Shown here: piece by piece, positions 1-64,000 of the stretch
Numbering within the stretch: position 1 is the stretch's first letter
How the letters are laid out: each line of letters begins with the position of its first letter
Made by a program: the position numbers and the translations under genes
Notes under the pieces: generated by a model
What the model was told of the DNA's origin: nothing
The model's input: only the letters and a program-made list of their open reading frames with translations
The model's database searches: none
Assembly (NCBI GenBank): GCA_016177405.1
Contig: JACOVG010000033.1
Location: forward strand, 41,486 to 105,485
Length of the DNA stretch: 64,000 nt
Direction of reading: 5' to 3'
DNA from: Candidatus Omnitrophota bacterium
Lineage (GTDB): Bacteria; Omnitrophota; Gorgyraeia; 1-14-0-20-64-10

Positions 1-63
1 GATCTGGCGCGCGCTGCCCGCGCAGCCGTCAACCGGCGCTCGGGCTACAACGCGCCCCGCGTT

Positions 64-1164
64 TTGCACGCGATGGGAGAGGGGGCGATCCACTGCGCGA
101 CCGACGATCTGGCGGTCACCGGCGAAGTGGACATCCGGACGCTGCATTCGAATTGCGTGCTGGCCTTCGACGTGGATAAGCCGCGGAAACTGGTGCGTGA
201 GTTTTATGGCCAGGCGGCGGAAACCCCGCAGCCGGAGCTCTGTTGCCCGACGAAATTCGATGATGCAATGATCAGCCATATCCCGAAGGAGGTCATTGAC
301 CGGTTCTACGGGTGCGGGTCACCCGTCACCTTCGGGAACCTGCAACCGGGGGAAACCTTCCTCGACCTGGGTTCCGGCGCAGGGATCGACTGCTTCATCG
401 CGGCGAAGCTCGTCGGGCCCGCCGGCCGCGTGATCGGAGTGGACATGACGGATCAGATGCTGGAGGTGGCCAACCGGAACCGTCCCCTGGTGGCCAAAAA
501 CCTGGGATATGAGGTCGTCGAGTTCAGGAAGGGTTATCTGGAGGTGGTGCCGGTCGAATTGAAGAGTGTGGACCTGGTCACTTCCAACTGCGTCATCAAT
601 CTCTCCCCGGACAAACCGAGAGTCTTCGCCGAGATCTGGAGGATCCTGAAAAACCACGGCCGGGTGGTGATCGCCGACATCGTTTCCGACCGTCCGGTTC
701 CGGCGCAATTAAAGGTCAACCCCAAGCTCTGGGGCGAGTGCACGGTGGGGGCTCTCACGGAGGAAGAATTCCTCGCCAAACTTGAGGAGGCCGGCTTCTA
801 CGGGTTGACGGTTTTGAAGAAGAGCTACTGGAAAACGATCGAGGGTTACGATTTTTACTCCGTGACAGTGGTTGGGTACAAATTTGAGAAAACTGCCGGG
901 TGCCAATTTATCGGCCAACGGGCGATCTACCTCGGCCCCATGAAGTCGGTGATCGATGAAGAAGGGCATCTTTTCCCGCGCGATGTGGAAGTGGAGGTCT
1001 GCACGGATACCGCTGCCAAGCTTGCTCATCCGCCCTACGCGGGATCGTTCACCGTACTGGAGCCGTCTTCCAAAGGTCATCCCCGCGAAGGCGGGGATCT
1101 GATTCCCGTTTCCACGGGAATGACAAAACCAGCCAAAAACGACTGCGCCCCGGGCTGCTGTTGA
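64..1164 (+). CDS. arsM: Arsenite S-adenosylmethionine methyltransferase (ArsM-like)
   Basis: 366-aa ORF with the SAM-binding motif LDLGSGAGID. It has conserved Cys pairs typical of As(III) methyltransferases, including the C-terminal CAPGCC. The ORF-track start is TTG at 64; an ATG lies 3 codons further in. Confidence 0.75.
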   Translation: MHAMGEGAIHCATDDLAVTGEVDIRTLHSNCVLAFDVDKPRKLVREFYGQAAETPQPELCCPTKFDDAMISHIPKEVIDRFYGCGSPVTFGNLQPGETFLDLGSGAGIDCFIAAKLVGPAGRVIGVDMTDQMLEVANRNRPLVAKNLGYEVVEFRKGYLEVVPVELKSVDLVTSNCVINLSPDKPRVFAEIWRILKNHGRVVIADIVSDRPVPAQLKVNPKLWGECTVGALTEEEFLAKLEEAGFYGLTVLKKSYWKTIEGYDFYSVTVVGYKFEKTAGCQFIGQRAIYLGPMKSVIDEEGHLFPRDVEVEVCTDTAAKLAHPPYAGSFTVLEPSSKGHPREGGDLIPVSTGMTKPAKNDCAPGCC

Positions 1165-1165
1165 G

Positions 1166-2287
1166 ATGGCACTCCTCTTGGCGCTCTTGGCCGCCGTCCT
1201 ATTCCTGGCGTATACCAACGGGGCCAACGACAACTTCAAGGGGGTCGCCACCCTGTTTGGCAGCCGCACGGCAGGATACGGCAGGGTGCTCACCTGGGCG
1301 ACTGTCACGACGTTCGCCGGGTCCCTGACGGCGGTGGGGTTGTCCCAGGGGCTCATCAATGCCTTCAGCGGAGAGGGGTTGGTCCCGGCCGCTGTGACGG
1401 CGCAGCCCGCTTTCCTGTTGGCCGTCGGCCTGGGAGCCGCCCTCACCGTATTCCTGGCGACGGTCACCGGCTTTCCGATCTCCACGACCCACGCCTTGAC
1501 TGGGGCTCTCGTGGGGGCCGGCCTTGTGCAGGCGGGTTCGGTCGATTTCACCAGACTCGGCCAAAGTTTCTTTCTCCCGCTGGCTGTCAGCCCGGTGCTG
1601 GGTTTCGCTCTCACGAGCGTCCTGTATCCGATCTTTCGGCTGGCGCGCGCGAACTTAGGCATCGAACGCCAGATGTGCCTCTGTGTGGACGGCGGCCAGA
1701 TGCAGCCCATCCGGATCCGGCCGGATGGCGCGGCGGTGCTCCAGGCGACGGGGATGAAGCTTTCCGTGGGACAGCTCCAGGAGTGTGTTCAGCGGTATGA
1801 GGGGCGGGTCATCGGGATCGATGCCCAGCGAATGTTGGACCGGCTCCACCATCTCTCGGCCGGTGCCGTCAGTTTTGCGCGGGGCCTGAACGACACGCCG
1901 AAAATCGTGGCCCTGCTCCTGGCCGCGCGGGGGCTCGGGCTTCATCCCTCGACCGGGATGGTGGCTGTCGGCATCGCCATGGCGGTGGGCGGACTCCTGA
2001 ATGCCCGGAAAGTTGCCGTCACCATGAGCCAGCGAATCACTTCGATGAACCATGGGCAGGGGTTTACCGCCAACCTCGTCACCTCCTGCTTGGTGACGAC
2101 GGCTTCGACGTTCGGTCTGCCGGTGTCGACGACCCACGTCTCCTGCGGATCTCTCTTTGGGCTCGGCGCCGTCAATGGCACGGCGCGCTGGGGCGTCATC
2201 CGGACCATCGCGCTCTCTTGGCTCGCGACCTTGCCGCTGGCCGCGGGATTGGGCGCCGCTGTCGCCTGGGGAGCCCGTCTTTTCTAG
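1166..2287 (+). CDS. PiT-family inorganic phosphate/anion transporter
   Basis: 373-aa polytopic membrane ORF with duplicated PiT signatures (TNGANDNFKGVAT and GLNDTPK). It starts 1 nt after the arsM stop. Confidence 0.8.
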   Translation: MALLLALLAAVLFLAYTNGANDNFKGVATLFGSRTAGYGRVLTWATVTTFAGSLTAVGLSQGLINAFSGEGLVPAAVTAQPAFLLAVGLGAALTVFLATVTGFPISTTHALTGALVGAGLVQAGSVDFTRLGQSFFLPLAVSPVLGFALTSVLYPIFRLARANLGIERQMCLCVDGGQMQPIRIRPDGAAVLQATGMKLSVGQLQECVQRYEGRVIGIDAQRMLDRLHHLSAGAVSFARGLNDTPKIVALLLAARGLGLHPSTGMVAVGIAMAVGGLLNARKVAVTMSQRITSMNHGQGFTANLVTSCLVTTASTFGLPVSTTHVSCGSLFGLGAVNGTARWGVIRTIALSWLATLPLAAGLGAAVAWGARLF

Positions 2288-2298
2288 TGGGATCGTTT

Positions 2299-3588
2299 AT
2301 GTTTCCTCCGGCGTTTCTCTGGGGGGCGGCGACGTCCGCCCACCAGGTGGAGGGTCATAACATCCACAGCGATTGGTGGGCGTGGGAAGCATCGGGCAAA
2401 GTGAAGGAGCGGTCCGGGGCTGCCTGCGAACACTATGAGCGGTTCAGAGAGGATTTCGCCCTCGCCCAGCAACTGGGCCATAACGCCCACCGATTCTCCA
2501 TCGAGTGGAGCCGCATCGAGCCGGAGCCCGGCCGGTGGGATGAAGGGGCCATTGCACACTACCAGGAGGTCATCCAAGCCCTGCGGGAACGAGCGCTTGA
2601 GCCCGTCGTCACGCTCTTTCACTTTACGAGCCCCCAGTGGTTTAGCGAGCAGGGTGGCTGGAGACATCCCCAGGCGATTGAGCGGTTTAGCCGGTACGTC
2701 GAGCGGGTCCTGGAGGCCATCGGGTCTTCGGTGCGCTACTGGGTGACGTTCAATGAGCCGATGATCTACGTCTACCAGGGGTATATCGCCGGCGTCTGGC
2801 CTCCAGGACAACGATCGTGGACCGCCGCCTTTCGAATCTTTGAGCGTTTGCTCCATGCGCATACCGTCGCGTATCATCTGATCCATTCCCGGCTGGATCA
2901 CAGCGCGCGGAAGCCGGTGGTTGGTGTGGCCAAGCACATGGTCATCTTCAACTCCTGCAATCCACGTTCATGGAAAGATCGATTCGCACGGTGGATGCGC
3001 CACCGTTGCTTCAATGGGGTGGTCGCAAGCGCGTTCGATCGAGGCCATCTGCTGCCTCGGTTTTGGCTTGCCGCCAAGCGAGCCGGGTACCGACGCTATC
3101 TGGATTTCATCGGATTGAACTACTACACGCGGGATTTTGTCCACTTCAATGGCTGGACCGGTGGCAAGGTCTTCGGTGAAGTCTGCTCGCTCGCGCACCA
3201 TCGGGATACGGGGCCTCGTAACTCGCTTGGATGGGAAGTCTATCCTGAGGGCATCTACGAGAGTCTTCGGCAGCTGACGCGATTCGGGCTGCCGATCCTG
3301 ATCACGGAAAACGGCGTCTGTACGAATGACGATGGGCAGCGGGTGCAGTTCATTCACGACCACCTGACGCAGGTTAGCCGGGCGATGAGCGAAGGCGTCC
3401 CGGTGTTTGGCTACTTACACTGGTCGCTCCTGGACAACTACGAGTGGCATGAAGGGTTTGCCCCACGGTTCGGCTTGGCGGAAGTGGATTACGCGACCCA
3501 GGAACGCCGCGTTCGTCCCAGCGCGCGCTACCTGGCGGCGATTGCCAAAACCAGACAGATGGTGGCGATGAGCGGAGTTCCGCCATGA
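2299..3588 (+). CDS. Glycoside hydrolase family 1 beta-glucosidase
   Basis: GH1 N-terminal signature FLWGAATSAHQVEG, the ITENG nucleophile motif and LHWSLLDNYEW. I chose the internal ATG (MFPPAFLWG) instead of the ORF-track TTG at 2218 because 2218 overlaps the upstream gene. Confidence 0.85.
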   Translation: MFPPAFLWGAATSAHQVEGHNIHSDWWAWEASGKVKERSGAACEHYERFREDFALAQQLGHNAHRFSIEWSRIEPEPGRWDEGAIAHYQEVIQALRERALEPVVTLFHFTSPQWFSEQGGWRHPQAIERFSRYVERVLEAIGSSVRYWVTFNEPMIYVYQGYIAGVWPPGQRSWTAAFRIFERLLHAHTVAYHLIHSRLDHSARKPVVGVAKHMVIFNSCNPRSWKDRFARWMRHRCFNGVVASAFDRGHLLPRFWLAAKRAGYRRYLDFIGLNYYTRDFVHFNGWTGGKVFGEVCSLAHHRDTGPRNSLGWEVYPEGIYESLRQLTRFGLPILITENGVCTNDDGQRVQFIHDHLTQVSRAMSEGVPVFGYLHWSLLDNYEWHEGFAPRFGLAEVDYATQERRVRPSARYLAAIAKTRQMVAMSGVPP

Positions 3589-4841
3589 ACCTCTGCGTGA
3601 TCATCCCGACGCTGAATGAGGCCGAAACCCTTCCACGCCTTCTTACCCCATTGCGAGCGGGTGGGGTGTCGGAGATCCTCGTCGTGGATGGAGGCAGCCG
3701 CGATGGCACCCCGGACATTGCCCGGAAGTTTGGCGTGACGTGCTTGCCGTCAACCCGGGGACGTGCGGCTCAGCTGAACCGGGGCGCGGCGGCCGCCCGC
3801 GGCGATTGGCTCTGGTTCCTACACGCTGATACGGCCCTGTCGGCGGATTGGCACGAGCAACTCCGCCGGGCGATGGAAGATCCGGCTGTCGTTGGAGGCG
3901 GTTTCCGGTCCGTTATCGATGCGCCCGGAGCGGGCTACCGGTTCTTGGATGCGTGGGGATGGCTGAGAACGAGGAGCCAGCGCAGCTTCTACGGGGATCA
4001 AGGAATTTTTGTCCGCCGGGATCTGTTTGAGCGTTTGGGGGGGTTCGCGGAGATTCCCGTGTGCGAAGATGCCGAGTTCTCCAGACGGATGTGGCGGGCC
4101 GGACGGGTGGCGATTCTTCCAGGTCCGCTGCGCACCTCGGCCCGGCGGTGGCAGCGGCACGGCTGGTGGCGCACCGTCTTTCAACATTCCTGCCTGGTCC
4201 TTACCCATTCGCCCATTCTCCCGTTCTTTCGTTCTCTCGTTCCTGTTGTCATCTTCGCCAAGCTTCCGGTCCCCGGAGAAGTGAAAACGCGCCTGGTTCC
4301 CCCTTTGACCCAGCAAGAAGCCGCTGACCTGGCGCTCAAGCTGCTTCGCGAGACGGTCGCGACGGTGAGACGGCTGAATGGCGTCCAGCCGATCGTGGCG
4401 GTCTGGCCTCCGGATGGGCTTGCTCGGATGCGCGAGCTTCTTTCCATGCCGGTCCGCCTTATCCCACAGGAGGACGGGGGTTTTGGAAAGCGGCTCGCGG
4501 ATATCTTCAACAAACTCCACGAAGAGGGCGCAAAGGGAACGATCATCCTGGGGGCGGACCATCCCAATCTTCCGGCGGGCTACCTCAAGCAGGCGGTGAA
4601 GCTCTTAAGCAACGGCAAGGATCGAATCGTCCTGGGCCCGACAGAGGACGGGGGCTACTACCTGATCGGCTTGACCCGGCCCCACCCGGAGCTTTTTCAC
4701 AACATCCCCTTCAGCAGCCCCGATGTCCTCAAAGCTACCCGGGAGCGGGCTAAGACCGCAGGGCTTCCGGTCGCGCTGCTTCCCCCCTGGTACGACCTCG
4801 ACCGCCCGGAGGACCTTTCACGGTACAATAGCTCTCCGTGA
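3585..4841 (+). CDS. Fusion of a GT2 glycosyltransferase (TIGR04283-like) and a DUF2064 transferase (TIGR04282-like)
   Basis: The N-terminal ~210 aa is a GT2 fold (IIPTLNE, VVDGGSRDGT, DxD-like region). The C-terminal ~200 aa matches the DUF2064 pattern (LGADHPNLP, GPTEDGGYYLIGL). The two are joined in one 418-aa frame. Confidence 0.7.
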   Translation: MNLCVIIPTLNEAETLPRLLTPLRAGGVSEILVVDGGSRDGTPDIARKFGVTCLPSTRGRAAQLNRGAAAARGDWLWFLHADTALSADWHEQLRRAMEDPAVVGGGFRSVIDAPGAGYRFLDAWGWLRTRSQRSFYGDQGIFVRRDLFERLGGFAEIPVCEDAEFSRRMWRAGRVAILPGPLRTSARRWQRHGWWRTVFQHSCLVLTHSPILPFFRSLVPVVIFAKLPVPGEVKTRLVPPLTQQEAADLALKLLRETVATVRRLNGVQPIVAVWPPDGLARMRELLSMPVRLIPQEDGGFGKRLADIFNKLHEEGAKGTIILGADHPNLPAGYLKQAVKLLSNGKDRIVLGPTEDGGYYLIGLTRPHPELFHNIPFSSPDVLKATRERAKTAGLPVALLPPWYDLDRPEDLSRYNSSP

Positions 4842-5551
4842 AGAAGAGACTCTCCATTCTGCTGTTTCTAGGCGCCCTCTTTTCCGCCTATGCCGAGGCA
4901 GCCTCCGGAGCTGTCCAGGTGGATGAAGTCCGTTATCGAGACGATCCAGAATTGACCGGAACCTTGGCCATCCCTCAAGGGGAGGGACCCTTTCCAGCGG
5001 TAATCTACAACCATGGGGGGTTTGGCGGCTTCATCGCGGGCCCGCCGAGAGAGACCGCCCAAGCTCTGGCCCAGGCGGGGTACGTCGGGCTCTCTCCGAT
5101 TCGAAGGGACGATGTCGCCATGGAGGGAAATCTGGAAGATGTTTTAGCGGCAGTGGATTATGTGAAGGGCCTTGAAAAGGTTGACCCTCACCGGATCGCC
5201 CTGCTGGGATTTTCCCGCGGCGGGCTTTTGGTTCTGATGGCGGCCGCCGAAAGGACCGATCTAACGGCGATTGTCCTGATGGCTCCGGCTCCGGGCCGGG
5301 GGCATCTGGGGCCGGTCCTGGATCGGTTGAACCGAGTCCATGTCCCTGTCTTACTGATGGTGGCCTCCAACGATGAAAAGCAGGCCGATCATGTGGGGAT
5401 CGCCAAGGAAATCCACCAGAGGCTCAAGGCCGAAGGAAAGAATTCCAAGCTCATCGTCTATCCCCCCTATGGCTCTGACGGCCACCGCCTTTTTTTCGAG
5501 GTGGGCGCCTACTGGAAGGATCTCCTCGCTTTCCTCCAGACGTATCTGTAA
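4838..5551 (+). CDS. Secreted alpha/beta hydrolase, dienelactone-hydrolase family
   Basis: Signal peptide MKKRLSILLFLGALFSAYAEA. Nucleophile elbow GFSRGG. Asp and His lie downstream as expected for the family. Confidence 0.7.
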   Translation: MKKRLSILLFLGALFSAYAEAASGAVQVDEVRYRDDPELTGTLAIPQGEGPFPAVIYNHGGFGGFIAGPPRETAQALAQAGYVGLSPIRRDDVAMEGNLEDVLAAVDYVKGLEKVDPHRIALLGFSRGGLLVLMAAAERTDLTAIVLMAPAPGRGHLGPVLDRLNRVHVPVLLMVASNDEKQADHVGIAKEIHQRLKAEGKNSKLIVYPPYGSDGHRLFFEVGAYWKDLLAFLQTYL

Positions 5552-5602
5552 GGAATGCCGCCACTGTAGACGTTAATATTAATCAAAATCTACTTCTAGG
5601 GT

Positions 5603-5631
5603 TTGACAATTCCGCGGGGATGTGCCATAGT
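5603..5631 (+). promoter_or_regulatory. Sigma-70-type promoter TTGACA-N17-CATAGT (GCCATAGT class) for the 5665 gene
   Basis: TTGACA at 5603-5608, a 17-bp spacer, and CATAGT at 5626-5631 preceded by G. An RBS AAGGAGGA lies 8 nt before the ATG at 5665. Confidence 0.55.
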
Positions 5632-5664
5632 CCCCTTAGAATAAAATAAAGGAGGAAACCCCCC

Positions 5665-8025
5665 ATGGTCGCCTTAATCCGCCGCTTCGGCCTTCTCGTC
5701 GTGTTCGCGCTCTCCTTTTCGGTTGGCCCAACTCCCCTGGTTTGGGCTGATTTCCCCGACGAGGAAGATGCACACTGGCAGCTCATCAAGGAGCGCAAGA
5801 AGAGACTTCTGGCCCGGCTTACCACGCCTTACGGGATCGAAGAGCTAACGGGGAACCTGGATGAGATCCCCTGGCGGCATTTGCGTCTTCAGAAAGAGGG
5901 CAGTTTCGAGGCGGGCGGCCGAATCTCCGGTGAGGGGCCGTTTCCCTTCCACGTGAATTATGGCCCGCGGGCGGAGTCCGGCAGCGGGGTTTTCGATTCT
6001 CTCCGTCTGGCCTGGAACGTCAACAAGGACGCGGGGAACCGCTACGCCCGCTTGGGCAATCTCCGGGTGCGCGAAGATTCCCGGCACCCGCTTGGCCCCG
6101 AAGGGGGTCAGGTTCTCTTCTCCGGGGATTGGTCCGGCAGTCTACGGATGGCCGACCGGTATCGCAACGGCATGCTTAGCCTGAAAGGCAGCAAGAGGCT
6201 TTTTTGGAGATGGAACAACCAGGAGCGGCATGTGGTCTGGAGCGGAAATGAATGGGGGAGCGGCTCCCTGTGGCTGGGCGCCATCCAGCCCGACCGGATT
6301 GATTTGAAAAGGGCTTTTTTCAGGGGCGATCTCCAGGTGGGGGACCTTCTCCTCAAGCCCAGGTTCTACCTGGACAAAACCAGCCTGCGGTGGAACCGAA
6401 CAGCGTCCCAGGTAAGCGGTGGACTCTACGAACAGAGGGGACCGTCTATCCTCCTGGCCGAGGCGGATTTCGACCAAGAGCGGTGGCAGAATCTGAAAAC
6501 CCGCGTGGAGGATGAGCTGATTCCAACCGGCGGAGATCAGGAGCAGTGGCTTCAGGCTCTGTCCGATCTGCAGGATGCCGTGCGGCTTAGAAAGATCACC
6601 ATCAAGCCCCGCCTCTTGGACCGGCGCGTGGATATAGGCTACCGTCCGGCGGACAAGGTCCTTCACATGATCGCCAGAGATTTTCCGGTCGTCGAAATAG
6701 ACTTCAGCGGTGTGGCCCGCCCGATCGATGTCGCGCTGGCCAGCCAGCAGATCACCGGGTTGCCGCTCAACCGCCTGCTGGAAAACCAGGAGAAGCTCCT
6801 GCTGTCCAATTTCTCTCAGACGCTGTACGGGGAGAAAACGCCTGCCTACCTGGAGGCCTTTTCGCCGGTCGCCTCTTTCGGGGCCGTTTCCTCCGGCTCG
6901 GTCCAGTTCCTAAACCAAAGCGGTTTCGCCCTGGAGGATCCCCTGTACGACGAAAACGGCGGCATCCGGCTGGGCTACCGGCACGGGGCGATGGAGTCTC
7001 TCACGCCCCTGTTCGACGGCGCCAGCTACACCCAGCTTGGGATTCAGGGCGGCGATGTGGATGTGGCCCAGGTGGGATGGCGCCAGCCGCTTCTGACGGG
7101 TCCGGCCGTCTCCCTTGCCGCGGAGGGGATGGCGTACGTGGCCAACTTCCAAGACGACCTGCAGTTTTCCCTCGAAGGCCCCCGGGATCCGCTGCGGGAA
7201 GAGTTCCTGACGTTCCGCGCGCCGGAGGGAATTCTCCTGGGGGAGGTCTCAGAGGAAAGAATTTCCAACCTGACCCTGCCGGGCGGCTTCTTAGGGGTGG
7301 AGGCCTCCGCCTTTGACGAAAGACTCGGTCTTCGTTACCGGGCGGTGCCTTACCTGCCGATCACGATCGGCGCCCACAGCGCGGAGGAAGGCGAGAGCGG
7401 GGACTTCCGGGGTCTTCTGGAGGCCGGAAACGCGATCGGGTATGCCTCCGACATCTCCGCTTTCGTCAAACAGCCGGTGCTGGGGCGGGAGGTTTTCGCC
7501 GCGCTCCACAAGGATGCCGCGGACCGCCTGGAGGCGGTTTCCTCCTGGGAGGTTCTGCCGGGCGTCAAACCCGGAATCCGCCTGGGCCAGGCGCGCGCCT
7601 TTGGCGACCTTCGGACGGCGTTCGTTAATGCCCGCTGGGGCGCGAACACCGTGGCCGCCAGCCTGCAGGAGGATGAAGCGCATCAGGCCCGCGGCTACGA
7701 TGTCCGGATGGGCCGTCTCTGGGGCGGCCGCCAATGGGAGGCCGGCATGACGCTCAAGCATTACCTGACCGGCGTCATCGAAGACGACGGCTTGGATCCT
7801 CTGTTGGAGCGGCAGTGGATGGCGAGCGTGTCAGATCCTTCCGGCCGCCAGCGGTTGATCCTGGCCTATGGGGACGATACGCTGGAAGCCAAGAACACCC
7901 TCTTCGCCGGCATCGAGCGGTCCGTCTCGGATTCGCTTCGCTGGAAAGGGGGAGCGGAACTGACCACTTTTCAGGAAGAGGAATCGGAACTGCGCGGCTC
8001 ATTCAATTTGCGCTGGCTCTTTTAA
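5665..8025 (+). CDS. Large secreted or outer-membrane hypothetical protein (786 aa)
   Basis: Signal peptide MVALIRRFGLLVVFALSFSVGPTPLVWA. The C-terminus ends in an aromatic residue (LRWLF), as in OM beta-barrels. No recognisable catalytic motif. It has a strong RBS and its own promoter. Confidence 0.55.
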   Translation: MVALIRRFGLLVVFALSFSVGPTPLVWADFPDEEDAHWQLIKERKKRLLARLTTPYGIEELTGNLDEIPWRHLRLQKEGSFEAGGRISGEGPFPFHVNYGPRAESGSGVFDSLRLAWNVNKDAGNRYARLGNLRVREDSRHPLGPEGGQVLFSGDWSGSLRMADRYRNGMLSLKGSKRLFWRWNNQERHVVWSGNEWGSGSLWLGAIQPDRIDLKRAFFRGDLQVGDLLLKPRFYLDKTSLRWNRTASQVSGGLYEQRGPSILLAEADFDQERWQNLKTRVEDELIPTGGDQEQWLQALSDLQDAVRLRKITIKPRLLDRRVDIGYRPADKVLHMIARDFPVVEIDFSGVARPIDVALASQQITGLPLNRLLENQEKLLLSNFSQTLYGEKTPAYLEAFSPVASFGAVSSGSVQFLNQSGFALEDPLYDENGGIRLGYRHGAMESLTPLFDGASYTQLGIQGGDVDVAQVGWRQPLLTGPAVSLAAEGMAYVANFQDDLQFSLEGPRDPLREEFLTFRAPEGILLGEVSEERISNLTLPGGFLGVEASAFDERLGLRYRAVPYLPITIGAHSAEEGESGDFRGLLEAGNAIGYASDISAFVKQPVLGREVFAALHKDAADRLEAVSSWEVLPGVKPGIRLGQARAFGDLRTAFVNARWGANTVAASLQEDEAHQARGYDVRMGRLWGGRQWEAGMTLKHYLTGVIEDDGLDPLLERQWMASVSDPSGRQRLILAYGDDTLEAKNTLFAGIERSVSDSLRWKGGAELTTFQEEESELRGSFNLRWLF

Positions 8026-8064
8026 CGCGTTTCTCGGGTAAAATAAGCCCGGAAAACCAAAGCG

Positions 8065-8391
8065 ATGGGGAATCCGAATAAACCGCTAAGGGCCAGGGAC
8101 CCGAGGATCGCGGCGGTCGTCAACCAGGGCGGCTGCACCGGCTGTGAGGCGTGCCTGACCATTTGCCCGGTGGACTCAATCGAGCCGGTGCCGGGGGCCG
8201 AGCACCCGGGCCTCTTCAAGCTCGTGGAGATCGACCTGGACCGCTGTATCGGCTGCGGGCTGTGCCCCAAGATCTGCCCGTGGGACACCATCACCATGGA
8301 ACCCTACCCGCAGGCCCGGTCCATGGCCCCGGAGCGGACCATCCGTTCCGTGGTTCCGGGCCATCGCGCCGCTTGCCCGGCACCTGTGTAA
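8065..8391 (+). CDS. 2x[4Fe-4S] ferredoxin-like protein
   Basis: Two CxxCxxCxxxCP cluster motifs (CTGCEACLTICP and CIGCGLCPKICP). Confidence 0.7.
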   Translation: MGNPNKPLRARDPRIAAVVNQGGCTGCEACLTICPVDSIEPVPGAEHPGLFKLVEIDLDRCIGCGLCPKICPWDTITMEPYPQARSMAPERTIRSVVPGHRAACPAPV

Positions 8392-8862
8392 ATGGCCTCC
8401 ACCTATCTCACCCCCGCCGGTCTCGCCAAGCTGGAAAACGAGCTGGCCGAGCTCAAGAAGCAGAAACGCCGGCTCTCCGAAGAGGTGGGCATCGCCCGGG
8501 AGCTTGGGGATTTGCGGGAAAACGCCGAGTACCACGCCGCCAAGGAGCGGCTCCAGCATCTACTGGAGAGGGTTTCCGAGATAGAGTTCAAGCTCTCCAA
8601 CGTTCATGTGATCGATTCCAGCCAGCTCGATTCCAGCATGGCCTCGGTGGGGATGAGGCTTAAGGTGAAGGAGCTTGCTTCAGGTAAAGAGGAAAGCTAC
8701 ACCCTGGTCGGCGCCGAAGAGGCCGATCCCGCCAACGGAAAGATCTCCTTTCAATCGCCGCTCGGGCGCGCCTTCCTGGGCCACAAGGTCCAGGAGGAAG
8801 TGACCGCCATCCTTCCGGCCGGCTCCCGCTCTTACCGAATCCTCGCGATCACTCCCGCCTAG
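8392..8862 (+). CDS. greA: Transcription elongation factor GreA
   Basis: 156 aa. N-terminal coiled coil LTPAGLAKLENELAELK...RENAEYHAAKE, followed by a C-terminal FKBP-like domain. Confidence 0.9.
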   Translation: MASTYLTPAGLAKLENELAELKKQKRRLSEEVGIARELGDLRENAEYHAAKERLQHLLERVSEIEFKLSNVHVIDSSQLDSSMASVGMRLKVKELASGKEESYTLVGAEEADPANGKISFQSPLGRAFLGHKVQEEVTAILPAGSRSYRILAITPA

Positions 8863-11800
8863 CCATATTTCTGGTGCTCCAGGCGCGCCAGGGCGCTGTA
8901 GGCGCAGGGCACGACGAGCAGGGTCAGCACCGTTGAAACGATCACCCCGCCGATCACGGTGACGGCCATGGGGATGCGCGCCTCGGCGCCCGGGCCCAGC
9001 GCCATGGCCGGAGGCAGGGCGGCCGCGACCGTGGAGATGGAGGTCATCAGGATCGGCCTTAACCGGATGGGACAGGCGGCCAGCAGGGCTTCGGAAACCC
9101 CCTTCCCCTGCCGGCGCATCTGGTTGGTGAAGTCCACCAGCAGAATCGAGTTCTTCTTCACAATCCCCATCAGGAGAATGAGGCCGATGTAGCTCATGAT
9201 ATTGAGCGACTGATCCGCGATCCACAGGGCGATCAGCGCCCCCGAAAGAGAGAAGGGCAGGGCCAGCAGGACCGTGAAGGGGTGGACGTAAGAATTGTAT
9301 TGGCTGCCCAAAACCATGTAGGCGATCACAATCCCCAGCACCAGGGCAAAGACCAGACTGCCGACCGATTCCCGGAAGGTTTGGCTGGACCCTCCGAAGA
9401 CGGCCCGATAGCCTTCCGGGAGGACCTCCTTGGCGATCCGCTCGGCCTCATCCAGCGCGGCCGCCTGGGACTGGCCGGGGGCCACGTTGGCGAAAAGAGA
9501 GATCGCCCGCTCCCGCTGGCGGCGCGTGATGGTCAGCGGGGTCGCCTTCCTCTCCACGGTCACCACCTCGGACAAGGGCACCCTCTCTCCACGGTTGTTC
9601 CAGACCCACAGCTTCCGGACGTCCTCCTCCCGGCTGCGTTGGCTGGGGACCAGCCGAACGCGCACGTCGTATCTCCTGGCCCCTTTCGTGTATTTGGCGA
9701 CCCGCTCTCCGCCCACGGCGGCGTTGATCGTTCGGGCGACCGCCTCCATCCCCACCCCCCGCTGGGCCGCGGCTTCCCGGTTGGGCCGGACCTGAATCTC
9801 GACGGCCGGCTCCAGGAAATCGGTGTCCACGTCCACCAGGAGGGGGCTCTGGGCCATCCGCCGCCGGATCTCCTCGGCGTGAGCCCCCAGCTTATCCCAC
9901 TGGGGGCCGCGGACGGTGAGCTCGATGGGGAAGCCGCGCTGGGCCGAGAAGCCGCTTAAGGAAAGGTCCTGAACCGACGCCCGCACGTCGGGGATCTTGT
10001 TGAGCTCCTTTCTAAAGAGGGTCATCAGATCCTTTTGCGCCAGAGGCTTTTTGTTGGGCGCGACCACTGGCCTTTCGCGCGGGGGCTTGAAGGTCACAAA
10101 GAGAACCCCGGTGTTCACCTCGCCCCCGCCGAAGCCGCCGATCGCCCCGAAGTATCGTTTTATCTCCGGGCGGCTCATGGCGAAGGCCTCTGCTTTTTTG
10201 AAGCGCTCGTCGGTGAACCCCAGGGAAGAGCCCACCGGGGTCTGGAGGCGGACCAGGAACATGCTCTGATCCTGCGGCGGGACGAACTCCCGCCTTAGCC
10301 GAGGAGCAATGAGGAGAACCGACGCGGCAAAAAAAGCCGCGGCCGCCGCCAGGACCAAGCCGCGCCGGCCCAGGGCCAGGGCCAAGACCTTCCGGTATTG
10401 CCGGGCCAGCCACCCGAAGCCCCTCTCCGCCTCTTTCTCCACGGCCGTCTGTCTTTGGCCGACTTGAAGAAACTGCGCGCAGCGCATCGGCGCCAGCGTC
10501 AAGGCCTCCAGGAGGGAGAGGGCCACCGCCACCGAGATCGTCACCCCGAACTCAAAGAAGAAGCGGCCGATCAGCCCCTGCATGAAGGCCACCGGCAGAA
10601 AGATCGCCACGATCGCCAGGGTGGCCGCCAGCGCGGCGAAGGTGATCTGCCGCGCCCCCTGCCGGGCCGCCTCCACCCGGTCCAGGCCCATCTCCTGATG
10701 CCGGACGATGTTCTCCAGCACCATGATGGCGTCGTCCACCACGATCCCGATGGCCAGGGTCAGCCCCAGGATGGTGAAGGTGTTCAGGGTGAATCCCAGA
10801 AAAAAGGTCACGATGAAGGTCCCGAGGATGGAGGTGGGGATCGCCAGCAGGATGTTCAGGGTGGCCGACCAGGAGCCCAGGAAAAGCCAGCAGACCAGCG
10901 ACGTCAGGATGGCCGACAGAAAGAGGGTGAAGACCAGCTCCCGCATCGAATCTTCGATGAACCGGGTCCGGTTGAAGTTGACTCCCATCTCGATTCCCGG
11001 GGGCAGCTCCTTCTGGACCTCGGCCAGGCGCTCCAGGACCCGGCGGGCCACCGCCACCTCATTGGCCCCTCTCTGCTTGCGGATCCCGAGGCCCACGGCG
11101 GTGCTGCCCATCACCCGGGAGATTCGCCGCCGGTCGGCCAGGCCGTCTTCGATGGCGGCCACCTCTCGGAGGGTGATCGGCTTGTGGATGGGCTGGCCCC
11201 CCCGGGCGGCGATCACGAGGCCGCCGAATTCCTCCACCGAGGCCGCCTCCCCCATCGTCCGGACGTTGAACTCCTTCTCGGCCGTTTCGATCCGGCCGGC
11301 CGGGCGCTCGGCATGCTCCCGCTCGATCGCCGCGATCACGTCCCCCACGGTCAGCTGAAAGGCCTCCAGCTTCTCGGCGTCCAGCCAAACCCTTAAGTTG
11401 CGCTCGACCCACCCGCCCAGGAAAACCTCGCCCACCCCCTCGATCGTCTGGAAGCGGTCCTTGAGGCGGTCCTGCACGTATCCCATCAGATCCCTCAAGG
11501 GGATCTCGCCGGCCACACCCATCCAGATGATCGGCTGGTCCTGCGGGTTGGACTTGGTCACGACGGGCGGATCGATGTCCTCGGGCAGACGGCGCTGGGC
11601 CTGCGCCACCTTGGTCTGAACCTCCTGGAGCGCGGCGTCGATGTCCCTGTTGAGCTCGAACTCGACGGTCACGTTGGCCTGCCCCTGCCGGGTGTTTGAG
11701 GAGACCTCCCGGATCCCCTGGATGTTCATCACGGCATCTTCCAGAACGTCGACCACGTCGGTCTCCATCACCTCGGGCGCGGCCCCCTCCCAGGCGGCCG

Positions 11801-11942
11801 ACACGTTGATGATTGGGAAGTCCACATCCGGCATCTGGGAGACGCCCATCCCCAGAAAGCCGATCGCCCCAAAGAGGATGAGAGAAAACATCAGCATCCA
11901 GGCGAAAACCGGATTCTTGATGGAGAGGTCGGACAGGGTCAT
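8859..11942 (-). CDS. RND-family efflux transporter permease (AcrB/CzcA superfamily)
   Basis: 1027 aa with 12 TM segments and two large periplasmic loops. N-terminus MTLSDLSIKNPVFAWMLMFSLILFG. The start ATG lies 3 nt after the stop of the upstream OMP gene. Confidence 0.9.
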   Translation of the reverse strand: MTLSDLSIKNPVFAWMLMFSLILFGAIGFLGMGVSQMPDVDFPIINVSAAWEGAAPEVMETDVVDVLEDAVMNIQGIREVSSNTRQGQANVTVEFELNRDIDAALQEVQTKVAQAQRRLPEDIDPPVVTKSNPQDQPIIWMGVAGEIPLRDLMGYVQDRLKDRFQTIEGVGEVFLGGWVERNLRVWLDAEKLEAFQLTVGDVIAAIEREHAERPAGRIETAEKEFNVRTMGEAASVEEFGGLVIAARGGQPIHKPITLREVAAIEDGLADRRRISRVMGSTAVGLGIRKQRGANEVAVARRVLERLAEVQKELPPGIEMGVNFNRTRFIEDSMRELVFTLFLSAILTSLVCWLFLGSWSATLNILLAIPTSILGTFIVTFFLGFTLNTFTILGLTLAIGIVVDDAIMVLENIVRHQEMGLDRVEAARQGARQITFAALAATLAIVAIFLPVAFMQGLIGRFFFEFGVTISVAVALSLLEALTLAPMRCAQFLQVGQRQTAVEKEAERGFGWLARQYRKVLALALGRRGLVLAAAAAFFAASVLLIAPRLRREFVPPQDQSMFLVRLQTPVGSSLGFTDERFKKAEAFAMSRPEIKRYFGAIGGFGGGEVNTGVLFVTFKPPRERPVVAPNKKPLAQKDLMTLFRKELNKIPDVRASVQDLSLSGFSAQRGFPIELTVRGPQWDKLGAHAEEIRRRMAQSPLLVDVDTDFLEPAVEIQVRPNREAAAQRGVGMEAVARTINAAVGGERVAKYTKGARRYDVRVRLVPSQRSREEDVRKLWVWNNRGERVPLSEVVTVERKATPLTITRRQRERAISLFANVAPGQSQAAALDEAERIAKEVLPEGYRAVFGGSSQTFRESVGSLVFALVLGIVIAYMVLGSQYNSYVHPFTVLLALPFSLSGALIALWIADQSLNIMSYIGLILLMGIVKKNSILLVDFTNQMRRQGKGVSEALLAACPIRLRPILMTSISTVAAALPPAMALGPGAEARIPMAVTVIGGVIVSTVLTLLVVPCAYSALARLEHQKYG

Positions 11943-11945
11943 GGG

Positions 11946-13253
11946 TTAGGCGGGGATTTCCCCGGTGATCGCTTTGAATCTCAAGTAACGACGCTTGGCC
12001 TCGTACTGGGCCTGGGTGAGCTGGCGCCGGGCTTCCTGAAGCTCCTGAAGGCTTTCGAGGTACCGGATCGGGCTCACGAGCCGGTATCGAAACTCCTCGC
12101 TTTGGGCCGCGTGGCTGTCCGAGACGGCCTTCCAGGCCTGAGCCAAAGCGCCGGCCTCACCCAGGGCGGACTGCACCCGAGAGTAGGCGTCCCTGATCTC
12201 GGAAAGGGCCTTGCGCTGGGTTTCGGTGAGCGTGAGCCGGGTTTGGCGCTCGCCCGAGGCCGCCTCCGCGACCGCGCCGCGGGTTTGGCCTCCCTCAAAA
12301 ATGGGAACCTCCACCTTCAGAGCGGCATCCCAGTCCACCTCCTTGGAAGCGCCAACCCTTTCCACGAAATAGTTGCCCTCCAAATTCACGGTGGGCCACC
12401 GTCCGGCCTTGGCCAGCCGAACGCTCTCGTGGGCCGCCTGGCTGGATTCCTGCGCCGCCAGCACATCCGGCCGGGAGAAGGCCTTGGCCAGGTAGGTTTC
12501 CGGCGGGTCAAGCCGAAAGGGATAAGGATCGGTTTCCTTCACCAGGGGAAGGGGTTCCACGCCGGTTAAAAATTCGAGGAGCTGGCGGGCCAACCCTTGC
12601 TGAAGAGCGGCCTGCTCCATTTCGGCATCCAACCGGTGGAGATCGGCTTGCGCCCGGTGAGCCTCGCTGGCCTTAAGCCATCCCAGCCGTTCCCGCTCTC
12701 TCACCTGGGCCAATCGCTCCAGGAGGGTTGTCCGGATCGAGGCCAGGGCCTCAAGCTCCTCCTGTTGCCTAAGAAGCTCCACAAAGGCCTCCGCCACATC
12801 GACAAAAAGGAGCTGCTCGGCCCTTCGTTTCTCCTGAAGACGCTGCCGGCCCTCCGCCTTTGTGCCGGCCATGGCGGCGAACTCCTTGAAACCGGAAAAG
12901 AGGGGCTGGCTCATGACAAACTTTCTCTCCGGAACCTCTTTGAGGGTGAAGGCGGAGCCGCCGCTGCCGTCCTGCCGCTTGTCGGAGGAGGAGAAGGTGA
13001 CCCGCGGGAGAATGCCGCTTATGGCCTGGGTGAAGCGGGCCTCGGTCTCGGTGATCAGCTCCTTTTGGATGGCCACCGTCTCGCTTCGCGCGAGGGCCAG
13101 CCGGTAGCATTCTTCCAGGGTCAGCGGCCCTGAAGGGGAAGCCTCTTGGGCCAAGGCCGGAAGGGTAAGCCCGAACAGGAAAACGGTCAAGAGGATCTTG
13201 CGGAGGAGGGCGAGATAGGCGGCTTGCTCCCTCGCGCTAAGATTCTTCAGCAT
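11946..13253 (-). CDS. TolC-family outer membrane efflux protein, counted from internal Met116 of the 550-aa ORF
   Basis: Signal-peptide-like stretch ILLTVFLFGLTLPALAQEA is followed by two OEP repeats. It is in frame with the upstream MarR domain and no stop codon separates them. Confidence 0.7.
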   Translation of the reverse strand: MLKNLSAREQAAYLALLRKILLTVFLFGLTLPALAQEASPSGPLTLEECYRLALARSETVAIQKELITETEARFTQAISGILPRVTFSSSDKRQDGSGGSAFTLKEVPERKFVMSQPLFSGFKEFAAMAGTKAEGRQRLQEKRRAEQLLFVDVAEAFVELLRQQEELEALASIRTTLLERLAQVRERERLGWLKASEAHRAQADLHRLDAEMEQAALQQGLARQLLEFLTGVEPLPLVKETDPYPFRLDPPETYLAKAFSRPDVLAAQESSQAAHESVRLAKAGRWPTVNLEGNYFVERVGASKEVDWDAALKVEVPIFEGGQTRGAVAEAASGERQTRLTLTETQRKALSEIRDAYSRVQSALGEAGALAQAWKAVSDSHAAQSEEFRYRLVSPIRYLESLQELQEARRQLTQAQYEAKRRYLRFKAITGEIPA

Positions 13254-13598
13254 CGCCCCCATGGTTTTTCGCCGCATCTTGCCAAACTGCATGAAGAGCA
13301 GGCGGCCCTTGGGGGTGATCGAAACCCAGACGACGCGGCGGTCCGCCTCGTCGCGGCCTCTGGCCGCCAGGCCCCCTCGCACCATCCGGTCCACCAATCC
13401 GGTGGCCGCGCTCATCTGAATTCCAAGCAGAAGGGAAAGCTCGCGCATCTTCTGGCGCCGGTGGCGAAGCAGGGCGTCCAGGATCACCACCTGGGGCAGG
13501 GTGAGGGTGCCGTAGCCCTTCAAGCCCCGCTCCCGGCGGACGATCCGCCGGAAGAGGGCGAGGACCAGCTCGAACAGTTCTTGCGGAGCGCTGGGCAT
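13191..13598 (-). CDS. MarR-family transcriptional regulator domain (N-terminal ~136 aa of the same 550-aa ORF)
   Basis: Winged-helix pattern LTLPQVVILDALL...LGIQMSAATGLVDRMVRGGLAAR...RRVVWVSITPKGR. Dimerisation helix LSAREQAAYLALLRKIL. There is no stop before the OMP signal peptide. Confidence 0.6.
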
Positions 13599-13618
13599 GG
13601 TTACCTATTACTTCGTGC

Positions 13619-13635
13619 ACATGAAATGTTCATAT
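13619..13635. promoter_or_regulatory. Inverted repeat ATGAA-N3-TTCAT in the marR/MFS divergent intergenic region (candidate MarR operator)
   Basis: cacATGAAatgTTCATat sits between the divergent starts at 13598 (-) and 13677 (+). A TATATATA stretch follows. Confidence 0.35.
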
Positions 13636-13676
13636 ATATAAAATAACACACTCCCCCCAAGCCCGTCAACCCTGGA

Positions 13677-14915
13677 ATGTGCTACACTACCCCCGACATG
13701 CCCCGCGACCGACTCCTCATTTACGCCGCCGGCTTCTTGAGGGCCTTGGGGGTGGGCCTGGTGGGGGTTTTGTTTGCCTTGTACCTCGCCGCCAGGGGGT
13801 TCCACACCGGGCAGATCGGACTGCTGGTGGCCGCGGGGATAGCCGGCAACGCCCTGGCCACCTTCGGGGTGAGCTTTTTCGCCGACCGCCTGGGGCGCCG
13901 GAGGACCCTCCTCGCGCTTTCCGCTTTGATCGTGGTCGGTGGAGCTGGCCTGGTTCTCTTGCCCCGCTTTCTTCCCCTGGCCTTCGTGTCGTTTCTGGGG
14001 ATGGTCAACGCCATGGGGCGCGAGCGGGGCGCCCTGTTCACCCTGGAGCAGGCGATCATCCCGGCGACGGCCGACGACCGGCACCGGACCCAGGCCCTGG
14101 CCTGGTACAACGTGGTGTTGGACGCGGGTCAGGCCCTGGGCTCCCTCTTGGGCGGCGTGCCCTTTCTTTTGCGGCGAAGCCTCGGATGGGAGGATCTGGC
14201 TTCCTACCAGGCGGCCTTCGCCGGATACGCTGTCTTGGGGCTGGCGGGCTTCTTCCTCTATATGGGCTTAAGCCGGAGGGTGGAGGTCGCGGGCCCCGGC
14301 TCCCTGCCTGCCGGTCTCAAGGCCTGGCGGGGCATCTCTGGCCCCTCCCGAAGGATCATCACCCGGATTTCCCTCCTCTTTGGGATGGACTCGATCGGCG
14401 GAGGATTCCTTCCCTCGTCCCTCATCGCCTACTGGTTCTTCAAGCGGTTTGGGATCGGGGAGGAGTGGCTGGCCCCTCTTTTCTTTGTGGCCCATGTGGC
14501 CAACGCCTTCTCGTATCTGGCGGCGGCCTGGATCTCCCGCCGGATCGGCCTGGTTCGGACGATGGTCTTCACCCATCTGCCGTCCAACGTGTGTCTTCTC
14601 GCGATTCCCTTCGCCCCAAGCCTTCCCGCGGCGGCGGCTCTGTATCTTCTGCGGGAGTGTCTGGTGGAGATGGATGTCCCCACCCGGCAGTCTTACGTGA
14701 TGGCGGTGGTGGCGCCGGCCGAGCGGACGGTGGCGGCCGGGGTGACGAATCTCACCCGCCTGATCGCCTGGACGATTGCCCCGGGGATAGCGGGTTTTGC
14801 CATGAAGGGGCTGGCCATGAGCTTTCCCCTCTTGGCCGGCGGAGGCATCAAGATCGTTTACGACCTCACCCTCTACCGTTCCTTCCGCCACGTCAGGCCC
14901 CCCGAGGAGCGGTAA
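13677..14915 (+). CDS. MFS transporter
   Basis: 412 aa with 12 predicted TM segments and the MFS loop motif ADRLGRRRTL. Divergent from the marR ORF. Confidence 0.8.
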   Translation: MCYTTPDMPRDRLLIYAAGFLRALGVGLVGVLFALYLAARGFHTGQIGLLVAAGIAGNALATFGVSFFADRLGRRRTLLALSALIVVGGAGLVLLPRFLPLAFVSFLGMVNAMGRERGALFTLEQAIIPATADDRHRTQALAWYNVVLDAGQALGSLLGGVPFLLRRSLGWEDLASYQAAFAGYAVLGLAGFFLYMGLSRRVEVAGPGSLPAGLKAWRGISGPSRRIITRISLLFGMDSIGGGFLPSSLIAYWFFKRFGIGEEWLAPLFFVAHVANAFSYLAAAWISRRIGLVRTMVFTHLPSNVCLLAIPFAPSLPAAAALYLLRECLVEMDVPTRQSYVMAVVAPAERTVAAGVTNLTRLIAWTIAPGIAGFAMKGLAMSFPLLAGGGIKIVYDLTLYRSFRHVRPPEER

Positions 14916-15275
14916 ATGAGAAGGGTCCTGGTGGACGGCAACAACGTGCTGGCAGCGCTGGGGCTTGCTCGAGGAGGCACCGCCGGCGCCGAGGCGTTTC
15001 TCCAGAAGCTGGAGATGGCCGCCGCCTCCAAGGATTGGGAGGCGACCGTGGTCTTTGACGGGCCCGAGCGTTTCCTCTCCAGGCCGACCGGCCCCCTCGT
15101 CGTCAGGTACGCGGCCAAGGGCCAAACTGCCGACAGCGTAATTGAGCGGGCCGTTTACGAAACAGCCGACCGGCTCTCCACCGTCGTGGTGACCCAGGAC
15201 CAGCCCCAAGCCGATCTGGTCCGGGGGCTGGGCGCCGTCGTCTGGACCCCCCGCCGCCTGCTGGAAGAGATGTGA
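14916..15275 (+). CDS. NYN/PIN-like domain protein (YacP/DUF88-like)
   Basis: 119 aa with the VLVDGNNV motif typical of NYN ribonuclease-like domains. It starts 1 nt after the MFS stop. Confidence 0.6.
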   Translation: MRRVLVDGNNVLAALGLARGGTAGAEAFLQKLEMAAASKDWEATVVFDGPERFLSRPTGPLVVRYAAKGQTADSVIERAVYETADRLSTVVVTQDQPQADLVRGLGAVVWTPRRLLEEM

Positions 15276-15285
15276 TATATTGCAG

Positions 15286-15309
15286 GGTGCCAGGATTTAT
15301 CCTGGCACC
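15286..15309. repeat. 24-bp palindromic hairpin element GGTGCCAGGATTTATCCTGGCACC (copy A)
   Basis: Perfect 9-bp inverted repeat with a 6-nt AT loop, lying between the NYN stop (15275) and the ATG at 15334. Copy B at 62501-62524 is the near-identical reverse complement. Confidence 0.7.
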
Positions 15310-15333
15310 CTATCCATAGAGGAGGGCAACCGG

Positions 15334-17667
15334 ATGATACGCCGAGGGCTGGCCTCACTTATCCTCGTCACCTATACTGCCTCCTTCATCCTTTCGCCGG
15401 CTCCCGGCTTTGCTCAAGACCCGACCGATTCTCCGCAAGAAACCCCCGCTGCCGGAGCTCGCCTCTTTACCGTTAAAGAGCAAGCCCAAGCATTGGGCTC
15501 TGATCCGCAGAGGATCTTCCGGTTCGTCTCCGATCAGATCCGTTACGAATCCTACGCCGGCGTCTTAAGGGGCTCCGAGGGGACCCTGCTGGCCCAGGCG
15601 GGCAACAGCTTCGACAAATCACTGCTTCTGGCCGCCCTGTTGAAAGAAGCAGGAGTGGAATTCCGTTTTGTTCGAGGAATCCTGGAGCCAGGGGCGATGG
15701 ATCGAACGATCGCCTCGATGCTCACGCCACAACCCCTGGAATCTTCCCTGCCCGGTGAGTCCCCCGGGACGGATTTTTCCAAGCTGACCCATGAACAGCA
15801 GGAGTTTCTGGAAGAAGGATACGACCGCTACGCCGCCATGCTTGAGCGGATTCAGGAAAGGACCGATGAGAACTTCAAGTGGCTGGCCGACCTGCTGGAG
15901 GCCAACGGGATCTCCGCCCCACAGGAGATTCCGGATCAGGTGAGGCCCTTAAGGAAGGAACTCGAAGAGCATCTCTGGCTCGAGGCCAAGCTTGGCGAGG
16001 AATGGGTGGCGATGGATCCCTCTGTCCCGGCCGCCCCCATCGGCCAAGCCTTTGGCAAGCCGCAGGATTACCCGGCCGAGATCCCCAAGGATCTGCTTCA
16101 TTGGATCAACCTTTCGATCTGGATCCGCTCGGGGGCTGCCGCGGGTCAGCAGGATAAGCACATCGTCTCACACGACGTCCCCGCCTTCTTCCTCTTTGGC
16201 AAGTCTGTCACGATCGCCAACACCCCAGAGGCCGGTTTGGCCGGCTTGGGAAGCATGATGGGAGGGATGCTCGAGGGGAAGACTGGAACCACCTTTTATC
16301 CCGCCATTCAGATTGGAACCCAGACCTATGAGGGCGAAGCAGTCACCTGGGCCCCTCCCCGGCCGGCTTCCACCGCCTCCAAGCCCAAGCGCGGTGGAGG
16401 GCTCTTTGGGGGGCTCGATGTTTTGGACGAGGCCGTCCGTCCGGAAGAGGCCGCCAAAGACAACGCCAAGCAATCCCTGCCGATCACGGAGTGGGTGGAA
16501 GCCACCCTTCGATCTCCCGGAGGCGGCGTGGAGAAGCTGAAGTGGAACCTCTTCCATTGGGACGCCAGCTCCGGCGGCAATCCCGATCCCACCGCGGCCT
16601 CATGGGAGCTGTCGGTGATCTCAGGCAAGGTTCTTTATCCGGTCCTGGGCCGCCTCTTAAGACGGGCCCTCTTTTCCGCCAGCCCCGACTCCGCCTGGAG
16701 GATGAGCTCCTATCTCAACTACAACCATGCCTTCCTCCGGGATGAGATGCTCGATTACGTTTATGAGCCCAGCGATGCCATCCGCTACGTCGATTCTCCC
16801 CATCTGGCGGTCACCGAGATCGCCCTCCAGGAGAACCAAGCCCTCTCCTTGAAGATGAACCTGGTAAGACCGGCCAGAAGGGTTCTCCTGCCAGCGGATG
16901 CTCCCCCAGAGCGCTGGCAGCGGCTCTTCTTTGAACAGCTCTTCATGGGGGTTCTCGATGCCCAGATTGAGCGGGCGGTGGTGGAGGAGACTGTTTCTCA
17001 AGAGGAGGGTGCCTTGGCCTGGGTCGACAGCGTTCCCTCCCTCTTTGAGAAGGCCAAGGAGCAGGGAATCCCCCTCTGGGTTTTGACGCAGGCCTCCTCC
17101 GATAAGGTGAAGCAGCTTTCAACCTCGGAAGCGGTGAAGACCCGCCTGAGAGAGCAGCTTGCGGCCGGCAACGCCCTGGTGATTCCCAGCCGCCCGGTCG
17201 CCATCGGCTCCCAATCTCGACTGGGCTGGTGGCGGGTGGTGCTCGCGACCGGCCAGACCCAAGACGAGACCCCCGAGGGCCAGCATCAGGCCTCGACGGA
17301 GAAGGCCGTGCTGGAGACTCACGCGACCACCACCGCCACCCGGGCGATGCAGGCGTTCCAGAAGGTTCTCTGCAGCAAGATCGCGACGATCGCCTTTGTG
17401 ATCCTCTCCGCGGTAGCTACGGAAGCCACCATGGGGAGTATGGGCTCCGTCCTCCAGGATCTCATGGAGCAGGTCGGAAACATCCCAGCCTGCCCCGTGA
17501 AGAAGCCCCCCCTGCGGCCTAAGCCGCCTGCGCCTCCGATCAGAAGACCCAGGCAAAATTGGCCCAGGCCTCAAAACCAGAGGCAGCCGCCCCGCCCCGA
17601 CATCCCGGACAGGCGCCGCCGGCCCGAGGCGTATTACCCCTCCTCCCGCTCCCCCAGGGGCCACTAG
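15334..17667 (+). CDS. Secreted transglutaminase-like domain protein (Cys-to-Ser variant) with Pro/Arg-rich C-terminal tail
   Basis: I chose the ATG at 15334 (MIRRGLASLILVTYTASFILSPAPGFA signal peptide, GAGGAGG RBS) because the ORF-track start at 15280 merely translates the palindrome. The TGase core aligns as G-N-S-F-D-K-S against the canonical G-x-C-R-D-F-A. The His (EHLWLEA) and Asp (AMDPS) are conserved. The C-terminal ~55 aa are Pro/Arg-rich. Confidence 0.65.
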   Translation: MIRRGLASLILVTYTASFILSPAPGFAQDPTDSPQETPAAGARLFTVKEQAQALGSDPQRIFRFVSDQIRYESYAGVLRGSEGTLLAQAGNSFDKSLLLAALLKEAGVEFRFVRGILEPGAMDRTIASMLTPQPLESSLPGESPGTDFSKLTHEQQEFLEEGYDRYAAMLERIQERTDENFKWLADLLEANGISAPQEIPDQVRPLRKELEEHLWLEAKLGEEWVAMDPSVPAAPIGQAFGKPQDYPAEIPKDLLHWINLSIWIRSGAAAGQQDKHIVSHDVPAFFLFGKSVTIANTPEAGLAGLGSMMGGMLEGKTGTTFYPAIQIGTQTYEGEAVTWAPPRPASTASKPKRGGGLFGGLDVLDEAVRPEEAAKDNAKQSLPITEWVEATLRSPGGGVEKLKWNLFHWDASSGGNPDPTAASWELSVISGKVLYPVLGRLLRRALFSASPDSAWRMSSYLNYNHAFLRDEMLDYVYEPSDAIRYVDSPHLAVTEIALQENQALSLKMNLVRPARRVLLPADAPPERWQRLFFEQLFMGVLDAQIERAVVEETVSQEEGALAWVDSVPSLFEKAKEQGIPLWVLTQASSDKVKQLSTSEAVKTRLREQLAAGNALVIPSRPVAIGSQSRLGWWRVVLATGQTQDETPEGQHQASTEKAVLETHATTTATRAMQAFQKVLCSKIATIAFVILSAVATEATMGSMGSVLQDLMEQVGNIPACPVKKPPLRPKPPAPPIRRPRQNWPRPQNQRQPPRPDIPDRRRRPEAYYPSSRSPRGH

Positions 17668-17672
17668 CGGAG

Positions 17673-20600
17673 ATGGACGAAATGCCGCTCCTTCGTCATT
17701 GCGACCGCGAGCGTCAGCGAAGCGGGAAGCGGTCTTGTCTTAAAATCGGGATTGCTTCGTCGCTGGCGCTCCTGGCAATGACGTATCACTGGGCCTTCGC
17801 GGAATCCACCGTCGAGCCGGTGAACCTCGCCTCTTTCGCCAACGGCGGCAGGATAGAAAGCGCCAGCTCCGACGGCTACGGCAACGTGCCGGCCTACCTG
17901 CTGGACGGAAATCCGGAAACCCAATGGGAAACGGCCTACGGCGATAAAACCAGAGAGGTGGTCCTCTCCTTCTTCGACGGCCGCGAGGCCCTTCTGGATG
18001 CGGCGGTTCTTCATCCCGGCGCCCAGGCCGGCTCTCAGGCCATCAAGGAGTTTGAGCTGCTCCTTTCGGATCAACCCACCGGAGACGATTTCCAATCGGC
18101 CGGGGTCTTTGCCTTAACCCAGGAGGCGGCCGATCAACGGTTTGATCTTGCCGGGAAGAGGGCTCGGCGCCTGAAACTCAAGGTCCTTTCCACCTATGGA
18201 GGCGATCGTTGCGCATTGACGGAGCTCAAGATCCTGGAGGCCGGGGCGCCGGAGGCCTCCCTCTTGAAGGATGCCTTCGCCCAGCCCGTCGCGCAAGAGG
18301 CCCTTTCCACAAGGACCAATCTGGTTTACGTGAGAAATGGCAGCCGGGTGGTTTCCGCCTCCTCCCAGGCCTACGATTACCTCCCCCAGCGGCTGCTGGA
18401 TGGCCACGCGACCGACGAGCGGCGCTGGGAGGGTTACTACAAGGATCTTCAGCCGGAGCTGACCTTTGCTTTTTTTGAAGACCGGCTGGCCGTGGTGGAC
18501 GGCGTTGTGATCCATCCCGGCGAGAAGTATCCGGATTACTGGGTTCGGGAGCTGGAGCTTTGGGCCTCTACGACCGAGCCGGATTCCAGCTTTGAAAGAA
18601 TCGGCCGCTTTATCTTAAAGAAGGAATCAAGCCATCAGCTCATCCCGTTTCCGCCCAGGCCCGTCAAGTATCTCAAGGTCAAGTGCCTGACCCGCTACGG
18701 CCGCCTCAACAATGCCGAGGGCTGCCGGATTGCGGAGCTGATGGTCCTGGAGCATCCCGAGCCGGGCAAGCCCTCCATCCTGGAGGGGGCCTTTGCCCAG
18801 CTGGTGTCGGCCGAGACGCTGGCCCTCGCCAGGGATCTTTTAAGCCCCTCTTTGGGCGGCCGGATCGTGTCGGCCTCCTCCTCCGGCTACAGCAGCAGCC
18901 CGCCCGCGCACCTGGTAGACGGCAAGGTGGACGAGTACAACTATTGGGAGGGGGCCTACAAGGATCCCCAGCCGGAGATTGTCGTCTCCTTTTTTGACGA
19001 CCGGGCCGCCTGGGTCGACGGCGTCGTACTCCACACCGGCTCAAAATATTCAGACAACTGGCCCAGGGACGTGGAGCTTTGGGCCTCCCTGGAAAAGTCG
19101 GACTCCGGCTTCAAGAAGATCGGCCGATTCCTTCTTAAAGAAGAGGCCGGCTACCATCGGCTTTTCTTCCCTCCAACGCAGGCCAAGTACTTGAAGGTCA
19201 AGTTCCTGGGCCGCTTTGGCCGGCTCAAGGACGCCGAGCAGTGCCGCGCGGGGGAGCTGATGGTTCTCGAGTCGAAGGAAGAGGGAAACGTCTCCATCCT
19301 GGAGGATGTTCTCACCCAGCCGCTTTCCGCCCACTCGATCGCTGGAGGGGTCAACGTGGCCTTTCGAACCCTGGGCGGCAAGGTGGAGGACGCCAGCTCC
19401 TCGTACGACGACAAGTTCAAGCCGGACAACCTCATCGACGGCATGACGGGTTCGGAGAACTCTTGGGCGCCGGCCAAGGATCAAGCGCCTCCCCACGAGA
19501 TCGTCTTCTCGTTTCTTCGCCAGAAGGCGGCCTGGATCGACAAGGTGGTTCTGGACCCGCGGCACCAGGTGAGGAACACCGCGACGGTCAAGGATTTTGA
19601 GATCTGGGTTTCCCAGGAGGCCAGCGGAGAGTCGTTCACCAAGGCAGGGCGCTTCTTGGCGCCCAACCAGATGATCGAGCAGGCGGCCCTCCTGCCCAAG
19701 CCGGTTTTGGCGAGGAGGGTCAAGCTCAAGATCCTCTCGGCGCATGACGAGAAGCTTCTTCCGGCCCTGGCGGAGGTGATGATCCTGGAGGCCCCCTCGG
19801 CCGGCCCCTCGGTCCTCTCCGATCTTAAGCTGAACTTGGCCGACCGCTCGCTGGGCTTCTCGCTCGTCCGCTTTACCTCCCAGGGCTCAAGCGGCCAAGA
19901 AAGGTGGATGGCCTCCCAACTGTTTAACCCGGCTCGCGAGCCGGAGGGATGGGCCTCCTCGGACAACAAGTTCCCGCAGGATCTGGTCTTTGGCTTCGGG
20001 CTGGGCCAGCGTGTTTTGCTCCGGAGGGTCATCCTGGAGGCCCCTCCCGTCCTTGAGACAAGACCCAAGCAGTTCAGCCTTCGGACCTCTCTGGAGTCTC
20101 CGGTGCGGGGTTTGAAGACGATAGGGGAGGAGGTTTACGACTTCGATCCCTCCGCCGCCGAGCAAGTGGTTGAGTTTGATCCTCCCATGGAGGCCAGGTA
20201 TCTCATGCTTCGGATCCTCTCCAACCAGGGAGGCAGGGTGACCGGCTTGAAGGCGATCCGGATGATCGAGGCCCAAGCCCCCGGTTATCTCTCGCTGGCG
20301 ACCCGGCTTGGACAAGTGGGCGGCAGCCGCCCCGGGCAGGAGGAGGAAGAGGCGGTCTCCTCTGTCGAGGAGGGAGCTCGCCCAGAGAAGGAGCCCAACG
20401 ACAGTCCTGCCCAGGCCGATCCGGTAGCGCTGGAGGAGAAGGTGGCCGGCAAGATCGATCCCCCGCAGGAGGTAGATTACTATCGGCTCGATCTCGCCCG
20501 TGCCGACCGAAACATCTTAAACCTTGAGCTGACCGGCAGGCCTTACCTGCGCACCTCGCTTGCGTTAAGCAAAGAGGCAGATCCCTCTTGGACGAAGCAA

Positions 20601-22112
20601 TTTACACCCGAGAAGGCCTCCGGTCAGCAGGCGCAGATCTCTTGGAAGTTCGAGCCGGCCTCGTACCTTCTCAAGGTCTCGGAGCCCAAGAGCTCCCTCG
20701 TCCTCATCTACGACACGAGCGGCAGCATGCAGGGCAGCCAGCAGGATCTTGAAGCTGCCGTGGCCAGTTACGCCAAGGCGATCCAAAAGGGAGAGGAGAT
20801 GGCCGTCGTCCGCTTCTCGAACAAATCCCAGAGGCTTTGCGATTTTACGGATGAGCCGGCTGTCCTCGTGAAGGCCCTGGAGGGGCAGTTTACTCCCAAC
20901 GGAGGAACCTCCCTCTTCGACGCCCTTCGAGACGGCATCGCCCTGCTGGAAGGGCGGCTGGGCAACCGAGCGATTATTCTGATGACCGATGGGATGGATT
21001 CGACGAGCTCGACCAAGTACACGGAGATCTGGTCCGTCCTGGAGGGCTTAAGCAGGAGCAACATCCGACTCTACACGATCGGGATGGGCCAGGACCTCAA
21101 GCAGTACACGCCGGCGATCGGGGCCACGGGTGGCGAGATGCTGGCCCACTTTGCCGCCGCCACCGGCGGACGATTCTTTTACGCCCCCACCTCCAAGGAG
21201 CTCGTGGGGCTGTACGAGGAGATTTCGCGGGAGCTCCGGATGATCACCCGCTACACCCTCACCACCTCCCTAGGAGGCGGCGAGGGCGGATTGCGTCTGA
21301 TCGAGGCCGGCGAAAGGATCCAGGGGGTGGGGGCCCCCACGATCGTGGAGTTCATCCTGGATGCCTCCGGCAGCATGAGCTCTTCCCGGGGAATGAAGGG
21401 CGGAAAAAAGAAGATCACAGTGGCCAAGGAAGTCCTTTCCGAGCTGATCCGAAGCATGCCGGAGGATTACCGCTTGGCCCTGCGGGTCTACGGGCACCGC
21501 TTCAAAGGGGACAAGAAGGATTCCGAGCTTTTGTTTTCCCCGACCGAGGGCAACCGGGACCCCATGCTCAAGAAGATCGCCGCGATCCAGCCGGTGGGCT
21601 TAACCCCCATCGCCTACTCGCTGACCCAGGTGATCAGCGACCTGGCCAACCTGCCGGGAGAGAAACTCGTCATCTTAGTCAGCGACGGCGAGGAGACCGG
21701 CGGGGGAGATCCGGTGAAGGCGGCCCAACAATTGCACTTCATGGGGGTGGGGGTCAAGGTGAACGTTGTCGGCTTTGACATCGCCGAGCAGAAGGTGCAG
21801 GAGCAGATGCGCCAGATCGCCGCCATGGGCGGCGGGCAGTACTATGGGGCCAAGAACTCTGACGAGCTGATTGGTTCCCTGCGCCAGGCCCTGCGCGCCA
21901 GCTTCAAGATCTTCGATGACAGCGGAGAAGAGATGGCGACGGGGCAAATCGGCGAGGGAGAGGTCAAACTCCCGGCAGGGCGCTACAAGGTGGTGGTCCG
22001 CCCGGAGGATCCCATCACGGTAGAGGGGGTGGAGGTCCGCCACAAGGCGGTGACGGAGGTCAAGATCAAGAAGGAAGGGGACCGGATCCAAACCGAATGG
22101 CGCATCCCATGA
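17673..22112 (+). CDS. Giant secreted multidomain protein: five discoidin (F5/8 type C)-like repeats, a PPC domain and two vWA domains
   Basis: Start chosen at MDEMPLL..KIGIASSLALLAMTYHWAFA (signal peptide), just after the upstream stop. Five ~160-aa repeats are each marked by YLLDG..W and ELMVLE. Then comes a pre-peptidase C-terminal domain (KEPNDSPAQA...VDYYRLDL). Then two vWA domains with MIDAS motifs (DTSGSM, DASGSM). Confidence 0.7.
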   Translation: MDEMPLLRHCDRERQRSGKRSCLKIGIASSLALLAMTYHWAFAESTVEPVNLASFANGGRIESASSDGYGNVPAYLLDGNPETQWETAYGDKTREVVLSFFDGREALLDAAVLHPGAQAGSQAIKEFELLLSDQPTGDDFQSAGVFALTQEAADQRFDLAGKRARRLKLKVLSTYGGDRCALTELKILEAGAPEASLLKDAFAQPVAQEALSTRTNLVYVRNGSRVVSASSQAYDYLPQRLLDGHATDERRWEGYYKDLQPELTFAFFEDRLAVVDGVVIHPGEKYPDYWVRELELWASTTEPDSSFERIGRFILKKESSHQLIPFPPRPVKYLKVKCLTRYGRLNNAEGCRIAELMVLEHPEPGKPSILEGAFAQLVSAETLALARDLLSPSLGGRIVSASSSGYSSSPPAHLVDGKVDEYNYWEGAYKDPQPEIVVSFFDDRAAWVDGVVLHTGSKYSDNWPRDVELWASLEKSDSGFKKIGRFLLKEEAGYHRLFFPPTQAKYLKVKFLGRFGRLKDAEQCRAGELMVLESKEEGNVSILEDVLTQPLSAHSIAGGVNVAFRTLGGKVEDASSSYDDKFKPDNLIDGMTGSENSWAPAKDQAPPHEIVFSFLRQKAAWIDKVVLDPRHQVRNTATVKDFEIWVSQEASGESFTKAGRFLAPNQMIEQAALLPKPVLARRVKLKILSAHDEKLLPALAEVMILEAPSAGPSVLSDLKLNLADRSLGFSLVRFTSQGSSGQERWMASQLFNPAREPEGWASSDNKFPQDLVFGFGLGQRVLLRRVILEAPPVLETRPKQFSLRTSLESPVRGLKTIGEEVYDFDPSAAEQVVEFDPPMEARYLMLRILSNQGGRVTGLKAIRMIEAQAPGYLSLATRLGQVGGSRPGQEEEEAVSSVEEGARPEKEPNDSPAQADPVALEEKVAGKIDPPQEVDYYRLDLARADRNILNLELTGRPYLRTSLALSKEADPSWTKQFTPEKASGQQAQISWKFEPASYLLKVSEPKSSLVLIYDTSGSMQGSQQDLEAAVASYAKAIQKGEEMAVVRFSNKSQRLCDFTDEPAVLVKALEGQFTPNGGTSLFDALRDGIALLEGRLGNRAIILMTDGMDSTSSTKYTEIWSVLEGLSRSNIRLYTIGMGQDLKQYTPAIGATGGEMLAHFAAATGGRFFYAPTSKELVGLYEEISRELRMITRYTLTTSLGGGEGGLRLIEAGERIQGVGAPTIVEFILDASGSMSSSRGMKGGKKKITVAKEVLSELIRSMPEDYRLALRVYGHRFKGDKKDSELLFSPTEGNRDPMLKKIAAIQPVGLTPIAYSLTQVISDLANLPGEKLVILVSDGEETGGGDPVKAAQQLHFMGVGVKVNVVGFDIAEQKVQEQMRQIAAMGGGQYYGAKNSDELIGSLRQALRASFKIFDDSGEEMATGQIGEGEVKLPAGRYKVVVRPEDPITVEGVEVRHKAVTEVKIKKEGDRIQTEWRIP

Positions 22113-23197
22113 CCCCGCCAACCGCCAAGCTCTTTTGGATCCTGGCGTTGGCCGCGCTCACGGCCGGGTGCCAACTGGAGATTGGCTTTCAGGCCGACAC
22201 GAAGGTTCTCCCCGACGGGTCGGTCACCCGAACCACCCGGTACGAGGCCTTTTCCCTGTCGGATAAAACCGAGCTGGAGAAGCGGTACGAGCTTCCTCCA
22301 TCAGGCCAATGGGAAGAGATCGCCATCCCCAAGCCCCCGGTGGCCGGCGAACCGAAGGCGCCCGAGACCCACCACCTCTACTCCGTGACCCGGCGTTACG
22401 CCCCAGGCGAGCCGATGGTCCCCGATCACGGCAGAAAGGACGAGCAAGGCCGGCTCGGCGCGCTCAACCGGATCAAGCTCTCCATCGACGAGACTTTCTT
22501 CACCCGCACCTTTGACTACGAGGAGCGCTTCCGGGACGGAGGCAGCCGCGAGGAGGCCGCCCAGGCCCTCCAGGAGATCTTGGAGGCCTGGATCGCCCGT
22601 TTCTCAAGACTCCTTGAGGGGAAGCTTAAGAAACAGCTTGCCGCGGGCCAAATCCAGGAGGTTTTTCTGGCCAAGCTCAAGCCCCTCCTCCTGCGGCTTC
22701 AGGATCAGATCCGCTTTCAAGGGGGCGCGGCGCTCCGGAACACCTCTTTCTTTGACGAGCTGGCTGGAGAGCTGGAGAAGGAGGGGATGGTGAATTTCTT
22801 CTTGACGAGCTTCCCGCCGCCCGCGCCCCAGAAGGCCCCTCTCTGGAAAGCCAGCGCGGAGGAGGCCTACGAGGAGGCGGAGGATTTCCTGGAAGAAGAG
22901 ATGTCCTCCCAGTCCCAGGGGGCTTTCTTCGGCGCCTATGGCCTGCCGATCCTGCAGCCCGATTACACCTTTCACCTTTCCCTGCGGCTTCCCGGGAAGA
23001 TCCTGTACGCCAATTCGACCCGAAGGCAGGGCAAGGCGCTCGTCTGGGAGTTTGACCGCTTTCACTTTTTGTGGGACGATCACATCCTGCACGCCCGCTC
23101 CCGGGTGGTTCGGACCGGCCGGGTTCTCTTCTTAGGAGGAATGCTTGCCTTGGTTCTCGCGCTGGCGATGGTCTATTCCCGCAGATGGACCTCTTAG
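22097..23197 (+). CDS. Lipoprotein, hypothetical, with C-terminal TM anchor
   Basis: Lipobox LTAGC after a signal peptide, and a C-terminal hydrophobic segment VLFLGGMLALVLALAMVY. It overlaps the giant gene's stop by 16 nt, so translational coupling is likely. Confidence 0.55.
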   Translation: MAHPMTPPTAKLFWILALAALTAGCQLEIGFQADTKVLPDGSVTRTTRYEAFSLSDKTELEKRYELPPSGQWEEIAIPKPPVAGEPKAPETHHLYSVTRRYAPGEPMVPDHGRKDEQGRLGALNRIKLSIDETFFTRTFDYEERFRDGGSREEAAQALQEILEAWIARFSRLLEGKLKKQLAAGQIQEVFLAKLKPLLLRLQDQIRFQGGAALRNTSFFDELAGELEKEGMVNFFLTSFPPPAPQKAPLWKASAEEAYEEAEDFLEEEMSSQSQGAFFGAYGLPILQPDYTFHLSLRLPGKILYANSTRRQGKALVWEFDRFHFLWDDHILHARSRVVRTGRVLFLGGMLALVLALAMVYSRRWTS

Positions 23198-23207
23198 AGC
23201 GCCGAGG

Positions 23208-23837
23208 GTGAGCAAGGCCCTGCGGCAAATCGAGGAACGCTTGAGCGGTCTCGCGCCCGGGACCCTCCGGCATGAGACGCTCCAAGCGGCCAAACAGTTC
23301 AAGAGCTCCTGGATCGAATTGGGCCGGGCCCTCTGGACGGTTTCGAATCAGAAGGCCTTCCGGGAATGGGGATTCCTCACCTTCGAGGCCTACTGCGCCA
23401 AGGAGGTCGGAATCCGCGCCGCCACCGCCAAGAAACTCCTCCACTCCTACTACTTCCTGGAGAAGGAAGAACCGACCCTCCTGAAGGAGCTTGAAGGAGA
23501 AGCGCCCTCCAAGCTGCCCAGCCCCGAGGCGGTGAATGTCCTGCGCCTCATTCGCAAGCGCAAGGAGATCTCTCCCGAACGATACCAGCGTTTTCGCTCC
23601 TACGCCCTGGAGGAGGGCAAGGAGGCGCCGGTTCTGCGCCGGGAGCTCAAATCGCTGATGGAGGAAACCCATCCGGATCCGGCCGCCCTCCGGGCCAGCC
23701 GGCGGCAGGCGGCCCTGCGCCGGATGATCGGCACCCTGAAGTCCCTCCAGGCGGAATCGGCCGCGTCGGATTTTCTTCCCAAAAGTCTTACGACCCAAAT
23801 CGGTTCCCTCATCAAAAAACTTGAGGAGGCACTCTAA
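23208..23837 (+). CDS. Hypothetical protein
   Basis: Charged, helical ~209-aa ORF. GTG start chosen just after the upstream stop. No recognised motif. Confidence 0.4.
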   Translation: MSKALRQIEERLSGLAPGTLRHETLQAAKQFKSSWIELGRALWTVSNQKAFREWGFLTFEAYCAKEVGIRAATAKKLLHSYYFLEKEEPTLLKELEGEAPSKLPSPEAVNVLRLIRKRKEISPERYQRFRSYALEEGKEAPVLRRELKSLMEETHPDPAALRASRRQAALRRMIGTLKSLQAESAASDFLPKSLTTQIGSLIKKLEEAL

Positions 23838-24250
23838 TGATCGAGAGAATCCAATCCACCCGGGCGGGCGTGGCGATTGCCCTCTTAAGGATGGTCCTGG
23901 GGGTGATCTTCATCAGGGAAGGCTCCGGAAAGCTCTTCGGTTGGTTTGGCGGCGGAGGTTTTGAGGCGGCCTGCCAGTATTTCACGGAGCTGGGAATCCC
24001 CTTGCCGGTCTTGAACACGATCTTGGTCTCCGGCACGGAGTTCTTTGGCGGATTGGCGCTTCTGGCCGGTTTCTTGACCCGCCTGGCCGTGATCCCCCTT
24101 TCCATCACCATGGGAGTGGCGATTGTGACCGCCCACTTGGGCGGGGGATGGGGGTACCCGACCCTCATCATCGCGGTGTGCGCGGTCCTGTTTCAGAATG
24201 GCTCGGGCCCCTTCTCGCTTGATCACGCCTTAGGCGCTCCGGAAAAGTGA
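23837..24250 (+). CDS. DoxX-family membrane protein
   Basis: 137 aa with 4 TM segments and a DoxX-like pattern (LLRMVLGVIFIREGSGKLFGWFGG...). Confidence 0.7.
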   Translation: MIERIQSTRAGVAIALLRMVLGVIFIREGSGKLFGWFGGGGFEAACQYFTELGIPLPVLNTILVSGTEFFGGLALLAGFLTRLAVIPLSITMGVAIVTAHLGGGWGYPTLIIAVCAVLFQNGSGPFSLDHALGAPEK

Positions 24251-25509
24251 CCAGGCCCATTGGATTAAGGCGCGGGTTCCGGACCCCCTTTGTCAAGATG
24301 GGAAAGGAGTTCGCGCGTCTAAATCCGGTGGAGCTCTCGAGCCTCTTGATCGATGGGATGCTGGAGAGGGAACCGTCCATCGCGCCGCACATTCAGCGCG
24401 TGATCTGGGGGATGGTGGTGCCGGATCCCAACCTCTATTCGATTGCCCGGGAGGCGGTCCTGGCCTCCCGGCTGGACCCGAGGGTCGAGGCCTACAGCGT
24501 CTCGCGGGCCTGCGCCACGAGCCTCCAGGCGGCGGCCAACGCCGCCCATCATTACAACGCCTTTCCCCAGGAGCCCTCGATCAGTCTGGCCGGAGGGGTC
24601 GAGTCCTTCTCTTCGGCCAAACCGGTGGTGACCGAGAGAGCCTCGCGGCTCTTTAAAACGCTGGCGGCTCCCAAGGCAGGCTTGTGGACCAAGCTCGCCG
24701 CCCTTTTGACCACCCCGCCCCTGGCCCTGTGGCCTGTTCCGCCGTCGGCCAAGGAGTATTCGACGGGGCTGACCATGGGGGAGCACTGCGAGCTGATGGT
24801 CAAGGAGTTTAAGATCGCCAGGGAGCGCCAGGACCGATTCGCGCTGGCCTCCCACCTCAACGCGGTGAAGGCCAGAGGGGATTTGGCCGGTCAGATCATT
24901 CCGGTCGCGGGGGTCAAGCGGGATACCCTGATTCGGGAGGATACCTCGCCGGCGGCGCTGGCGGCCCTGCGCCCCGCCTTCGACCGATCGGCAGCGGGAA
25001 CGATCACCGCCGGCAACGCCAGTCCCTACACCGACGGGGCCGCCGCCCTTTACGTCGTGTCGCCCGCCCTGGAAGGGAAGGTTTCCCCCGAGGCCCACCT
25101 GGTGGACACCGAGTTCGTCGGGGTGGCGCCGAAGAAGGGGCTTTTGATGGGTCCTGGCAAGGCGATGCTGCGTCTTCTGGAAAGGCACGGCCTTCGTTGG
25201 GACGACGTGGATTACCTGGAGATGCACGAGGCCTTTGCCGGGCAGATCCTCTCCAACGTCGAGGCGGTGAACGACCCGGCCTACCGCCAGGGGGTTTATG
25301 GGATTTCTTTCGATCCCGGGCGCCTGGAGGAAGCCAGACTCAACCCCTGGGGCTCCTCCATCGCCTACGGGCATCCCTTCGGGGCGACCGGCGCCCGGAT
25401 GCTCAACCAGGCGATCGCCTACCTCCATAAGACGAACACGAAACGGGCCCTCTTGGGAATCTGCACGGCCGGCGGCCTGGCCGGCGCCGCGCTCCTTGAA
25501 CGCCGCTAG
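24247..25509 (+). CDS. Acetyl-CoA C-acyltransferase (thiolase)
   Basis: N-terminal RTPFVK motif, active-site region SRACATSLQA, and a C-terminal GHPFGATGAR...CTAGGLAGAALLER thiolase signature. Confidence 0.8.
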   Translation: MTRPIGLRRGFRTPFVKMGKEFARLNPVELSSLLIDGMLEREPSIAPHIQRVIWGMVVPDPNLYSIAREAVLASRLDPRVEAYSVSRACATSLQAAANAAHHYNAFPQEPSISLAGGVESFSSAKPVVTERASRLFKTLAAPKAGLWTKLAALLTTPPLALWPVPPSAKEYSTGLTMGEHCELMVKEFKIARERQDRFALASHLNAVKARGDLAGQIIPVAGVKRDTLIREDTSPAALAALRPAFDRSAAGTITAGNASPYTDGAAALYVVSPALEGKVSPEAHLVDTEFVGVAPKKGLLMGPGKAMLRLLERHGLRWDDVDYLEMHEAFAGQILSNVEAVNDPAYRQGVYGISFDPGRLEEARLNPWGSSIAYGHPFGATGARMLNQAIAYLHKTNTKRALLGICTAGGLAGAALLERR

Positions 25510-25520
25510 CCGGTGGTTGT

Positions 25521-25876
25521 GGTGGTGGGCGCCGGTGGCGCTCTACACGGCCTTCATCTTTTGGCTCTCTTCCGCTCCCCGGCCGGCGCCGCCCCTCCTC
25601 GCGTGGCCCGGAGGCGATAAGCTCTTCCATCTGATGGAATACACTCCATTGGGCTCTTTGCTGCTTCGGGCCTTCAGGCGCTCCCTCCCCCGAAAAAACT
25701 CGTTGGGCCTTCCCATGATCGCCGGGTTCCTCTTTGCTCTGGGAATTGCTGCGGGAGACGAGTTCTATCAGGGCTTTATTGCGCAGAGGTTTTCTTCCGT
25801 GTGGGATGCCGCGGCGGATGGGGCCGGGGCTGCCTTGGGTCAATGGCTCTACGCGAAATGGGCCAGGACGGCGTAA
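25521..25876 (+). CDS. VanZ-like family membrane protein
   Basis: VanZ pattern GDKLFHLMEYTPLGSLL ... AAGDEFYQGF. The alternative start (TTG or GTG just after the thiolase stop) is uncertain. Confidence 0.55.
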
Positions 25877-26559
25877 TGGTCGGAGGGGTGCAGTCCCTCC
25901 CGCGGCGCGTCGCAAACCACCTCACAGGCGGATGGTTTAACGAGCGGGAAGGCCTCTTGCGATAGGAAGAGGTAGTCGATCCGGCGGTCCGGAAACTTCA
26001 CGGTGTGAGATTGAATGAAGGGATTGGCGTTGTCCCAGGTGTTCCCTCGCTGGCTGGGGTGGAAGCGGGCCCAGAGGTCCGCCAAGCCGGATTGGAGAAT
26101 CCGCCGGATGGGCGGCGCCGAGGGCTCGGCGTTCATGTCGCCGGCCAGGAGGAGCCGCGGTCTCCGCGGGGCCGTCCAGGCCAGCAGCTCTTCCACCTGG
26201 GCCAGGCGGACTGGTTCGTCGGCCGCCTGCCAGGAGAGGTGGGTCACCGCGGCCCACAGCTCGCCCCCTGGCAGCGAGAGGCCGGCCAGGAGGGCTTGGC
26301 GCGGGCTGCTTTCCCGGGAGGAAGCGGCGCGGTACGTCAGGATTTCATGGGACGCGGCGGGGAACCGGCTTAGGAGGGCCAGCCCCGAGGAGGGAGCGGT
26401 CAGACAAGTCGGAAAGTTAAGCGCTTTTAAGAGGGCCTCATCCGTTGCTTCCTGAAGGCAGAGGACGTCGGCTTGAAGCTCGCTCACGGCCTTCCGGAGA
26501 ATCTCCAGACGGCCGGAGGGCCCGCGGGTTCCCCAGAGGTTAAAGGTGACGATTCGCAT
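25849..26559 (-). CDS. Endonuclease/exonuclease/phosphatase (EEP) family protein
   Basis: MRIVTFNLWG start motif, LCLQEA, and C-terminal SDHYAV. Internal Met23 chosen as the start. Confidence 0.65.
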   Translation of the reverse strand: MRIVTFNLWGTRGPSGRLEILRKAVSELQADVLCLQEATDEALLKALNFPTCLTAPSSGLALLSRFPAASHEILTYRAASSRESSPRQALLAGLSLPGGELWAAVTHLSWQAADEPVRLAQVEELLAWTAPRRPRLLLAGDMNAEPSAPPIRRILQSGLADLWARFHPSQRGNTWDNANPFIQSHTVKFPDRRIDYLFLSQEAFPLVKPSACEVVCDAPREGLHPSDHYAVLAHFA

Positions 26560-27754
26560 GAAAGAAGATATTACCACCCCGCCGCTTAAGTTCGCCGAAA
26601 GAACCCGCTGGGACTTAAGCCCCAACCGGCTCTCTCAAACCTTAAGCCGTCTGCGGGAAGAGGGGTCGGAGGTTTTGGATTTGACCGAGTCCAATCCCAC
26701 CAGGGCGGGGATTCGATACCCTCAAGAGCTTCTCTCCTTTCTTTCCCGGAGCGAATCCCTCCGCTACGACCCCAGCCCCCGCGGGCTTGGCCCGGCGCGC
26801 GAGGCAGTTGCCTCTGTCTATCGGGCCAAGGGGGCGGCCGTGAGCGCCAACCAGATCTTCTTGACGGCCTCCACCAGCGAGGCCTACGGCTTCCTCTTCA
26901 AGCTCCTGTGCGACCCGGCAGATGAGGTGCTTCTGCCCCAGCCGGGATATCCCCTGCTTCATTACCTGGCTGGTCTGCACGATGTTCAGGCGGCCGGATA
27001 CCGCCTGGCGTATGATGCGCGCTGGCGGCTGGACCGAGCCTCTTTCGAACAAGCCCTTTCGGTAAAAAGCCGCGCGGTTGTGGCGATCCATCCGAACTTC
27101 CCAACCGGATCCGGGCTCACCCATGAGGAATGGCGGTGGCTGGCTTCGGGCTGTCAAGCCAGGGGGCTGGCCGTGATCAGCGATGAAGTCTTTGCCGAAT
27201 ATTTTTATCCCGGCGGCGCGGATGGCCTGCCGCCCACCCTCTCCGGTCAGGAGGGGATTTTGACCTTTGCCTTGGGGGGCCTTTCAAAATTCCTGGCTCT
27301 GCCCCAGATGAAGCTTTCCTGGATCGCCGTCACGGGCCCGCCCGCGCGAACCTCCTTGGCGTGCGAGAAGCTGGAGATGATCGCCGACACCTTTCTTTCG
27401 GTGAGCACGCCGGTTCAGCAGGCCCTCCCCCACTGGATCGGCTTTGCCGGCCGGATCCAAGGCCAGCTTCGGAACCGAGTCCAGGCCAACCGCCGGCGGC
27501 TGGCCCAGACGCTTGCCGGCGGCCCCGCCGAGCTTCTGGCCTCCGACGGCGGCTTAAGTGCGGTCCTTCGGGTGCCTGGCTTGGCGCGGGAAGAGGAATG
27601 GGTTGTGAAACTGCTGGCCGAGGATCACGTCCTGGTTCATCCGGGATGCCTCTATGGTTTTGAGGAAGCCGGATTCCTCGTGGTGAGCCTGCTCGCCGAG
27701 GAGTCGGTCTTTCAGGAGGCCCTCCGCCGCCTCGCGGGGAGGCCGGCGGAATGA
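26546..27754 (+). CDS. PLP-dependent aminotransferase, class I/II
   Basis: 402 aa with the fold-type I aminotransferase pattern. Putative PLP-Lys in GGLSKFLALPQMKLSW. Confidence 0.75.
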   Translation: MTIRMKEDITTPPLKFAERTRWDLSPNRLSQTLSRLREEGSEVLDLTESNPTRAGIRYPQELLSFLSRSESLRYDPSPRGLGPAREAVASVYRAKGAAVSANQIFLTASTSEAYGFLFKLLCDPADEVLLPQPGYPLLHYLAGLHDVQAAGYRLAYDARWRLDRASFEQALSVKSRAVVAIHPNFPTGSGLTHEEWRWLASGCQARGLAVISDEVFAEYFYPGGADGLPPTLSGQEGILTFALGGLSKFLALPQMKLSWIAVTGPPARTSLACEKLEMIADTFLSVSTPVQQALPHWIGFAGRIQGQLRNRVQANRRRLAQTLAGGPAELLASDGGLSAVLRVPGLAREEEWVVKLLAEDHVLVHPGCLYGFEEAGFLVVSLLAEESVFQEALRRLAGRPAE

Positions 27755-29877
27755 CCCCTGCGCTGCGCGCCTGCGCGCTCTGGCTCCTGATTTCTTTGGC
27801 CGGCTGCGCGGCGCGATCCGACCCGCCGGAGGAGCTGTTCGCCCGGTTCGACGCCCTGGTGGCGTCCAAGGATTACCGGCAGGCCCTGAATCTGGCCGAG
27901 GAGACCCTCAAGAGATATCCGCGCTCCGGCCGCCTGAAGCTCTACCTGGGCCGGGCTGCCTTTCTGAAGGGAGATTTCGAAAGGGCGGCCCAGCGGCTGT
28001 CCGAGGCCTTGAACGCGGGCTGGGGAGGGGTTGAAGAGCGCAGGATCCTTGGCTCAAGCCATCTCTTCCTGGGAAACCTTGAGCAGGCCTCCGGCTTCTT
28101 GGAGACAGCGATGGCGATGGATCCGGCAGACACCGAGGGCCTCAAGGGCTTGGCCTACACCCGTTTTTACCAGGGGCGCGGCCGCCAAGCCGCGGAGCTT
28201 CTTGAGCGAGCCGTTCAAACCGACCCTCAAGATCTGGAAGCCAAAACGGCGTTGGACGCGGTGATGGGATTGACCGGCCGCTGGAGCGCGGCGCAAATGG
28301 CTTGGCACACGGATCAGGGCAGCGGGATGCAGATCGCTTACCCGGGAGGATGGAGCAGGCAAGACAAAAGCTTTCCAGGCCCGGCAGGCAAGGTGGCTTA
28401 CCAGATCTTTTCCGGGTCGGTGCCCGGCGGAGAGGGCCGATACCGCTTCGGGCAATTTCTGATGCTGACCACGATCCACAACGCCGGAGCCCACCCCTTG
28501 CCTTGGCTCTTCAAGGGCTCGCCCGTGACCGGTGAGATTTCCACCAAAACCTTTTCCAGGGATCCCAAGCGGCTGGCGCCCCTGATGAGCCGGGAGGTTC
28601 TGCTGTGGGTGCTGGATCAGTTTCGTTTGACCGCCGGAAGCTTCTCCGTGAACGCCTGGACGGCCCGCCGGGGCCAAGCCACCTACTGCCTGGGCAGGGT
28701 TTCCGGCGAGGATTCCTACGGGAACGACTTCGATGGATTCGCCTTGGGTGTTTACGATCCTTTCTCCGACACCTTTGGAAGTCTTCTGTTGGTGGGGCCG
28801 CGGTCGGCCAGGCACACCGTGGAGCCGTTGTCCCGGGCGATCTTTAACCTGGCCCTTTTCGGGGGAATCGCGGGGGTCCCGCCGGCGCCTGCCGGGTCGG
28901 TTTCCGCCGAAGAGTACCAAGCCAGGATTGAGGCCTTCCTTCAGTCGGAGACGTGGGGCCGGGCCCTGACCGAGGCCCAAGAGGCCGTCAAGCAATATCC
29001 CCAGCAGGCCATTCTCCATTTCCTGGCCGGCGAAGCCCAGCGCAAGATGGGTCAATGGACCCAAGCCCTGGAGGCCTACCAGCGGGCGAGCGGCCTGGGC
29101 TTGTCCACCCTGACCTCGGAACTGGCCCTGGGCGACACGGCCCTGGCGCTTGGGGATTGGCCCCTGGCCCAGAAGGCCTACGGGAGGGTTCTGCGAATCA
29201 AGCCCAGCGATCCGGGCGCTTTGGTTGGAATCGGCATCGGCCTCCTGCGCCAAGGAAATCTGGAGGAGGCCGGCCATTACTTTGAGCGGGCCCGGGTGGA
29301 GGCGCCCCATCTGGAGGTGGTCCGGTACTATGGGGAGATCGCCAAGGCCCAACAGGGCCAAGCCGCCGGCCTGGTGCAGTGGTTCAGGCCCCGGGGCCGT
29401 CCCCGCGACGGCTTCGCGGCTCCGGGGCCTTGGGCTCTTTACGAACTGGATGAAGAGGGAGCGGCCTACCGGGTCCTCTTTTCCCCTGAGGCGATCGATC
29501 CGGCCTCTCCCCAGACGGGAGAGGGCCTGATTTACCTGCGCCAAGAGCGGGCCATGAGCCAGGCCGGCCGGACCAAGGAATCGCAGGACCCCGAGAAGGT
29601 CGCGGAGGATTTTATCCTGGATCAGTTTGAGCGCTTGACCGATCCCCAGAAGGTTCTTCAATTCGTGGGCCTCACCCAGAAACGGGGGAGCGACCGGTGG
29701 GTGGCGGGTCAGATCGGCTTCACCCAGGCCGCCAAGCGATGGACCATGAGGATCTTCTGCCTTTACCAGCCTGCCCGAGACTGCCTGCATGTGCTGATCC
29801 TCCGGACCGGCGGCACCAGCCTCGGTCCTTGGGAGCCCTTCGCGCAGGCCTGTTTCGAGACGGCTGTCTTTGAATGA
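27751..29877 (+). CDS. TPR-repeat lipoprotein
   Basis: Lipobox LLISLAGCAARS. Multiple TPR-like helical repeats at both ends. Confidence 0.65.
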   Translation: MTPALRACALWLLISLAGCAARSDPPEELFARFDALVASKDYRQALNLAEETLKRYPRSGRLKLYLGRAAFLKGDFERAAQRLSEALNAGWGGVEERRILGSSHLFLGNLEQASGFLETAMAMDPADTEGLKGLAYTRFYQGRGRQAAELLERAVQTDPQDLEAKTALDAVMGLTGRWSAAQMAWHTDQGSGMQIAYPGGWSRQDKSFPGPAGKVAYQIFSGSVPGGEGRYRFGQFLMLTTIHNAGAHPLPWLFKGSPVTGEISTKTFSRDPKRLAPLMSREVLLWVLDQFRLTAGSFSVNAWTARRGQATYCLGRVSGEDSYGNDFDGFALGVYDPFSDTFGSLLLVGPRSARHTVEPLSRAIFNLALFGGIAGVPPAPAGSVSAEEYQARIEAFLQSETWGRALTEAQEAVKQYPQQAILHFLAGEAQRKMGQWTQALEAYQRASGLGLSTLTSELALGDTALALGDWPLAQKAYGRVLRIKPSDPGALVGIGIGLLRQGNLEEAGHYFERARVEAPHLEVVRYYGEIAKAQQGQAAGLVQWFRPRGRPRDGFAAPGPWALYELDEEGAAYRVLFSPEAIDPASPQTGEGLIYLRQERAMSQAGRTKESQDPEKVAEDFILDQFERLTDPQKVLQFVGLTQKRGSDRWVAGQIGFTQAAKRWTMRIFCLYQPARDCLHVLILRTGGTSLGPWEPFAQACFETAVFE

Positions 29878-29884
29878 GGGGGTC

Positions 29885-29914
29885 TTGACAAGGTCGAGGG
29901 CCTTGTGGGATACT
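29885..29914 (+). promoter_or_regulatory. Sigma-70 promoter TTGACA-N18-GATACT for the cold-shock gene
   Basis: TTGACA at 29885-29890 and GATACT about 18 bp downstream. The ~75-nt leader is typical of csp genes. Confidence 0.5.
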
Positions 29915-29989
29915 CGCGAAACGCTTTTTTTGGGGTAGTTAGAGTTGGGGCCACGGTGGTTTCAGGTGAACGGAGGTAATCAAGTCGCC

Positions 29990-30193
29990 ATGCCAAAAGG
30001 AACGGTGAAGTGGTTCTCGGATCAAAAGGGATATGGGTTCATCACCCCGGAGGACGGAAAGGATGTTTTCGTTCACTACAGCGCGGTCACCGGGGATGGG
30101 TTCAAGTCGCTGCGTGAAGGGGAGACGGTGGAGTTTGAGGTCACCCGTGGTCCCAAGGGAGAGCAGGCCGCCAACGTCAAGCGCTTAGCGTAA
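29990..30193 (+). CDS. Cold-shock protein (CspA family)
   Basis: [33 protein letters not shown] with RNP1/RNP2 motifs. A GGAGG RBS lies upstream. Confidence 0.9.
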
Positions 30194-30214
30194 ACCAGAC
30201 CCTCCGACTCACCG

Positions 30215-30260
30215 CCGCGGGCCCTTCCACTAAGCCTCTTGAAGGGCCCGCGGGTTTTTG
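30215..30260 (+). terminator. Rho-independent terminator of the csp gene
   Basis: 13-bp GC-rich stem (CCGCGGGCCCTTC...GAAGGGCCCGCGG) followed by GTTTTTGG. Confidence 0.7.
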
Positions 30261-30267
30261 GTACAAT
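30239..30267 (+). promoter_or_regulatory. Promoter TTGAAG-N17-TGg-TACAAT overlapping the csp terminator
   Basis: TTGAAG at 30239-30244. TACAAT at 30262-30267 is preceded by TGG (extended -10). It drives a ~190-nt transcript ending at the 30463-30498 terminator. Confidence 0.5.
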
Positions 30268-30286
30268 CGTCCCAGTGGAGTTTACG

Positions 30287-30427
30287 ATGGAGAGAATGAA
30301 GACCGCGACCACGAAGATTTATGAGCCTGTCATGAAGGCCAAGGCCTTCTGGCGGATGGCGGACTGGGTCTGCCTTCGCCATCCGGCCTTCCGGTCGTGG
30401 AGTTTCAAGGAGGCAACCCCAAGCTAG
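30287..30427 (+). CDS. Candidate small protein (46 aa) or sRNA locus
   Basis: ATG preceded by GGAG. Peptide MERMKTATTKIYEPVMKAKAFWRMADWVCLRHPAFRSWSFKEATPS. It is bracketed by its own promoter and terminator. Confidence 0.35.
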   Translation: MERMKTATTKIYEPVMKAKAFWRMADWVCLRHPAFRSWSFKEATPS

Positions 30428-30462
30428 AGCTGAAAGCTTAAAGAAACTCAAGGTCTTCAAGA

Positions 30463-30498
30463 ACCCACGATCGGAACAACCGAGCGTGGGTTTTTTTA
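30463..30498 (+). terminator. Rho-independent terminator
   Basis: Stem CCCACG...CGTGGG followed by TTTTTTTATT. Confidence 0.65.
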
Positions 30499-30534
30499 TT
30501 GCGCGAGCCGCTTACAAAAAAAAGGAGGTTCACG

Positions 30535-30753
30535 ATGAAAGCGATCGAAGAAAACGCCAGGGGTCCGACCCTGACGCTGTTGAGGGTCAAAAAACACCCG
30601 GTGAAGCTGACGGCCCTCTTGTACTTGAGGGAGGCCCTCTTAAGGGAGCGCTATGAGCGCTGCCCGGAGTTCATCCGGATCGCCAAGGAGTGGGGGGCGA
30701 AAGGGCGGGAGATCGAGGAGCTGCTGGAAGATGCCCGGCGATTGCCGCGATAG
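30535..30753 (+). CDS. Small hypothetical protein (72 aa)
   Basis: Strong RBS AAAAAAAAGGAGG 7 nt before the ATG. Helical and charged. No known motif. Confidence 0.45.
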   Translation: MKAIEENARGPTLTLLRVKKHPVKLTALLYLREALLRERYERCPEFIRIAKEWGAKGREIEELLEDARRLPR

Positions 30754-30754
30754 C

Positions 30755-31627
30755 CTAGGCGGCTACCGCGACCGGCGGACTCTGGTCCGCCTTGGCGATC
30801 TGTTCCGGCTTGGGAAGCTGGATGCCGCCTGCCAGGCCCAGAAGCGCAAGAAGCCGGATGGTGAAGTAGGTGAGGTCCATCTCCCACCAGCGAAGGCCGT
30901 GGGCCGCCGAACGCAGGAAGGCGTGGTGGTTGTTGTGCCAGCCCTCGCCGTAGGTCAGCAAGGCCACCCACCCGTTGTTGGTGGAGCGGTCGCCGGTGGC
31001 CCATTTCCGATAGCCCCAGATGTGGGCGGCGGAATTGACCAGCCACGTGCAGTGCCAGACGAAAACAGTTCTGGCAAAGATACCCCACACGACAAAGGGC
31101 CAGCCTCCCCAAAGATAGAGGAAAAGGGCCAGGATCAGCTGATACCAGCCGTGGGTGGCGTTGAGAAACCGGTAGACCGGATCCTTGGCCAGATCCGGGG
31201 CGAATTCCCGGTACTTCTCAAAGCGGTCGAGCTGCTCGTCGAAAGCGAAGAGCCATCCCATGTGGGCCCACCAGAAGCCGCGGGTGGGGGAGTGGGGATC
31301 CCCTGCCTCGTCGGAGCGGGCATGGTGCATGCGGTGGATGGCCACCCACTTGATCGGCCCGTTTTGATAAGCCAGACACCCGCAGAGGGCCAAAAGGTAT
31401 TCCAGCGGTTTCCAGAGTTCAAAGGAGCGATGGGTGAGAAGCCGGTGGAAACACAGGCAGATCCCCAGAGCCCCCGTGATCCACTGCAGGGCAAAGAAGA
31501 TCCAAAAGGCCTCCCAGCTGAAGCAAAAGGGGGCCGCCAGCGCCCCCAGGTGCAGGAGGGTAAAACCCACGGCGGAGTCCCACTTGAACCGCGGGCGGTT
31601 AAGGGCCGCCACCACGTCGGAATTCAT
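30755..31627 (-). CDS. Acyl-CoA/acyl-lipid delta-9 fatty acid desaturase
   Basis: Three His boxes (HRLLTHRSF, HRMHHA, HNNHHAF) and 4 TM segments. Confidence 0.85.
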   Translation of the reverse strand: MNSDVVAALNRPRFKWDSAVGFTLLHLGALAAPFCFSWEAFWIFFALQWITGALGICLCFHRLLTHRSFELWKPLEYLLALCGCLAYQNGPIKWVAIHRMHHARSDEAGDPHSPTRGFWWAHMGWLFAFDEQLDRFEKYREFAPDLAKDPVYRFLNATHGWYQLILALFLYLWGGWPFVVWGIFARTVFVWHCTWLVNSAAHIWGYRKWATGDRSTNNGWVALLTYGEGWHNNHHAFLRSAAHGLRWWEMDLTYFTIRLLALLGLAGGIQLPKPEQIAKADQSPPVAVAA

Positions 31628-31710
31628 GCTGGTACGTTAGCATGGGCGCGTTCCCGAAGTCAACCCTGGCCCTCCTTGACGGGTTCTCTGGCCTCTGGTA
31701 GGGTGGGGGC

Positions 31711-32820
31711 ATGAGGCTTCGTTTTCGGGAATTCTTTGCCGTGGCCCTCGCATTGGCCCTGGCCTGGGGCTTGCGGGGCCAGCACGGTCACGAGAGGGGC
31801 GCCGCCATCGTGGGCGCGATGGCCGGCCTTTCGCTGGCTGCCGCCACGGGGGGAGCCCGCTGGATCGGGGCCGCGGTGATCGGTTCCCTCGGTTTTGCCA
31901 TCGGCGGCGCTTTAAGCTACGGCCGTTTTGTCCATCTGGCTTATGAGGGTTCCTGGGAGGCGATCGGTTCCCTGGGGCTGATCGGCCTTGGCTGGGGGGG
32001 ATTGGGCTGTTTGGGCCTGGGCCTGGGCCTGGGGATCGCGAGGTATCGGCCGTGGGAAAGGGCCGCGCTGGCCGGCGGTTTGTTCCTGGTCTGGTTTCTG
32101 GTGGACCGGCTGCTCTGGGGGCACCTGAAGGGGCCTCAAGATTTGGCCACCCGGGAGCTGATGGCGGTGGTTCTTTTAGGGGCGTGGGCGCTGTTCTCGG
32201 CTTATGTGGGGGCCTGGCGGCAGGACAAGGATTCCCTGAAGCTCGCCGCCATCGGGGGCGCCGGATTTGGTCTTGGGTTTCCCTTGGCGGCCTGGGTGCA
32301 GGGGTTGGGAGGTTTAAGCGGCCTGCCGGTGGATTGGTGGAAAATGGGGGAGCACCTGATCGGCCTCCTGGGCGGCGTGACCCTGGCGGCGGCCGTTCAG
32401 ATCCTTCCCCCCACCTGGAATTTGCCCTTGGCCATCCGGCCCTGGGAGCGATGGCTCGCCTTCGTGTGGCTACTTTGGCTTCTTCCCGTGTGGCTCATTG
32501 CCAACAACCTGGATTACTGGATCGCGGAGCGAGCCCTTCTTCCTTTGTGGGCGGGCAAGGTGGTGTGGAGTCTCCTCTTTCTTATCCTGGCCGGATTGAT
32601 CCTCTACGGTTTTTTCGAGATTCGGCGGGGCCGGGCCTTTGTCACCTCGTGGCTTCCGAAGCGCTTGAGGGGAATCTTTCTTGCCTTCCTTTGGATCACC
32701 ACCGTCATCGGAAGCTCCAAAACCATTCTGGCCGAGGGATTTACCACCACCTCCATCGGCTTCTTCGCGCTGGCAGCCCTCATTACCCTGTCTCTGCGGC
32801 CCAGCCGCGCCTCTAGATAA
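31711..32820 (+). CDS. Polytopic membrane protein, hypothetical
   Basis: 369 aa with ~10 TM segments, Gly/Leu/Trp-rich. No catalytic motif. Confidence 0.55.
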   Translation: MRLRFREFFAVALALALAWGLRGQHGHERGAAIVGAMAGLSLAAATGGARWIGAAVIGSLGFAIGGALSYGRFVHLAYEGSWEAIGSLGLIGLGWGGLGCLGLGLGLGIARYRPWERAALAGGLFLVWFLVDRLLWGHLKGPQDLATRELMAVVLLGAWALFSAYVGAWRQDKDSLKLAAIGGAGFGLGFPLAAWVQGLGGLSGLPVDWWKMGEHLIGLLGGVTLAAAVQILPPTWNLPLAIRPWERWLAFVWLLWLLPVWLIANNLDYWIAERALLPLWAGKVVWSLLFLILAGLILYGFFEIRRGRAFVTSWLPKRLRGIFLAFLWITTVIGSSKTILAEGFTTTSIGFFALAALITLSLRPSRASR

Positions 32821-32853
32821 ACTTACCGTTACTATTAAAATTTTCTTGACCCC

Positions 32854-32891
32854 TTGCTTTATTCCCTTCCATAGGCCATGCTTAAAAGTGA
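32854..32891 (+). promoter_or_regulatory. Promoter TTGCTT-N17-GGC-CATGCT (GCCATAsT class, copy 1) within an AT-rich island
   Basis: TTGCTT at 32854-32859 and CATGCT at 32877-32882, then TTAaaaGTGA. Region 32821-32947 is far more AT-rich than the flanks. It sits upstream of the excisionase-family gene. Confidence 0.5.
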
Positions 32892-32947
32892 TGAACAAGA
32901 ATGAAATACAAATAAGAAAACTGATAAAAACTGAAGATTGGTAAAGC

Positions 32948-33160
32948 ATGAGCCCAGAGATATTGACCATCAATCAAGTGGCCGACCTTCTTCACCTTCA
33001 TGAGATGACGGTCTACCGACTTGCCAAGGAGGGTAAGCTCCCAGGTTTCAAGGTGGGCGGGCGATGGCGCTTTCAGCGCGACGCCCTGGAAACCTGGATG
33101 GTGGACCGGGCGCAGGTGGCCCGCCTGGAGGGGGAAGTTAAAAGGAAGAAGGACGCTTAA
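32948..33160 (+). CDS. Excisionase-family (MerR-like) HTH DNA-binding protein
   Basis: 70 aa with the TIGR01764-type pattern LTINQVADLLHLHEMTVYRLAKEGKLPGFKVGGRWRF. Confidence 0.65.
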   Translation: MSPEILTINQVADLLHLHEMTVYRLAKEGKLPGFKVGGRWRFQRDALETWMVDRAQVARLEGEVKRKKDA

Positions 33161-33180
33161 GGCCGACAGGAGAAGAAACG

Positions 33181-33579
33181 ATGCCTGGCAAGAACATTCT
33201 GCTGGTGGACGACGAACCGGATCTGGTGCAGTTGGTCAGCTTGCGCCTGACCTCCGCCGGCTACGAAGTGGCGACAGCCATGGATGGACAGCAGGCGCTG
33301 GATCAGGTCAAGAAGGCCAAGCCCGACCTCATCATCTTGGATCTGATGCTGCCCAAGCTGGATGGCTACAAGGTCTGCCGCCTGCTCAAGTTCGATGAGC
33401 GGTACAAGGCGATCCCCGTCCTCATCTTCACGGCCCGGGCCCAGGCCCAGGACATCCAGCTCGCCATGGAGTGCGGCGCCGACGCCTATATGACCAAGCC
33501 CTTTGACGCGGCGGGCTTGCTTGCCAAGGTGAGCGAGCTCATGAACGAGGAGCGCGCCCCGCGAGGGGAAGCCTCTTAA
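33181..33579 (+). CDS. Single-domain response regulator (CheY-like receiver)
   Basis: LLVDDEP, phospho-acceptor Asp in IILDLMLP, and KPF near the C-terminus. Confidence 0.85.
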   Translation: MPGKNILLVDDEPDLVQLVSLRLTSAGYEVATAMDGQQALDQVKKAKPDLIILDLMLPKLDGYKVCRLLKFDERYKAIPVLIFTARAQAQDIQLAMECGADAYMTKPFDAAGLLAKVSELMNEERAPRGEAS

Positions 33580-33590
33580 AGGAAGAGCCC

Positions 33591-35234
33591 ATGACGGCAG
33601 CCCGCAGGCGAGAACTTCTTTCGCAGTGGATCGATAAGCTGGAAGGGCGCCTGAATCTGGATCCCCTGATCCAGGAGGCCTGCGGGGCCCTTCTTCGCCT
33701 AAGCGGCGCCGACCGCTGCTCCATCATGGTGCTGGACTCCTCCACCGAGGAGCTGTCCGTCCGATGGGCGGAAGGGATCCGGGTCAAGCCCTTTGGCAAG
33801 GTCAAGTTCAAGCTGGGGGAAGGAATGTGCGGCTGGGTCGCCCAAGCGCAGAAGCCCCTGTACAGCTTTGACGTCACCAAGGAAAACCGGTTTCTTCCCT
33901 CGGCCGCTTCCCGCCCGCGTCCGCTGAAGCCGGTCCGGGCCTTCTGCTGTCTGCCCTTGACCTCGGAGGGCCGCGCCATCGGCGTGGTGAATCTCTCCAC
34001 CTTCAAACCGAAGAGCCGGTTCAGCTCCTACGTCAAGCAGAGGCTGACCCAGGAGTTTTTGAGGAGGCTGGCCAAGGTCATCGCGCAGGCGGCCCTCCTG
34101 CGGGAAACCGAGGCGGCCTCGGAACGCTTCAGAAGGCTTCTTAAGAGCACCTCCGAGACGGTGGCCCAGGTCAGCCACGAGGTCCGCACCCCCTTGACCC
34201 TGATTACCGAAGGCGCGCAGCAGCTCTTGGACGGCATTCAAGGGCCGCTGGATCCCCGGCAAAAGGAGAGCCTCGAAAGGATCAAGGCGCAGACCGGGCG
34301 GATGCTTCGGCTGGTCAACGAGCTGTTGGACCTTTCCCGGATAGAGGCGGGCCGGCTCTCCCTTTACCGCAAACCCCTGGGGATGGGCGAATTGGTTCAA
34401 GAGGCGATTCACCGCTACGAACCGCTGATCGCTCCCCGCAAGCTCACCCTCCAGCTGGATTCGGTCCCGCCGGTCTATGGGGATCGCTCCCGCTTGACCC
34501 AGGTGGTGGAGAACCTCATCACCAATGCCGTGAAATTCACCTCCCCCAGCGGGGCCTTGGGGATCTCCTTGAAGGCCAAGGATCGTTGGGCCGAGCTGGG
34601 GGTGAGCGACACCGGGGCCGGAATGCCCAAGAGGGAGCAGGGGCGCCTTTTCGAGAAGTTCTTTCAAGGGAAGATGCCGGCCGGGTCGGTGGTGAAGGGA
34701 ACGGGACTGGGCTTGACGATCGTCAAGGAGATCGTTCAGCTTCATGCCGGGACGATCCGCGTCCGGTCTCGAGCCGGCGAAGGGACAACCTTCACGGTGA
34801 GCCTTCCACTCTACAGCCCGGCCTTCGCCCTGACCGAGGAGTTTGGCGCGATGCGCCGGCAGTCGGCCCGCGAGGGGACGGCCCTGTGCTGCCAGCTGTT
34901 TACGGCCCATTCCCGGACCCCGGTTTCCTGGCGGGAGGCGGCGGCTCTTTTCTCAAGGCACGTCTCCCGGGAGGACCGGGTTTTGGACCATCCCGAGGGA
35001 GGCCTGGTCATCCTTTCCGTTTCCGATCCCGCCGGGTTTGAGGCGATGCGCAAGCGCCTCGAGGGGGTGTTGAGCGCTCATCCGGAGATGATTCCCCCTT
35101 CCGGGATCGGCTGGGGATGGGCCTTGGTTCCGCAGGAGGCCGCCGACCTCGCCGAAGCCCTGCGCCTGGCCCGCGAGCGCGGCCAGGCGCGTTCGGAGAA
35201 TTTGGTCAAGAGCATCCGGGCCCTGGGAGATTAA
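33591..35234 (+). CDS. GAF-domain sensor histidine kinase with uncharacterised C-terminal extension
   Basis: N-terminal GAF domain. H-box SHEVRTPLT. HATPase G-boxes (DTGAGM, GTGLGLTIV). About 130 aa follow with no recognised domain. Confidence 0.8.
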   Translation: MTAARRRELLSQWIDKLEGRLNLDPLIQEACGALLRLSGADRCSIMVLDSSTEELSVRWAEGIRVKPFGKVKFKLGEGMCGWVAQAQKPLYSFDVTKENRFLPSAASRPRPLKPVRAFCCLPLTSEGRAIGVVNLSTFKPKSRFSSYVKQRLTQEFLRRLAKVIAQAALLRETEAASERFRRLLKSTSETVAQVSHEVRTPLTLITEGAQQLLDGIQGPLDPRQKESLERIKAQTGRMLRLVNELLDLSRIEAGRLSLYRKPLGMGELVQEAIHRYEPLIAPRKLTLQLDSVPPVYGDRSRLTQVVENLITNAVKFTSPSGALGISLKAKDRWAELGVSDTGAGMPKREQGRLFEKFFQGKMPAGSVVKGTGLGLTIVKEIVQLHAGTIRVRSRAGEGTTFTVSLPLYSPAFALTEEFGAMRRQSAREGTALCCQLFTAHSRTPVSWREAAALFSRHVSREDRVLDHPEGGLVILSVSDPAGFEAMRKRLEGVLSAHPEMIPPSGIGWGWALVPQEAADLAEALRLARERGQARSENLVKSIRALGD

Positions 35235-36845
35235 GTGGGAGCCATCAGGTCGTCCGAAGAGAAGCTGGTCGAGGAGGGGCTGATCACGGCCGAGCAGCTG
35301 AATCAGGCCCGCGCCGAGGCGGCGCGAAAGGGCCAATCGGTCCGGCAGGCCCTGGTGAGCTTGGGGGCGATCGATCCCAAGGCCCTGGCCCACTGGTTGA
35401 GCCGCGAGCTGAACCTTCCCCAGGTGGAGCTTAAGACCTATCTCGTGGATACCCAGGTGGTGGATCTGATTCCGGAGGCCTTGGCCAGGAAGCACCGGGT
35501 GATCCCCCTGTTCAAGGTGGGCTCCGCGCTGACCGTCGCGACCGCCGATCCGCTCAACCTCGCGGCCCTGGACGATCTGCGGTTGAAGAGCGGCTTGAAC
35601 GTGGAGCCGGTGGTCGCCACCGACGAGGAGATCGGCCAGGCCCTGGAGGAATATTACGGAGCCAAGGGCCGGTGGGACGAAATGGTCTCCCACCTGACCC
35701 AGGAGCGCCTGGGGATGGCGACGGGCGCCGAGCCGGAGCTCGCGAAGCTCAAAGGGCTCGTGGAGGAGCCGCCGATCGTGCGCCTGGTGAATCTCCTCCT
35801 GGCCGACGCGATCCACTGCCGCGCCTCCGACATCCACCTGGAGCCGGAGAGGGAGCTCTTGAAGGTCCGCTTCAGGGTGGACGGTCTCTTGAGGGAGTCG
35901 AGCGCCCTCCCCAAGCACCTGGAATCTGCCGTGATCTCCCGCATCAAGATCCTGGCCAGCCTCGACATTGCCGAGCGCCGCAAGCCGCAGGACGGCCGTT
36001 TCCGAGTTTCGATGGAGGGCCATGAGGTGGACCTGCGCGTCTCCGTGATGCCGGCGATCGACGGAGAAACGGTGGTTCTGCGCCTTCTGGACGCCTCCGG
36101 GCTTCAGTTGGACTTGAATCAGCTGGGCATGGAGCCCGAGCTTCTGGCCCGGTATCAGACTCTTCTCAAGCGCCCCTGGGGGATCCTCCTGGTCACGGGG
36201 CCCACAGGGTCGGGTAAGACCACCACCCTCTACGCCTCCCTGGCCACCCTCAATGCCGGCCAGCAGAACATCGTGACGATCGAGGATCCGGTCGAGTACC
36301 GGCTCAAGGGGATCCGGCAGATTCCGATCAACCCGGCGGTGGGCCTCACCTTTGCCTCGGGTTTGCGCTCCATCCTGCGCCAGGACCCGGATGTGATCCT
36401 GGTGGGGGAGATCCGCGACCGGGAGACGGCCGAGACCGCCGTCCAGGCGGCCCTCACCGGACACCTCGTTCTTTCCACCCTGCACACGAACGACGCCCCC
36501 ACCGCGATCACCCGCTTGATCGACATGGGGATGGAGCCGTTTCTGGTCGCTTCCAGCGTGATCGGCGTGGCGGCCCAGCGGCTGGTTCGGACGGTCTGCC
36601 CCGAGTGCAAGGCCCCCCGGAAGGGCTGCCGAAAATGCGGGAACACCGGCTACAAGGGAAGGATCGGAGTCTTTGAGCTGATGGTTATGAACGATGAGCT
36701 GGGCCGGCTGACCGTGGCCAAGGCCCCCACCGACCAGCTGCGCGCCTGCGCCTGCCGGAGCGGGATGCGCCTCCTGCGGGAGGATGGGATGTTGAGGGCC
36801 TCCTCCGGCCTCACCACCCCCGAAGAGGTCTTGAGGGTCACCTAA
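35235..36845 (+). CDS. Type IV filament assembly ATPase (GspE/PilB family)
   Basis: N-terminal GSPII_E N-domain. Walker A GPTGSGKTTT. Asp and His boxes. Tetracysteine motif CPECKAPRKGCRKCGNTGYKGR. Confidence 0.9.
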   Translation: MGAIRSSEEKLVEEGLITAEQLNQARAEAARKGQSVRQALVSLGAIDPKALAHWLSRELNLPQVELKTYLVDTQVVDLIPEALARKHRVIPLFKVGSALTVATADPLNLAALDDLRLKSGLNVEPVVATDEEIGQALEEYYGAKGRWDEMVSHLTQERLGMATGAEPELAKLKGLVEEPPIVRLVNLLLADAIHCRASDIHLEPERELLKVRFRVDGLLRESSALPKHLESAVISRIKILASLDIAERRKPQDGRFRVSMEGHEVDLRVSVMPAIDGETVVLRLLDASGLQLDLNQLGMEPELLARYQTLLKRPWGILLVTGPTGSGKTTTLYASLATLNAGQQNIVTIEDPVEYRLKGIRQIPINPAVGLTFASGLRSILRQDPDVILVGEIRDRETAETAVQAALTGHLVLSTLHTNDAPTAITRLIDMGMEPFLVASSVIGVAAQRLVRTVCPECKAPRKGCRKCGNTGYKGRIGVFELMVMNDELGRLTVAKAPTDQLRACACRSGMRLLREDGMLRASSGLTTPEEVLRVT

Positions 36846-36862
36846 GGGAGAGCAACAAGAGC

Positions 36863-38092
36863 ATGCCGACCTTCACCTATCAAGCCCGCGACGAATCGGG
36901 GCGGCTGGTCAAGGGAGCCCTGGAGGCGGACTCCCAGGCGGTTTTGGCCGAGCGGCTTCGGAAGATGGGCTATCTCGTCACCCGGATCGAAGAGGCGGCG
37001 CGGGGGATAGGGGGTTGGGCCGAGCTGCGCCTGGGGCGGGCCGTTTCCGGCGAGGATCTGCTCCTCACCTGTTTGCAGTTATCGGCCCTGGCCGGAGCCG
37101 GAGTCCCGCTCACCTCGAGCCTCAAGGCGGTTTCCTCCTCGCGCTCCAAGGAGAACGCCCTGCGGCAGGCCCTGGAGGGGGTGACCCATGAGGTTGAATC
37201 GGGATCCCGATTCTCGCAGGCCCTGGCCTGCCGCCGCGAAATCTTCCCGGAGCTGATGGTGAGCCTGGTGGAGGTGGGAGAGGCCACCGGAAAACTGGAC
37301 CTTGTCCTCTCGCGCTTCGCCCGTTTCCTCGAGAAGGATCTGGCCTTGAGGCGGGAGATCCAGGGGGCGCTGACGTATCCCCTGCTGCTTCTGGCCGCTT
37401 CCAGTCTCCTCATCCTCTTTGTGGTCTCCTTTGTGGTGCCGCAGTTTGCCCTGGTTTTTTTGAAGGCCGGCATCCCCCTGCCGGCCCCCACCCGGTTTCT
37501 GCAGTGGGCCGCCCACCTCATCCAAAGCTACTGGTGGGCCCTGGGTTTTCTGGCGGTCTTGGGGACAGCCGCCGCGGCCTTCGCGTACCGCAAGGCGCCC
37601 ATCCGTCTTAGGGTGGACCGGGCGCTGCTCACGCTTCCGGCGGCGGGGCCGCTTCTGTTGGCGTCGGCGGTCGCCCGCTTCTGCCGGACCTTGGCCACCC
37701 TGGCGGCCAGCGGTGTGGCCATCTTAACAGCCCTTCGGGTGGCCCGGCGCGTGGTGGGCAATCGGGCCCTGGTCCAAGAGGTTGAGCGGGTGGGCCAGGC
37801 GGTCGAACGGGGAGAGAGGATCGCCGCCGCCTTGAGCGTCGGCCGGGTCTTCTCGGCCGACGCGATCCAGATGATCCGCGTGGGGGAGGAGTCGGGAAGG
37901 CTTGATGAGATGCTGGAAAAGGTGGCCGACTTCTATGAACTTAAGGTAAGCTATACCCTAAAGCAAATGACGACTCTTCTGGAACCGGCCCTGCTGGTGG
38001 TCATGGGAGGGGTGACGGCTTTCATCATGGCTTCGCTCCTGCTTCCAATGTTCGACATGGTCAAGGTCCTTCAGCATGGAGGGTTGAGATGA
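36863..38092 (+). CDS. Type IV filament platform protein (GspF/PilC family)
   Basis: 409 aa with two T2SSF repeats and 3 TM segments. Confidence 0.9.
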   Translation: MPTFTYQARDESGRLVKGALEADSQAVLAERLRKMGYLVTRIEEAARGIGGWAELRLGRAVSGEDLLLTCLQLSALAGAGVPLTSSLKAVSSSRSKENALRQALEGVTHEVESGSRFSQALACRREIFPELMVSLVEVGEATGKLDLVLSRFARFLEKDLALRREIQGALTYPLLLLAASSLLILFVVSFVVPQFALVFLKAGIPLPAPTRFLQWAAHLIQSYWWALGFLAVLGTAAAAFAYRKAPIRLRVDRALLTLPAAGPLLLASAVARFCRTLATLAASGVAILTALRVARRVVGNRALVQEVERVGQAVERGERIAAALSVGRVFSADAIQMIRVGEESGRLDEMLEKVADFYELKVSYTLKQMTTLLEPALLVVMGGVTAFIMASLLLPMFDMVKVLQHGGLR

Positions 38093-38553
38093 AGCGGTCA
38101 AGGGGGTTCACGCTCATCGAGCTGATCATCGTGATCGCGGTGATCGCGATCTTGATCGGAATCGCCCTGCCGCGCCTTCGGGGAATGATCGATGAAGGCA
38201 ACACGGCCAAGGCCGGGGCGGAACTGCGGGCCCTCCAGGCGGCGGTGGAATCGTACTACATCCACAACTCCAAAACCTATCCGGCCGACGGCTCCGTCAC
38301 CTGGCAAACCGCCCTGACCGCCTCCACCACCAAACCCAAACTGATCGGCTCGGCCCTCACAGACCCCTTTTCGACCTCCAGCGCCCAGTACTCGTACGAC
38401 AAGTCGTCCAACGGCCTCTACTACGTGATCTGGTCGGTGGGGCCGGACAACACCGCCGACATCACCGCGATCGGCACCGATGGGACCATCTCCGGCGGCC
38501 CCGATGACGATATCTATGTCTCCAACGGCACCTCCGGCACCGGCGGTTTCTAA
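38089..38553 (+). CDS. Major pseudopilin/pilin with prepilin-type N-terminal cleavage/methylation domain
   Basis: MKRSRGFTLIELIIVIAVIAILIGIALP, with Gly-Phe at -1/+1 and Glu at +5. Confidence 0.8.
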   Translation: MKRSRGFTLIELIIVIAVIAILIGIALPRLRGMIDEGNTAKAGAELRALQAAVESYYIHNSKTYPADGSVTWQTALTASTTKPKLIGSALTDPFSTSSAQYSYDKSSNGLYYVIWSVGPDNTADITAIGTDGTISGGPDDDIYVSNGTSGTGGF

Positions 38554-39511
38554 AAGAACCCCGCGGTTCTGGCTCGGAATCCTTTTGGCCTTCTGCACCG
38601 GGGTGGGGCTGTCCCTCTTCGCCTTTTTTGTCCGCGGCGGGGCTGAATCCTGGGCCGTTTTCGCTCTGGGGGTGGCCTCCTCCTCTTTTCTCATCGCCTA
38701 CCTTCTGGTGGATTTCCGCAAGACGGCCGAGGTGAAGAAGCAGGTGGTTCAGCGGACCCTGGAGCTCCAGGAGGCAAACCGGCGGCTGAAGGAGCTCTCC
38801 AGGCTCAAGGACGAATTCATCGCCTCCGTCTCCCACGAGCTGCGCACCCCCTTGACCGTCATCCAAGAAGGAGTGGTTCAGGTTTTGGAGGGAATTTGCG
38901 GGCCCGCCAGCCCCGCCCAACGGCAGTCTCTCTCGATCGCCGTGAGGAACATCGAGCGCTTAAGGCGCCTGATCGAGGATCTCCTGGACATCTCCAAGAT
39001 TGAAACCGGCAGGATGGTCCTGAATCTGGAGACCTTTGATCTGCGGGAGGTTGTTCGGGAGGCGGGCCGGAGCTTCCTTCCGAGGATTCAGGGCAAGGGG
39101 CTTGAGCTGAAGATCCATCTTCCTGAAGGCAAGGTGGCTCTCTACGCGGATCGGGACAGGCTCGCCCAGGTTTTCTCCAACCTGCTGGACAACGCCCTGA
39201 AGTTCACGCGGAAGGGATTCATCGAGATCTGTGTTTTGGAGGAGAGTCGCCGCCAGATTGCCTGCAGGGTCTCGGACACCGGCTTGGGCCTTGCCCCGGA
39301 GTTTCTTTCAAAGCTCTTCCATAAATTTCAGCAGGCCCCCGGCGAGGCCGCCAACGGCGTGAAGGGAACCGGTCTGGGGCTGGCCATCTCCAAGGGAATC
39401 GTGGAGCTCCACGACGGCAGGATTTGGGCCGAGAGCCAACCGGGTCAGGGAACCCGCTTCACCTTCACCCTGCCGGTCAAAACCTTCCCCTCGCAGGCCC
39501 ATGCGGCCTAA
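38516..39511 (+). CDS. Membrane sensor histidine kinase embedded in the pilin gene run
   Basis: Two N-terminal TM segments. H-box SHELRTPLT. HATPase motifs (DNALKFT, DTGLGL, GTGLGLAISK). The start is uncertain: the ATG at 38516 overlaps the pilin gene by 38 nt, and alternative TTG/GTG starts lie near 38590. Confidence 0.7.
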   Translation: MSPTAPPAPAVSKRTPRFWLGILLAFCTGVGLSLFAFFVRGGAESWAVFALGVASSSFLIAYLLVDFRKTAEVKKQVVQRTLELQEANRRLKELSRLKDEFIASVSHELRTPLTVIQEGVVQVLEGICGPASPAQRQSLSIAVRNIERLRRLIEDLLDISKIETGRMVLNLETFDLREVVREAGRSFLPRIQGKGLELKIHLPEGKVALYADRDRLAQVFSNLLDNALKFTRKGFIEICVLEESRRQIACRVSDTGLGLAPEFLSKLFHKFQQAPGEAANGVKGTGLGLAISKGIVELHDGRIWAESQPGQGTRFTFTLPVKTFPSQAHAA

Positions 39512-39884
39512 AGCCCTCCCGGGATTCACCCTGCTGGAGGTGATGATCGCCGTGGTCCTGCTGACCGGCGCCGTCGCGGCGTCCGCCCTTGTTTTCAGCC
39601 GGGCCATTTTTATGACCGCCGACACCGAAACCCTGACGCAGGCGTCGGCCCTCGCCCAGGAGAAGCTGGAGTCTTTGCGGGGAGGTTCTTTCGCCGCCAT
39701 CGCCAGCGAACCCAAGGCCGCCGTCCCGGGCTGGAGCGGTTTTTCGCGGGAGGTCGAGGTCAGCCAGCCTGCCGGAACCAACAGCGATTTCAAACAGATC
39801 GGGGTGACCGTTTACTGGGACACCGTGGATGGGGAGCTTTCGACGGATCTCACCACCTATGTGGCGAATGTGTCGAACAATTGA
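39501..39884 (+). CDS. Minor pseudopilin, GspI/PilV-like
   Basis: Prepilin motif GFTLLEVMIAVVLL. 127 aa. Confidence 0.6.
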   Translation: MRPKALPGFTLLEVMIAVVLLTGAVAASALVFSRAIFMTADTETLTQASALAQEKLESLRGGSFAAIASEPKAAVPGWSGFSREVEVSQPAGTNSDFKQIGVTVYWDTVDGELSTDLTTYVANVSNN

Positions 39885-39885
39885 C

Positions 39886-40455
39886 GTGCCGAAAGCACGT
39901 CATCGCGAGTCCCGCCAACGAACTTTGGCGGGACGTGGCGATCTCGGACTGACCCTGATTGAACTTCTCATCGCCCTGCTTCTGGCGGGAGTTCTCATGA
40001 CGGCGGCAGCCATGTCGTTGAATCCCATCCTGCTGGCCTGGTCCAGCCAAATGGACCGGATAGAGCTCAACCGCCAGCTTCAGCATGGCCTGGAACGGGC
40101 CGTCCGGGATCTGCGAGGCGCGACAAATCTGGCCAACGACACCAACGACGCCATCCGTTACACCTTAAGGGAAAGCGGCGTGAGCAACTCCTACATCCTT
40201 TATCTTTACCACGCCGACGACACCTGGCCGCCCGCCTTCAACCAGACGGCCTACCAACTGCGTAAGGCCAGCCTGACCGGAGGGATCAACGGCACCTTCA
40301 CCTACGGCGGCGGGGACCTCCTGATGCGGGATGTTCAGCCGCCGGCCGCCTCGGACCTGTCGGTGAGCGGTTCGTTGGCGACGTTGGATCTCACCTTGGT
40401 TCGCAAGACGGACGAAACCTTCCGGCTGGTGGAGAAGGTCAAGAGGCGGAACTAA
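39886..40455 (+). CDS. Minor pseudopilin, GspJ/PilW-like
   Basis: Prepilin-like GLTLIELLIALLLAG. The start is uncertain: GTG at 39886, or TTG at 39925 giving the short leader MAGRGDLG. Confidence 0.55.
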   Translation: MPKARHRESRQRTLAGRGDLGLTLIELLIALLLAGVLMTAAAMSLNPILLAWSSQMDRIELNRQLQHGLERAVRDLRGATNLANDTNDAIRYTLRESGVSNSYILYLYHADDTWPPAFNQTAYQLRKASLTGGINGTFTYGGGDLLMRDVQPPAASDLSVSGSLATLDLTLVRKTDETFRLVEKVKRRN

Positions 40456-40456
40456 G

Positions 40457-41281
40457 ATGCGGGGCTCTGTGATGATCATGGCGCTGGCGCTCACGATTCT
40501 CCTGGTGGGCCTGGTGGGCGGCTATCTCTTTACCGTGGGAGTCTTGATCACGAACAGCGGCTGGGAGGAAACCGACGCCAAGACCTTGTGGCTGGCGGAG
40601 GCCGGTTTGCAAAAAGGGATCTGGAACCTGAAAACCCCCGCCGGAAGCGGCGGGCAAGGAGAGAACTGGACGACGGCAGGCACGACAGAAAACCTCGGTG
40701 CCGGGAGTTACACAATGGTTGTCACAAGATATGACTTTGCGCTGGGCACAAACGGAGGAACTGCCTCCGCCTCCTCACAATCAGCACAAGGACAGCGCGC
40801 TTCAAAAGCGATTGATGGGGATGATGAGAGTCGATGGGAATCGGATAACGTTCCAAGCTCGGCCGCGCCGGAACATATTGTCATCAGTTTTCCCTACCCG
40901 CTCACTTTGAACAAGGTTCGTTTTGTAGCGCACTCTTCGAATCAGCGGCCGGTGGATTACACTTGGGGAGTCTCGACGGACGGCTCGGCTTACGCAGTTG
41001 TCGTCACCGTAACAGGAAATGCCGCCACGGACCGCACCGACACGTTCGGTGCGCAGTCAAATGTCAACCATTTGAAACTCATAGTTACGGCGATCGGGGG
41101 CGGCCAAAAAGGAGTCGGTATTTCCAAGCTCGAGGCGATTGGGAGTAAAATCACCTCAATCGGCACCTTGACCGCCACCGGGCAGACGTACACCCGAACC
41201 ATTTCGCAAACGGTGGCGGCGGACGACGGCTCGCCGCAGAATCAAGTGGCCTATTACGAACCGGACTGGGCGGAGGAATGA
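40457..41281 (+). CDS. GspK/PilX-like tip pseudopilin carrying a discoidin (F5/8 type C)-like domain
   Basis: N-terminal TM MRGSVMIMALALTILLVGLVGGYL lacks Glu+5, as in GspK. Residues ~95-235 (ASKAIDGDDESRWESD ... VRFVAHSS ... LKLIVTAIGG) resemble the discoidin repeats of the 17673 gene. Confidence 0.55.
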   Translation: MRGSVMIMALALTILLVGLVGGYLFTVGVLITNSGWEETDAKTLWLAEAGLQKGIWNLKTPAGSGGQGENWTTAGTTENLGAGSYTMVVTRYDFALGTNGGTASASSQSAQGQRASKAIDGDDESRWESDNVPSSAAPEHIVISFPYPLTLNKVRFVAHSSNQRPVDYTWGVSTDGSAYAVVVTVTGNAATDRTDTFGAQSNVNHLKLIVTAIGGGQKGVGISKLEAIGSKITSIGTLTATGQTYTRTISQTVAADDGSPQNQVAYYEPDWAEE

Positions 41282-42864
41282 AAACCAAGCGAATCCTGGC
41301 GATCGAGCTGGGCGGCACGAGCTTCAAGCTGGCGGCGGCCGAAGTGACCGACGGCAAACCGACCCTCACCCGGGTCCGCCGCCTTCCCCTGGCAGCCCCA
41401 ACCGACGAGGCTTCGCGCCGGAAGACCCTCGAGGAGCTCCTTTCCGGGATCGCGCGGGACGCGAAAACCAACGTTGTCGCTCTCGTGGACGATCCCTTCG
41501 CCTTCGTGGGGCCTCTCCTGGTTCCGCCCATGCCCTCCGGCGAGCTGGCCGGAGCGGTCCATTTTGAGCTTCAGCGCGGCCTCCCCATCCCGCCGGAGGA
41601 AGCGGTCGTGGATTATGAAATCTCCGGAGGGGTGGAGAGCCAGGGGGTCAAGAAGCTCAAGCTTCTTGTCGGCGCCCTCCCCCAGCAGACGGTCAACAGC
41701 CAGCTTGCCTTCTTGGCGCGGGCCGGCCTAAAGCCCAGCCGGCTTATTCCCAGGGCGCAGGCGACGGCCGCCTGGTCCAAAGAGGGGGCGGATCCTTCCG
41801 CCGCCAGCCGCGGCATCCTTCGCGTCGGAGGGACCTCTTCGGAGTTTCTCGTGACAAGGGGCGGCCAGATCCTTTTTGTCAGGAAGATCCCGGTCTCCGG
41901 GGGAGATTTCACGCGAGGGATGACGGCCGTTCTGATGACGGCCGCGGGCCAGGTGGGTTTGACCGAAGCCGAGGCCGAGACGGTCAAGCGGACGGTCGGC
42001 ATACCCTCACCCGAATCCAGCAATCCGGCGACCCAGGGAATTCCGGCTTCCCAGATTCTGGCCATGCTGCGGGGCAGTCTCGATCGCCTGGCCGTGGAGG
42101 TGGAGCGCTCGATCGCCTTCTATGGAGAGTCTCAAGGCGGCGGATCGAGCTTGGGAGAGCTTATCCTCGCCGGAGGCGGGGCGCACCTGAAAGGGTTGGA
42201 CCAGTGGCTGGCGAAGAGACTTGGGATTCCGGTGACCGCGCCCGACCCTCTGGCCGGCAGGGCCGTCGCCGCCGGGGCTGTTGAGGAAAATGTGGCAACC
42301 GCGCCCTTGAGCCTGGCGGCGGTGCTGGGGGCTGTGGAGCTTTCCGCGGCGGGCGCGGGGCTTAATCTCTTGCCCCGCCAGATCAGGGAGGCCGCCCAGA
42401 CTCAAGCCAGGCGTTCGGTCCTGGCGGGATCGATCGGCGCGGCGGCGGCCGTCCTGCTTGTGGTGAAGGCTGGGATGGGGATTTACCAGGGGGCGCTTGA
42501 GAAAGAGCTGGCCGCCCTCCGGGTCGAACAGTCCGCGGTGATGTCCCAGCACGCCGCGGCCCAGACGACCTTAAGCGCCTACGAGCTTCTTCGAACCCAG
42601 CCCCCCCTGGAGGAGATCTTCAAGGAGTTGGGCCATGCCGTTCCGGCCCACGCGTACCTGACCCATTTGACCTGGCAGGAGGGTAAGTGGGCCCTTCAGG
42701 GCAAGGTTCGTGAGGTCACCCGAACGGCCGACGCGGTGCTCAACGATTTCCTGCGGGCCCTCTCCGAGGGACCTTTTACCGAGGTGCGGTTGATCGGGAG
42801 CCGGCAGGTGGAGGGGAGCATTCCCAGGGAGTCCGAGTTTGAAGTGAGCTGTCTCTTAAAGTGA
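41278..42864 (+). CDS. PilM-PilN fusion (GspL-like inner-membrane assembly protein)
   Basis: N-terminal actin-like PilM region (ILAIELGGTSFKLA ... GGGAHLKGL). A TM segment and coiled-coil PilN-like region follow (LNLLPRQIREAAQ...LAGSIGAAAAVLLVV). Confidence 0.65.
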   Translation: MKTKRILAIELGGTSFKLAAAEVTDGKPTLTRVRRLPLAAPTDEASRRKTLEELLSGIARDAKTNVVALVDDPFAFVGPLLVPPMPSGELAGAVHFELQRGLPIPPEEAVVDYEISGGVESQGVKKLKLLVGALPQQTVNSQLAFLARAGLKPSRLIPRAQATAAWSKEGADPSAASRGILRVGGTSSEFLVTRGGQILFVRKIPVSGGDFTRGMTAVLMTAAGQVGLTEAEAETVKRTVGIPSPESSNPATQGIPASQILAMLRGSLDRLAVEVERSIAFYGESQGGGSSLGELILAGGGAHLKGLDQWLAKRLGIPVTAPDPLAGRAVAAGAVEENVATAPLSLAAVLGAVELSAAGAGLNLLPRQIREAAQTQARRSVLAGSIGAAAAVLLVVKAGMGIYQGALEKELAALRVEQSAVMSQHAAAQTTLSAYELLRTQPPLEEIFKELGHAVPAHAYLTHLTWQEGKWALQGKVREVTRTADAVLNDFLRALSEGPFTEVRLIGSRQVEGSIPRESEFEVSCLLK

Positions 42865-43442
42865 AGATGACCCCGCCCCTTCTACGCGCTCTGAAGAAGG
42901 TCCAAGGGATGGCCGGGCCGCTTCTTGAGGCGGTCAGGAAAAAACCCAAATGGCTTGGGCCCCTGGCGGCTCTCGGGCTGATCGTTATCCTCTGGTCCCT
43001 CTACGCCGTCCCCTTGGGCCGGATCCGAAAGCTTCAAGCCGGCCTCCTGCCGTTGAAGGAGCAGGTCGCGCGGGCTCAAGAGGTGATCCAAAGGGCGCGC
43101 CAGGTGAATCTGGCCGCTTTGCCGGCGGCCGACGCCTTGCCCCAGGTGCTGGAGGAGCTCAACGCCTTGGCGCGCCAGCACGAGGTTCAATTGGTCAAGA
43201 CAGCCCCCCAGCCGACACGCCCGGCGGAATCCCGGGGGCTGGTGATCCTGCCGCTTGAGCTTCAGGTGGAGGCGGAGTACCGGAATCTCGGGGAATTCTT
43301 GGGGGCTCTGCGAAGGGCGCCGGGCCTGGGCGTGCCGCTGACGCGCCGGATTGCCCTCGGCAGAGAAGAGAGGCTGCTACCGCGGCTTACGGCGACGCTG
43401 ACGATCGACCTCATTTTAAGCGAGGCGCCCGGTGGCTCCTAA
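42861..43442 (+). CDS. PilO/GspM-like assembly protein
   Basis: 193 aa. Single TM (LGPLAALGLIVILWSLYAV), then a coiled-coil and a periplasmic domain. Confidence 0.55.
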   Translation: MKMTPPLLRALKKVQGMAGPLLEAVRKKPKWLGPLAALGLIVILWSLYAVPLGRIRKLQAGLLPLKEQVARAQEVIQRARQVNLAALPAADALPQVLEELNALARQHEVQLVKTAPQPTRPAESRGLVILPLELQVEAEYRNLGEFLGALRRAPGLGVPLTRRIALGREERLLPRLTATLTIDLILSEAPGGS

Positions 43443-43869
43443 AAAAGAGAAGGTGGTCCTGGCCGTCTTGGCGGCGCTGGCCGCGGTGGTCTGGGTGAGG
43501 GGTCTCACCGCCCGTCCGGCAAGGCCCCAACGATCCGCGGCGGCCCCCTCGCTCTCCGGCGCGGCCGTCAGGGGCGCGGGCCAGGGGGCCCAGAAGATGA
43601 CCTCCCGCTTCACCGAATGGGCCGACAGCCCCTTCCTGGTGGAGCGCCGCGGCCGCCCCGATACGAAAGCGGTGCAAGTTCCTGATTCGGGGGGAAGGGC
43701 TCTTGCCGTAAGCGGAATCCTTTGGGATCCCAAGGGTTCTTCGGCCATCGTCAACGGACTGCTGGTCGGCGTGGGGGACGAGGTGGGCGGCTGGAAGGTT
43801 CTGGAGATCCAGAGGGATAAGGTGGTCCTGACCGACGGGGCCAACCTCGAAACCCTCACCGTGGAATAG
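43432..43869 (+). CDS. PilP/GspC-like protein
   Basis: N-terminal TM. The C-terminal beta-domain (AVSGILWDPKGSSAIVNGLLVGVGDEVGGWKVLEIQRDKVVL) is like the PilP C-terminus or the GspC HR domain. GTG start. Confidence 0.5.
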   Translation: MAPKKEKVVLAVLAALAAVVWVRGLTARPARPQRSAAAPSLSGAAVRGAGQGAQKMTSRFTEWADSPFLVERRGRPDTKAVQVPDSGGRALAVSGILWDPKGSSAIVNGLLVGVGDEVGGWKVLEIQRDKVVLTDGANLETLTVE

Positions 43870-43924
43870 GGGGTCTCTTTTTTTCGGCCCATAGGTAGAC
43901 GCCTGTCTGGTATAAGAGTGTCTG

Positions 43925-45136
43925 ATGCGGGAACGGGTGATCTTGCTGGTGGACATGGACGCCTTCTTCGCCTCCTGCGAGCAGGCGGCCGACCCGCGGC
44001 TTGCCGGCAAGCCGGTCATCGTCTGCGGCAATTTCAAAAAGCGCTCGGTGGTGGCCGCCTGCTCCTATGAAGCCAAGGCCCACGGCGTTGGCAACGGAAT
44101 GCCGGTCCCCGAAGCGCTGGCCCTCTGTCCTGGGGCGGTGCTGGTGGCGGGAAATCCGGACAGGTACACCCGCGTCGCCCGCCTGATCTTTGAGGGGCTG
44201 ATCCGCTACACGCCCCTTATCGAGATCGTCTCCATCGACGAGGCCTTCCTGGATGTGACCGACACCCACCCTCGCTTTGGATCGCCGCAGGCCATCGCGG
44301 TGGAAATTCAACGCCGCGTGGAGATGGAGTTTCACCTCTCCTGCACCGTGGGGATCGGGCCCAACAAACTGCTGGCCAAGCTGGCCGCCAAGCTGAACAA
44401 GCCGCGCGGCATCGGTCGGATCGGCCGCGAGGAGGTTCCCGACCTTTTAAAAAACCTTCCGGCGGATAAGGTCAACGGCATCGGGCCGGCCATCACCAGA
44501 ACCCTTCTTTCGATGGGGATCGCCACCTTGGGAGAGCTGGCCCAGCTTCCCGTGTCAAGGCTGACCAGCCGCTTCGGCTTTTACGGGGAGCTTCTTTTCC
44601 GGATGGCCCGCGGGATCGATGAGAGCCCTGTGCTGCCGATCGATTCTCCGGAGGTAATCAAATCCATGGGCCATGCCTATACCCTGGATCAGGATACCCG
44701 GGATCCGGCGATCGTCCAGGGGACGTTGCTCAAACTCTCCGAGAAGGTGGGCCGCCGCTTGAGAGCCGCCGGTTTGCGCGGCAAGACGGTGTGGGTTGTT
44801 TTACGTTTTTCGGATTTCTCCGCGGTCAGCCGACAGAAGACCTTGGGCGAGGGCCTTTGCGAGGGCCTTGCCATCTACCGGGCCGCGGGCCGCTTGCTTG
44901 CCGAGATCTGGTCTGCCGGCGGCAGACCGGTCAGGCTGGTGGGGGTGGGGGTGTCGCATCTTCTGGCGGCCCCCGAGAACGTGGATCTCTGGGAGGACCG
45001 CCAGCGCCAGAGGCGCCTGACGGCGAGCTTGGACCGGATCAACGATTGCTTCGGAGAGGAGACGGCCTTCCGGGCGGCGACCCTGGTTCCCTTTACCGAG
45101 AAGACCCGCGGCTATTTTGGCCACCGTTGGTTTTAG
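43925..45136 (+). CDS. dinB: DNA polymerase IV (DinB)
   Basis: ILLVDMDAFFASCEQ Y-family catalytic motif. 403 aa. Confidence 0.9.
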   Translation: MRERVILLVDMDAFFASCEQAADPRLAGKPVIVCGNFKKRSVVAACSYEAKAHGVGNGMPVPEALALCPGAVLVAGNPDRYTRVARLIFEGLIRYTPLIEIVSIDEAFLDVTDTHPRFGSPQAIAVEIQRRVEMEFHLSCTVGIGPNKLLAKLAAKLNKPRGIGRIGREEVPDLLKNLPADKVNGIGPAITRTLLSMGIATLGELAQLPVSRLTSRFGFYGELLFRMARGIDESPVLPIDSPEVIKSMGHAYTLDQDTRDPAIVQGTLLKLSEKVGRRLRAAGLRGKTVWVVLRFSDFSAVSRQKTLGEGLCEGLAIYRAAGRLLAEIWSAGGRPVRLVGVGVSHLLAAPENVDLWEDRQRQRRLTASLDRINDCFGEETAFRAATLVPFTEKTRGYFGHRWF

Positions 45137-45209
45137 CCGCCTCCGGAGCATCCTTTTTCCTTTCCAACAGGAAAGGGGGTGTGCTATCTATAAGGAGGGC
45201 ACCACACCC

Positions 45210-46916
45210 ATGCGCAGACCTCTTGTTCTCCAAACGAGCCTATTTCTGCTGTGCGGGCTCCTCGCGGGAGTTGCCTGGGCGGCCCAGCGGGACATCGAGG
45301 TGGGCTCCGAGGAGGAGCGGCTAAGAAGGCCTCGAATCCTGGAAGTGCCAGAGCGGGCCGTCATCCCCGTCGAAATCCCTCCGGAGGAGCCACTCCCCGC
45401 CACCGCGGCAGACCTGCCACCTGTCCTGGTAGCCCAGGTTGTGATCGACGGAGCGACCGTCCTGCCGGAAAAGGAGGCCCGCCGGCTGACCGCCCCTGTG
45501 GAAGGCCGGACCGTTTCCCTCAAAGAGCTCCAAGAAACCACCCGCACCATCACCCGTTGGTATCGAGGCAAGGGGTACGTCACCTCCCGCGCCTTGGTTC
45601 CTGCCCAGACGGTTCAGAAGGGGAGCGTTCGCCTGCGGGTGGTGGAAGGGAAGGTGGGCCTGGTGAAGATAGAGGGAAACCGCCATTTCTCCACCGAGCT
45701 GCTTCAACGGTACCTCCGGATCCATTCCGGGGAGGTCTTCAACCTCTTCCGGGTTGAGGAAGGACTGGTCCAGCTCAATGCCCATCCGGATCGCAAAGCC
45801 AAGCTGGTCCTTACCCCTGCCAAGGAGCCGGAGACCTCGGACCTCATCCTGCAGGTGACCGACCAAGGACCCTTCCACGCCAACTACGGCGTGGATACCC
45901 TGGGAACCAAAGAGACCGGTTTGATCCGGCAGAGCTTAGGTCTGGCCCACGGAAATCTGACCGGCCATGACGACCAGCTCTTTGTGCGTGGCATCGTGAC
46001 GGAGTTTGCCGGCCTCTGGGGTGGAGCCATGAGCTACCTCCGTCCTCTGACCCCGAGAGGAGCTGCCGCCAGCCTGGAGGTGAGCGGCGTCAAGTCTTCC
46101 GTGGGAGGGGACCTGAAGAATCTGATCGCCAAGGGGAATGCCCTCACCATCAGTCCCAGCCTGATCCTGCCGTGGGTGAAGCGAGCGGCCTTCGAGCTGG
46201 AGGCGACCGCCGGTTTTGACTTCAAAAGGGTTCGGACCTTCCGTGACGAAAGGAGCAACTCCAAGGACGACCTCCGGGTTTTTCGGGTGGGGACCAACCT
46301 CCTTTCGCAAGATGTCCGGGGCAGGAGTCTCATCGTTCAGGAACTCCGAGTAGGACTTCCCAACATCCTCGGCGGTTCCCATGGGGAAGAGGTAGCCGCC
46401 AGCCGGGCTAAGGCCGGTGGTTCCTTCATCCGATGGGTGGCGAATCTGGTGAGGATTCACCGGGGGCCTTGGGGTACCACCCTTGTCTTCCGGGGCTCTG
46501 GCCAACTGACGACCGACCGGCTGGTCCCGGCGGAACAGTTCCGACTGGGCGGTTTTGACACGGTGCGCGGCTACCCCGAGGGAGAATTCCTCGCCGACGC
46601 GGGCTACCAAGCCACGGTGGAGGTGCGCGCCCCGACGGAGAAGTTTCTTCCGGCTTGGGGGGGCCAAAGCTCCCCGTGGGGACGCCTGCGCCGCTCCCTG
46701 CTGGTGGTCGGTTTCTGGGATTTTGCCGAGGGGTTTGTGCGGGACCCAGCCGCCGGGGAGGATGCCGACATGCGCCTGGCCGGGGCCGGGTGTGGCCTGC
46801 GTCTGCGCCCCACCTCGGAATCGGTCCTGCAGGCCGATTTTGGCTGGGCCTTTGGCGACCGGGATGCCGAGAAGGACCGCCCCCGAATCCACCTGATCTG
46901 CCGGATTGGATTCTAA
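45210..46916 (+). CDS. Two-partner secretion outer-membrane transporter (TpsB; ShlB/FhaC/HecB family)
   Basis: Signal peptide MRRPLVLQTSLFLLCGLLAGVAWA. POTRA region (ITRWYRGKGYVTSRA...VVEGKVGLVKIEGNRHF). VRGY loop-6 motif (FDTVRGYPEGEF). C-terminal aromatic residue. Internal Met32 chosen as the start. Confidence 0.8.
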   Translation: MRRPLVLQTSLFLLCGLLAGVAWAAQRDIEVGSEEERLRRPRILEVPERAVIPVEIPPEEPLPATAADLPPVLVAQVVIDGATVLPEKEARRLTAPVEGRTVSLKELQETTRTITRWYRGKGYVTSRALVPAQTVQKGSVRLRVVEGKVGLVKIEGNRHFSTELLQRYLRIHSGEVFNLFRVEEGLVQLNAHPDRKAKLVLTPAKEPETSDLILQVTDQGPFHANYGVDTLGTKETGLIRQSLGLAHGNLTGHDDQLFVRGIVTEFAGLWGGAMSYLRPLTPRGAAASLEVSGVKSSVGGDLKNLIAKGNALTISPSLILPWVKRAAFELEATAGFDFKRVRTFRDERSNSKDDLRVFRVGTNLLSQDVRGRSLIVQELRVGLPNILGGSHGEEVAASRAKAGGSFIRWVANLVRIHRGPWGTTLVFRGSGQLTTDRLVPAEQFRLGGFDTVRGYPEGEFLADAGYQATVEVRAPTEKFLPAWGGQSSPWGRLRRSLLVVGFWDFAEGFVRDPAAGEDADMRLAGAGCGLRLRPTSESVLQADFGWAFGDRDAEKDRPRIHLICRIGF

Positions 46917-46946
46917 GAGCTAACTTTTTCGTCGTTCAATTTCTAC

Positions 46947-46984
46947 TTGCTTTTCCATGTTTCATCGGCCATAGTTTAAGGTGA
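46947..46984 (+). promoter_or_regulatory. Promoter TTGCTT-N17-GGC-CATAGT (GCCATAsT class, copy 2) for the TpsA gene
   Basis: TTGCTT at 46947-46952 and CATAGT at 46970-46975, then TTAagGTGA. Lower-GC intergenic region. Confidence 0.5.
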
Positions 46985-47013
46985 GTCGTTTCTAGTTCCA
47001 AGTCCCTTTAATA

Positions 47014-50000
47014 GTGCGTAACAGCTCCCCGAACGCGTGGCGCCGCCATCTTCTAGGCGCGGCGGCGCTGATCTTCCTGTGGGGCGCAGGGATCGATCCT
47101 CCCCCACTCCTCGCCCTGCCTTCCGGTACCGTCGTGGAGGACGGCTCCGTCGAAATGGAGCTGGCTTCCGACGCGAATCTTCACGTGCACGTCCTTTCCG
47201 AGAAGGCGATCCTGGGGCACTCAAGCTTTGACATTACCGCCCCCGAGACGGTCGAGATCCATCACCATCTGACAACTCCCTCCGCGGCCCTCCTCTCCCG
47301 CGTCTACGGCGGGGCCGCCTCCGAGATCGCCGGCACCCTGCTTTCCAATGGTCTATTCGCTCTGGTCAACCCGGCCGGCATCCACATCGCCGATTCGGCC
47401 ACGATCGACGCGGCCAAAGGCTTTATCGCCTCAACCCTCAACATCTCCAACGCCAACTTCCTGGCTGGAAACCTTGTTTTCGAATCCTCTCCAGGCCAAC
47501 CGTCGGGGGCCGTGGTCAACGAAGGCCGAATCCTCACCTACCCCGGAGAGCTGGTGGCCCTGCTGGGTGGAGCGGTGGAGAACAAGGGCTCGATTCTGGC
47601 GGAACTGGGCTCCATCGTTCTGGCTGCCGGCGAGAAGCTCACCCTTTCCTTCGACCGGCAGGGCTGGTTCGGCGTCACGGTGGAGGAGCCCCTTTCGGAG
47701 ATCGCCACCGGACTGGACGGCAAGCCGGTTGCCGCAGCGGTGGAGCAATCGGGCACCCTCTCCGCCGCAGGCGGCCATATCCTGGTCAAGGCAGAGGCGC
47801 TCCCTGGGCTCTTTGACAAGCTGGTCAGCCTTCCGGCCGGTTTGATCGAAGCCGCCAGTGTTGTCTACCGCAACGGCCAGGTGGAGCTGGTCGGCAAGGG
47901 GGGAACCCTCTCCCACTTTGGCGCGATCCGGGCCGACGGCACCGTGGAGGCTCCACGAGCTGGCGGCATCCTGGTTGAAGCGACCCGGATCCTCCAGGGA
48001 GGCACCATCAGCGCCAATGCAGGTGAGGGGGGTGCGGCCGGCAGCATCCAGTTGATCAGCGAGGAGACTACCAGTCTCTTGGCCGGCAGCCGAATAGAGG
48101 CCAGGGCCTCCGGGGCGGTTGGAGAGGGAGGGTCCATTCGGATAACTTCCACTTTGCCAAAGGTGAGCGGTTCCCTGTTCGTTGGGCCCGGCTCGGTCGT
48201 TGATGTGAGCGGCGGCTCCGAGGCGGGAGATGCCGGTTTTATTGAGTTAAGCGCACGTAGTGTGGAACTTTGGGGCGGCCGGCTGGCGGCGCGGGCGGCC
48301 GACGGCTCCTCGGGAGGGCGCCTCCTGATCGATCCCCTGGACCTCACCTTCGATACCTCCACCCAGGATGCTCCCACCAACGAGGCCAGCGGCACGCCGG
48401 ACATCGCCTTCGATGACCCGGACACCGTCACCTCCACCACAGTGCAGATCGCCGACATCACCGGCTTTGCCGAGGCCTTCTTCCAGGCCGTCCGGGACAT
48501 TATTGTGAACGCCGCCCTGACGATGGGCAACAACAACGATCTGCGTCTGGAGGCCGGCCGGGACATTAATCTCAACGCCAACGTTCGGGTCCAGGGGGGC
48601 AGCGGCCACATGACCCTGATCGCCGATGCCGACTTCTCTGGCGACGGGGGAGCCGCCTCAGACGGGGACGGGACGATCAACCAGGCGGCGGGGGTGACGA
48701 TCCAGTCGGGTGACGGGGACGTTGTCCTCCAGACGGCCGAAGACTTCACCGTCCGGACCATCGCGGGCGGCAACGGCGGGACCGTCTCGATTACCTCCAC
48801 CGATGGGAATATTCTGGATGATGGCGACGACTCCACCCGGATCACCACCGACGAGCTTACCCTCACCGCCAACGCCTCCGGCAAGGGAGCAGGCACCTCG
48901 GATGAGCTGGACACCAACCTCAATGAGCTGACGTTCGACGTCGGCTCCGGCGGGGCCAAGGTCCGGGATTCCGGCTCCTTCACCCTGAAGGCCCCCACCG
49001 TGGCCTCCGGCGGCTCCCTGGACCTCCGATCCGATAACGATCTGACGATTGATAACAATGCGGCCGTGACGGTAAGCGGGTCAGGTACCCTTACCTTGAT
49101 CGCCGATGCCGACGCCAGCGGGGCCGGCGGCCTCACCATGAACAGCGGCTCCTCCCTCGTAAGCGGCAGCGGCAAGATCACCCTGGACGCTGGCGACAAC
49201 GTGGATCTTCGGACCGTCACCTCAGACAGCGGCGACATCGAGGCTTCCTCCGATGATGATGTCAGGGTCCGCAATAATATGACGACCGCCGGCGCCGGCA
49301 AGATCACCCTCACCGCCGACAGCAATGGAAACGGCAGCGGCACCTTTATCCAGGATAGCGGGGTTACCGTCGCAACCGGCGGCGGCGACATCGCCATCAG
49401 CGGCGCCGACGACATGACCCTGCGCACGATCAACGCCGGCGCCGGCGATCTCACGATCACCGCCGTCGGCAGCAACATCAACGATGACAACAGCAACACC
49501 ACGAAGCTCACGGCCGACAAGCTCACCCTGACCGGCAACCGGATTGGGAACACGGGCAACAACCAGATCGACACGAGCGTCAACGAGATTGACGTCACCG
49601 CTGGCGGCGACCTCCTCTTGACCAATGACAAAACCCTGCTGGTCACCAACGCCACGGCCAACGGCAGTGGCAGCGACATCACGCTGGTCACTACAAGCGG
49701 TGATCTGCTGATCAATCTCGTTTCTGCGACAGGGGACCTGGTGACGCTCACGGCGGCGGGGGCCATCACCGAATCCGGGTCGGATGCCGGGTCGGACCTT
49801 CTGGCCAGTCAGGCAGCCCTTTCGGCCGCCAGCGGGATCGGGACCTCGGGCGACTCCCTGGAGACCACCCTGACCACCCTGGCGGCCCAGACCACCTCCT
49901 CCGGAGGGGTTTTCATTTCCAATACAGGAACCCTCTCCCTGGGAACGGTCGGTTCCTTGACCGGGGTGACGGCCGCCGGCGGCGGGATCAGAATCACGGC

Positions 50001-52692
50001 CAGCTCTCCCCTGACCGTGGATAACGCGATAGCGGATGCCTCTGGCGGAACGATCGAGCTGACCGCCTCCGGCAGTGCCGCCGCCGATGACCTGACCCTG
50101 AATGCCAATGTGACCGCCTCCGGCGGAAACGGCTCGGTCAGCCTGGAGGCCGGCGACGGCATCACCCACAGCGCTGGGGTGGCGGTCTCGGCGGCCGGGG
50201 CGGGGACCATCACCTACACGGCCGGCACAGGAACCTCGGCAGGGGTGATCACGGTGAGCGGGCCCATCACGAGCCAGCAGGGGGAGGTAAAGCTGAGCGC
50301 CTCGGACGGCGTGACCCTCTCCGGGGCAGGGGCCGATGTCACCACGAGCGGCCCCTACACGGTGGATGCCGACAGCGATGACGACGCCGCCGGAACCTAC
50401 ACGCAAAACAACGCCGGCTCGGCCGTTGCCGTCACCGACAACACCGTCTCCATCACGGCTGCCGACATCGCCTTAACCGGGACCCTCGCCAGCGGTTCCG
50501 GCGACATCTCCTTTATACCCTCCACCGCCGATCGGACGATCGGGATTGCCGGAGGGGCGGGTAACTTCAGCCTGACCACCGCGGAGCTAACCACCCAGCT
50601 CTCCTCCTCCGGGACGGTGACGATTGGGGTAAACGGCGGCACCGGGGCGGTCGACCTGAATACCTTGAGTCTCTCCGGCGAGAGCTTCCATTTCACGGTG
50701 CGCGGCGGCGATATCGGTTTTGATCAGATTACCCTGGCCGCCGGGAAGATCCTCCAGCTCATCTCGACGGGGGCCATCACCGACACCAACGCCGATACGG
50801 AGAACGTGACCATTTCAGGATCCGGTTCGGTCCTGCTGGACAGCGCCCTGGGGGTGGGCTCGGACGCCGATCGAGTCGAGACCAACGTCGAGACCCTGGC
50901 CGCCCGGGCCACGACCTCCGGAGGGGTCTTCATCACCGAGGCCAATGAAGTGACGCTCGGTACCGTGGCCGGCGTCACCGGTGTCACGACGGGAGATGGT
51001 TCCATTCAGGTCACCTCCGGCGGGCAGATGACCGCCGGCTTGGTCAACGCCGAAGGGGGCGACGCCACCCTGGTGACCGAAAGCGGCGACCTCCTGGTGG
51101 GTGATGTTTCGGCCGAGAACACGATCACCCTCACCTCCGCCGGCGCCATCGAGGAGGACGGAGAGGACGACGACCCCGACCTGACCGCGGAAACCATCGA
51201 CCTAAACGCCGAGGAGGGGATCGGCTCCCAGGACACCCTGGAGCTGGCCACCACCGGCTCCACCATCTCCGCCGACACGACCGAAGGGGACATCGACCTC
51301 TCCAACGAGGCCGAGGATGGGTCCGACGTCACCCTCACCTCGCTCACCACCGAGGAAGGCAACCTCACCTTCTCCCAGACCGGCCAGGCCTCCCTCACCG
51401 TCCAGACCGCCACGACCCAGGAGGGAGAGATCAACATCACCAACGACGACGGGGACCTCACGGTGGATACCGCAACGGCAACAGGAGGAGACCTCTCCTT
51501 AACCACAGTGAACTCCGGAAATGTGAGTGTGGACGATGTTCAGGCGGACGACGATCTGACGGTTAACTCTGCTGGTTCGATCACCGAGTCGGGTGCGGAC
51601 GCGGCGGCGGATCTGACGGCCGACGATCTCGATCTTTCGGCCGAGGATGGAATTGGCAGCGCGGCGGCCCCCATTGAAACCAACGCGGATACCTGGACCC
51701 TCGAGGCGGATGAGAACGGAATCTTCTTGAGGGATTTGGGGGACGTGACCTTGCTTGACTTCCTGCTGGCCGTCAACGGCTCTCTGGACCTTCGAGCCAA
51801 TGGAACCTTGAGCTTAAGCGATCCCGTAGGGGTGACCGGGACAGGGACCCTGACCTTGGCCTCGGATGCCGATGGCAACGGCACCGGCAGCTTCACCCAG
51901 GCGGCGGGCCAGGACCTCACCTCGGAGGGAGGCACCCTCACCGTGACCGTGGGGGATGCAGACTCCGGAGGAGGCAACCTTTCGGTTCGGACGATCAACG
52001 CGGGAGCCGGCACGGTGAGCCTGATCAGCCGGGGAGGGAGCATCTTGGAAGCTGCGCCGGGTGGCTCCCTGGTGACGGGGAACACGGTCAACCTCACCGC
52101 GGATCAGAGCATCGGAAATGCCGGTTCACCGGTTCGCACCAACGCGTCGACCGCCGCCTCCCTGAACGCCCAGACCACGGCGGGCGACATCTTCCTTACG
52201 GAACTGAACGACGTTCTTCTGGGCAGCCTCACGGCGGGAGGGAACATCACCGTCACGAACCTCATCGGCAACCTGCTGGTCAACACGGTGATAGCCGGGG
52301 GAAGCGTCTCCCTCACGGCCCAAGCCGGAGACATCCTGGACAACAATGGAGACGGCCTGAACCTCAAGGCAACGGGGAGCTCCTCCCTAAGCGCCTCCGG
52401 CGTCGTTGGAACTCTCCAGGATCCGCTGGACGTTTTCGTCAACAACGGCTCCTTGAGCGTCTCGGCGGCCTCCGAGCTTCTTGGGATTTCCGTGGATGTA
52501 AGCGGCTTCCTCTCCCCCGTCGCTGCCCTGGCGGTGCCTGTGCCGGCCCCGCCCGGCTTTGTGATCTTCAACGAGCAGATCATTTTCTTCCCCGAGCTTC
52601 CCTTATCGCTCGAAGGGGATCTCATGAGCCAAATTCTCTCTTTCTTAACGCAGGTCGAGAACCAGCGCCGCCTCCAAGGCCTGGCGGTCTAA
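47014..52692 (+). CDS. TpsA-family giant exoprotein (filamentous-hemagglutinin-like, 1892 aa)
   Basis: N-terminal TPS secretion domain with LVNPAGIHI (NPNGI-type motif) and ANFLAGNLVFES. The remainder is low-complexity T/G/D/A/S-rich beta-helical repeats. Confidence 0.8.
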   Translation: MRNSSPNAWRRHLLGAAALIFLWGAGIDPPPLLALPSGTVVEDGSVEMELASDANLHVHVLSEKAILGHSSFDITAPETVEIHHHLTTPSAALLSRVYGGAASEIAGTLLSNGLFALVNPAGIHIADSATIDAAKGFIASTLNISNANFLAGNLVFESSPGQPSGAVVNEGRILTYPGELVALLGGAVENKGSILAELGSIVLAAGEKLTLSFDRQGWFGVTVEEPLSEIATGLDGKPVAAAVEQSGTLSAAGGHILVKAEALPGLFDKLVSLPAGLIEAASVVYRNGQVELVGKGGTLSHFGAIRADGTVEAPRAGGILVEATRILQGGTISANAGEGGAAGSIQLISEETTSLLAGSRIEARASGAVGEGGSIRITSTLPKVSGSLFVGPGSVVDVSGGSEAGDAGFIELSARSVELWGGRLAARAADGSSGGRLLIDPLDLTFDTSTQDAPTNEASGTPDIAFDDPDTVTSTTVQIADITGFAEAFFQAVRDIIVNAALTMGNNNDLRLEAGRDINLNANVRVQGGSGHMTLIADADFSGDGGAASDGDGTINQAAGVTIQSGDGDVVLQTAEDFTVRTIAGGNGGTVSITSTDGNILDDGDDSTRITTDELTLTANASGKGAGTSDELDTNLNELTFDVGSGGAKVRDSGSFTLKAPTVASGGSLDLRSDNDLTIDNNAAVTVSGSGTLTLIADADASGAGGLTMNSGSSLVSGSGKITLDAGDNVDLRTVTSDSGDIEASSDDDVRVRNNMTTAGAGKITLTADSNGNGSGTFIQDSGVTVATGGGDIAISGADDMTLRTINAGAGDLTITAVGSNINDDNSNTTKLTADKLTLTGNRIGNTGNNQIDTSVNEIDVTAGGDLLLTNDKTLLVTNATANGSGSDITLVTTSGDLLINLVSATGDLVTLTAAGAITESGSDAGSDLLASQAALSAASGIGTSGDSLETTLTTLAAQTTSSGGVFISNTGTLSLGTVGSLTGVTAAGGGIRITASSPLTVDNAIADASGGTIELTASGSAAADDLTLNANVTASGGNGSVSLEAGDGITHSAGVAVSAAGAGTITYTAGTGTSAGVITVSGPITSQQGEVKLSASDGVTLSGAGADVTTSGPYTVDADSDDDAAGTYTQNNAGSAVAVTDNTVSITAADIALTGTLASGSGDISFIPSTADRTIGIAGGAGNFSLTTAELTTQLSSSGTVTIGVNGGTGAVDLNTLSLSGESFHFTVRGGDIGFDQITLAAGKILQLISTGAITDTNADTENVTISGSGSVLLDSALGVGSDADRVETNVETLAARATTSGGVFITEANEVTLGTVAGVTGVTTGDGSIQVTSGGQMTAGLVNAEGGDATLVTESGDLLVGDVSAENTITLTSAGAIEEDGEDDDPDLTAETIDLNAEEGIGSQDTLELATTGSTISADTTEGDIDLSNEAEDGSDVTLTSLTTEEGNLTFSQTGQASLTVQTATTQEGEINITNDDGDLTVDTATATGGDLSLTTVNSGNVSVDDVQADDDLTVNSAGSITESGADAAADLTADDLDLSAEDGIGSAAAPIETNADTWTLEADENGIFLRDLGDVTLLDFLLAVNGSLDLRANGTLSLSDPVGVTGTGTLTLASDADGNGTGSFTQAAGQDLTSEGGTLTVTVGDADSGGGNLSVRTINAGAGTVSLISRGGSILEAAPGGSLVTGNTVNLTADQSIGNAGSPVRTNASTAASLNAQTTAGDIFLTELNDVLLGSLTAGGNITVTNLIGNLLVNTVIAGGSVSLTAQAGDILDNNGDGLNLKATGSSSLSASGVVGTLQDPLDVFVNNGSLSVSAASELLGISVDVSGFLSPVAALAVPVPAPPGFVIFNEQIIFFPELPLSLEGDLMSQILSFLTQVENQRRLQGLAV

Positions 52693-52734
52693 CCCCAGCC
52701 CAAAGTCCACTTTTACAAGATTTTTTTCCATCCC

Positions 52735-52770
52735 TTGTTTTTTCCGGTTCCGCAGGCCATACTTAGGGTG
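52735..52770 (+). promoter_or_regulatory. Promoter TTGTTT-N17-GGC-CATACT (GCCATAsT class, copy 3)
   Basis: TTGTTT at 52735-52740 and CATACT at 52758-52763, then TTAGGGTGA. A ~200-nt leader runs to the ATG at 52964. Confidence 0.5.
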
Positions 52771-52963
52771 AGGGGCAAGTTGGCAAGTGTGGTAAAGGTT
52801 CTTTAACAACACATCATAGCGGGGACCTGTCTCAAGGCACACCTGTCGTAAGGCAGGGTCGCAAAGCTAGAGGGTCCGCCAAAGTTCTCCGGCGGATAGC
52901 CAGTTGCCAGGTCAAGATTCCAGATTCAGGCCCTCGCGCTCTTAACCGCGGAGGGCCTATTTC

Positions 52964-53320
52964 ATGTCTAGGAATCTGTTGTGGAGTCTCGGGGTCTTGA
53001 GTTTGGCAGCGCTTTTCGGTTTCTTCCTCAATACCCTTGTTTCAAATACCTACGCAGAAACTTCTGTTTTCTCTTCTCTGGCAAGCCCGACCTTAGAGAC
53101 CAGGCAGCTTTCCTCTGGCGCTTCTGTCCCTGCGATGCCCGGCTTGGCTTCTCCGATTGCCTCCAGCACGCGGGGTTCTACCCGGGTGGTGGAACTGCCC
53201 AACCGGATTAGCCTGGATCGGCTTCGCCGGGAGAATTACCGCTATCCGGATCATGACTTGGCGAATCGGTTGGTGGAGGTGGCGACCGAGCGTCCGCCCC
53301 TCTTCGGATCGGATTTCTAA
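52964..53320 (+). CDS. Small secreted hypothetical protein (118 aa)
   Basis: Signal peptide MSRNLLWSLGVLSLAALFGFFLNTLVSNTYA. RBS GGAGGG lies within a hairpin (GGCCCTC...GAGGGCC). Confidence 0.45.
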   Translation: MSRNLLWSLGVLSLAALFGFFLNTLVSNTYAETSVFSSLASPTLETRQLSSGASVPAMPGLASPIASSTRGSTRVVELPNRISLDRLRRENYRYPDHDLANRLVEVATERPPLFGSDF

Positions 53321-53366
53321 CTGGGAGAGGCCTTATGGGCTGGCGCTCTCTTTATTTAAGGCGAGG

Positions 53367-54032
53367 TTAGTCGTACCGTTCGTAGTGGATTTGGCTCTTG
53401 GCGAACCCCATCTCCAGGCAGGTTTTCTCCACCGCCTGGATCATGTCCCATAGCCCGCAGATCATCAGCGCTTTCTCCGGTCCGGGCTTGACGCAGCCGG
53501 CGAGCTTGGTCTGGACGTAGCCCACCTCACCCGTCCAGGGAACCGGGAGATGGCGGGGGCGTGAGATGGTGGGGACAAAGCGAAAATTGGGACGCGCCTT
53601 CTCCAGTTCGTCCCACCTCTGGCGGTAAAGGATCTCGTCCTCGTAGCGCACCCCGAAAAGGAGGGTGATGGCGGCCGGGCACCCCTGACGAAAGAGGGTT
53701 TCGATTTGGGACCGGAAGGGGGCGATCCCGGTTCCGGTGCCCACGAAGACAAGCTCTTTCGGCAAGGTCTTGGGCAGAAGGAAGGCCCCGTAAGGCCCGT
53801 CCACGTTCACCGAAGCCCCCTGCTTCAAACCAAAGAGCCAGGGTGTCACGAGCCCCTTTTCCACGAATTTCACGACAAGCTCCACCGCCCCCTGGTCGTG
53901 CGGCGGCGAGCAGATGGAGTAGGCCCGGCGGATCAGCCCCTCGGGACCCACCGGGGCGTGCAGCATCAGGAATTGTCCCGCCCGAAAGGAAAAGGCCTTG
54001 GGGTCGTCAAGGGTGAAGCGGAAATGCTTCAC
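53367..54032 (-). CDS. FNR-like FAD/NAD(P)-binding oxidoreductase
   Basis: RAYSICS (RxYS FAD motif) and the NAD(P) motif GTGIAPF. It lies immediately downstream of nrdJ on the same strand. Confidence 0.65.
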   Translation of the reverse strand: MKHFRFTLDDPKAFSFRAGQFLMLHAPVGPEGLIRRAYSICSPPHDQGAVELVVKFVEKGLVTPWLFGLKQGASVNVDGPYGAFLLPKTLPKELVFVGTGTGIAPFRSQIETLFRQGCPAAITLLFGVRYEDEILYRQRWDELEKARPNFRFVPTISRPRHLPVPWTGEVGYVQTKLAGCVKPGPEKALMICGLWDMIQAVEKTCLEMGFAKSQIHYERYD

Positions 54033-54107
54033 CGTGGGGGTAAGCTGCCGGATCTCGGTCAGCCGGGCCGGGACAGGGGGCTTGGCGATTTTAGGGCGCG
54101 GCTTCCT

Positions 54108-56903
54108 TTAGCTGCAGCCGGAGGTCGCCCCGCAGTTCATGCACTTGTAGCAGCTTCCGGAACGAACCATCATCGCCCCGCAGTCCGAGCAGGGCGGCGC
54201 GTCCACCTGTCCCTGGAAGGCCTGGCGGCTGGAGATGAGAGCCGAGGTGGTCCCGCTGGTGGCCGAGGGCGTGGTCACATCGGCCTGCTTGGCGGCCAGG
54301 TCGGTCACGGTGGAGGGGGGTGTCGGCTGGGACGCCGCCGGCAGGAACTTGAGCGCCATCCAGCGGAAGAGGTAGTCCAGGATCGATTGGGCGAACCGGA
54401 TCTGCGGGTTGGAGGTGATGCCGGCGGGCTCAAACCGCATGTGGGAGAACTTCTTCACCAGCGCTTCCAGCGGCACGCCGTACTGCAGGGCCAGCGAAAT
54501 CGCCGTGGCGAAGGCGTCCAGAAGCCCGGAGATCACCGTCCCTTCCTTGGACATCACGATGAAGATCTCACCGGGTTTGCCGTCGTCGTAAAGCCCCACC
54601 GTGAGGTAGCCGTCGTGGCCGGCGATGGAGAACTTGTGGGTGATGGCGCTGCGCTCATCGGAGAGGTAGCGGCGTTTGACCTGGCGTTTGCCGCCGGCCG
54701 AAACGCCCTTGCGCTCCTTCTCCTCCGCGGCGGATTCGCCCGGTCCCGCTTTTCCCGTGGACAAGGGCTGGACCTTCTTCGATCCGTCCCGGTAGATGGC
54801 GATCGCCTTGACGCCGATCTTCCAGGCCTGAAGGTAGGTTTCCATGATCTCTTCGGTGGTGGCCTGGGCGGGCACGTTGACCGTTTTCGAGATGGCCCCG
54901 CTGATGAAGGGTTGGACCGCTCCCATCATCCGGACGTGGCCCAGGTAATGGATGGAGCGGGTTCCCCGGGCGGCCTTGAAGGCGCAGTCGAAGACCGGAA
55001 GAAACTTGGGATCCAGCCCCGGCGCTCCCTCGATGGTCTCTTCCCGGTTCAGGTAATCGCAGACCGCCTTCGCTTGGGACTCCGCAAGCCCAAGCTTCTT
55101 CAAGGCGCGGGGGACGGTTTGGTTGACGATCTTCATCAGCCCGCCGCCCACCAGCTTCTTGTACTTGATGAGCGCGATGTCCGGCTCCACCCCGGTGGTG
55201 TCGCAGTCCATCATGAAGCCGATGGTCCCGGTCGGCGCCAGCACCGTGACCTGGGAATTCCGCACGCCGTTGGCCTGCCCCAAACGGAGGGCCTCCTCCC
55301 AGGTGTGGGCGGCGGCGGCAAAGAGATCCCTGGGCACCAGGCGGTCGTCCACCTGAATCAGGGCGTCCCGGTGCATCCGGATGACGGCGAGCTGGGGCTC
55401 CCGGTTCTTGGCAAAGCCGGCGTAGGGGCCCTTGACCCCGGCGATCTCGGTGGAGGTCCGGTAGGATTCCCCGCACAGGAGGGCGGTGACGGTGGCGGCA
55501 TAGGCGCGCCCCTCGTCGGAATCGTACGGCAGTGAAAGGGACATGAGGAGGGCCCCCAGGTTCGCGTAGCCCAGGCCCAGCTCCCGGAAGCTCTTGGCGT
55601 TCTCGGTGATCTTCGGGGTGGGGTAGGAGGAGTTGTCCACGATGATGTCCATGGCGATGGTGAGGGTGCGGACCGCCGCTTGGAAATCGGCGATCAGGAA
55701 ACGGTCCTCCTCATCCAGGAACTTCATCAGGTTCAAGCTCGCCAGGTTGCAGGCCGAATTGTCCAGGTGCATGTATTCGCTGCAGGGGTTGCTGGCGTTG
55801 ATCCGGCCGGTCGCGGGGCAGGTGTGCCACCGGTTGATGGTGGTGTCGAACTGCATCCCCGGATCGCCGCAGTGCCAGGTGGCCTCGGCGATGAGATGCA
55901 GGAGCTCCCGGGCCGAGACCGTCTTCATGGGCTGGCCGCTGGTGGCGGCCTTGAGCTCCCAGGGCTTGTCCTGGAGGGCCGCCTCCATGAAGGCGTCGGT
56001 GGCCCGGACCGAGTTGTTCGCGTTCTGGAAGAAGACGCTCGAGTAGGCCTCCCCATCGAGCGAGGAATCGTAGCCGGAATCGACCAGCGTCCAGGCCTTC
56101 CTCTCCTCCTGCCATTTGCAGCGGATGAACTTCTCGATGTCCGGGTGGTCGGCGTTCAGCACCACCATCTTGGCGGCCCGGCGGGTTTTTCCGCCGGACT
56201 TGATCACGCCGGCGGAGGCGTCCGCCGCCTTCATGAAGGAAACCGGCCCCGAGGCGGTGCCTCCGCCGGCCAGGCGCTCTTCGCTGGACCTAATCGGCGA
56301 GAGATTCACCCCGGAGCCGGAGCCGTACTTGAAGATCATCCCCTCCACCTTGTACCACTCGAGGATCGACTCCATCGTGTCGTCCACCGACAGGATGAAG
56401 CAAGCGCTGCACTGGGGGCGCGGCTCGATGCCGACGTTGAACCAGACCGGCGAGTTGAAGCTGGCCCGCTGGGTCAGCAGGAGATGCGCCAGCTCCGCGC
56501 GGAAACTCTCCGTGTCCTGCGCTCCGGCGAAATAACCGTCCTGGATTCCCCATTGGGTGATGGTGTTGACGACGCGGCCGATCAACTGCTTGGCCGAGCG
56601 CTCCCGCTTGGGGCTGCCCAGCTGGCCGCGGAAGTATTTGGAGGCGACGACGTTGGTGGCGGTTTGAGACCAGGGGGAGGGGACCTCCACCTGGGTTTGC
56701 TCGAAGACCGTCTCCCCGTGCTCGTTCACAATGGAGGCGGTCCGAAGCTCCCACGTCAACTCCCGGTAAGGGTCGGCCTCCGGCGCGGTGAAGTGCCGCG
56801 GCACCGCCAGCCCCGTCAAGGAGGCGAGGTCCGGCTGATGGGAATCATCGGAATTGCCGTGGATGGCGCGCTCCATCTCGAAGGTTTCTTTTTCCTTGGG
56901 CAT
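54108..56903 (-). CDS. nrdJ: Class II (adenosylcobalamin-dependent) ribonucleotide reductase
   Basis: 931 aa with a monomeric class II RNR pattern. C-terminal Cys-rich tail CSDCGAMMVRSGSCYKCMNCGATSGC. RBS GGGAGGG. Confidence 0.85.
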   Translation of the reverse strand: MPKEKETFEMERAIHGNSDDSHQPDLASLTGLAVPRHFTAPEADPYRELTWELRTASIVNEHGETVFEQTQVEVPSPWSQTATNVVASKYFRGQLGSPKRERSAKQLIGRVVNTITQWGIQDGYFAGAQDTESFRAELAHLLLTQRASFNSPVWFNVGIEPRPQCSACFILSVDDTMESILEWYKVEGMIFKYGSGSGVNLSPIRSSEERLAGGGTASGPVSFMKAADASAGVIKSGGKTRRAAKMVVLNADHPDIEKFIRCKWQEERKAWTLVDSGYDSSLDGEAYSSVFFQNANNSVRATDAFMEAALQDKPWELKAATSGQPMKTVSARELLHLIAEATWHCGDPGMQFDTTINRWHTCPATGRINASNPCSEYMHLDNSACNLASLNLMKFLDEEDRFLIADFQAAVRTLTIAMDIIVDNSSYPTPKITENAKSFRELGLGYANLGALLMSLSLPYDSDEGRAYAATVTALLCGESYRTSTEIAGVKGPYAGFAKNREPQLAVIRMHRDALIQVDDRLVPRDLFAAAAHTWEEALRLGQANGVRNSQVTVLAPTGTIGFMMDCDTTGVEPDIALIKYKKLVGGGLMKIVNQTVPRALKKLGLAESQAKAVCDYLNREETIEGAPGLDPKFLPVFDCAFKAARGTRSIHYLGHVRMMGAVQPFISGAISKTVNVPAQATTEEIMETYLQAWKIGVKAIAIYRDGSKKVQPLSTGKAGPGESAAEEKERKGVSAGGKRQVKRRYLSDERSAITHKFSIAGHDGYLTVGLYDDGKPGEIFIVMSKEGTVISGLLDAFATAISLALQYGVPLEALVKKFSHMRFEPAGITSNPQIRFAQSILDYLFRWMALKFLPAASQPTPPSTVTDLAAKQADVTTPSATSGTTSALISSRQAFQGQVDAPPCSDCGAMMVRSGSCYKCMNCGATSGCS

Positions 56904-57184
56904 CCCACCCTCCCGTCTTAAAGAGATGGCGACAATACACCGTCACCAAAGAGTTCGACTCAAAAGAGAACGCGCTACCTTGAAACCTGCCCTGGGAATC
57001 TTGCGGACAACCGCTCGTGGGGGGTAAGCTTCCCTCGGGGAGCTTGAGGAATGAAGCCAACCTGTTTGATCAACCGCGGGGACCTCATCGGCCTAATTTC
57101 CTTAGACCAAGGAGGGCCTCCGGAACACCCCCCCGCCACAAGATCTTGAGGGCAGTTGCCTTTGTACCGCAACTGCTCGTGTTT

Positions 57185-57212
57185 TGTCAAGATCAAAATT
57201 CCCGGGTATAAT
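57185..57212 (+). promoter_or_regulatory. Sigma-70 promoter TTGTCA-N16-TATAAT for the DUF1802 gene
   Basis: Perfect TATAAT at 57207-57212, 8 nt before the ATG. The complementary strand carries TTGACA-N18-TACAAA facing nrdJ. Confidence 0.55.
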
Positions 57213-57220
57213 GATCCCTG

Positions 57221-57802
57221 ATGACCTCTCTGACCCGTGTGGCGCTGAAGGAATGGGCCGTGGTGGTGGAGGCCCTGGGGACCGGAGAACAGCTTCTCCT
57301 CTTCCGGAAAGGGGGGATCCGGGACCCGAAGGGAACCTTCCAGCTTCAGCACCCGGAGTTTCTCCTTTACCCCACCTGGGAGCACCAGACCGAAGACTCC
57401 CTGGCCGCCATCCGGCCGGAGTTCCGGGAGCGTTTCAAGAGCACTCTGGCCGGGGCGGCCCATCCGGCCCAGATCGCTTTCAAGATTTATGCCGGGACGG
57501 CCTTTTGCGCCGAGGTTCGAAGCGCCCGCCAGATGGAGGGCCTTGAAAAATACCACCTCTGGACGCCGCGGTTCTTTGAAGAGCGCCTGAAGTACCGCCC
57601 GGCCGCCCCCACGGTGGTGGTGGTCCTGCGGGCCTACCGGCTGAAGGCGCCGGTCCCTCATCCGGCCCTGCCCGAATATGCCGGCTGCAAATCGTGGGTT
57701 CCCCTCGCGGAGGGGATCTCCATCGAGGGGGCGGAGCCGGTGGTGGAGAACCGGAAATTTCGGGACGCCCTCAACGACATCAACAGCCGGCTTCAGCGGT
57801 AA
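57221..57802 (+). CDS. DUF1802-family hypothetical protein
   Basis: N-terminal ALKEWAVVVEALGTGEQLLLFRKGGI, recalled as characteristic of DUF1802. 193 aa. Confidence 0.55.
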   Translation: MTSLTRVALKEWAVVVEALGTGEQLLLFRKGGIRDPKGTFQLQHPEFLLYPTWEHQTEDSLAAIRPEFRERFKSTLAGAAHPAQIAFKIYAGTAFCAEVRSARQMEGLEKYHLWTPRFFEERLKYRPAAPTVVVVLRAYRLKAPVPHPALPEYAGCKSWVPLAEGISIEGAEPVVENRKFRDALNDINSRLQR

Positions 57803-57898
57803 GGGCCGGCCTCGTTGAACCGCCGCGAGATCTGTGGTAACCTTCTATAAAGCAAGGGGCGGTAACAGCTCCTTGCTTTTCGTGTCTTAAAGGAAACC

Positions 57899-60800
57899 AT
57901 GACGAAAACACTTTGGCGGCCCGAGTTTGAGCACGATGCCTGCGGGGTCGGCTTCATTGCCGACGTTTCCGGGCGTCCCAGCCATCGGATCCTCCGGCTG
58001 GGCCTGCAGGGGGTCTGTTGCGTCACCCACCGGGGGGCGGTCTCGGCGGACGCCAAGACCGGAGACGGGGCCGGCGTCCTGACCCAGATCCCGCGCAAGC
58101 TCTTTGCCCGGGAGCTGGAGCGGCTGGGGCACGCCAAGGCGGACGTCAACGACCTGGCCGTGGGGATCTTCTTCCTTCCGCAGGATCCGGCTTCCCGCTC
58201 GGCGGCCAAGGGGATCGTGGACCGGATTGTCCGGGAGAAGGGGCTTCCTCTATATGGATGGCGGGAGGTGCCGGTGAACCCGGATGTCCTGGGAGACAAG
58301 GCCCTCTCCACCATGCCGGTGATCCAGCACTTGCTGGCGGGCCGGCCCGGCAAGGTTCCCCTGGAGGATTTCGAGCGGCACCTCTATTACACGAGGCGCC
58401 TCATCGAGAAGGCCTTCGCCCAGGCTCGCCTGGACAACTGCTACATCCCCTCCTTCTCGGCGCGCACCATCGTTTACAAGGGGCTCTTGGTGGCGCCCCA
58501 GCTCGCCCGCTTCTACGAGGACCTGACCGACCCGGCCTTTGAGACGGCCATCGCCCTCTTTCATCAGCGTTACTCCACCAACACCTTCCCGAACTGGGTC
58601 CTGGCGCAGCCCTTCCGGTATCTGGGCCACAACGGAGAGATCAACACCCTCCTGGGCAACCGCAACTGGATGCGGGCGCGCGAGCCCGAGCTGAAATCGC
58701 CCGTCTGGGGGGACCGGGTTCAGGATCTGGTCCCGATCATCCAGCCCGGCGGCTCCGACTCGGCGATGCTGGACAACGCGCTGGAGCTCCTGACCAACTC
58801 CGGCTACAGCCTCCTCAAGGCCATGACGATCCTGGTTCCGGAGGCCTGGCAGAACATGCCGGGAATGGAGCCCAAGGTGAAGGCCTTCTTCGAATTTCAA
58901 GCCTGCCTGTCGGAGCCGTGGGACGGGCCGGCGGCGCTCGCCGTCACCGACGGGGTCGTGGCGGCGGCCGCCCTGGACCGCAACGGCTTGCGGCCGGCCC
59001 GCTACAAGGTGACCCGCGACGGCTTGGTGGTGGTCGGCTCGGAGGTGGGTATCGTGGACCTGGACGACTCCCAGGTGATCGAGGCCGGCCGGCTGGGCCC
59101 CGGCAAGATGATCGCGGTGGACACCCAGCGCCAGAAACTCCTCCGGGACGAAGAGATCAAGCACGAGCTGGCGGTGCGCCACCCGTACCCGGTCTGGATC
59201 AAGGACCAGGTGCTTCGGGCCGACATCCTCAAGCTCAACGAAGGCAAGCCGCCGGTGGAGATGCCGGGCACCGATGATTCCGTTCTCATCCGAACCCTGA
59301 AGGGCTTCGGGCTGACCCAGGAGGATCTTCAGTTCATCGTCAAGGCGATGGCCGAAACCGGCAAGGAACCGGTCGGCTCGATGGGCGACGACGCCCCCCT
59401 GGCGATCCTTTCCACCAAGCCCAGGGTCATCTCCACCTACTTCAAACAGCTCTTTGCCCAGGTGACCAACCCGGCGATCGATCCCCTGCGGGAGAAGCTT
59501 GTCATGTCGCTCAACACCGCCCTGGGGCCCCGCGGCTCCATGCTGGAGGAGACTCCCCAGCATGCCAAGTGGGTGAAGTTCGGCTCGCCCGTTTTGACCC
59601 GCCCCGAGCTCCAATGGGTGGAGGGCCTGGCCGATCCCGCCTTCCGTTCGGCCCGGATCGAAACCCTCTTTCCGGTGAGCGCCGGCGTGGAAGGGCTGCG
59701 CCGGGCGATCCGCCGGCTGTGCGACGAGGCCGCCTCCGCCGTGGACGCCGGAAAGACAATCCTGATCCTCACCGATAAGGGAATGGATCCCCGGCGCGCC
59801 GCGATCCCCATGCCGCTGGCGGTGGGGGCGGTGCACCACAGCCTGATCCGGCAGGGCAAGCGGATGAGGGCCTCGATCGTCTGCGAGACCGGCCAGGTCT
59901 GGGACATTCACCATTACGCCCTTCTGATCGGCTTCGGGGCGGCGGCCATTCACCCGTACGCCGCTTTCCGGGCGATCGCCTGGCAAGCGGAGACCGGAGG
60001 CCTGAAGGCGGTTACCCCGGAAGCGGCCTTCGCCAACTACAAGAAATCGGTCGAGGACGGAATCCTCAAGATCATGTCCAAGATGGGGATCTCCTGCGTC
60101 TCGAGCTACCGGGGGGCGCAGATCTTCGAGGCGATCGGTCTGAACGAGGAGGTCGTGGAGACCTGCTTCGCCGGAACCACCTCCAGAATCGGCGGGGTGG
60201 GCTTCGAGTGGCTGGCGCGGGACGTCTTGGCCTTTCACGCGGCGGCCTTCGAGCCCGGCGGAACGCCCCAGCTCGACCCGGGCGGGTTTTACCGTTTCCG
60301 GCGGGACGGCGAGCTGCATGCCTTTAACCCGGCGGTTCTGGACGCCCTGCACACCGCGGTCCACACCGGCGAGTGGTCCGACTACGAAAAGTACGCCGAG
60401 CTGGTGAACGCCCGGGAGCCGATCTGCTTGAGGGACCTGCTGGATTTCGCGGAATCCCCGCGGCCGGTCCCGCTGGCGGAGGTGGAGCCGGTCGAGAAGA
60501 TCCGGAAGCGCTTCTGCACCGCGGCGATGTCGTACGGGGCGCTCTCCAAGGAGACCCACGAGTGTTTGGCCGTGGCGATGAACCGGATCGGCGGCAAGTC
60601 GAACTCCGGCGAGGGCGGCGAGGACCCGGCCCGCTTCAAGCCCCTGCCCAACGGCGATTCGGCCTGCAGCGCCATCAAGCAGGTCGCCTCCGGACGCTTC
60701 GGGGTGACCCCGGAATATCTGGCCTCGGCCCGCGAGCTTGAGATCAAGATCGCCCAGGGTTCCAAGCCGGGCGAGGGGGGCCAGCTCCCGGGCCACAAGG

Positions 60801-62422
60801 TTTCCGAGGACATCGCCCGGGTGCGGCATTCCGTGCCCGGGGTGACCCTCATCTCGCCGCCCCCGCACCACGACATCTACTCGATCGAGGATTTGGCCCA
60901 GCTCATCTACGACCTGAAGCAGGCCAACGCGAAGGCCGGGGTCTGCGTGAAGCTGGTTTCCGAGGCCGGGGTCGGGACGATCGCCGCCGGGGTGGCCAAG
61001 GGGTATGCCGACGTGGTCCACATCGCCGGGCACGACGGCGGAACCGGGGCGAGCCCGATCTCCTCCATCAAGAACGCGGGCGCGCCCTGGGAGCTGGGGC
61101 TGGCGGAGACCCAGCAGGTTCTGGTGATGAACGACCTGCGCTCCCGAATCACGGTCCGGACCGACGGCGGAATGAAGACCGGCCGGGACATCGTGAAGGC
61201 GGCCCTCCTGGGGGCCGAGTCGTACAACTTTGGCACCGCGGCCCTGGTGGCGGCCGGCTGCTGCATGGTCCGGCAGTGCCACCTCAACACCTGCCCGGTC
61301 GGCGTGGCGACCCAGGACCCGAAGCTGCGCGCCAAATTCAAAAGCCCGCCGGATCTGGTGGTGAACTTCTTCACCTTTGTGGCCGAGGAGATCCGCCGGA
61401 TCCTGGCCTCGTTGGGCTGCCGGACGCTGGAGGAGGTGGTGGGCCGGGTGGATCTCCTGAAGGTCAAGCCGAAGGCGCTGGCGCATCCCAAGTGGTCCAC
61501 GATCGACTGGTCCATGCTCCTGGCCGATCCGGACCCGACCGGCCAGCGTCCCAAGCGGTGCCTGACCGGGCGCAACGACCGGGAGGGGGACACGCCGCTC
61601 GATTTCCAGATCTTGAAGGAGGCCACCCCAGCCCTGGAGGGCAGGGGCCGGGTCACCCTGCGCTTTCCCGTAAAGAACCATCAGCGGACCGTCGGGGCCC
61701 GGCTTTCCTATGAGATCGCCTGCCGGTACGGCGACGCCGGATTGCCCGGCGGTTCGGCCATCGAGGTGCAGTTGGCTGGCTCGGCCGGGCAGTCGCTGGG
61801 GGCCTTCCTCATCAACGGCGTGCGGCTCATCTTGACCGGCGACGCCAACGATTACGTGGGCAAGGGGATGCACGGCGGCGAGATCGTGATCAAACCCAGC
61901 CCGCGCGTTCCGGCCAAAGCCGAGGAGCTGGTCTTGATCGGCAACACCTGCCTCTACGGCGCCACCGGCGGCACCCTTTACGTGAACGGCAAAGCCGGCG
62001 AGCGCTTCTGCGTGCGCAACTCCGGCGGCCGGGCCGTCGTCGAGGGCTCCGGCGACCACAGCTGTGAGTACATGACCGGCGGGGTGGCGGTGTTCCTGGG
62101 AGCCACCGGCCGCAACTTCGGCGCCGGCATGACCGGAGGCCTGGCCTTTGTCCTGGACAGCGAAGGGACCTTTTCCCAGCGCCTCAATCCGGCCCTGGTG
62201 GAGCTTCACCGGGTGGAAGATCCGGAGGAGGAAGATCTGCTCAAGGCGATGATCCTCCGGCACGCGGAGCTCACCGGAAGCGCCAGGGCCAAGGAGATTC
62301 TGGCCGGCTGGTCCGCGATCCTGCCGGTCTTTTGGAAGGTCTCTCCTAAGAAAGAGGTCGTCAAGCTCGAGGCGGCCGTCGGCACCCCCAAGGAAGCGAT
62401 CCAGGCCCCGCCAGCTCGTTAA
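57899..62422 (+). CDS. gltB: Glutamate synthase large subunit
   Basis: 1507 aa. N-terminal amidotransferase Cys (FEHDACGVGFIA). FMN/4Fe-4S central domain. C-terminal GXGXG domain. Confidence 0.95.
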   Translation: MTKTLWRPEFEHDACGVGFIADVSGRPSHRILRLGLQGVCCVTHRGAVSADAKTGDGAGVLTQIPRKLFARELERLGHAKADVNDLAVGIFFLPQDPASRSAAKGIVDRIVREKGLPLYGWREVPVNPDVLGDKALSTMPVIQHLLAGRPGKVPLEDFERHLYYTRRLIEKAFAQARLDNCYIPSFSARTIVYKGLLVAPQLARFYEDLTDPAFETAIALFHQRYSTNTFPNWVLAQPFRYLGHNGEINTLLGNRNWMRAREPELKSPVWGDRVQDLVPIIQPGGSDSAMLDNALELLTNSGYSLLKAMTILVPEAWQNMPGMEPKVKAFFEFQACLSEPWDGPAALAVTDGVVAAAALDRNGLRPARYKVTRDGLVVVGSEVGIVDLDDSQVIEAGRLGPGKMIAVDTQRQKLLRDEEIKHELAVRHPYPVWIKDQVLRADILKLNEGKPPVEMPGTDDSVLIRTLKGFGLTQEDLQFIVKAMAETGKEPVGSMGDDAPLAILSTKPRVISTYFKQLFAQVTNPAIDPLREKLVMSLNTALGPRGSMLEETPQHAKWVKFGSPVLTRPELQWVEGLADPAFRSARIETLFPVSAGVEGLRRAIRRLCDEAASAVDAGKTILILTDKGMDPRRAAIPMPLAVGAVHHSLIRQGKRMRASIVCETGQVWDIHHYALLIGFGAAAIHPYAAFRAIAWQAETGGLKAVTPEAAFANYKKSVEDGILKIMSKMGISCVSSYRGAQIFEAIGLNEEVVETCFAGTTSRIGGVGFEWLARDVLAFHAAAFEPGGTPQLDPGGFYRFRRDGELHAFNPAVLDALHTAVHTGEWSDYEKYAELVNAREPICLRDLLDFAESPRPVPLAEVEPVEKIRKRFCTAAMSYGALSKETHECLAVAMNRIGGKSNSGEGGEDPARFKPLPNGDSACSAIKQVASGRFGVTPEYLASARELEIKIAQGSKPGEGGQLPGHKVSEDIARVRHSVPGVTLISPPPHHDIYSIEDLAQLIYDLKQANAKAGVCVKLVSEAGVGTIAAGVAKGYADVVHIAGHDGGTGASPISSIKNAGAPWELGLAETQQVLVMNDLRSRITVRTDGGMKTGRDIVKAALLGAESYNFGTAALVAAGCCMVRQCHLNTCPVGVATQDPKLRAKFKSPPDLVVNFFTFVAEEIRRILASLGCRTLEEVVGRVDLLKVKPKALAHPKWSTIDWSMLLADPDPTGQRPKRCLTGRNDREGDTPLDFQILKEATPALEGRGRVTLRFPVKNHQRTVGARLSYEIACRYGDAGLPGGSAIEVQLAGSAGQSLGAFLINGVRLILTGDANDYVGKGMHGGEIVIKPSPRVPAKAEELVLIGNTCLYGATGGTLYVNGKAGERFCVRNSGGRAVVEGSGDHSCEYMTGGVAVFLGATGRNFGAGMTGGLAFVLDSEGTFSQRLNPALVELHRVEDPEEEDLLKAMILRHAELTGSARAKEILAGWSAILPVFWKVSPKKEVVKLEAAVGTPKEAIQAPPAR

Positions 62423-62458
62423 TCGTAGAAAACTTAGATTGAAACAAAAGATTTTACC

Positions 62459-62487
62459 TTGCCGGCAACCCGGAGCTGTGGCATACT
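62459..62487 (+). promoter_or_regulatory. Promoter TTGCCG-N17-(GG)CATACT (GCCATAsT class, copy 5)
   Basis: CATACT at 62482-62487, 14 nt upstream of hairpin copy B. TTGCCG is 17 bp further up. Confidence 0.4.
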
Positions 62488-62500
62488 TCTTGTGCAAAAA

Positions 62501-62528
62501 GGTGCCGGGATAAATCCTGGCACCTTTT
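62501..62528 (+). terminator. 24-bp palindromic hairpin (copy B) plus T-tract: gltB terminator and/or leader operator of the next gene
   Basis: GGTGCCGGGATAAATCCTGGCACC followed by TTTT. It is the reverse complement of copy A at 15286 with one mismatch. Confidence 0.6.
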
Positions 62529-62530
62529 AC

Positions 62531-64000
62531 TAACCCAACGATGCGCAGCCCTTCGCAAAACAACAGCACAAGCGATCTTCCCAGACGCCTGATCGCTCTT
62601 ATCCTCGCGTTGGCCCTTGCCTTCTCGCAGGCCGCCCCGGCCCTCGCCCTGCGGGCGAGCCAGCCGGAGGATCCCGCCGCCCTCGCCAGGATCCAGTCCG
62701 GTCTGGAGGAGGGCGGCCAGAAGGAGCTGCGCGGCATCACCCTGCGGCTCATCGATCTGAATCGCGAGCTTAAAAAGACACTTGAAGGCCGCGACTGGGG
62801 GGAGATGGGCCGCATCCTGGATAGGCTGGAACGCACCCACATCCCAGAATGGATTAGGCAGGACAAAGGAATCAAGGCCCTCCTCCTGGAGGCCCAGTGG
62901 TACCGGATTGCCTGGCTTACGTATCTGCAGATAGAGAAGATTGATGAGCTGCCGCCAGGAGATCCCCTGCCGGCCGCGATTCAGCGCGACCTGCAGGAGG
63001 CCTTGACCCTCATACCTCTCTTGCTGAAAGAGGAGAATGCCAAGCTCCTGGCGGAGGAGGCCTTGGCCCATTTGAGGCAGATTCTCATCGCCATCGTCAG
63101 CACCTTCTCCGCCCGCAGGGCCTCGGAGAGTTCCAGGGAGCCCCTCCTTAACGATCGCCAGATGAGAAACCATCTCTTTGACCATCCGGAGTGGGATCTG
63201 CCCGAGAGATCCATTTGGGTGCGCTTGGCCAAGGCCAACCTGAACAAGCTGCAGCCCCTGTCCCAGGAGGACGAGGAGTTCCTTGGCGCCACCTACCGGT
63301 TCCTGGCTTTCCTGACGCTGGCGGTGTACAGCTTTCATCCCGAGACGTTTAAGTCCCTTGACCCCGAGGAGATCGAGCTTCTCCACATGATCTGGGATGT
63401 CATCGTCGCCTACCGCGGCGGGGAAGAGATTTTCTGGGAGGAGATCCCAGAGCCGGCCCGGCTGGCGAAAGCTCTGGAGAGGGCGCTTAAGGGGCACAAG
63501 GTTCCGGAAAGATTGAGTGAGCTACGAGAGAAGGCCAAAGAGGGAAACCTCCGCTTCCTTTCTCTGTTGGCATCCGAAGGGTTGGGGCTGCTGGCCGAGG
63601 TGGCCAACCAGATGGCACTGCCGCAGACCCGCTTTAACCTTCTGGTGGCCTCCACCCACTGGGAGAAACCGGCAGAGGGAGATTTCTCTCTTGCGCCTCG
63701 AATCACCGATTTGGCCCAGGCGTCCCCCTCCCACCGCTTTGGGCAGTACCAAGCAGAGTCTTCGTGGGTCGAGACAATGCACGGTTTCTTGAGACATTAC
63801 CGTCTTTTCCTTGAGGATGAATTCTTCCGAGAGATCATGGTCAAAAAGGGATTGCGCCTGCCGTCGGCCGACGAGCTTGAGAAGGATTTTAGGGATAGAA
63901 ATCGCCAGGCCCTCGCGGCGAAGATGGAGGAAATCCAGAGAGCAGTCCAGACTTTGGAGGGGCTCGGCAACTCAAGATTTGCAGCCCTTACCTCCCCCCT
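62531..64000 (+). CDS. Secreted hypothetical protein, 3'-partial (runs off the window)
   Basis: Open frame from the ATG at ~62531 to the window end. It is absent from the ORF track because it has no stop. Signal peptide MRSPSQNNSTSDLPRRLIALILALALAFSQAAPALA and protein-like composition. The opposite-strand ORF 62454-63497 is judged antisense. Confidence 0.5.

Follow-up and report, generated by a model that had tools for sequence, protein, structure and literature searches.

The question raised by the gene at positions 40457-41281 of the 64,000-nucleotide stretch of Omnitrophota DNA analysed here (the window) is what a discoidin domain does in a protein encoded directly behind minor pilin genes. 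Omnitrophota are uncultured, mostly ultra-small bacteria that are suspected of a life attached to other cells, and the first-pass annotation of the window had read the gene product as a GspK-like tip pseudopilin fused to a lectin domain. We conclude that it probably caps a type IV pilus-like filament and that it carries an inserted sugar-binding (discoidin/CBM32) domain, so that the filament tip would act as a sticky probe.

The open reading frame lies on the + strand and encodes 274 aa from its ATG through its stop, with coordinates exactly as first annotated. It starts 1 nt after the stop codon of the upstream pilin gene, and its own stop codon overlaps the beginning of the gene behind it. 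In the NCBI model (P0001, 269 aa) the protein begins at Met6 and thereby lacks the 'MRG' leader, and GenBank names the product only 'discoidin domain-containing protein'.

Residues ~95-232 are a genuine F5/8 type C (discoidin, CBM32-like) domain, with similarities far beyond chance. Pfam F5_F8_type_C was matched over residues 103-214 with an E value of 4e-11 (43.6 bits against a curated cut-off of 28.2), F5_F8_type_C_2 also passed its Pfam cut-off, a NedA-like galactose-binding subfamily was matched as well, and F5/8 type C was found in 27/27 orthologues (best E 5.7e-17). When the family profile was compared with the PDB, solved CBM32 modules were matched at E 3e-11, and Foldseek aligned the AlphaFold2 model of the protein with CBM32 modules at E 1e-10 (target-normalised TM 0.87-0.89, rmsd 2.1-2.5 Å, ~140 columns). 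The first-pass annotation was thus right in seeing a discoidin-like domain here, and the Pfam search identifies the insert as F5_F8_type_C rather than T2SSK. The nearest sequence and structure matches are all bacterial CBM32 modules with chitosan, galactose, LacNAc or GalNAc as ligands, and we infer that this discoidin binds carbohydrate too. Its putative ligand loops vary in the family alignment, so that there is no conserved sugar site to point to.

Alignment with insert-free relatives showed that the discoidin is a clean insert of ~135 aa between 'SYTMVVTRY' and 'KITSIGT', inside a β-hairpin. The lectin domain that had been described as fused to the pilin is indeed part of the same polypeptide, but it is inserted in this hairpin and not appended. 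The protein therefore has the make-up of a modular pilin as defined in PMC8179133, a pilin module plus F5/8 type C, with the module inserted instead of appended.

What surrounds the insert has the features of a pilin. The N-terminus reads 'MRG/SVMIMALALTILLVGLVGG' (the slash follows the Gly(-1)) and is of the pilin type, with Gly(-1) and no Glu+5. Gly3 is invariant in a 16-sequence profile, and no complete N-terminus in the 27-sequence orthologue alignment lacks it, while Glu+5 occurs in 0/27 orthologues and in 1/127 scored relatives; a pilin-type hydrophobic N-terminus lacking Glu+5, as noticed at first pass, is hence a property of the family. In the AlphaFold2 model (pLDDT 88), a helix at 2-59 is followed by β-sheet. 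Residues 60-94 are the best-conserved stretch of the protein (mean major-residue frequency 0.84), W271 is invariant in the 27-sequence orthologue alignment, and a W-x-[EDQ] C-terminal end is found in 113/139 relatives of all size classes. The conserved C-terminal D-W-x-E strand is a candidate for an in-cis 'C-beta' licensing strand.

Judged by sequence comparison, this pilin module is PilX_N-like and does not belong to the GspK (T2SSK) family, an assignment that draws on orthologues, transitive profile matches and gene position. The protein alone gave no PilX_N match even at E <= 10 and no N_methyl match in Pfam, and separate Pfam scans of its N-terminal 101 aa and C-terminal 46 aa at E <= 10 returned nothing useful. 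PilX_N (PF14341, gathering score 25.5 bits) was matched by 9/27 orthologues (best E 3.8e-4) and by 36/139 relatives (best E 1.6e-9), and two insert-free and three β-helix forms from the same slot, together with one close relative, scored 13-20 bits over the full profile. A discoidin-free profile of the family reached PF14341-bearing proteins at E 1.8e-9 and also found 135-160-aa proteins named PilX by JGI. From the N_methyl motif (PF07963 / IPR012902), the protein has the Gly(-1) and the hydrophobic stretch and lacks the Glu+5 and the profile match, as expected for a K-type subunit. The best solved-structure match of an insert-free relative was the modular competence pilin ComZ (Foldseek E 0.04, 20% identity), which gives weak fold support for the pilin module. 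T2SSK (PF03934) was absent from the families matched by the 27 orthologues at E <= 10 and from every Pfam scan, and hhalign aligned the pilin-module profile with E. coli K-12 GspK at a probability of 2% over 24 columns, all of them in the hydrophobic N-terminus. Membership in the GspK family was consequently rejected: of the label 'GspK-like', a tip-class minor (pseudo)pilin in the GspK/PilX slot holds, and GspK stays as a positional and functional analogy.

Table 1. Genes of the operon and parts of the 40457-41281 product, in window coordinates (a slash follows the Gly(-1) of pilin leaders).
Feature	Coordinates	Strand	Evidence
Assembly ATPase (PilB/GspE class), N-terminal MshEN	35235..36845	+	Pfam T2SSE E 9e-132, MshEN
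Platform protein (GspF/PilC)	36863..38092	+	Pfam T2SSF E 1e-54; TIGR02120 GspF E 8e-101
Major (pseudo)pilin, GspG-like, G/FTLIE	38089..38553	+	N_methyl and T2SSG, both above Pfam cut-offs
Histidine kinase between major and minor pilin genes; ORF open from 38480	38630..39511	+	HisKA, HATPase_c
Minor pilin I (PilV/GspI-like), G/FTLLE	39501..39884	+	TIGR02523 PilV E 4.9e-8 (under its cut-off), N_methyl
Minor pilin J (PilW/GspJ slot), G/LTLIE; ORF open from 39829	39859..40455	+	N_methyl E 3e-5
K: leader 'MRG' (short, class-III-type) ending in conserved Gly(-1); putative prepilin-peptidase site	40457..40465	+	Gly3 conservation
K: α-1 helix, residues 4-59; hydrophobic N-terminal half without Glu+5; C-terminal half is the conserved 'LWLAEAGLQKxIWNL' (PilX_N-like)	40466..40633	+	
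K: α-β loop and pilin strands β1-β2, residues 60-94, 'GSGGQGENWTTAGTTENLGAGSYTMVVTRYDF'	40634..40738	+	AF2 strands 73-80, 83-93
K: discoidin / F5/8 type C (CBM32-like) β-sandwich, residues ~95-232, within β2-β3 hairpin of pilin module	40739..41152	+	Pfam, PDB profile, Foldseek, alignment
K: C-terminal pilin strands, residues 233-274 and stop, 'TSIGT..TRTISQTV..QVAYYEPDWAEE'	41153..41281	+	AF2 strands to 240, 243-256, 264-273
PilM-PilN fusion (GspL-like architecture)	41278..42864	+	PilM_2 E 1e-13, PilN E 7.5e-5
PilO/GspM-like protein	42861..43442	+	PilO E 1.9e-7
Small GspC/PilP-like protein; slot conserved	43432..43869	+	Weak T2SSC E 3.7e-4 and GspC_delta E 1e-4, both under cut-offs

The gene occupies the K position of an operon that runs ATPase, platform protein, major pilin, (histidine kinase), I, J, K, PilM-PilN fusion, PilO and GspC-like protein (Table 1). 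This order is kept, as far as the contigs reach, in 26/26 loci whose match to the discoidin form spans its full length or most of it, small gaps occurring in four, and in every locus examined the gene stands behind the I/J minor pilin genes and ahead of PilMN. In close relatives, too, the histidine kinase gene separates the major from the minor pilin genes. For minor pilin J, the start 'MWRM' was inferred from the orthologue at a related locus (L001), which starts 'MWRTY' with the same 26-nt overlap. A conserved I-J-K gene order is the rule in such systems, and K-type pilins, which have no Glu+5, are apical and, where PilY1 is missing, give the terminal strand in cis (PMC12918778). Here, the gene lies directly after I and J, with the I-J-K order kept in related loci as far as the contigs reach, and Glu+5 is missing in its product and present in the three neighbouring pilins, which are the major pilin (G/FTLIE), I (G/FTLLE) and J (G/LTLIE).

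The machine itself is not assignable to the T2SS or to the T4aP from its sequences, because the ATPase reached 607 bits against the PilB model and 583 bits against the GspE model, both under the cut-offs. The scanned ORFs of the 64-kb window (those of at least 200 aa throughout, and shorter ones within 15-46 kb) contained no secretin, prepilin peptidase or retraction ATPase, so that the machine is at most a candidate for an extended surface pilus. The GspG-like major subunit and the T2SS-like operon order also count against the filament model favoured below. The operon encodes no secretin (GspD) and no GspH at any locus, and no PilY1/PilC-type adhesin. The ShlB-type outer-membrane protein encoded downstream at 45117-46916 was considered as a secretin substitute and is better read as a two-partner secretion transporter; the next gene, 47014-52692, encodes a haemagglutinin-type TPS domain, and the ShlB gene follows the operon in the closest relatives only.

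The family is conserved across the phylum, with at least 25 species-level genomes and > 200 sequence clusters, and the discoidin is one of several modules found on its pilin. Velamenicoccus cultures also encode a member. Discoidin-free relatives of 135-160 aa occupy the K slot in other Omnitrophota, β-helix forms are found in the same operon slot, and other relatives from the slot or the family have a β-helix module or ConA-like lectin repeats in place of the discoidin, with ConA-like lectin repeats of up to 1,210 aa in relatives from the same slot. Modules seen among the 139 nearest cluster representatives include F5/8C (13), Laminin_G_3 (17), DUF7305 (20) and bactofilin-like domains (13). 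Small insert-free forms and other modules share the slot, and most relatives share the W-x-E strand; the protein is therefore best seen as a tip pilin of the PilX/PilK/GspK class that serves as a scaffold for swappable binding modules. A bolder view, possible but to us rather doubtful, is that the K slot is a cassette site in ultra-small, possibly host-dependent Omnitrophota, where interchangeable tip modules (discoidin, ConA-like lectin arrays, β-helix) would set the partner or prey cell or the polymer that is bound; a discoidin-tipped pilus would then be the primary host-recognition organelle, module swapping would drive host range, and the W-x-E strand would be a universal in-cis licensing signal for any module.

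We favour, with somewhat better than even confidence, a model in which the protein is the apical K-type (PilK/PilX/GspK class) minor pilin of an Omnitrophota type IV filament machine, its tip a lectin that attaches to glycans. The hydrophobic α-1 helix would insert the protein in the inner membrane, with probable cleavage after Gly3. Lacking Glu+5, it could only be the first, top subunit; it would prime filament assembly jointly with minor pilins I and J, whose genes lie just upstream, and then stay at the tip. The C-terminal D-W-x-E strand of the protein is likely to complete the β-sheet in cis, which would account for the missing PilY1/PilC-type adhesin gene. By strand topology, the β2-β3 hairpin and its discoidin should lie distally on the pilin head, in which case the discoidin loops opposite the domain termini would face away from the cell. 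A complete discoidin in the distal hairpin of the top subunit would therefore make the filament tip a lectin that fixes the cell to a glycan on the surface of another cell or to polymeric material. The adhesive filament tip that was suggested at first pass is in keeping with a CBM32-like discoidin in a tip-class pilin.

The same operon could also encode a T2SS-type apparatus with a short periplasmic pseudopilus, where the discoidin would replace the α-domain of GspK and touch cargo (e.g. glycosylated exoproteins or polysaccharide), the outer-membrane channel or the cell wall, instead of serving external adhesion. We consider this unlikely. In its favour, the major subunit matches T2SSG, the platform protein fits the GspF model best, the operon order mirrors that of gsp operons (cf. 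E. coli gspC-O), PilT was not found in the scanned ORFs of the window, and GspK likewise has a domain inserted in its pilin β-sheet (PMC8179133). However, the ATPase fits PilB slightly better than GspE, the operon is missing both the GspD secretin and GspH at all loci, and 'adhesive' modules such as β-helices and ConA-like repeats of up to 1,210 aa are ill-suited to a periplasmic piston and typical of exposed adhesins; moreover, Omnitrophota clusters of this kind were classed as T4aP in published surveys (PMC10066038).

Two other readings concern the ligand and the filament. Some members of the F5/8 type C superfamily bind lipids or proteins, and the C domains of coagulation factors V and VIII bind membrane phospholipid. 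The discoidin might thus sit at the tip as we propose and recognise a membrane phospholipid, or a protein displayed by a host or prey cell, which would agree with its unconserved putative ligand loops and with the proposal that Omnitrophota attach to other cells (PMC10066038). The closest matches being carbohydrate-binding CBM32 modules throughout, and Pfam pointing to the NedA-like galactose-binding subfamily, such a ligand appears improbable. It is more improbable still that the protein stays outside any filament as a membrane-anchored periplasmic or surface lectin with a pilin-like N-terminus only. The protein itself has no significant N_methyl or PilX_N match and its GenBank name mentions a discoidin only, but its gene keeps its place behind I and J and ahead of PilMN in every locus examined, the Gly(-1) is conserved and followed by a hydrophobic helix, the insert-free homologues are small PilX-like pilins and the C-terminal strand is conserved.

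The tip pilin reading has parallels in known systems. GspK of the ETEC GspI-J-K complex (PDB 3CI0) has the same slot, after I and J and before a GspL-like gene, and the same Gly(-1) leader without Glu+5; it has a helical α-domain where our protein has an inserted discoidin β-sandwich, our protein has no T2SSK domain and no detectable sequence relation to GspK past the hydrophobic N-terminus, and its operon differs by the missing secretin and GspH. PilX/PilK of the T4aP (PF14341) share with it the A-E-A-G motif in the N-terminal helix and the K slot in the I-J-K order; the missing Glu+5 predicts an apical role in both cases, and PilX_N matches range from sub-threshold to significant across the family. 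Classical PilX/PilK have no lectin domain, and a separate PilY1/PilC adhesin donates the terminal β-strand, whereas the operon studied here has no PilY1 gene, and one polypeptide holds both the binding module and the terminal strand.

Modular pilins put lectin or vWA modules at the filament tip (PMC8179133), and a lectin module on such a pilin confers glycan binding (PMC8179133, PMC9934059). PilC (ConA-like lectin module) and PilB (vWA module) of Streptococcus sanguinis resemble our protein in having a generic binding domain on a pilin, with a proposed tip location; their modules are C-terminal, joined by a linker to canonical IPR012902 pilins, in contrast to a hairpin insert in a K-type pilin without IPR012902. 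ComZ of Thermus thermophilus (PDB 6QVI) also has a large domain (a β-solenoid) inserted in the pilin fold; the inserted fold and the ligand differ, ComZ binding DNA. CpaL/TadG of Tad pili begins with a pilin-like domain, continues with a large middle region and ends in a strand for complementation in cis (PMC12918778), a layout that is also that of the β-helix and Laminin_G variants of the family. CBM32 modules (the chitosan-binding DD1 of Paenibacillus, 4ZXE, and those of C. perfringens GH84C and GH89) share fold and family with the discoidin (TM 0.82-0.89, 20-26% identity) and are appended to glycoside hydrolases, whereas this one is housed in a pilin with no catalytic domain. Our literature searches for discoidin- or CBM32-bearing pilins found no account of the family; the sole trace was one database architecture in PMC8179133, whose survey lists one IPR012902-IPR000421 protein (pilin plus F5/8C) and two PilY1 proteins with F5/8C. 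That survey would miss the family because it searched on IPR012902, which is absent here. The protein thus adds an example to the known 'modular pilin' idea and is not a new kind of system.

The first-pass annotation had further linked the discoidin, by a common motif pattern and a presumed shared ligand, to the five repeats of a giant protein encoded at 17673-22112. That protein has F5/8 type C domains (four stretches pass, E 8e-41) and two VWA domains. Our discoidin profile touched it periodically, at 59, 226, 399, 576 and 834, so that the pattern is real; the similarity is weak (whole-protein E 1.6e-4) and consists mostly of DG....W, a generic superfamily motif. The best BLASTP match between the two proteins had an E of 0.015 and spanned 31 residues, their discoidins belong to different subfamilies, the genes are 18 kb apart with unrelated genes between them, and tblastn searches of 30 related loci did not find the giant protein in the +-10 kb around the operon. 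The shared ligand and the co-localisation were dropped on these grounds.

The family brings no new principle, and it agrees with the recent model of in-cis β-strand licensing. It shows that a K-type tip pilin can host a binding domain within its fold and not just at its end, and that one pilin scaffold takes at least four kinds of module while most relatives, in every size class, retain one C-terminal strand. The 'modular pilin' idea is thereby extended to capping subunits without Glu+5, which motif-based surveys have overlooked. For the Omnitrophota, the family provides a concrete and testable candidate for attachment, namely a filament that would be capped by a lectin.

The discoidin-bearing minor pilin is encoded by a 274-aa ORF running from ATG to stop within a pilus operon (table); its ATG lies one base past the stop codon of the pilin gene upstream, and its own stop codon overlaps with the downstream ATG. 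In metagenomes there are more than 200 relatives of full length (50-75% identity). With one genome scanned per species, 25 loci had a match to the discoidin form along all or most of its sequence. Their database labels are mostly Omnitrophota/Omnitrophica, with seven automatically labeled 'uncultured Planctomycetia/Pirellulales' and one each Planctomycetota, Candidatus Scalindua and 'bacterium'. As far as contigs reach, tblastn with the window proteins showed the gene order of the operon to be kept in 25/25 loci, with small gaps in four, and this conserved order assigns the protein to the 'K' slot among the minor pilins I-J-K, an order almost invariant in T4P and T2SS (PMC12918778).

Features in the window (positions in nt)
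Feature	Position	Strand	Remarks
ORF	5665-8025		786 aa
AcrB-type pump	8859-11942		
MarR-OEP ORF	11946-13598	-	550 aa
Transglutaminase-core protein	15280-17667		795 aa
Giant protein	17673-22112		1,479 aa; ORF open from 17559
GAF-histidine kinase	33591-35234		directly upstream of ATPase
PilB/GspE-class ATPase	35235		operon gene 1
GspF/PilC platform protein	36863		operon gene 2
GspG-like major pilin	38089		operon gene 3
Histidine kinase	~38630 (ORF 38480-39511)		operon gene 4; HisKA + HATPase_c
PilV/GspI-like minor pilin (I)	39501-39884		operon gene 5
Second minor pilin (J)	39859		operon gene 6
Discoidin-bearing minor pilin (K slot)	40457-41281	+	operon gene 7
PilM-PilN fusion	41278		operon gene 8
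PilO-like protein	42861		operon gene 9
Small GspC-like protein	43432		operon gene 10
DinB-type DNA polymerase IV	43925-45136		between GspC-like and ShlB genes
ShlB/FhaC-type transporter	45117-46916		POTRA_2 + ShlB
Two-partner secretion partner	47014-52692		1,892 aa
ORF	56975-57661		228 aa
ORF	62454-63497		347 aa

K-type subunits are the most apical ones and invariably lack Glu at +5, counted after the leader Gly (PMC12918778). The first-pass annotation had described a hydrophobic N-terminus without Glu+5, and this was borne out: the protein begins MRG/SVMIMALALTILLVGLVGG (slash, putative cleavage site), no Glu+5 was found in a 16-sequence profile or a 27-sequence alignment of its orthologues, while the other three pilins of the operon all have it (G/FTLIE, G/FTLLE and G/LTLIE). 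The leader Gly is invariant in the profile and present in all complete N-termini of the alignment. GenBank holds the same protein apart from its start, from a 'Candidatus Omnitrophica bacterium' MAG and named only 'discoidin domain-containing protein'; that 269-aa gene model begins at Met6, dropping 'MRGSV' (40457-40471) and with it the conserved Gly, so that ATG 40457 is, judging from the orthologues, the better start.

Among related loci, the closest ones (L001, L006, L007, L009, L010, L011, L018 and L025) likewise have the histidine kinase gene between major and minor pilins. At L001 (8741-9493), and also at L002, one continuous ORF of 250 aa encodes the I pilin together with a complete REC domain ahead of the prepilin cleavage site ('...KYRPKRG/FTLVEVMIAV' at L001), compared with a leader of only 8 residues in the I gene of the window. 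Since prepilin leaders are cytoplasmic, this REC domain would be a cleavable 'leader' of ~130 aa; to our knowledge, a response-regulator receiver domain has not been described in this role. A two-partner secretion pair is encoded after the operon and would be a further, pilus-linked adhesin system: the 1,892-aa protein has no Pfam match at E <= 0.001 and its N-terminus matches the TIGR01901 filamentous-haemagglutinin TPS domain (E 2.3e-10, above cut-off). In L001/L002, L007 and L025, too, a ShlB transporter gene comes after the operon. By tblastn, no DinB gene was found near the operon in related loci, and ShlB, where present, comes directly after it.

The discoidin (F5/8 type C) domain proposed by the first-pass annotation is solidly identified by Pfam, profile and structural matches together. 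The Pfam model covers residues 103-214 (E 4e-11, 43.6 bits, curated cut-off 28.2), F5_F8_type_C_2 is also above threshold, and a profile of 27 orthologues matched solved CBM32 carbohydrate-binding modules with E down to 3e-11. An AlphaFold2 model built from the same alignment (mean pLDDT 88, pTM 0.76) matched CBM32 modules in Foldseek (E 1e-10, target-normalised TM 0.82-0.89, rmsd 2.1-2.8 A), among them the chitosan-binding DD1/DD2 of Paenibacillus and, from C. perfringens, the GH89 and NanJ modules; the C. perfringens GH84C CBM32 gave TM ~0.75 and rmsd 3.8-3.9 A. The strongest conservation in the protein is in segment 60-94, on the pilin side (major-residue frequency 0.84), and the discoidin part is more variable (0.68, loops with indels). 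This variability, which means that a conserved binding site cannot be named, is consistent with diversifying ligand specificity.

To characterize the pilin module, residues 95-232 were deleted from 16 orthologues and the resulting insert-free profile was searched. In addition to the discoidin-bearing family itself, it retrieved 135-160-aa proteins that align to both halves without a break (28-43% identity, coverage up to 99%), several of which bear the JGI name 'Tfp pilus assembly protein PilX' or contain Pfam PilX_N; the two traced to contigs both occupy the K slot of the corresponding operon. Alignment to these short relatives shows the discoidin as a cleanly bounded insert of ~135 residues at a beta-hairpin turn between strands 'SYTMVVTRY' and 'KITSIGT'. 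PilX_N matches 9/27 orthologues (best E 3.8e-4) and 36/139 nearest representatives (best E 1.6e-9), and its full profile gave 13-20 bits with five same-slot variants tested and one close relative not placed to a locus; the protein alone falls below the Pfam threshold. These matches suggest that it is a PilX-like, K-class minor pilin. Part of the earlier 'GspK-like tip pseudopilin' label thus survives, that is, the K slot and the missing Glu+5. Membership in the GspK family itself was ruled out by the lack of any T2SSK match across the family (Pfam scans including the 27 orthologues) and a 2% hhalign probability between the pilin-module profile and E. coli K-12 GspK, leaving a protein GspK-like in position and logic. 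For the AF2 model of an insert-free relative (pLDDT 83), all three highest-ranking PDB matches were to the modular competence pilin ComZ, at only E 0.04. We consider this structural and positional assignment very probable. Altogether, a PilX-like pilin without Glu+5, in the K slot and with a complete CBM32-type discoidin in its hairpin, is conserved across a phylum.

The K-slot pilin appears to be a scaffold for swappable modules. At five other Omnitrophota loci (L026-L030), ~1.1 kb separate the K-slot gene start from PilMN, and three translated genes (L026 9896-11035, L027 4688-5806, L028 9959-11047; 362-379 aa) encode the same N-terminal module, a ~220-aa 'INGxI' repeat region and a final 'DWNEIVPAT' strand. 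The repeat region is beta-helix-like, with weak ice-binding-like and FapA beta-solenoid matches, and is inserted elsewhere than the discoidin, just ahead of the last strand. The profile of insert-free relatives, used in an exhaustive HMM search, gave 1,438 cluster representatives at E <= 1e-10. Among the 139 nearest new ones, 32 have <=175 aa (no insert), one 176-259, 12 260-315 (discoidin-sized), 85 316-460 and nine >460 aa (up to 1,210). Pfam modules were DUF7305 (20/139), the ConA-like lectin Laminin_G_3 (17/139), F5/8 type C (13/139) and bactofilin-like beta-helix (13/139). In relatives of the 362-379-aa class (L026-L028 themselves not being among those scanned), the module matches DUF7305 or bactofilin-like models, and the largest relatives carry Laminin_G_3 repeats. 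Only one of the 139 has Glu+5, and W-x-[EDQ] occurs within the final 15 residues of 113, across all size classes; the three longest read (996, 1,042 and 1,210 aa) have lectin-like repeats, two ending in 'GSWQE' and 'GSWKEL'.

In a recent model, a K subunit needs a terminal beta-strand, which PilY1/PilC contributes in trans and which T2SS GspK, Com and Tad CpaL have in cis (PMC12918778). No PilY1-like gene was found in the operon, and for the in-cis role the conserved C-terminal strand is an obvious candidate, its W-x-[EDQ] ending apparently matching the terminal-strand model. By analogy with established type IV filaments, the protein would be cleaved after Gly3, nucleate assembly with I and J and stay on as the filament cap; that it never enters a filament seems very improbable. 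With a predicted topology of helix up, beta1 down, beta2 up and then insertion, the insert would exit at the distal end of the pilin head, and since discoidin domains have both termini at one end and ligand loops at the opposite end, these loops would face outward. Its closest domain relatives, by profile and Foldseek, are all bacterial CBM32 modules binding galactose, GalNAc, LacNAc or chitosan, which points to a glycan as putative ligand and makes a non-glycan one quite unlikely. We regard this full adhesion mechanism as rather probable.

Gene content does not place the machine in either T2SS or T4aP. Its ATPase reaches 607 bits against the PilB model and 583 against GspE, both under cut-off, the major subunit and platform protein look GspG- and GspF-like, the PilM-PilN fusion resembles GspL, and the scanned window ORFs (all within 15-46 kb, and those of at least 200 aa elsewhere) yielded no secretin, GspH, PilT or prepilin peptidase. 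A T2SS-type periplasmic pseudopilus, whose tip would bind cargo or wall, could account for these features, but sister proteins carry 1,000-aa lectin arrays and comparable Omnitrophota clusters were classed as T4aP (PMC10066038), so we consider it unlikely.

The first-pass annotation had also reported that the five repeats of the giant protein share the motif pattern of this pilin and suggested a common ligand. Four stretches of the giant protein are significant F5/8C matches in Pfam, a fifth is weak, and two VWA domains are also present. When aligned, the resemblance was limited to a generic DG....W motif (best BLASTP E 0.015 over 31 residues; family discoidin profile E 1.6e-4), and its repeats belong to another discoidin subfamily since they also match Sad1_UNC. 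The two genes lie 18 kb apart, with thiolase, aminotransferase-like, TPR and desaturase-like genes between, and tblastn did not find the giant protein in the +-10 kb flanks of 30/30 related loci; a common ligand is therefore not supported. Discoidin domains in large Omnitrophota proteins were already known (PMC10066038). Together with the transglutaminase-core protein encoded directly ahead of it, the giant protein seems to form a separate surface or adhesion module with no relation to the pilus operon. Elsewhere in the window, an ORF adjoining an AcrB-type pump joins an N-terminal MarR-type HTH to two outer-membrane efflux (OEP/TolC) repeats; such a fusion of cytoplasmic regulator and outer-membrane channel is implausible, and the ORF may stem from a frame or assembly artefact or from reading two genes as one. 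The 786-, 228- and 347-aa ORFs have no Pfam match at E <= 0.001, nor the 786-aa one any NCBIfam match.

That pilins can be modular is well established: in S. sanguinis, PilB bears a vWA module and PilC a ConA-like lectin module, an alpha-domain is inserted in GspK and a beta-solenoid in ComZ (PMC8179133). A database survey listed one pilin and two PilY1 architectures with F5/8C, and being keyed on the IPR012902 motif, which is absent here, it would miss this family (PMC8179133). In the literature, we found no description of a discoidin-bearing K-type pilin or of this Omnitrophota family, which differs from known modular pilins in that the module is inserted into the hairpin of the capping subunit, that there is no PilY1 and that the K slot visibly exchanges modules. 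While the principle itself is not surprising, the discoidin K-pilins are a phylum-wide addition to the modular pilins, relevant to specialists in type IV filaments and candidate-phylum biology.

Follow-up and report, generated by a model that had tools for sequence, protein, structure and literature searches.

A candidate sigma-70-family promoter type, conserved in Omnitrophota, upstream of a pilus operon, a two-partner-secretion exoprotein gene and a c-di-GMP-I riboswitch

A promoter module present in three copies was found in a 64,000-nucleotide stretch of DNA from a Candidatus Omnitrophota bacterium (the whole stretch is referred to as the window; G+C approximately 63%). We give somewhat better than even odds (a probability of roughly 0.55) to the reading that the three sites repeat a single type of sigma-70-family promoter, which is conserved in Omnitrophota and drives co-regulated surface and attachment genes tied to c-di-GMP. 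In kind, the module is a variant of the sigma-70-family promoter. Omnitrophota are uncultured, often ultra-small bacteria that are thought to attach to hosts. To our knowledge, transcription signals have hardly been described for these or other uncultured PVC-group phyla.

The initial annotation had described five near-identical modules as one promoter class. All five strings were recovered on the forward strand, each comprising TTGnnn, an exact 17-nt spacer and a -10 hexamer of CATAGT, CATGCT or CATACT. All five are intergenic, and each is co-oriented with the next gene. The pattern TTG-N20-CATRST matched seven times in the window, against 0.77 ± 0.85 matches by dinucleotide shuffling (no shuffle reached seven). 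The remaining two matches (32945 and 38073, minus strand) were inside coding sequence. The longer pattern CTTGYTT-N14-GGCCATNNTT-N1-3-RGTGA matched exactly three times (32854, 46947 and 52735; 0.00 expected), and a sequence readable as CTTGYTT-N14-GGCCATrsTT-(1-3)-RGTGA is common to these three sites only. The true repeated object is a three-copy module of approximately 45 to 60 bp rather than a five-copy one. Coordinates of the module copies, the two other flagged sites and the neighbouring features are given in Table 1.

Table 1. Positions in the window of the module copies, the remaining flagged sites and associated features.
Feature	Position	Strand	Basis or remark
First flagged site, TTGACA-17-(TGTGC)CATAGT	5603..5631	+	-18.1 bits (7-sequence matrix), -21.6 bits (10-sequence matrix)
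A/T-rich upstream element (GTTACTATTAAAATTTTC)	32828..32845	+	approximately -60 to -43 of copy 1
Module copy 1, pilus-operon promoter	32850..32898	+	42.5 bits, foreign-promoter matrix; conserved in 8 genomes
Pilus operon behind copy 1 (type IV pilus-like)	32948..43869	+	Pfam/NCBIfam; syntenic in L019, L021, L023, L025-L028
TpsB, ShlB/POTRA type	45117-46916		directly before copy 2 and TpsA
Module copy 2, between TpsB and TpsA	46943..46990	+	21.7 bits, second in 128 kb searched
TpsA-type two-partner-secretion exoprotein, 1892 aa	47014..52692	+	behind TpsB; N-terminal LVNPAGIHI
Module copy 3	52731..52778	+	19.6 bits, third by foreign-promoter matrix
c-di-GMP-I riboswitch aptamer	52826..52911	+	Rfam RF01051, 56.3 bits against a gathering score of 35, full-length model
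Small secreted protein, 118 aa	52964..53320	+	N-terminal signal-like hydrophobic segment; no family match
Fifth flagged site, TTGCCG-17-(TGTGG)CATACT	62459..62487	+	-28.7 and -29.3 bits with the two matrices
gltB intrinsic terminator, 14-bp stem then UUUUACU	62497..62528	+	-23.3 kcal/mol, z = -6.55 against shuffles

Copy 1 comprises CCCC with the -35 hexamer TTGCTT (32854-32859), a 17-nt spacer, GGC with the -10 hexamer CATGCT (32877-32882) and then TAAAAGTGATGAA. Copy 2 has TTGCTT (46947-46952), a 17-nt spacer, GGC with CATAGT (46970-46975) and then TTAAGGTGAG; its match to the -35 block is weak (4.7 bits). Copy 3 has CCC with TTGTTT (52735-52740), a 17-nt spacer, GGC with CATACT (52758-52763) and then TAGGGTGAGG. 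The predicted transcription starts are at approximately 32889-32891, 46981-46984 and 52769-52772, respectively. The A/T-rich element upstream of copy 1 resembles an UP element in its sequence, and T-rich tracts are present at the matching position in copies 2 and 3. A block upstream of copy 1, GTTACTA..CTAAATTTT, is kept in an alignment of eight genomes.

Alignment of the three copies revealed no flanking homology, similarity ending at the module edges, and no repeat family was found over the sites. A repeat or mobile-element origin of the module was rejected on these two grounds. Viral contigs scanned with the CTTGYTT-N14-GGCCATNNTT-N1-3-RGTGA pattern gave no match. A search inside the module for a palindromic or direct-repeat operator gave nothing convincing and no clearly symmetric regulator site; the sole pattern, seen in the window copies, was a 7-nt repeat with a loose match (TTCCATA/GGCCATG).

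Conservation was assessed at the syntenic pilus locus of seven other Omnitrophota (L019, L021, L023, L025, L026, L027 and L028), here called the foreign set. The module was present upstream of the HTH_17 gene, the first of the pilus operon, in seven of seven foreign loci, with a 17-nt spacer and the consensus CCcCTTGttTTTtcc-N7-TcaGCCATnCTTAAAA. The longer consensus from the eight-genome alignment is.TTTt...c.CCcCTTGttTTTtcc.......TcaGCCAT.cTTAAAa.tg.tgaa, and a looser consensus of the module for the phylum is CCCTTGNNTTT-N12-GCCATNNTTAA. TTG, the 17-nt spacer, A-11, T-7 and the flanking blocks were kept in all eight orthologous pilus promoters (the L019 spacer is 18 nt if its -10 is taken as TATATT). 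Among the same eight promoters, the leader and the central part of the spacer have diverged in sequence, and the conserved blocks are therefore under selection. The -10 hexamers seen in the module class (CATGCT, CATAGT, CATACT, CATATT, CACACT and TATATT) all fit nAnnnT. The HTH_17 protein has many relatives at 70-87% identity.

Class membership was tested by scanning the window on both strands with a weight matrix derived exclusively from the foreign set of seven promoters. The sites at 32854, 46947 and 52735 took the first three ranks in that order (scores in Table 1), with the next best match at 3.5 bits. Maxima from 200 shuffled windows averaged 3.7 ± 3.1 bits, the largest being 13.8. No further strong match was found in approximately 120 kb of related loci except L019 8321 (TTGATT-17-GGCTATACT; 14.5 bits with a 10-sequence matrix and 12.3 bits with the 7-sequence matrix), and the 6 kb to the left of the window (L030) contained no module. 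The Omnitrophota sequence covered came to approximately 190 kb in all.

The first and fifth flagged sites were excluded by the same matrices, and the grouping of five sites into one class was rejected on their scores. The csp, gltB, DUF1802 and 31711 promoters scored in the same range (-18 to -29 bits). GGC before the -10, attributed to all five sites, is present at 32854, 46947 and 52735, and is TGC at 5603 and TGG at 62459. The TTA-N2-3-GTGA element attributed to the first four sites fails at 5603, which reads CATAGTCCCCTTAGAATAAAA without GTGA; RGTGA holds at the other three. The architecture of site 5603 equals that of the L026 csp promoter, and from its sequence the site looks like an ordinary housekeeping-type promoter outside the module class. 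Site 62459 follows the gltB stop (62422) and precedes the terminator of that gene, a hairpin that the initial annotation had recognized. Since the terminator is just past the -10, a transcript from 62459 would meet it immediately; the site has a generic form and a productive promoter role is doubtful. The proposed promoter class linking the filament cluster, the exoprotein and several secreted proteins was retained for the pilus operon, TpsA and the 118-aa protein, on the foreign matrix, and lost the genes at 5603 and 62459.

Approximately 20 other promoters in these genomes follow TTGACr-N17/18-(TGTGn or TGn)-TAnnnT or GATACT. The csp promoter of the window has an 18-nt spacer and a TGTGn extended -10. 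On an E. coli-style promoter score (maximum 13), generic promoters reached 9-11.5 and most module copies 6.5-7.5, with the L019 copy at 10.0. The CATAsT -10, put forward as a mark of the class, is not class-specific. It was also found in the csp promoter of L026 (TTGACA-17-TGTGCCATACTTAAGG, i.e. (TGTGC)CATACT) and in an internal pilus-cluster promoter at L019 17198 (TTGACA-18-CAGCCATACTTTGAA, i.e. (CAGC)CATACT), and at both of these GCCATACT is paired with consensus TTGACA. The class is marked by the -35 block (CCCC-TTG-yTT-TTCC, never TTGACA) together with T-6 A-5 after the -10. TA at -6/-5 was present in most module-class promoters versus two of nine leadered generic promoters. Position -12 is C in nine of ten module copies, and position -15 is A or G.

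Start codons were observed 6-8 nt past a good -10 at three positions in the window (31627, minus strand; 31711 and 57221, plus strand), the genes being those of an FA desaturase, a divergent neighbour and DUF1802. The same spacing was seen in relatives (L019 8106, L027 7475/7576 and L028 8653), and leaderless mRNAs seem, from these sequences, to be common in these Omnitrophota. In seven of the eight orthologous pilus promoters (window, L019, L021, L023, L025, L026 and L028) an ATG or GTG is found at the ninth nucleotide after the -10, where it coincides with the expected transcription start (window region 32889-32944). The ORF opened there is 4-25 codons long (MNKNEIQIRKLIKTEDW in the window) with sequence unconserved past the second codon; it is a possible leaderless mini-ORF with which the pilus-operon mRNA would begin.

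The pilus operon starts with the HTH_17 gene (32948-33160, 70 aa), a receiver-only response regulator and a GAF histidine kinase. Its middle part encodes a PilB-like ATPase with an MshEN domain, PilC, a pilin, a histidine kinase and minor pilins, and it ends with an F5/8-type-C protein, PilM-PilN, PilO and a T2SSC-like protein. For TpsA, the TPS domain (PF05860) was present in 17 of 17 homologues of the N-terminus; the nearest TpsA relative (L029, 53% identity) has no module upstream. The segment carrying DinB, TpsB, TpsA, the riboswitch and the small protein (43925-53320) is placed between the pilus cluster and a class II ribonucleotide reductase gene. It is missing there in L023 and L026 and therefore looks like an inserted island.

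Three further features were recorded in passing. A 550-aa ORF (11946-13598, minus strand) upstream of an AcrB gene has an N-terminal MarR-type HTH and two OEP/TolC repeats, and might reflect either an uncommon fusion or the joining of two separate genes in ORF calling. In a 1517-aa VWA / F5/8-type-C gene, repeated discoidin domains correspond to imperfect tandem repeats (18426-19271; period 519 nt, identity approximately 70%). In L019, a palindrome-rich element of approximately 100 nt (...CATGCAAAACCGTTCGTGCTGATCCTGAGC...GAAGGG...) is present in at least three intergenic regions (approximately 5040-5170, 8160-8290 and 15070-15200) and resembles a MITE or REP element.

The riboswitch sits in a leader of approximately 190 nt behind copy 3, which is approximately 60 nt upstream of it. 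As the riboswitch starts at 52826, its transcript must begin upstream of this position. Related promoters are GGCTATACTTAGG in L026, before a c-di-GMP-I riboswitch, and GGCTATACTTGAA in L019, before a similar leader. The L026 riboswitch (2397-2479, 40.5 bits) precedes a small protein beside the pilus cluster. No riboswitch was found behind copies 1 and 2, even at E <= 5. The MshEN domain of the PilB-like ATPase (35235-36845) is N-terminal and c-di-GMP-binding, and GGDEF-EAL genes are present within the pilus cluster of L021 (14359-15777) and L023 (10917-13010). From MshEN and the GGDEF-EAL genes in related clusters, the pilus system appears to be c-di-GMP-controlled at several levels. The pilus genes, the secreted adhesin and the c-di-GMP-controlled gene are probably switched on together, as judged from their shared promoter sequence. 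Elsewhere in L021, a c-di-AMP (ydaO) riboswitch (2677-2852, minus strand) was observed upstream of a PTS_EIIA / amino-acid permease pair.

The module has the attributes of a sigma-70-family promoter: TTG with 16-18-nt spacing, an nAnnnT -10, and an intergenic, co-oriented and conserved position. The 17-nt spacer and the bases A-11, T-7 and G-14 conform to the sigma-70 register. Position -12 varies between orthologues, the pilus promoters having CATGCT in most genomes and TATATT in L019, and the riboswitch promoters CATACT in the window and TATACT in L026 and L019. This interchange of C and T at -12, the pairing of GCCATACT with TTGACA and the sigma-70 register favour recognition by the primary sigma factor or by a paralogue close to it. 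The module would most likely be read by this primary sigma or by a closely related group-2 (RpoS-like) paralogue, and less likely by a sigma of a very different kind. A dedicated alternative sigma factor (RpoS-like group-2 or RpoH-like group-3) might instead read the module, with the pilus, TpsA and riboswitch genes as its regulon and with the -35 block and G-14 C-13 C-12 / T-6 A-5 as the specificity determinants; we regard this as rather unlikely. It would account for the persistence across phylum-level divergence of C-12 and of a non-consensus -35 (TTGyTT/TTGTAT, never TTGACA), which looks like selection for a variant rather than drift, and for the enrichment of TA at -6/-5 noted above. However, the replacement of C-12 by T gives near-consensus TATACT or TATATT, the identical -10 block accompanies TTGACA in the csp promoter of L026 and at L019 17198, and no sigma gene was found in the window or the fetched related loci. 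RpoS and RpoH are known from Proteobacteria, which also counts against such a factor here, and we know of no RpoS in PVC-group Omnitrophota. Resemblance to published consensus sequences bears on the same question. GCCATrCTTAA fits, at 10 of 11 positions, the E. coli sigma-S extended -10 KCTAYRCTTAA, which goes with a weak -35 (Weber et al. 2005, cited in PMC5650638). CCC-TTG and CCAT loosely resemble the sigma-32 consensus TTGAAA-N13/14-CCCCATNT (as quoted in PMC6687850), but CATnnT stands in sigma-70 register and is not CCCCATnT. A sigma-32 reading was rejected, as TTGyTT-N14-GGCCATnnT has no AAA in the -35, places its final T one base off and contains two Cs rather than four. Two other readings were also rejected. 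With sigma-28 (FliA), no TAAA was found at the -35, and GCCATAG lacks the CGA core. With sigma-54, no GG was found 10-11 nt upstream of TTGC in any copy on either strand. The sigma-28 consensus is TAAA-N15-GCCGATAA, and that of sigma-54 has GG at -24 and GC at -12 (TGGCAC-N5-TTGC).

The similarity might also carry no regulatory meaning, the sites being weak housekeeping promoters made alike by lineage-wide features or by intragenomic copying, for example during assembly of the DinB-TpsB-TpsA-riboswitch island beside the pilus cluster. The window copies do share spacer bases (TTCC..AGGC) and GGC/GTGA that are absent from the foreign orthologues; by eye, spacer identity is 9-11 of 17 among the window copies versus 7 of 17 between copy 1 and its L021 orthologue. 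Given these shared bases and the inserted segment (missing in L023 and L026), some promoter copying within the genome is plausible. Recent copying could thus have produced part of the similarity without a shared regulator, although copying does not exclude co-regulation. In addition, the blocks are singly unexceptional in the window, and block-only scans give a background of 12-13 bits. Against this, the similarity stops at the module edges. The architecture is kept at the pilus operon in eight genomes and at riboswitch promoters, or before a similar leader, in three. The approximately 20 generic promoters of the same genomes clearly differ (TTGACr, TGn-extended -10). We therefore hold a purely fortuitous or copied resemblance to be quite improbable, and favour the conserved sigma-70-family promoter type.

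Conservation of the -35 block extends well beyond the hexamer, which suggests dependence on a shared activator or sigma selectivity, and a common regulator may act on the module. The best solved relatives of the HTH_17 protein are the BldC-DNA complexes 6AMK and 6AMA (E = 0.02), and it scored 29.5 bits against NCBIfam HTH_BldC (cut-off 77). Streptomyces BldC is a small MerR/excisionase-like protein that binds 9-bp AATTxxxx(C) direct repeats (PMC5859096). The string AATT-N4-C was found at approximately -52 in five of the eight orthologous pilus promoters, by eye from the alignment. Binding of the BldC-like HTH protein to the module promoters is a conjecture by analogy.

In the proposed scheme, the promoter would have an upstream tract rich in A/T, followed by a T-rich -35 block flanked by Cs (CCCC-TTG-yTT-TTCC), a spacer of exactly 17 nt, a -10 of the extended type (G-14 C-13 C-12 A-11 T-10 r s T-7) and a discriminator that begins with T-6 A-5 and is rich in A/T. 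Transcription would start near the conserved (G)TGA, 7-9 nt past the -10 hexamer. The promoter would drive three units, namely the HTH-headed pilus-like operon, TpsA, and the c-di-GMP-I riboswitch leader with the small secreted protein. The primary sigma or an RpoS-like group-2 paralogue would read the module, with control added by a shared activator or by sigma selectivity, and the outcome would be co-regulation of surface and attachment genes tied to c-di-GMP signalling. A bolder version is less likely than not: Omnitrophota would have a dedicated attachment switch, in which either an RpoS-like sigma or an activator (the operon's own BldC-like HTH protein being one possibility) reads CCCC-TTG-yTT-TTCC / GCCATrCTTAA and couples pilus, TpsA and riboswitch-gated secreted proteins in a conserved regulon. 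The motif is conserved and scorable; it is a marker of the pilus operon throughout the phylum, and here it also precedes an adhesin and a c-di-GMP-gated gene. The motif offers a concrete route to predicting the attachment regulon from MAGs, and a testable link between c-di-GMP signalling and pilus/adhesin expression.

The module can be compared with four known systems. It is like BldC-controlled promoters in that a BldC-like gene is the first behind copy 1 and that the AATT-N4-C string recurs among its orthologues, but it shows no evident repeat array and the protein similarity to BldC is weak. With sigma-32 (RpoH) promoters, as quoted in PMC6687850, it shares a run of Cs preceding TTG and, in the -10 region, a core of C-C-A-T approximately 14 nt past the -35 hexamer. 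It differs from them in having CATnnT rather than CATnT, GG or AG in place of the first two Cs, and downstream genes for pilus, adhesin and secreted proteins rather than chaperones or proteases. With E. coli sigma-S promoters, in the form quoted in PMC5650638, it shares G/T-14, C-13, A-11, Y-10, R-9, C-8, T-7, TAA from -6 to -4 and a degenerate -35. In many module copies 10 of 11 positions agree, but at -12 the module has C and sigma-S promoters have T, and C-13 is also present in generic promoters of the lineage. From housekeeping sigma-70/sigma-A extended -10 promoters the module differs in the T-rich end of the -35, which is not ACA, in the conserved CCCC/TTCC flanks, in C at -12 and in A or G instead of T at -15. 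It has in common with these promoters TTG at the -35, the 17-nt spacer, invariant A-11 and T-7, G-14, the A/T-rich upstream tract and co-oriented placement upstream of genes.
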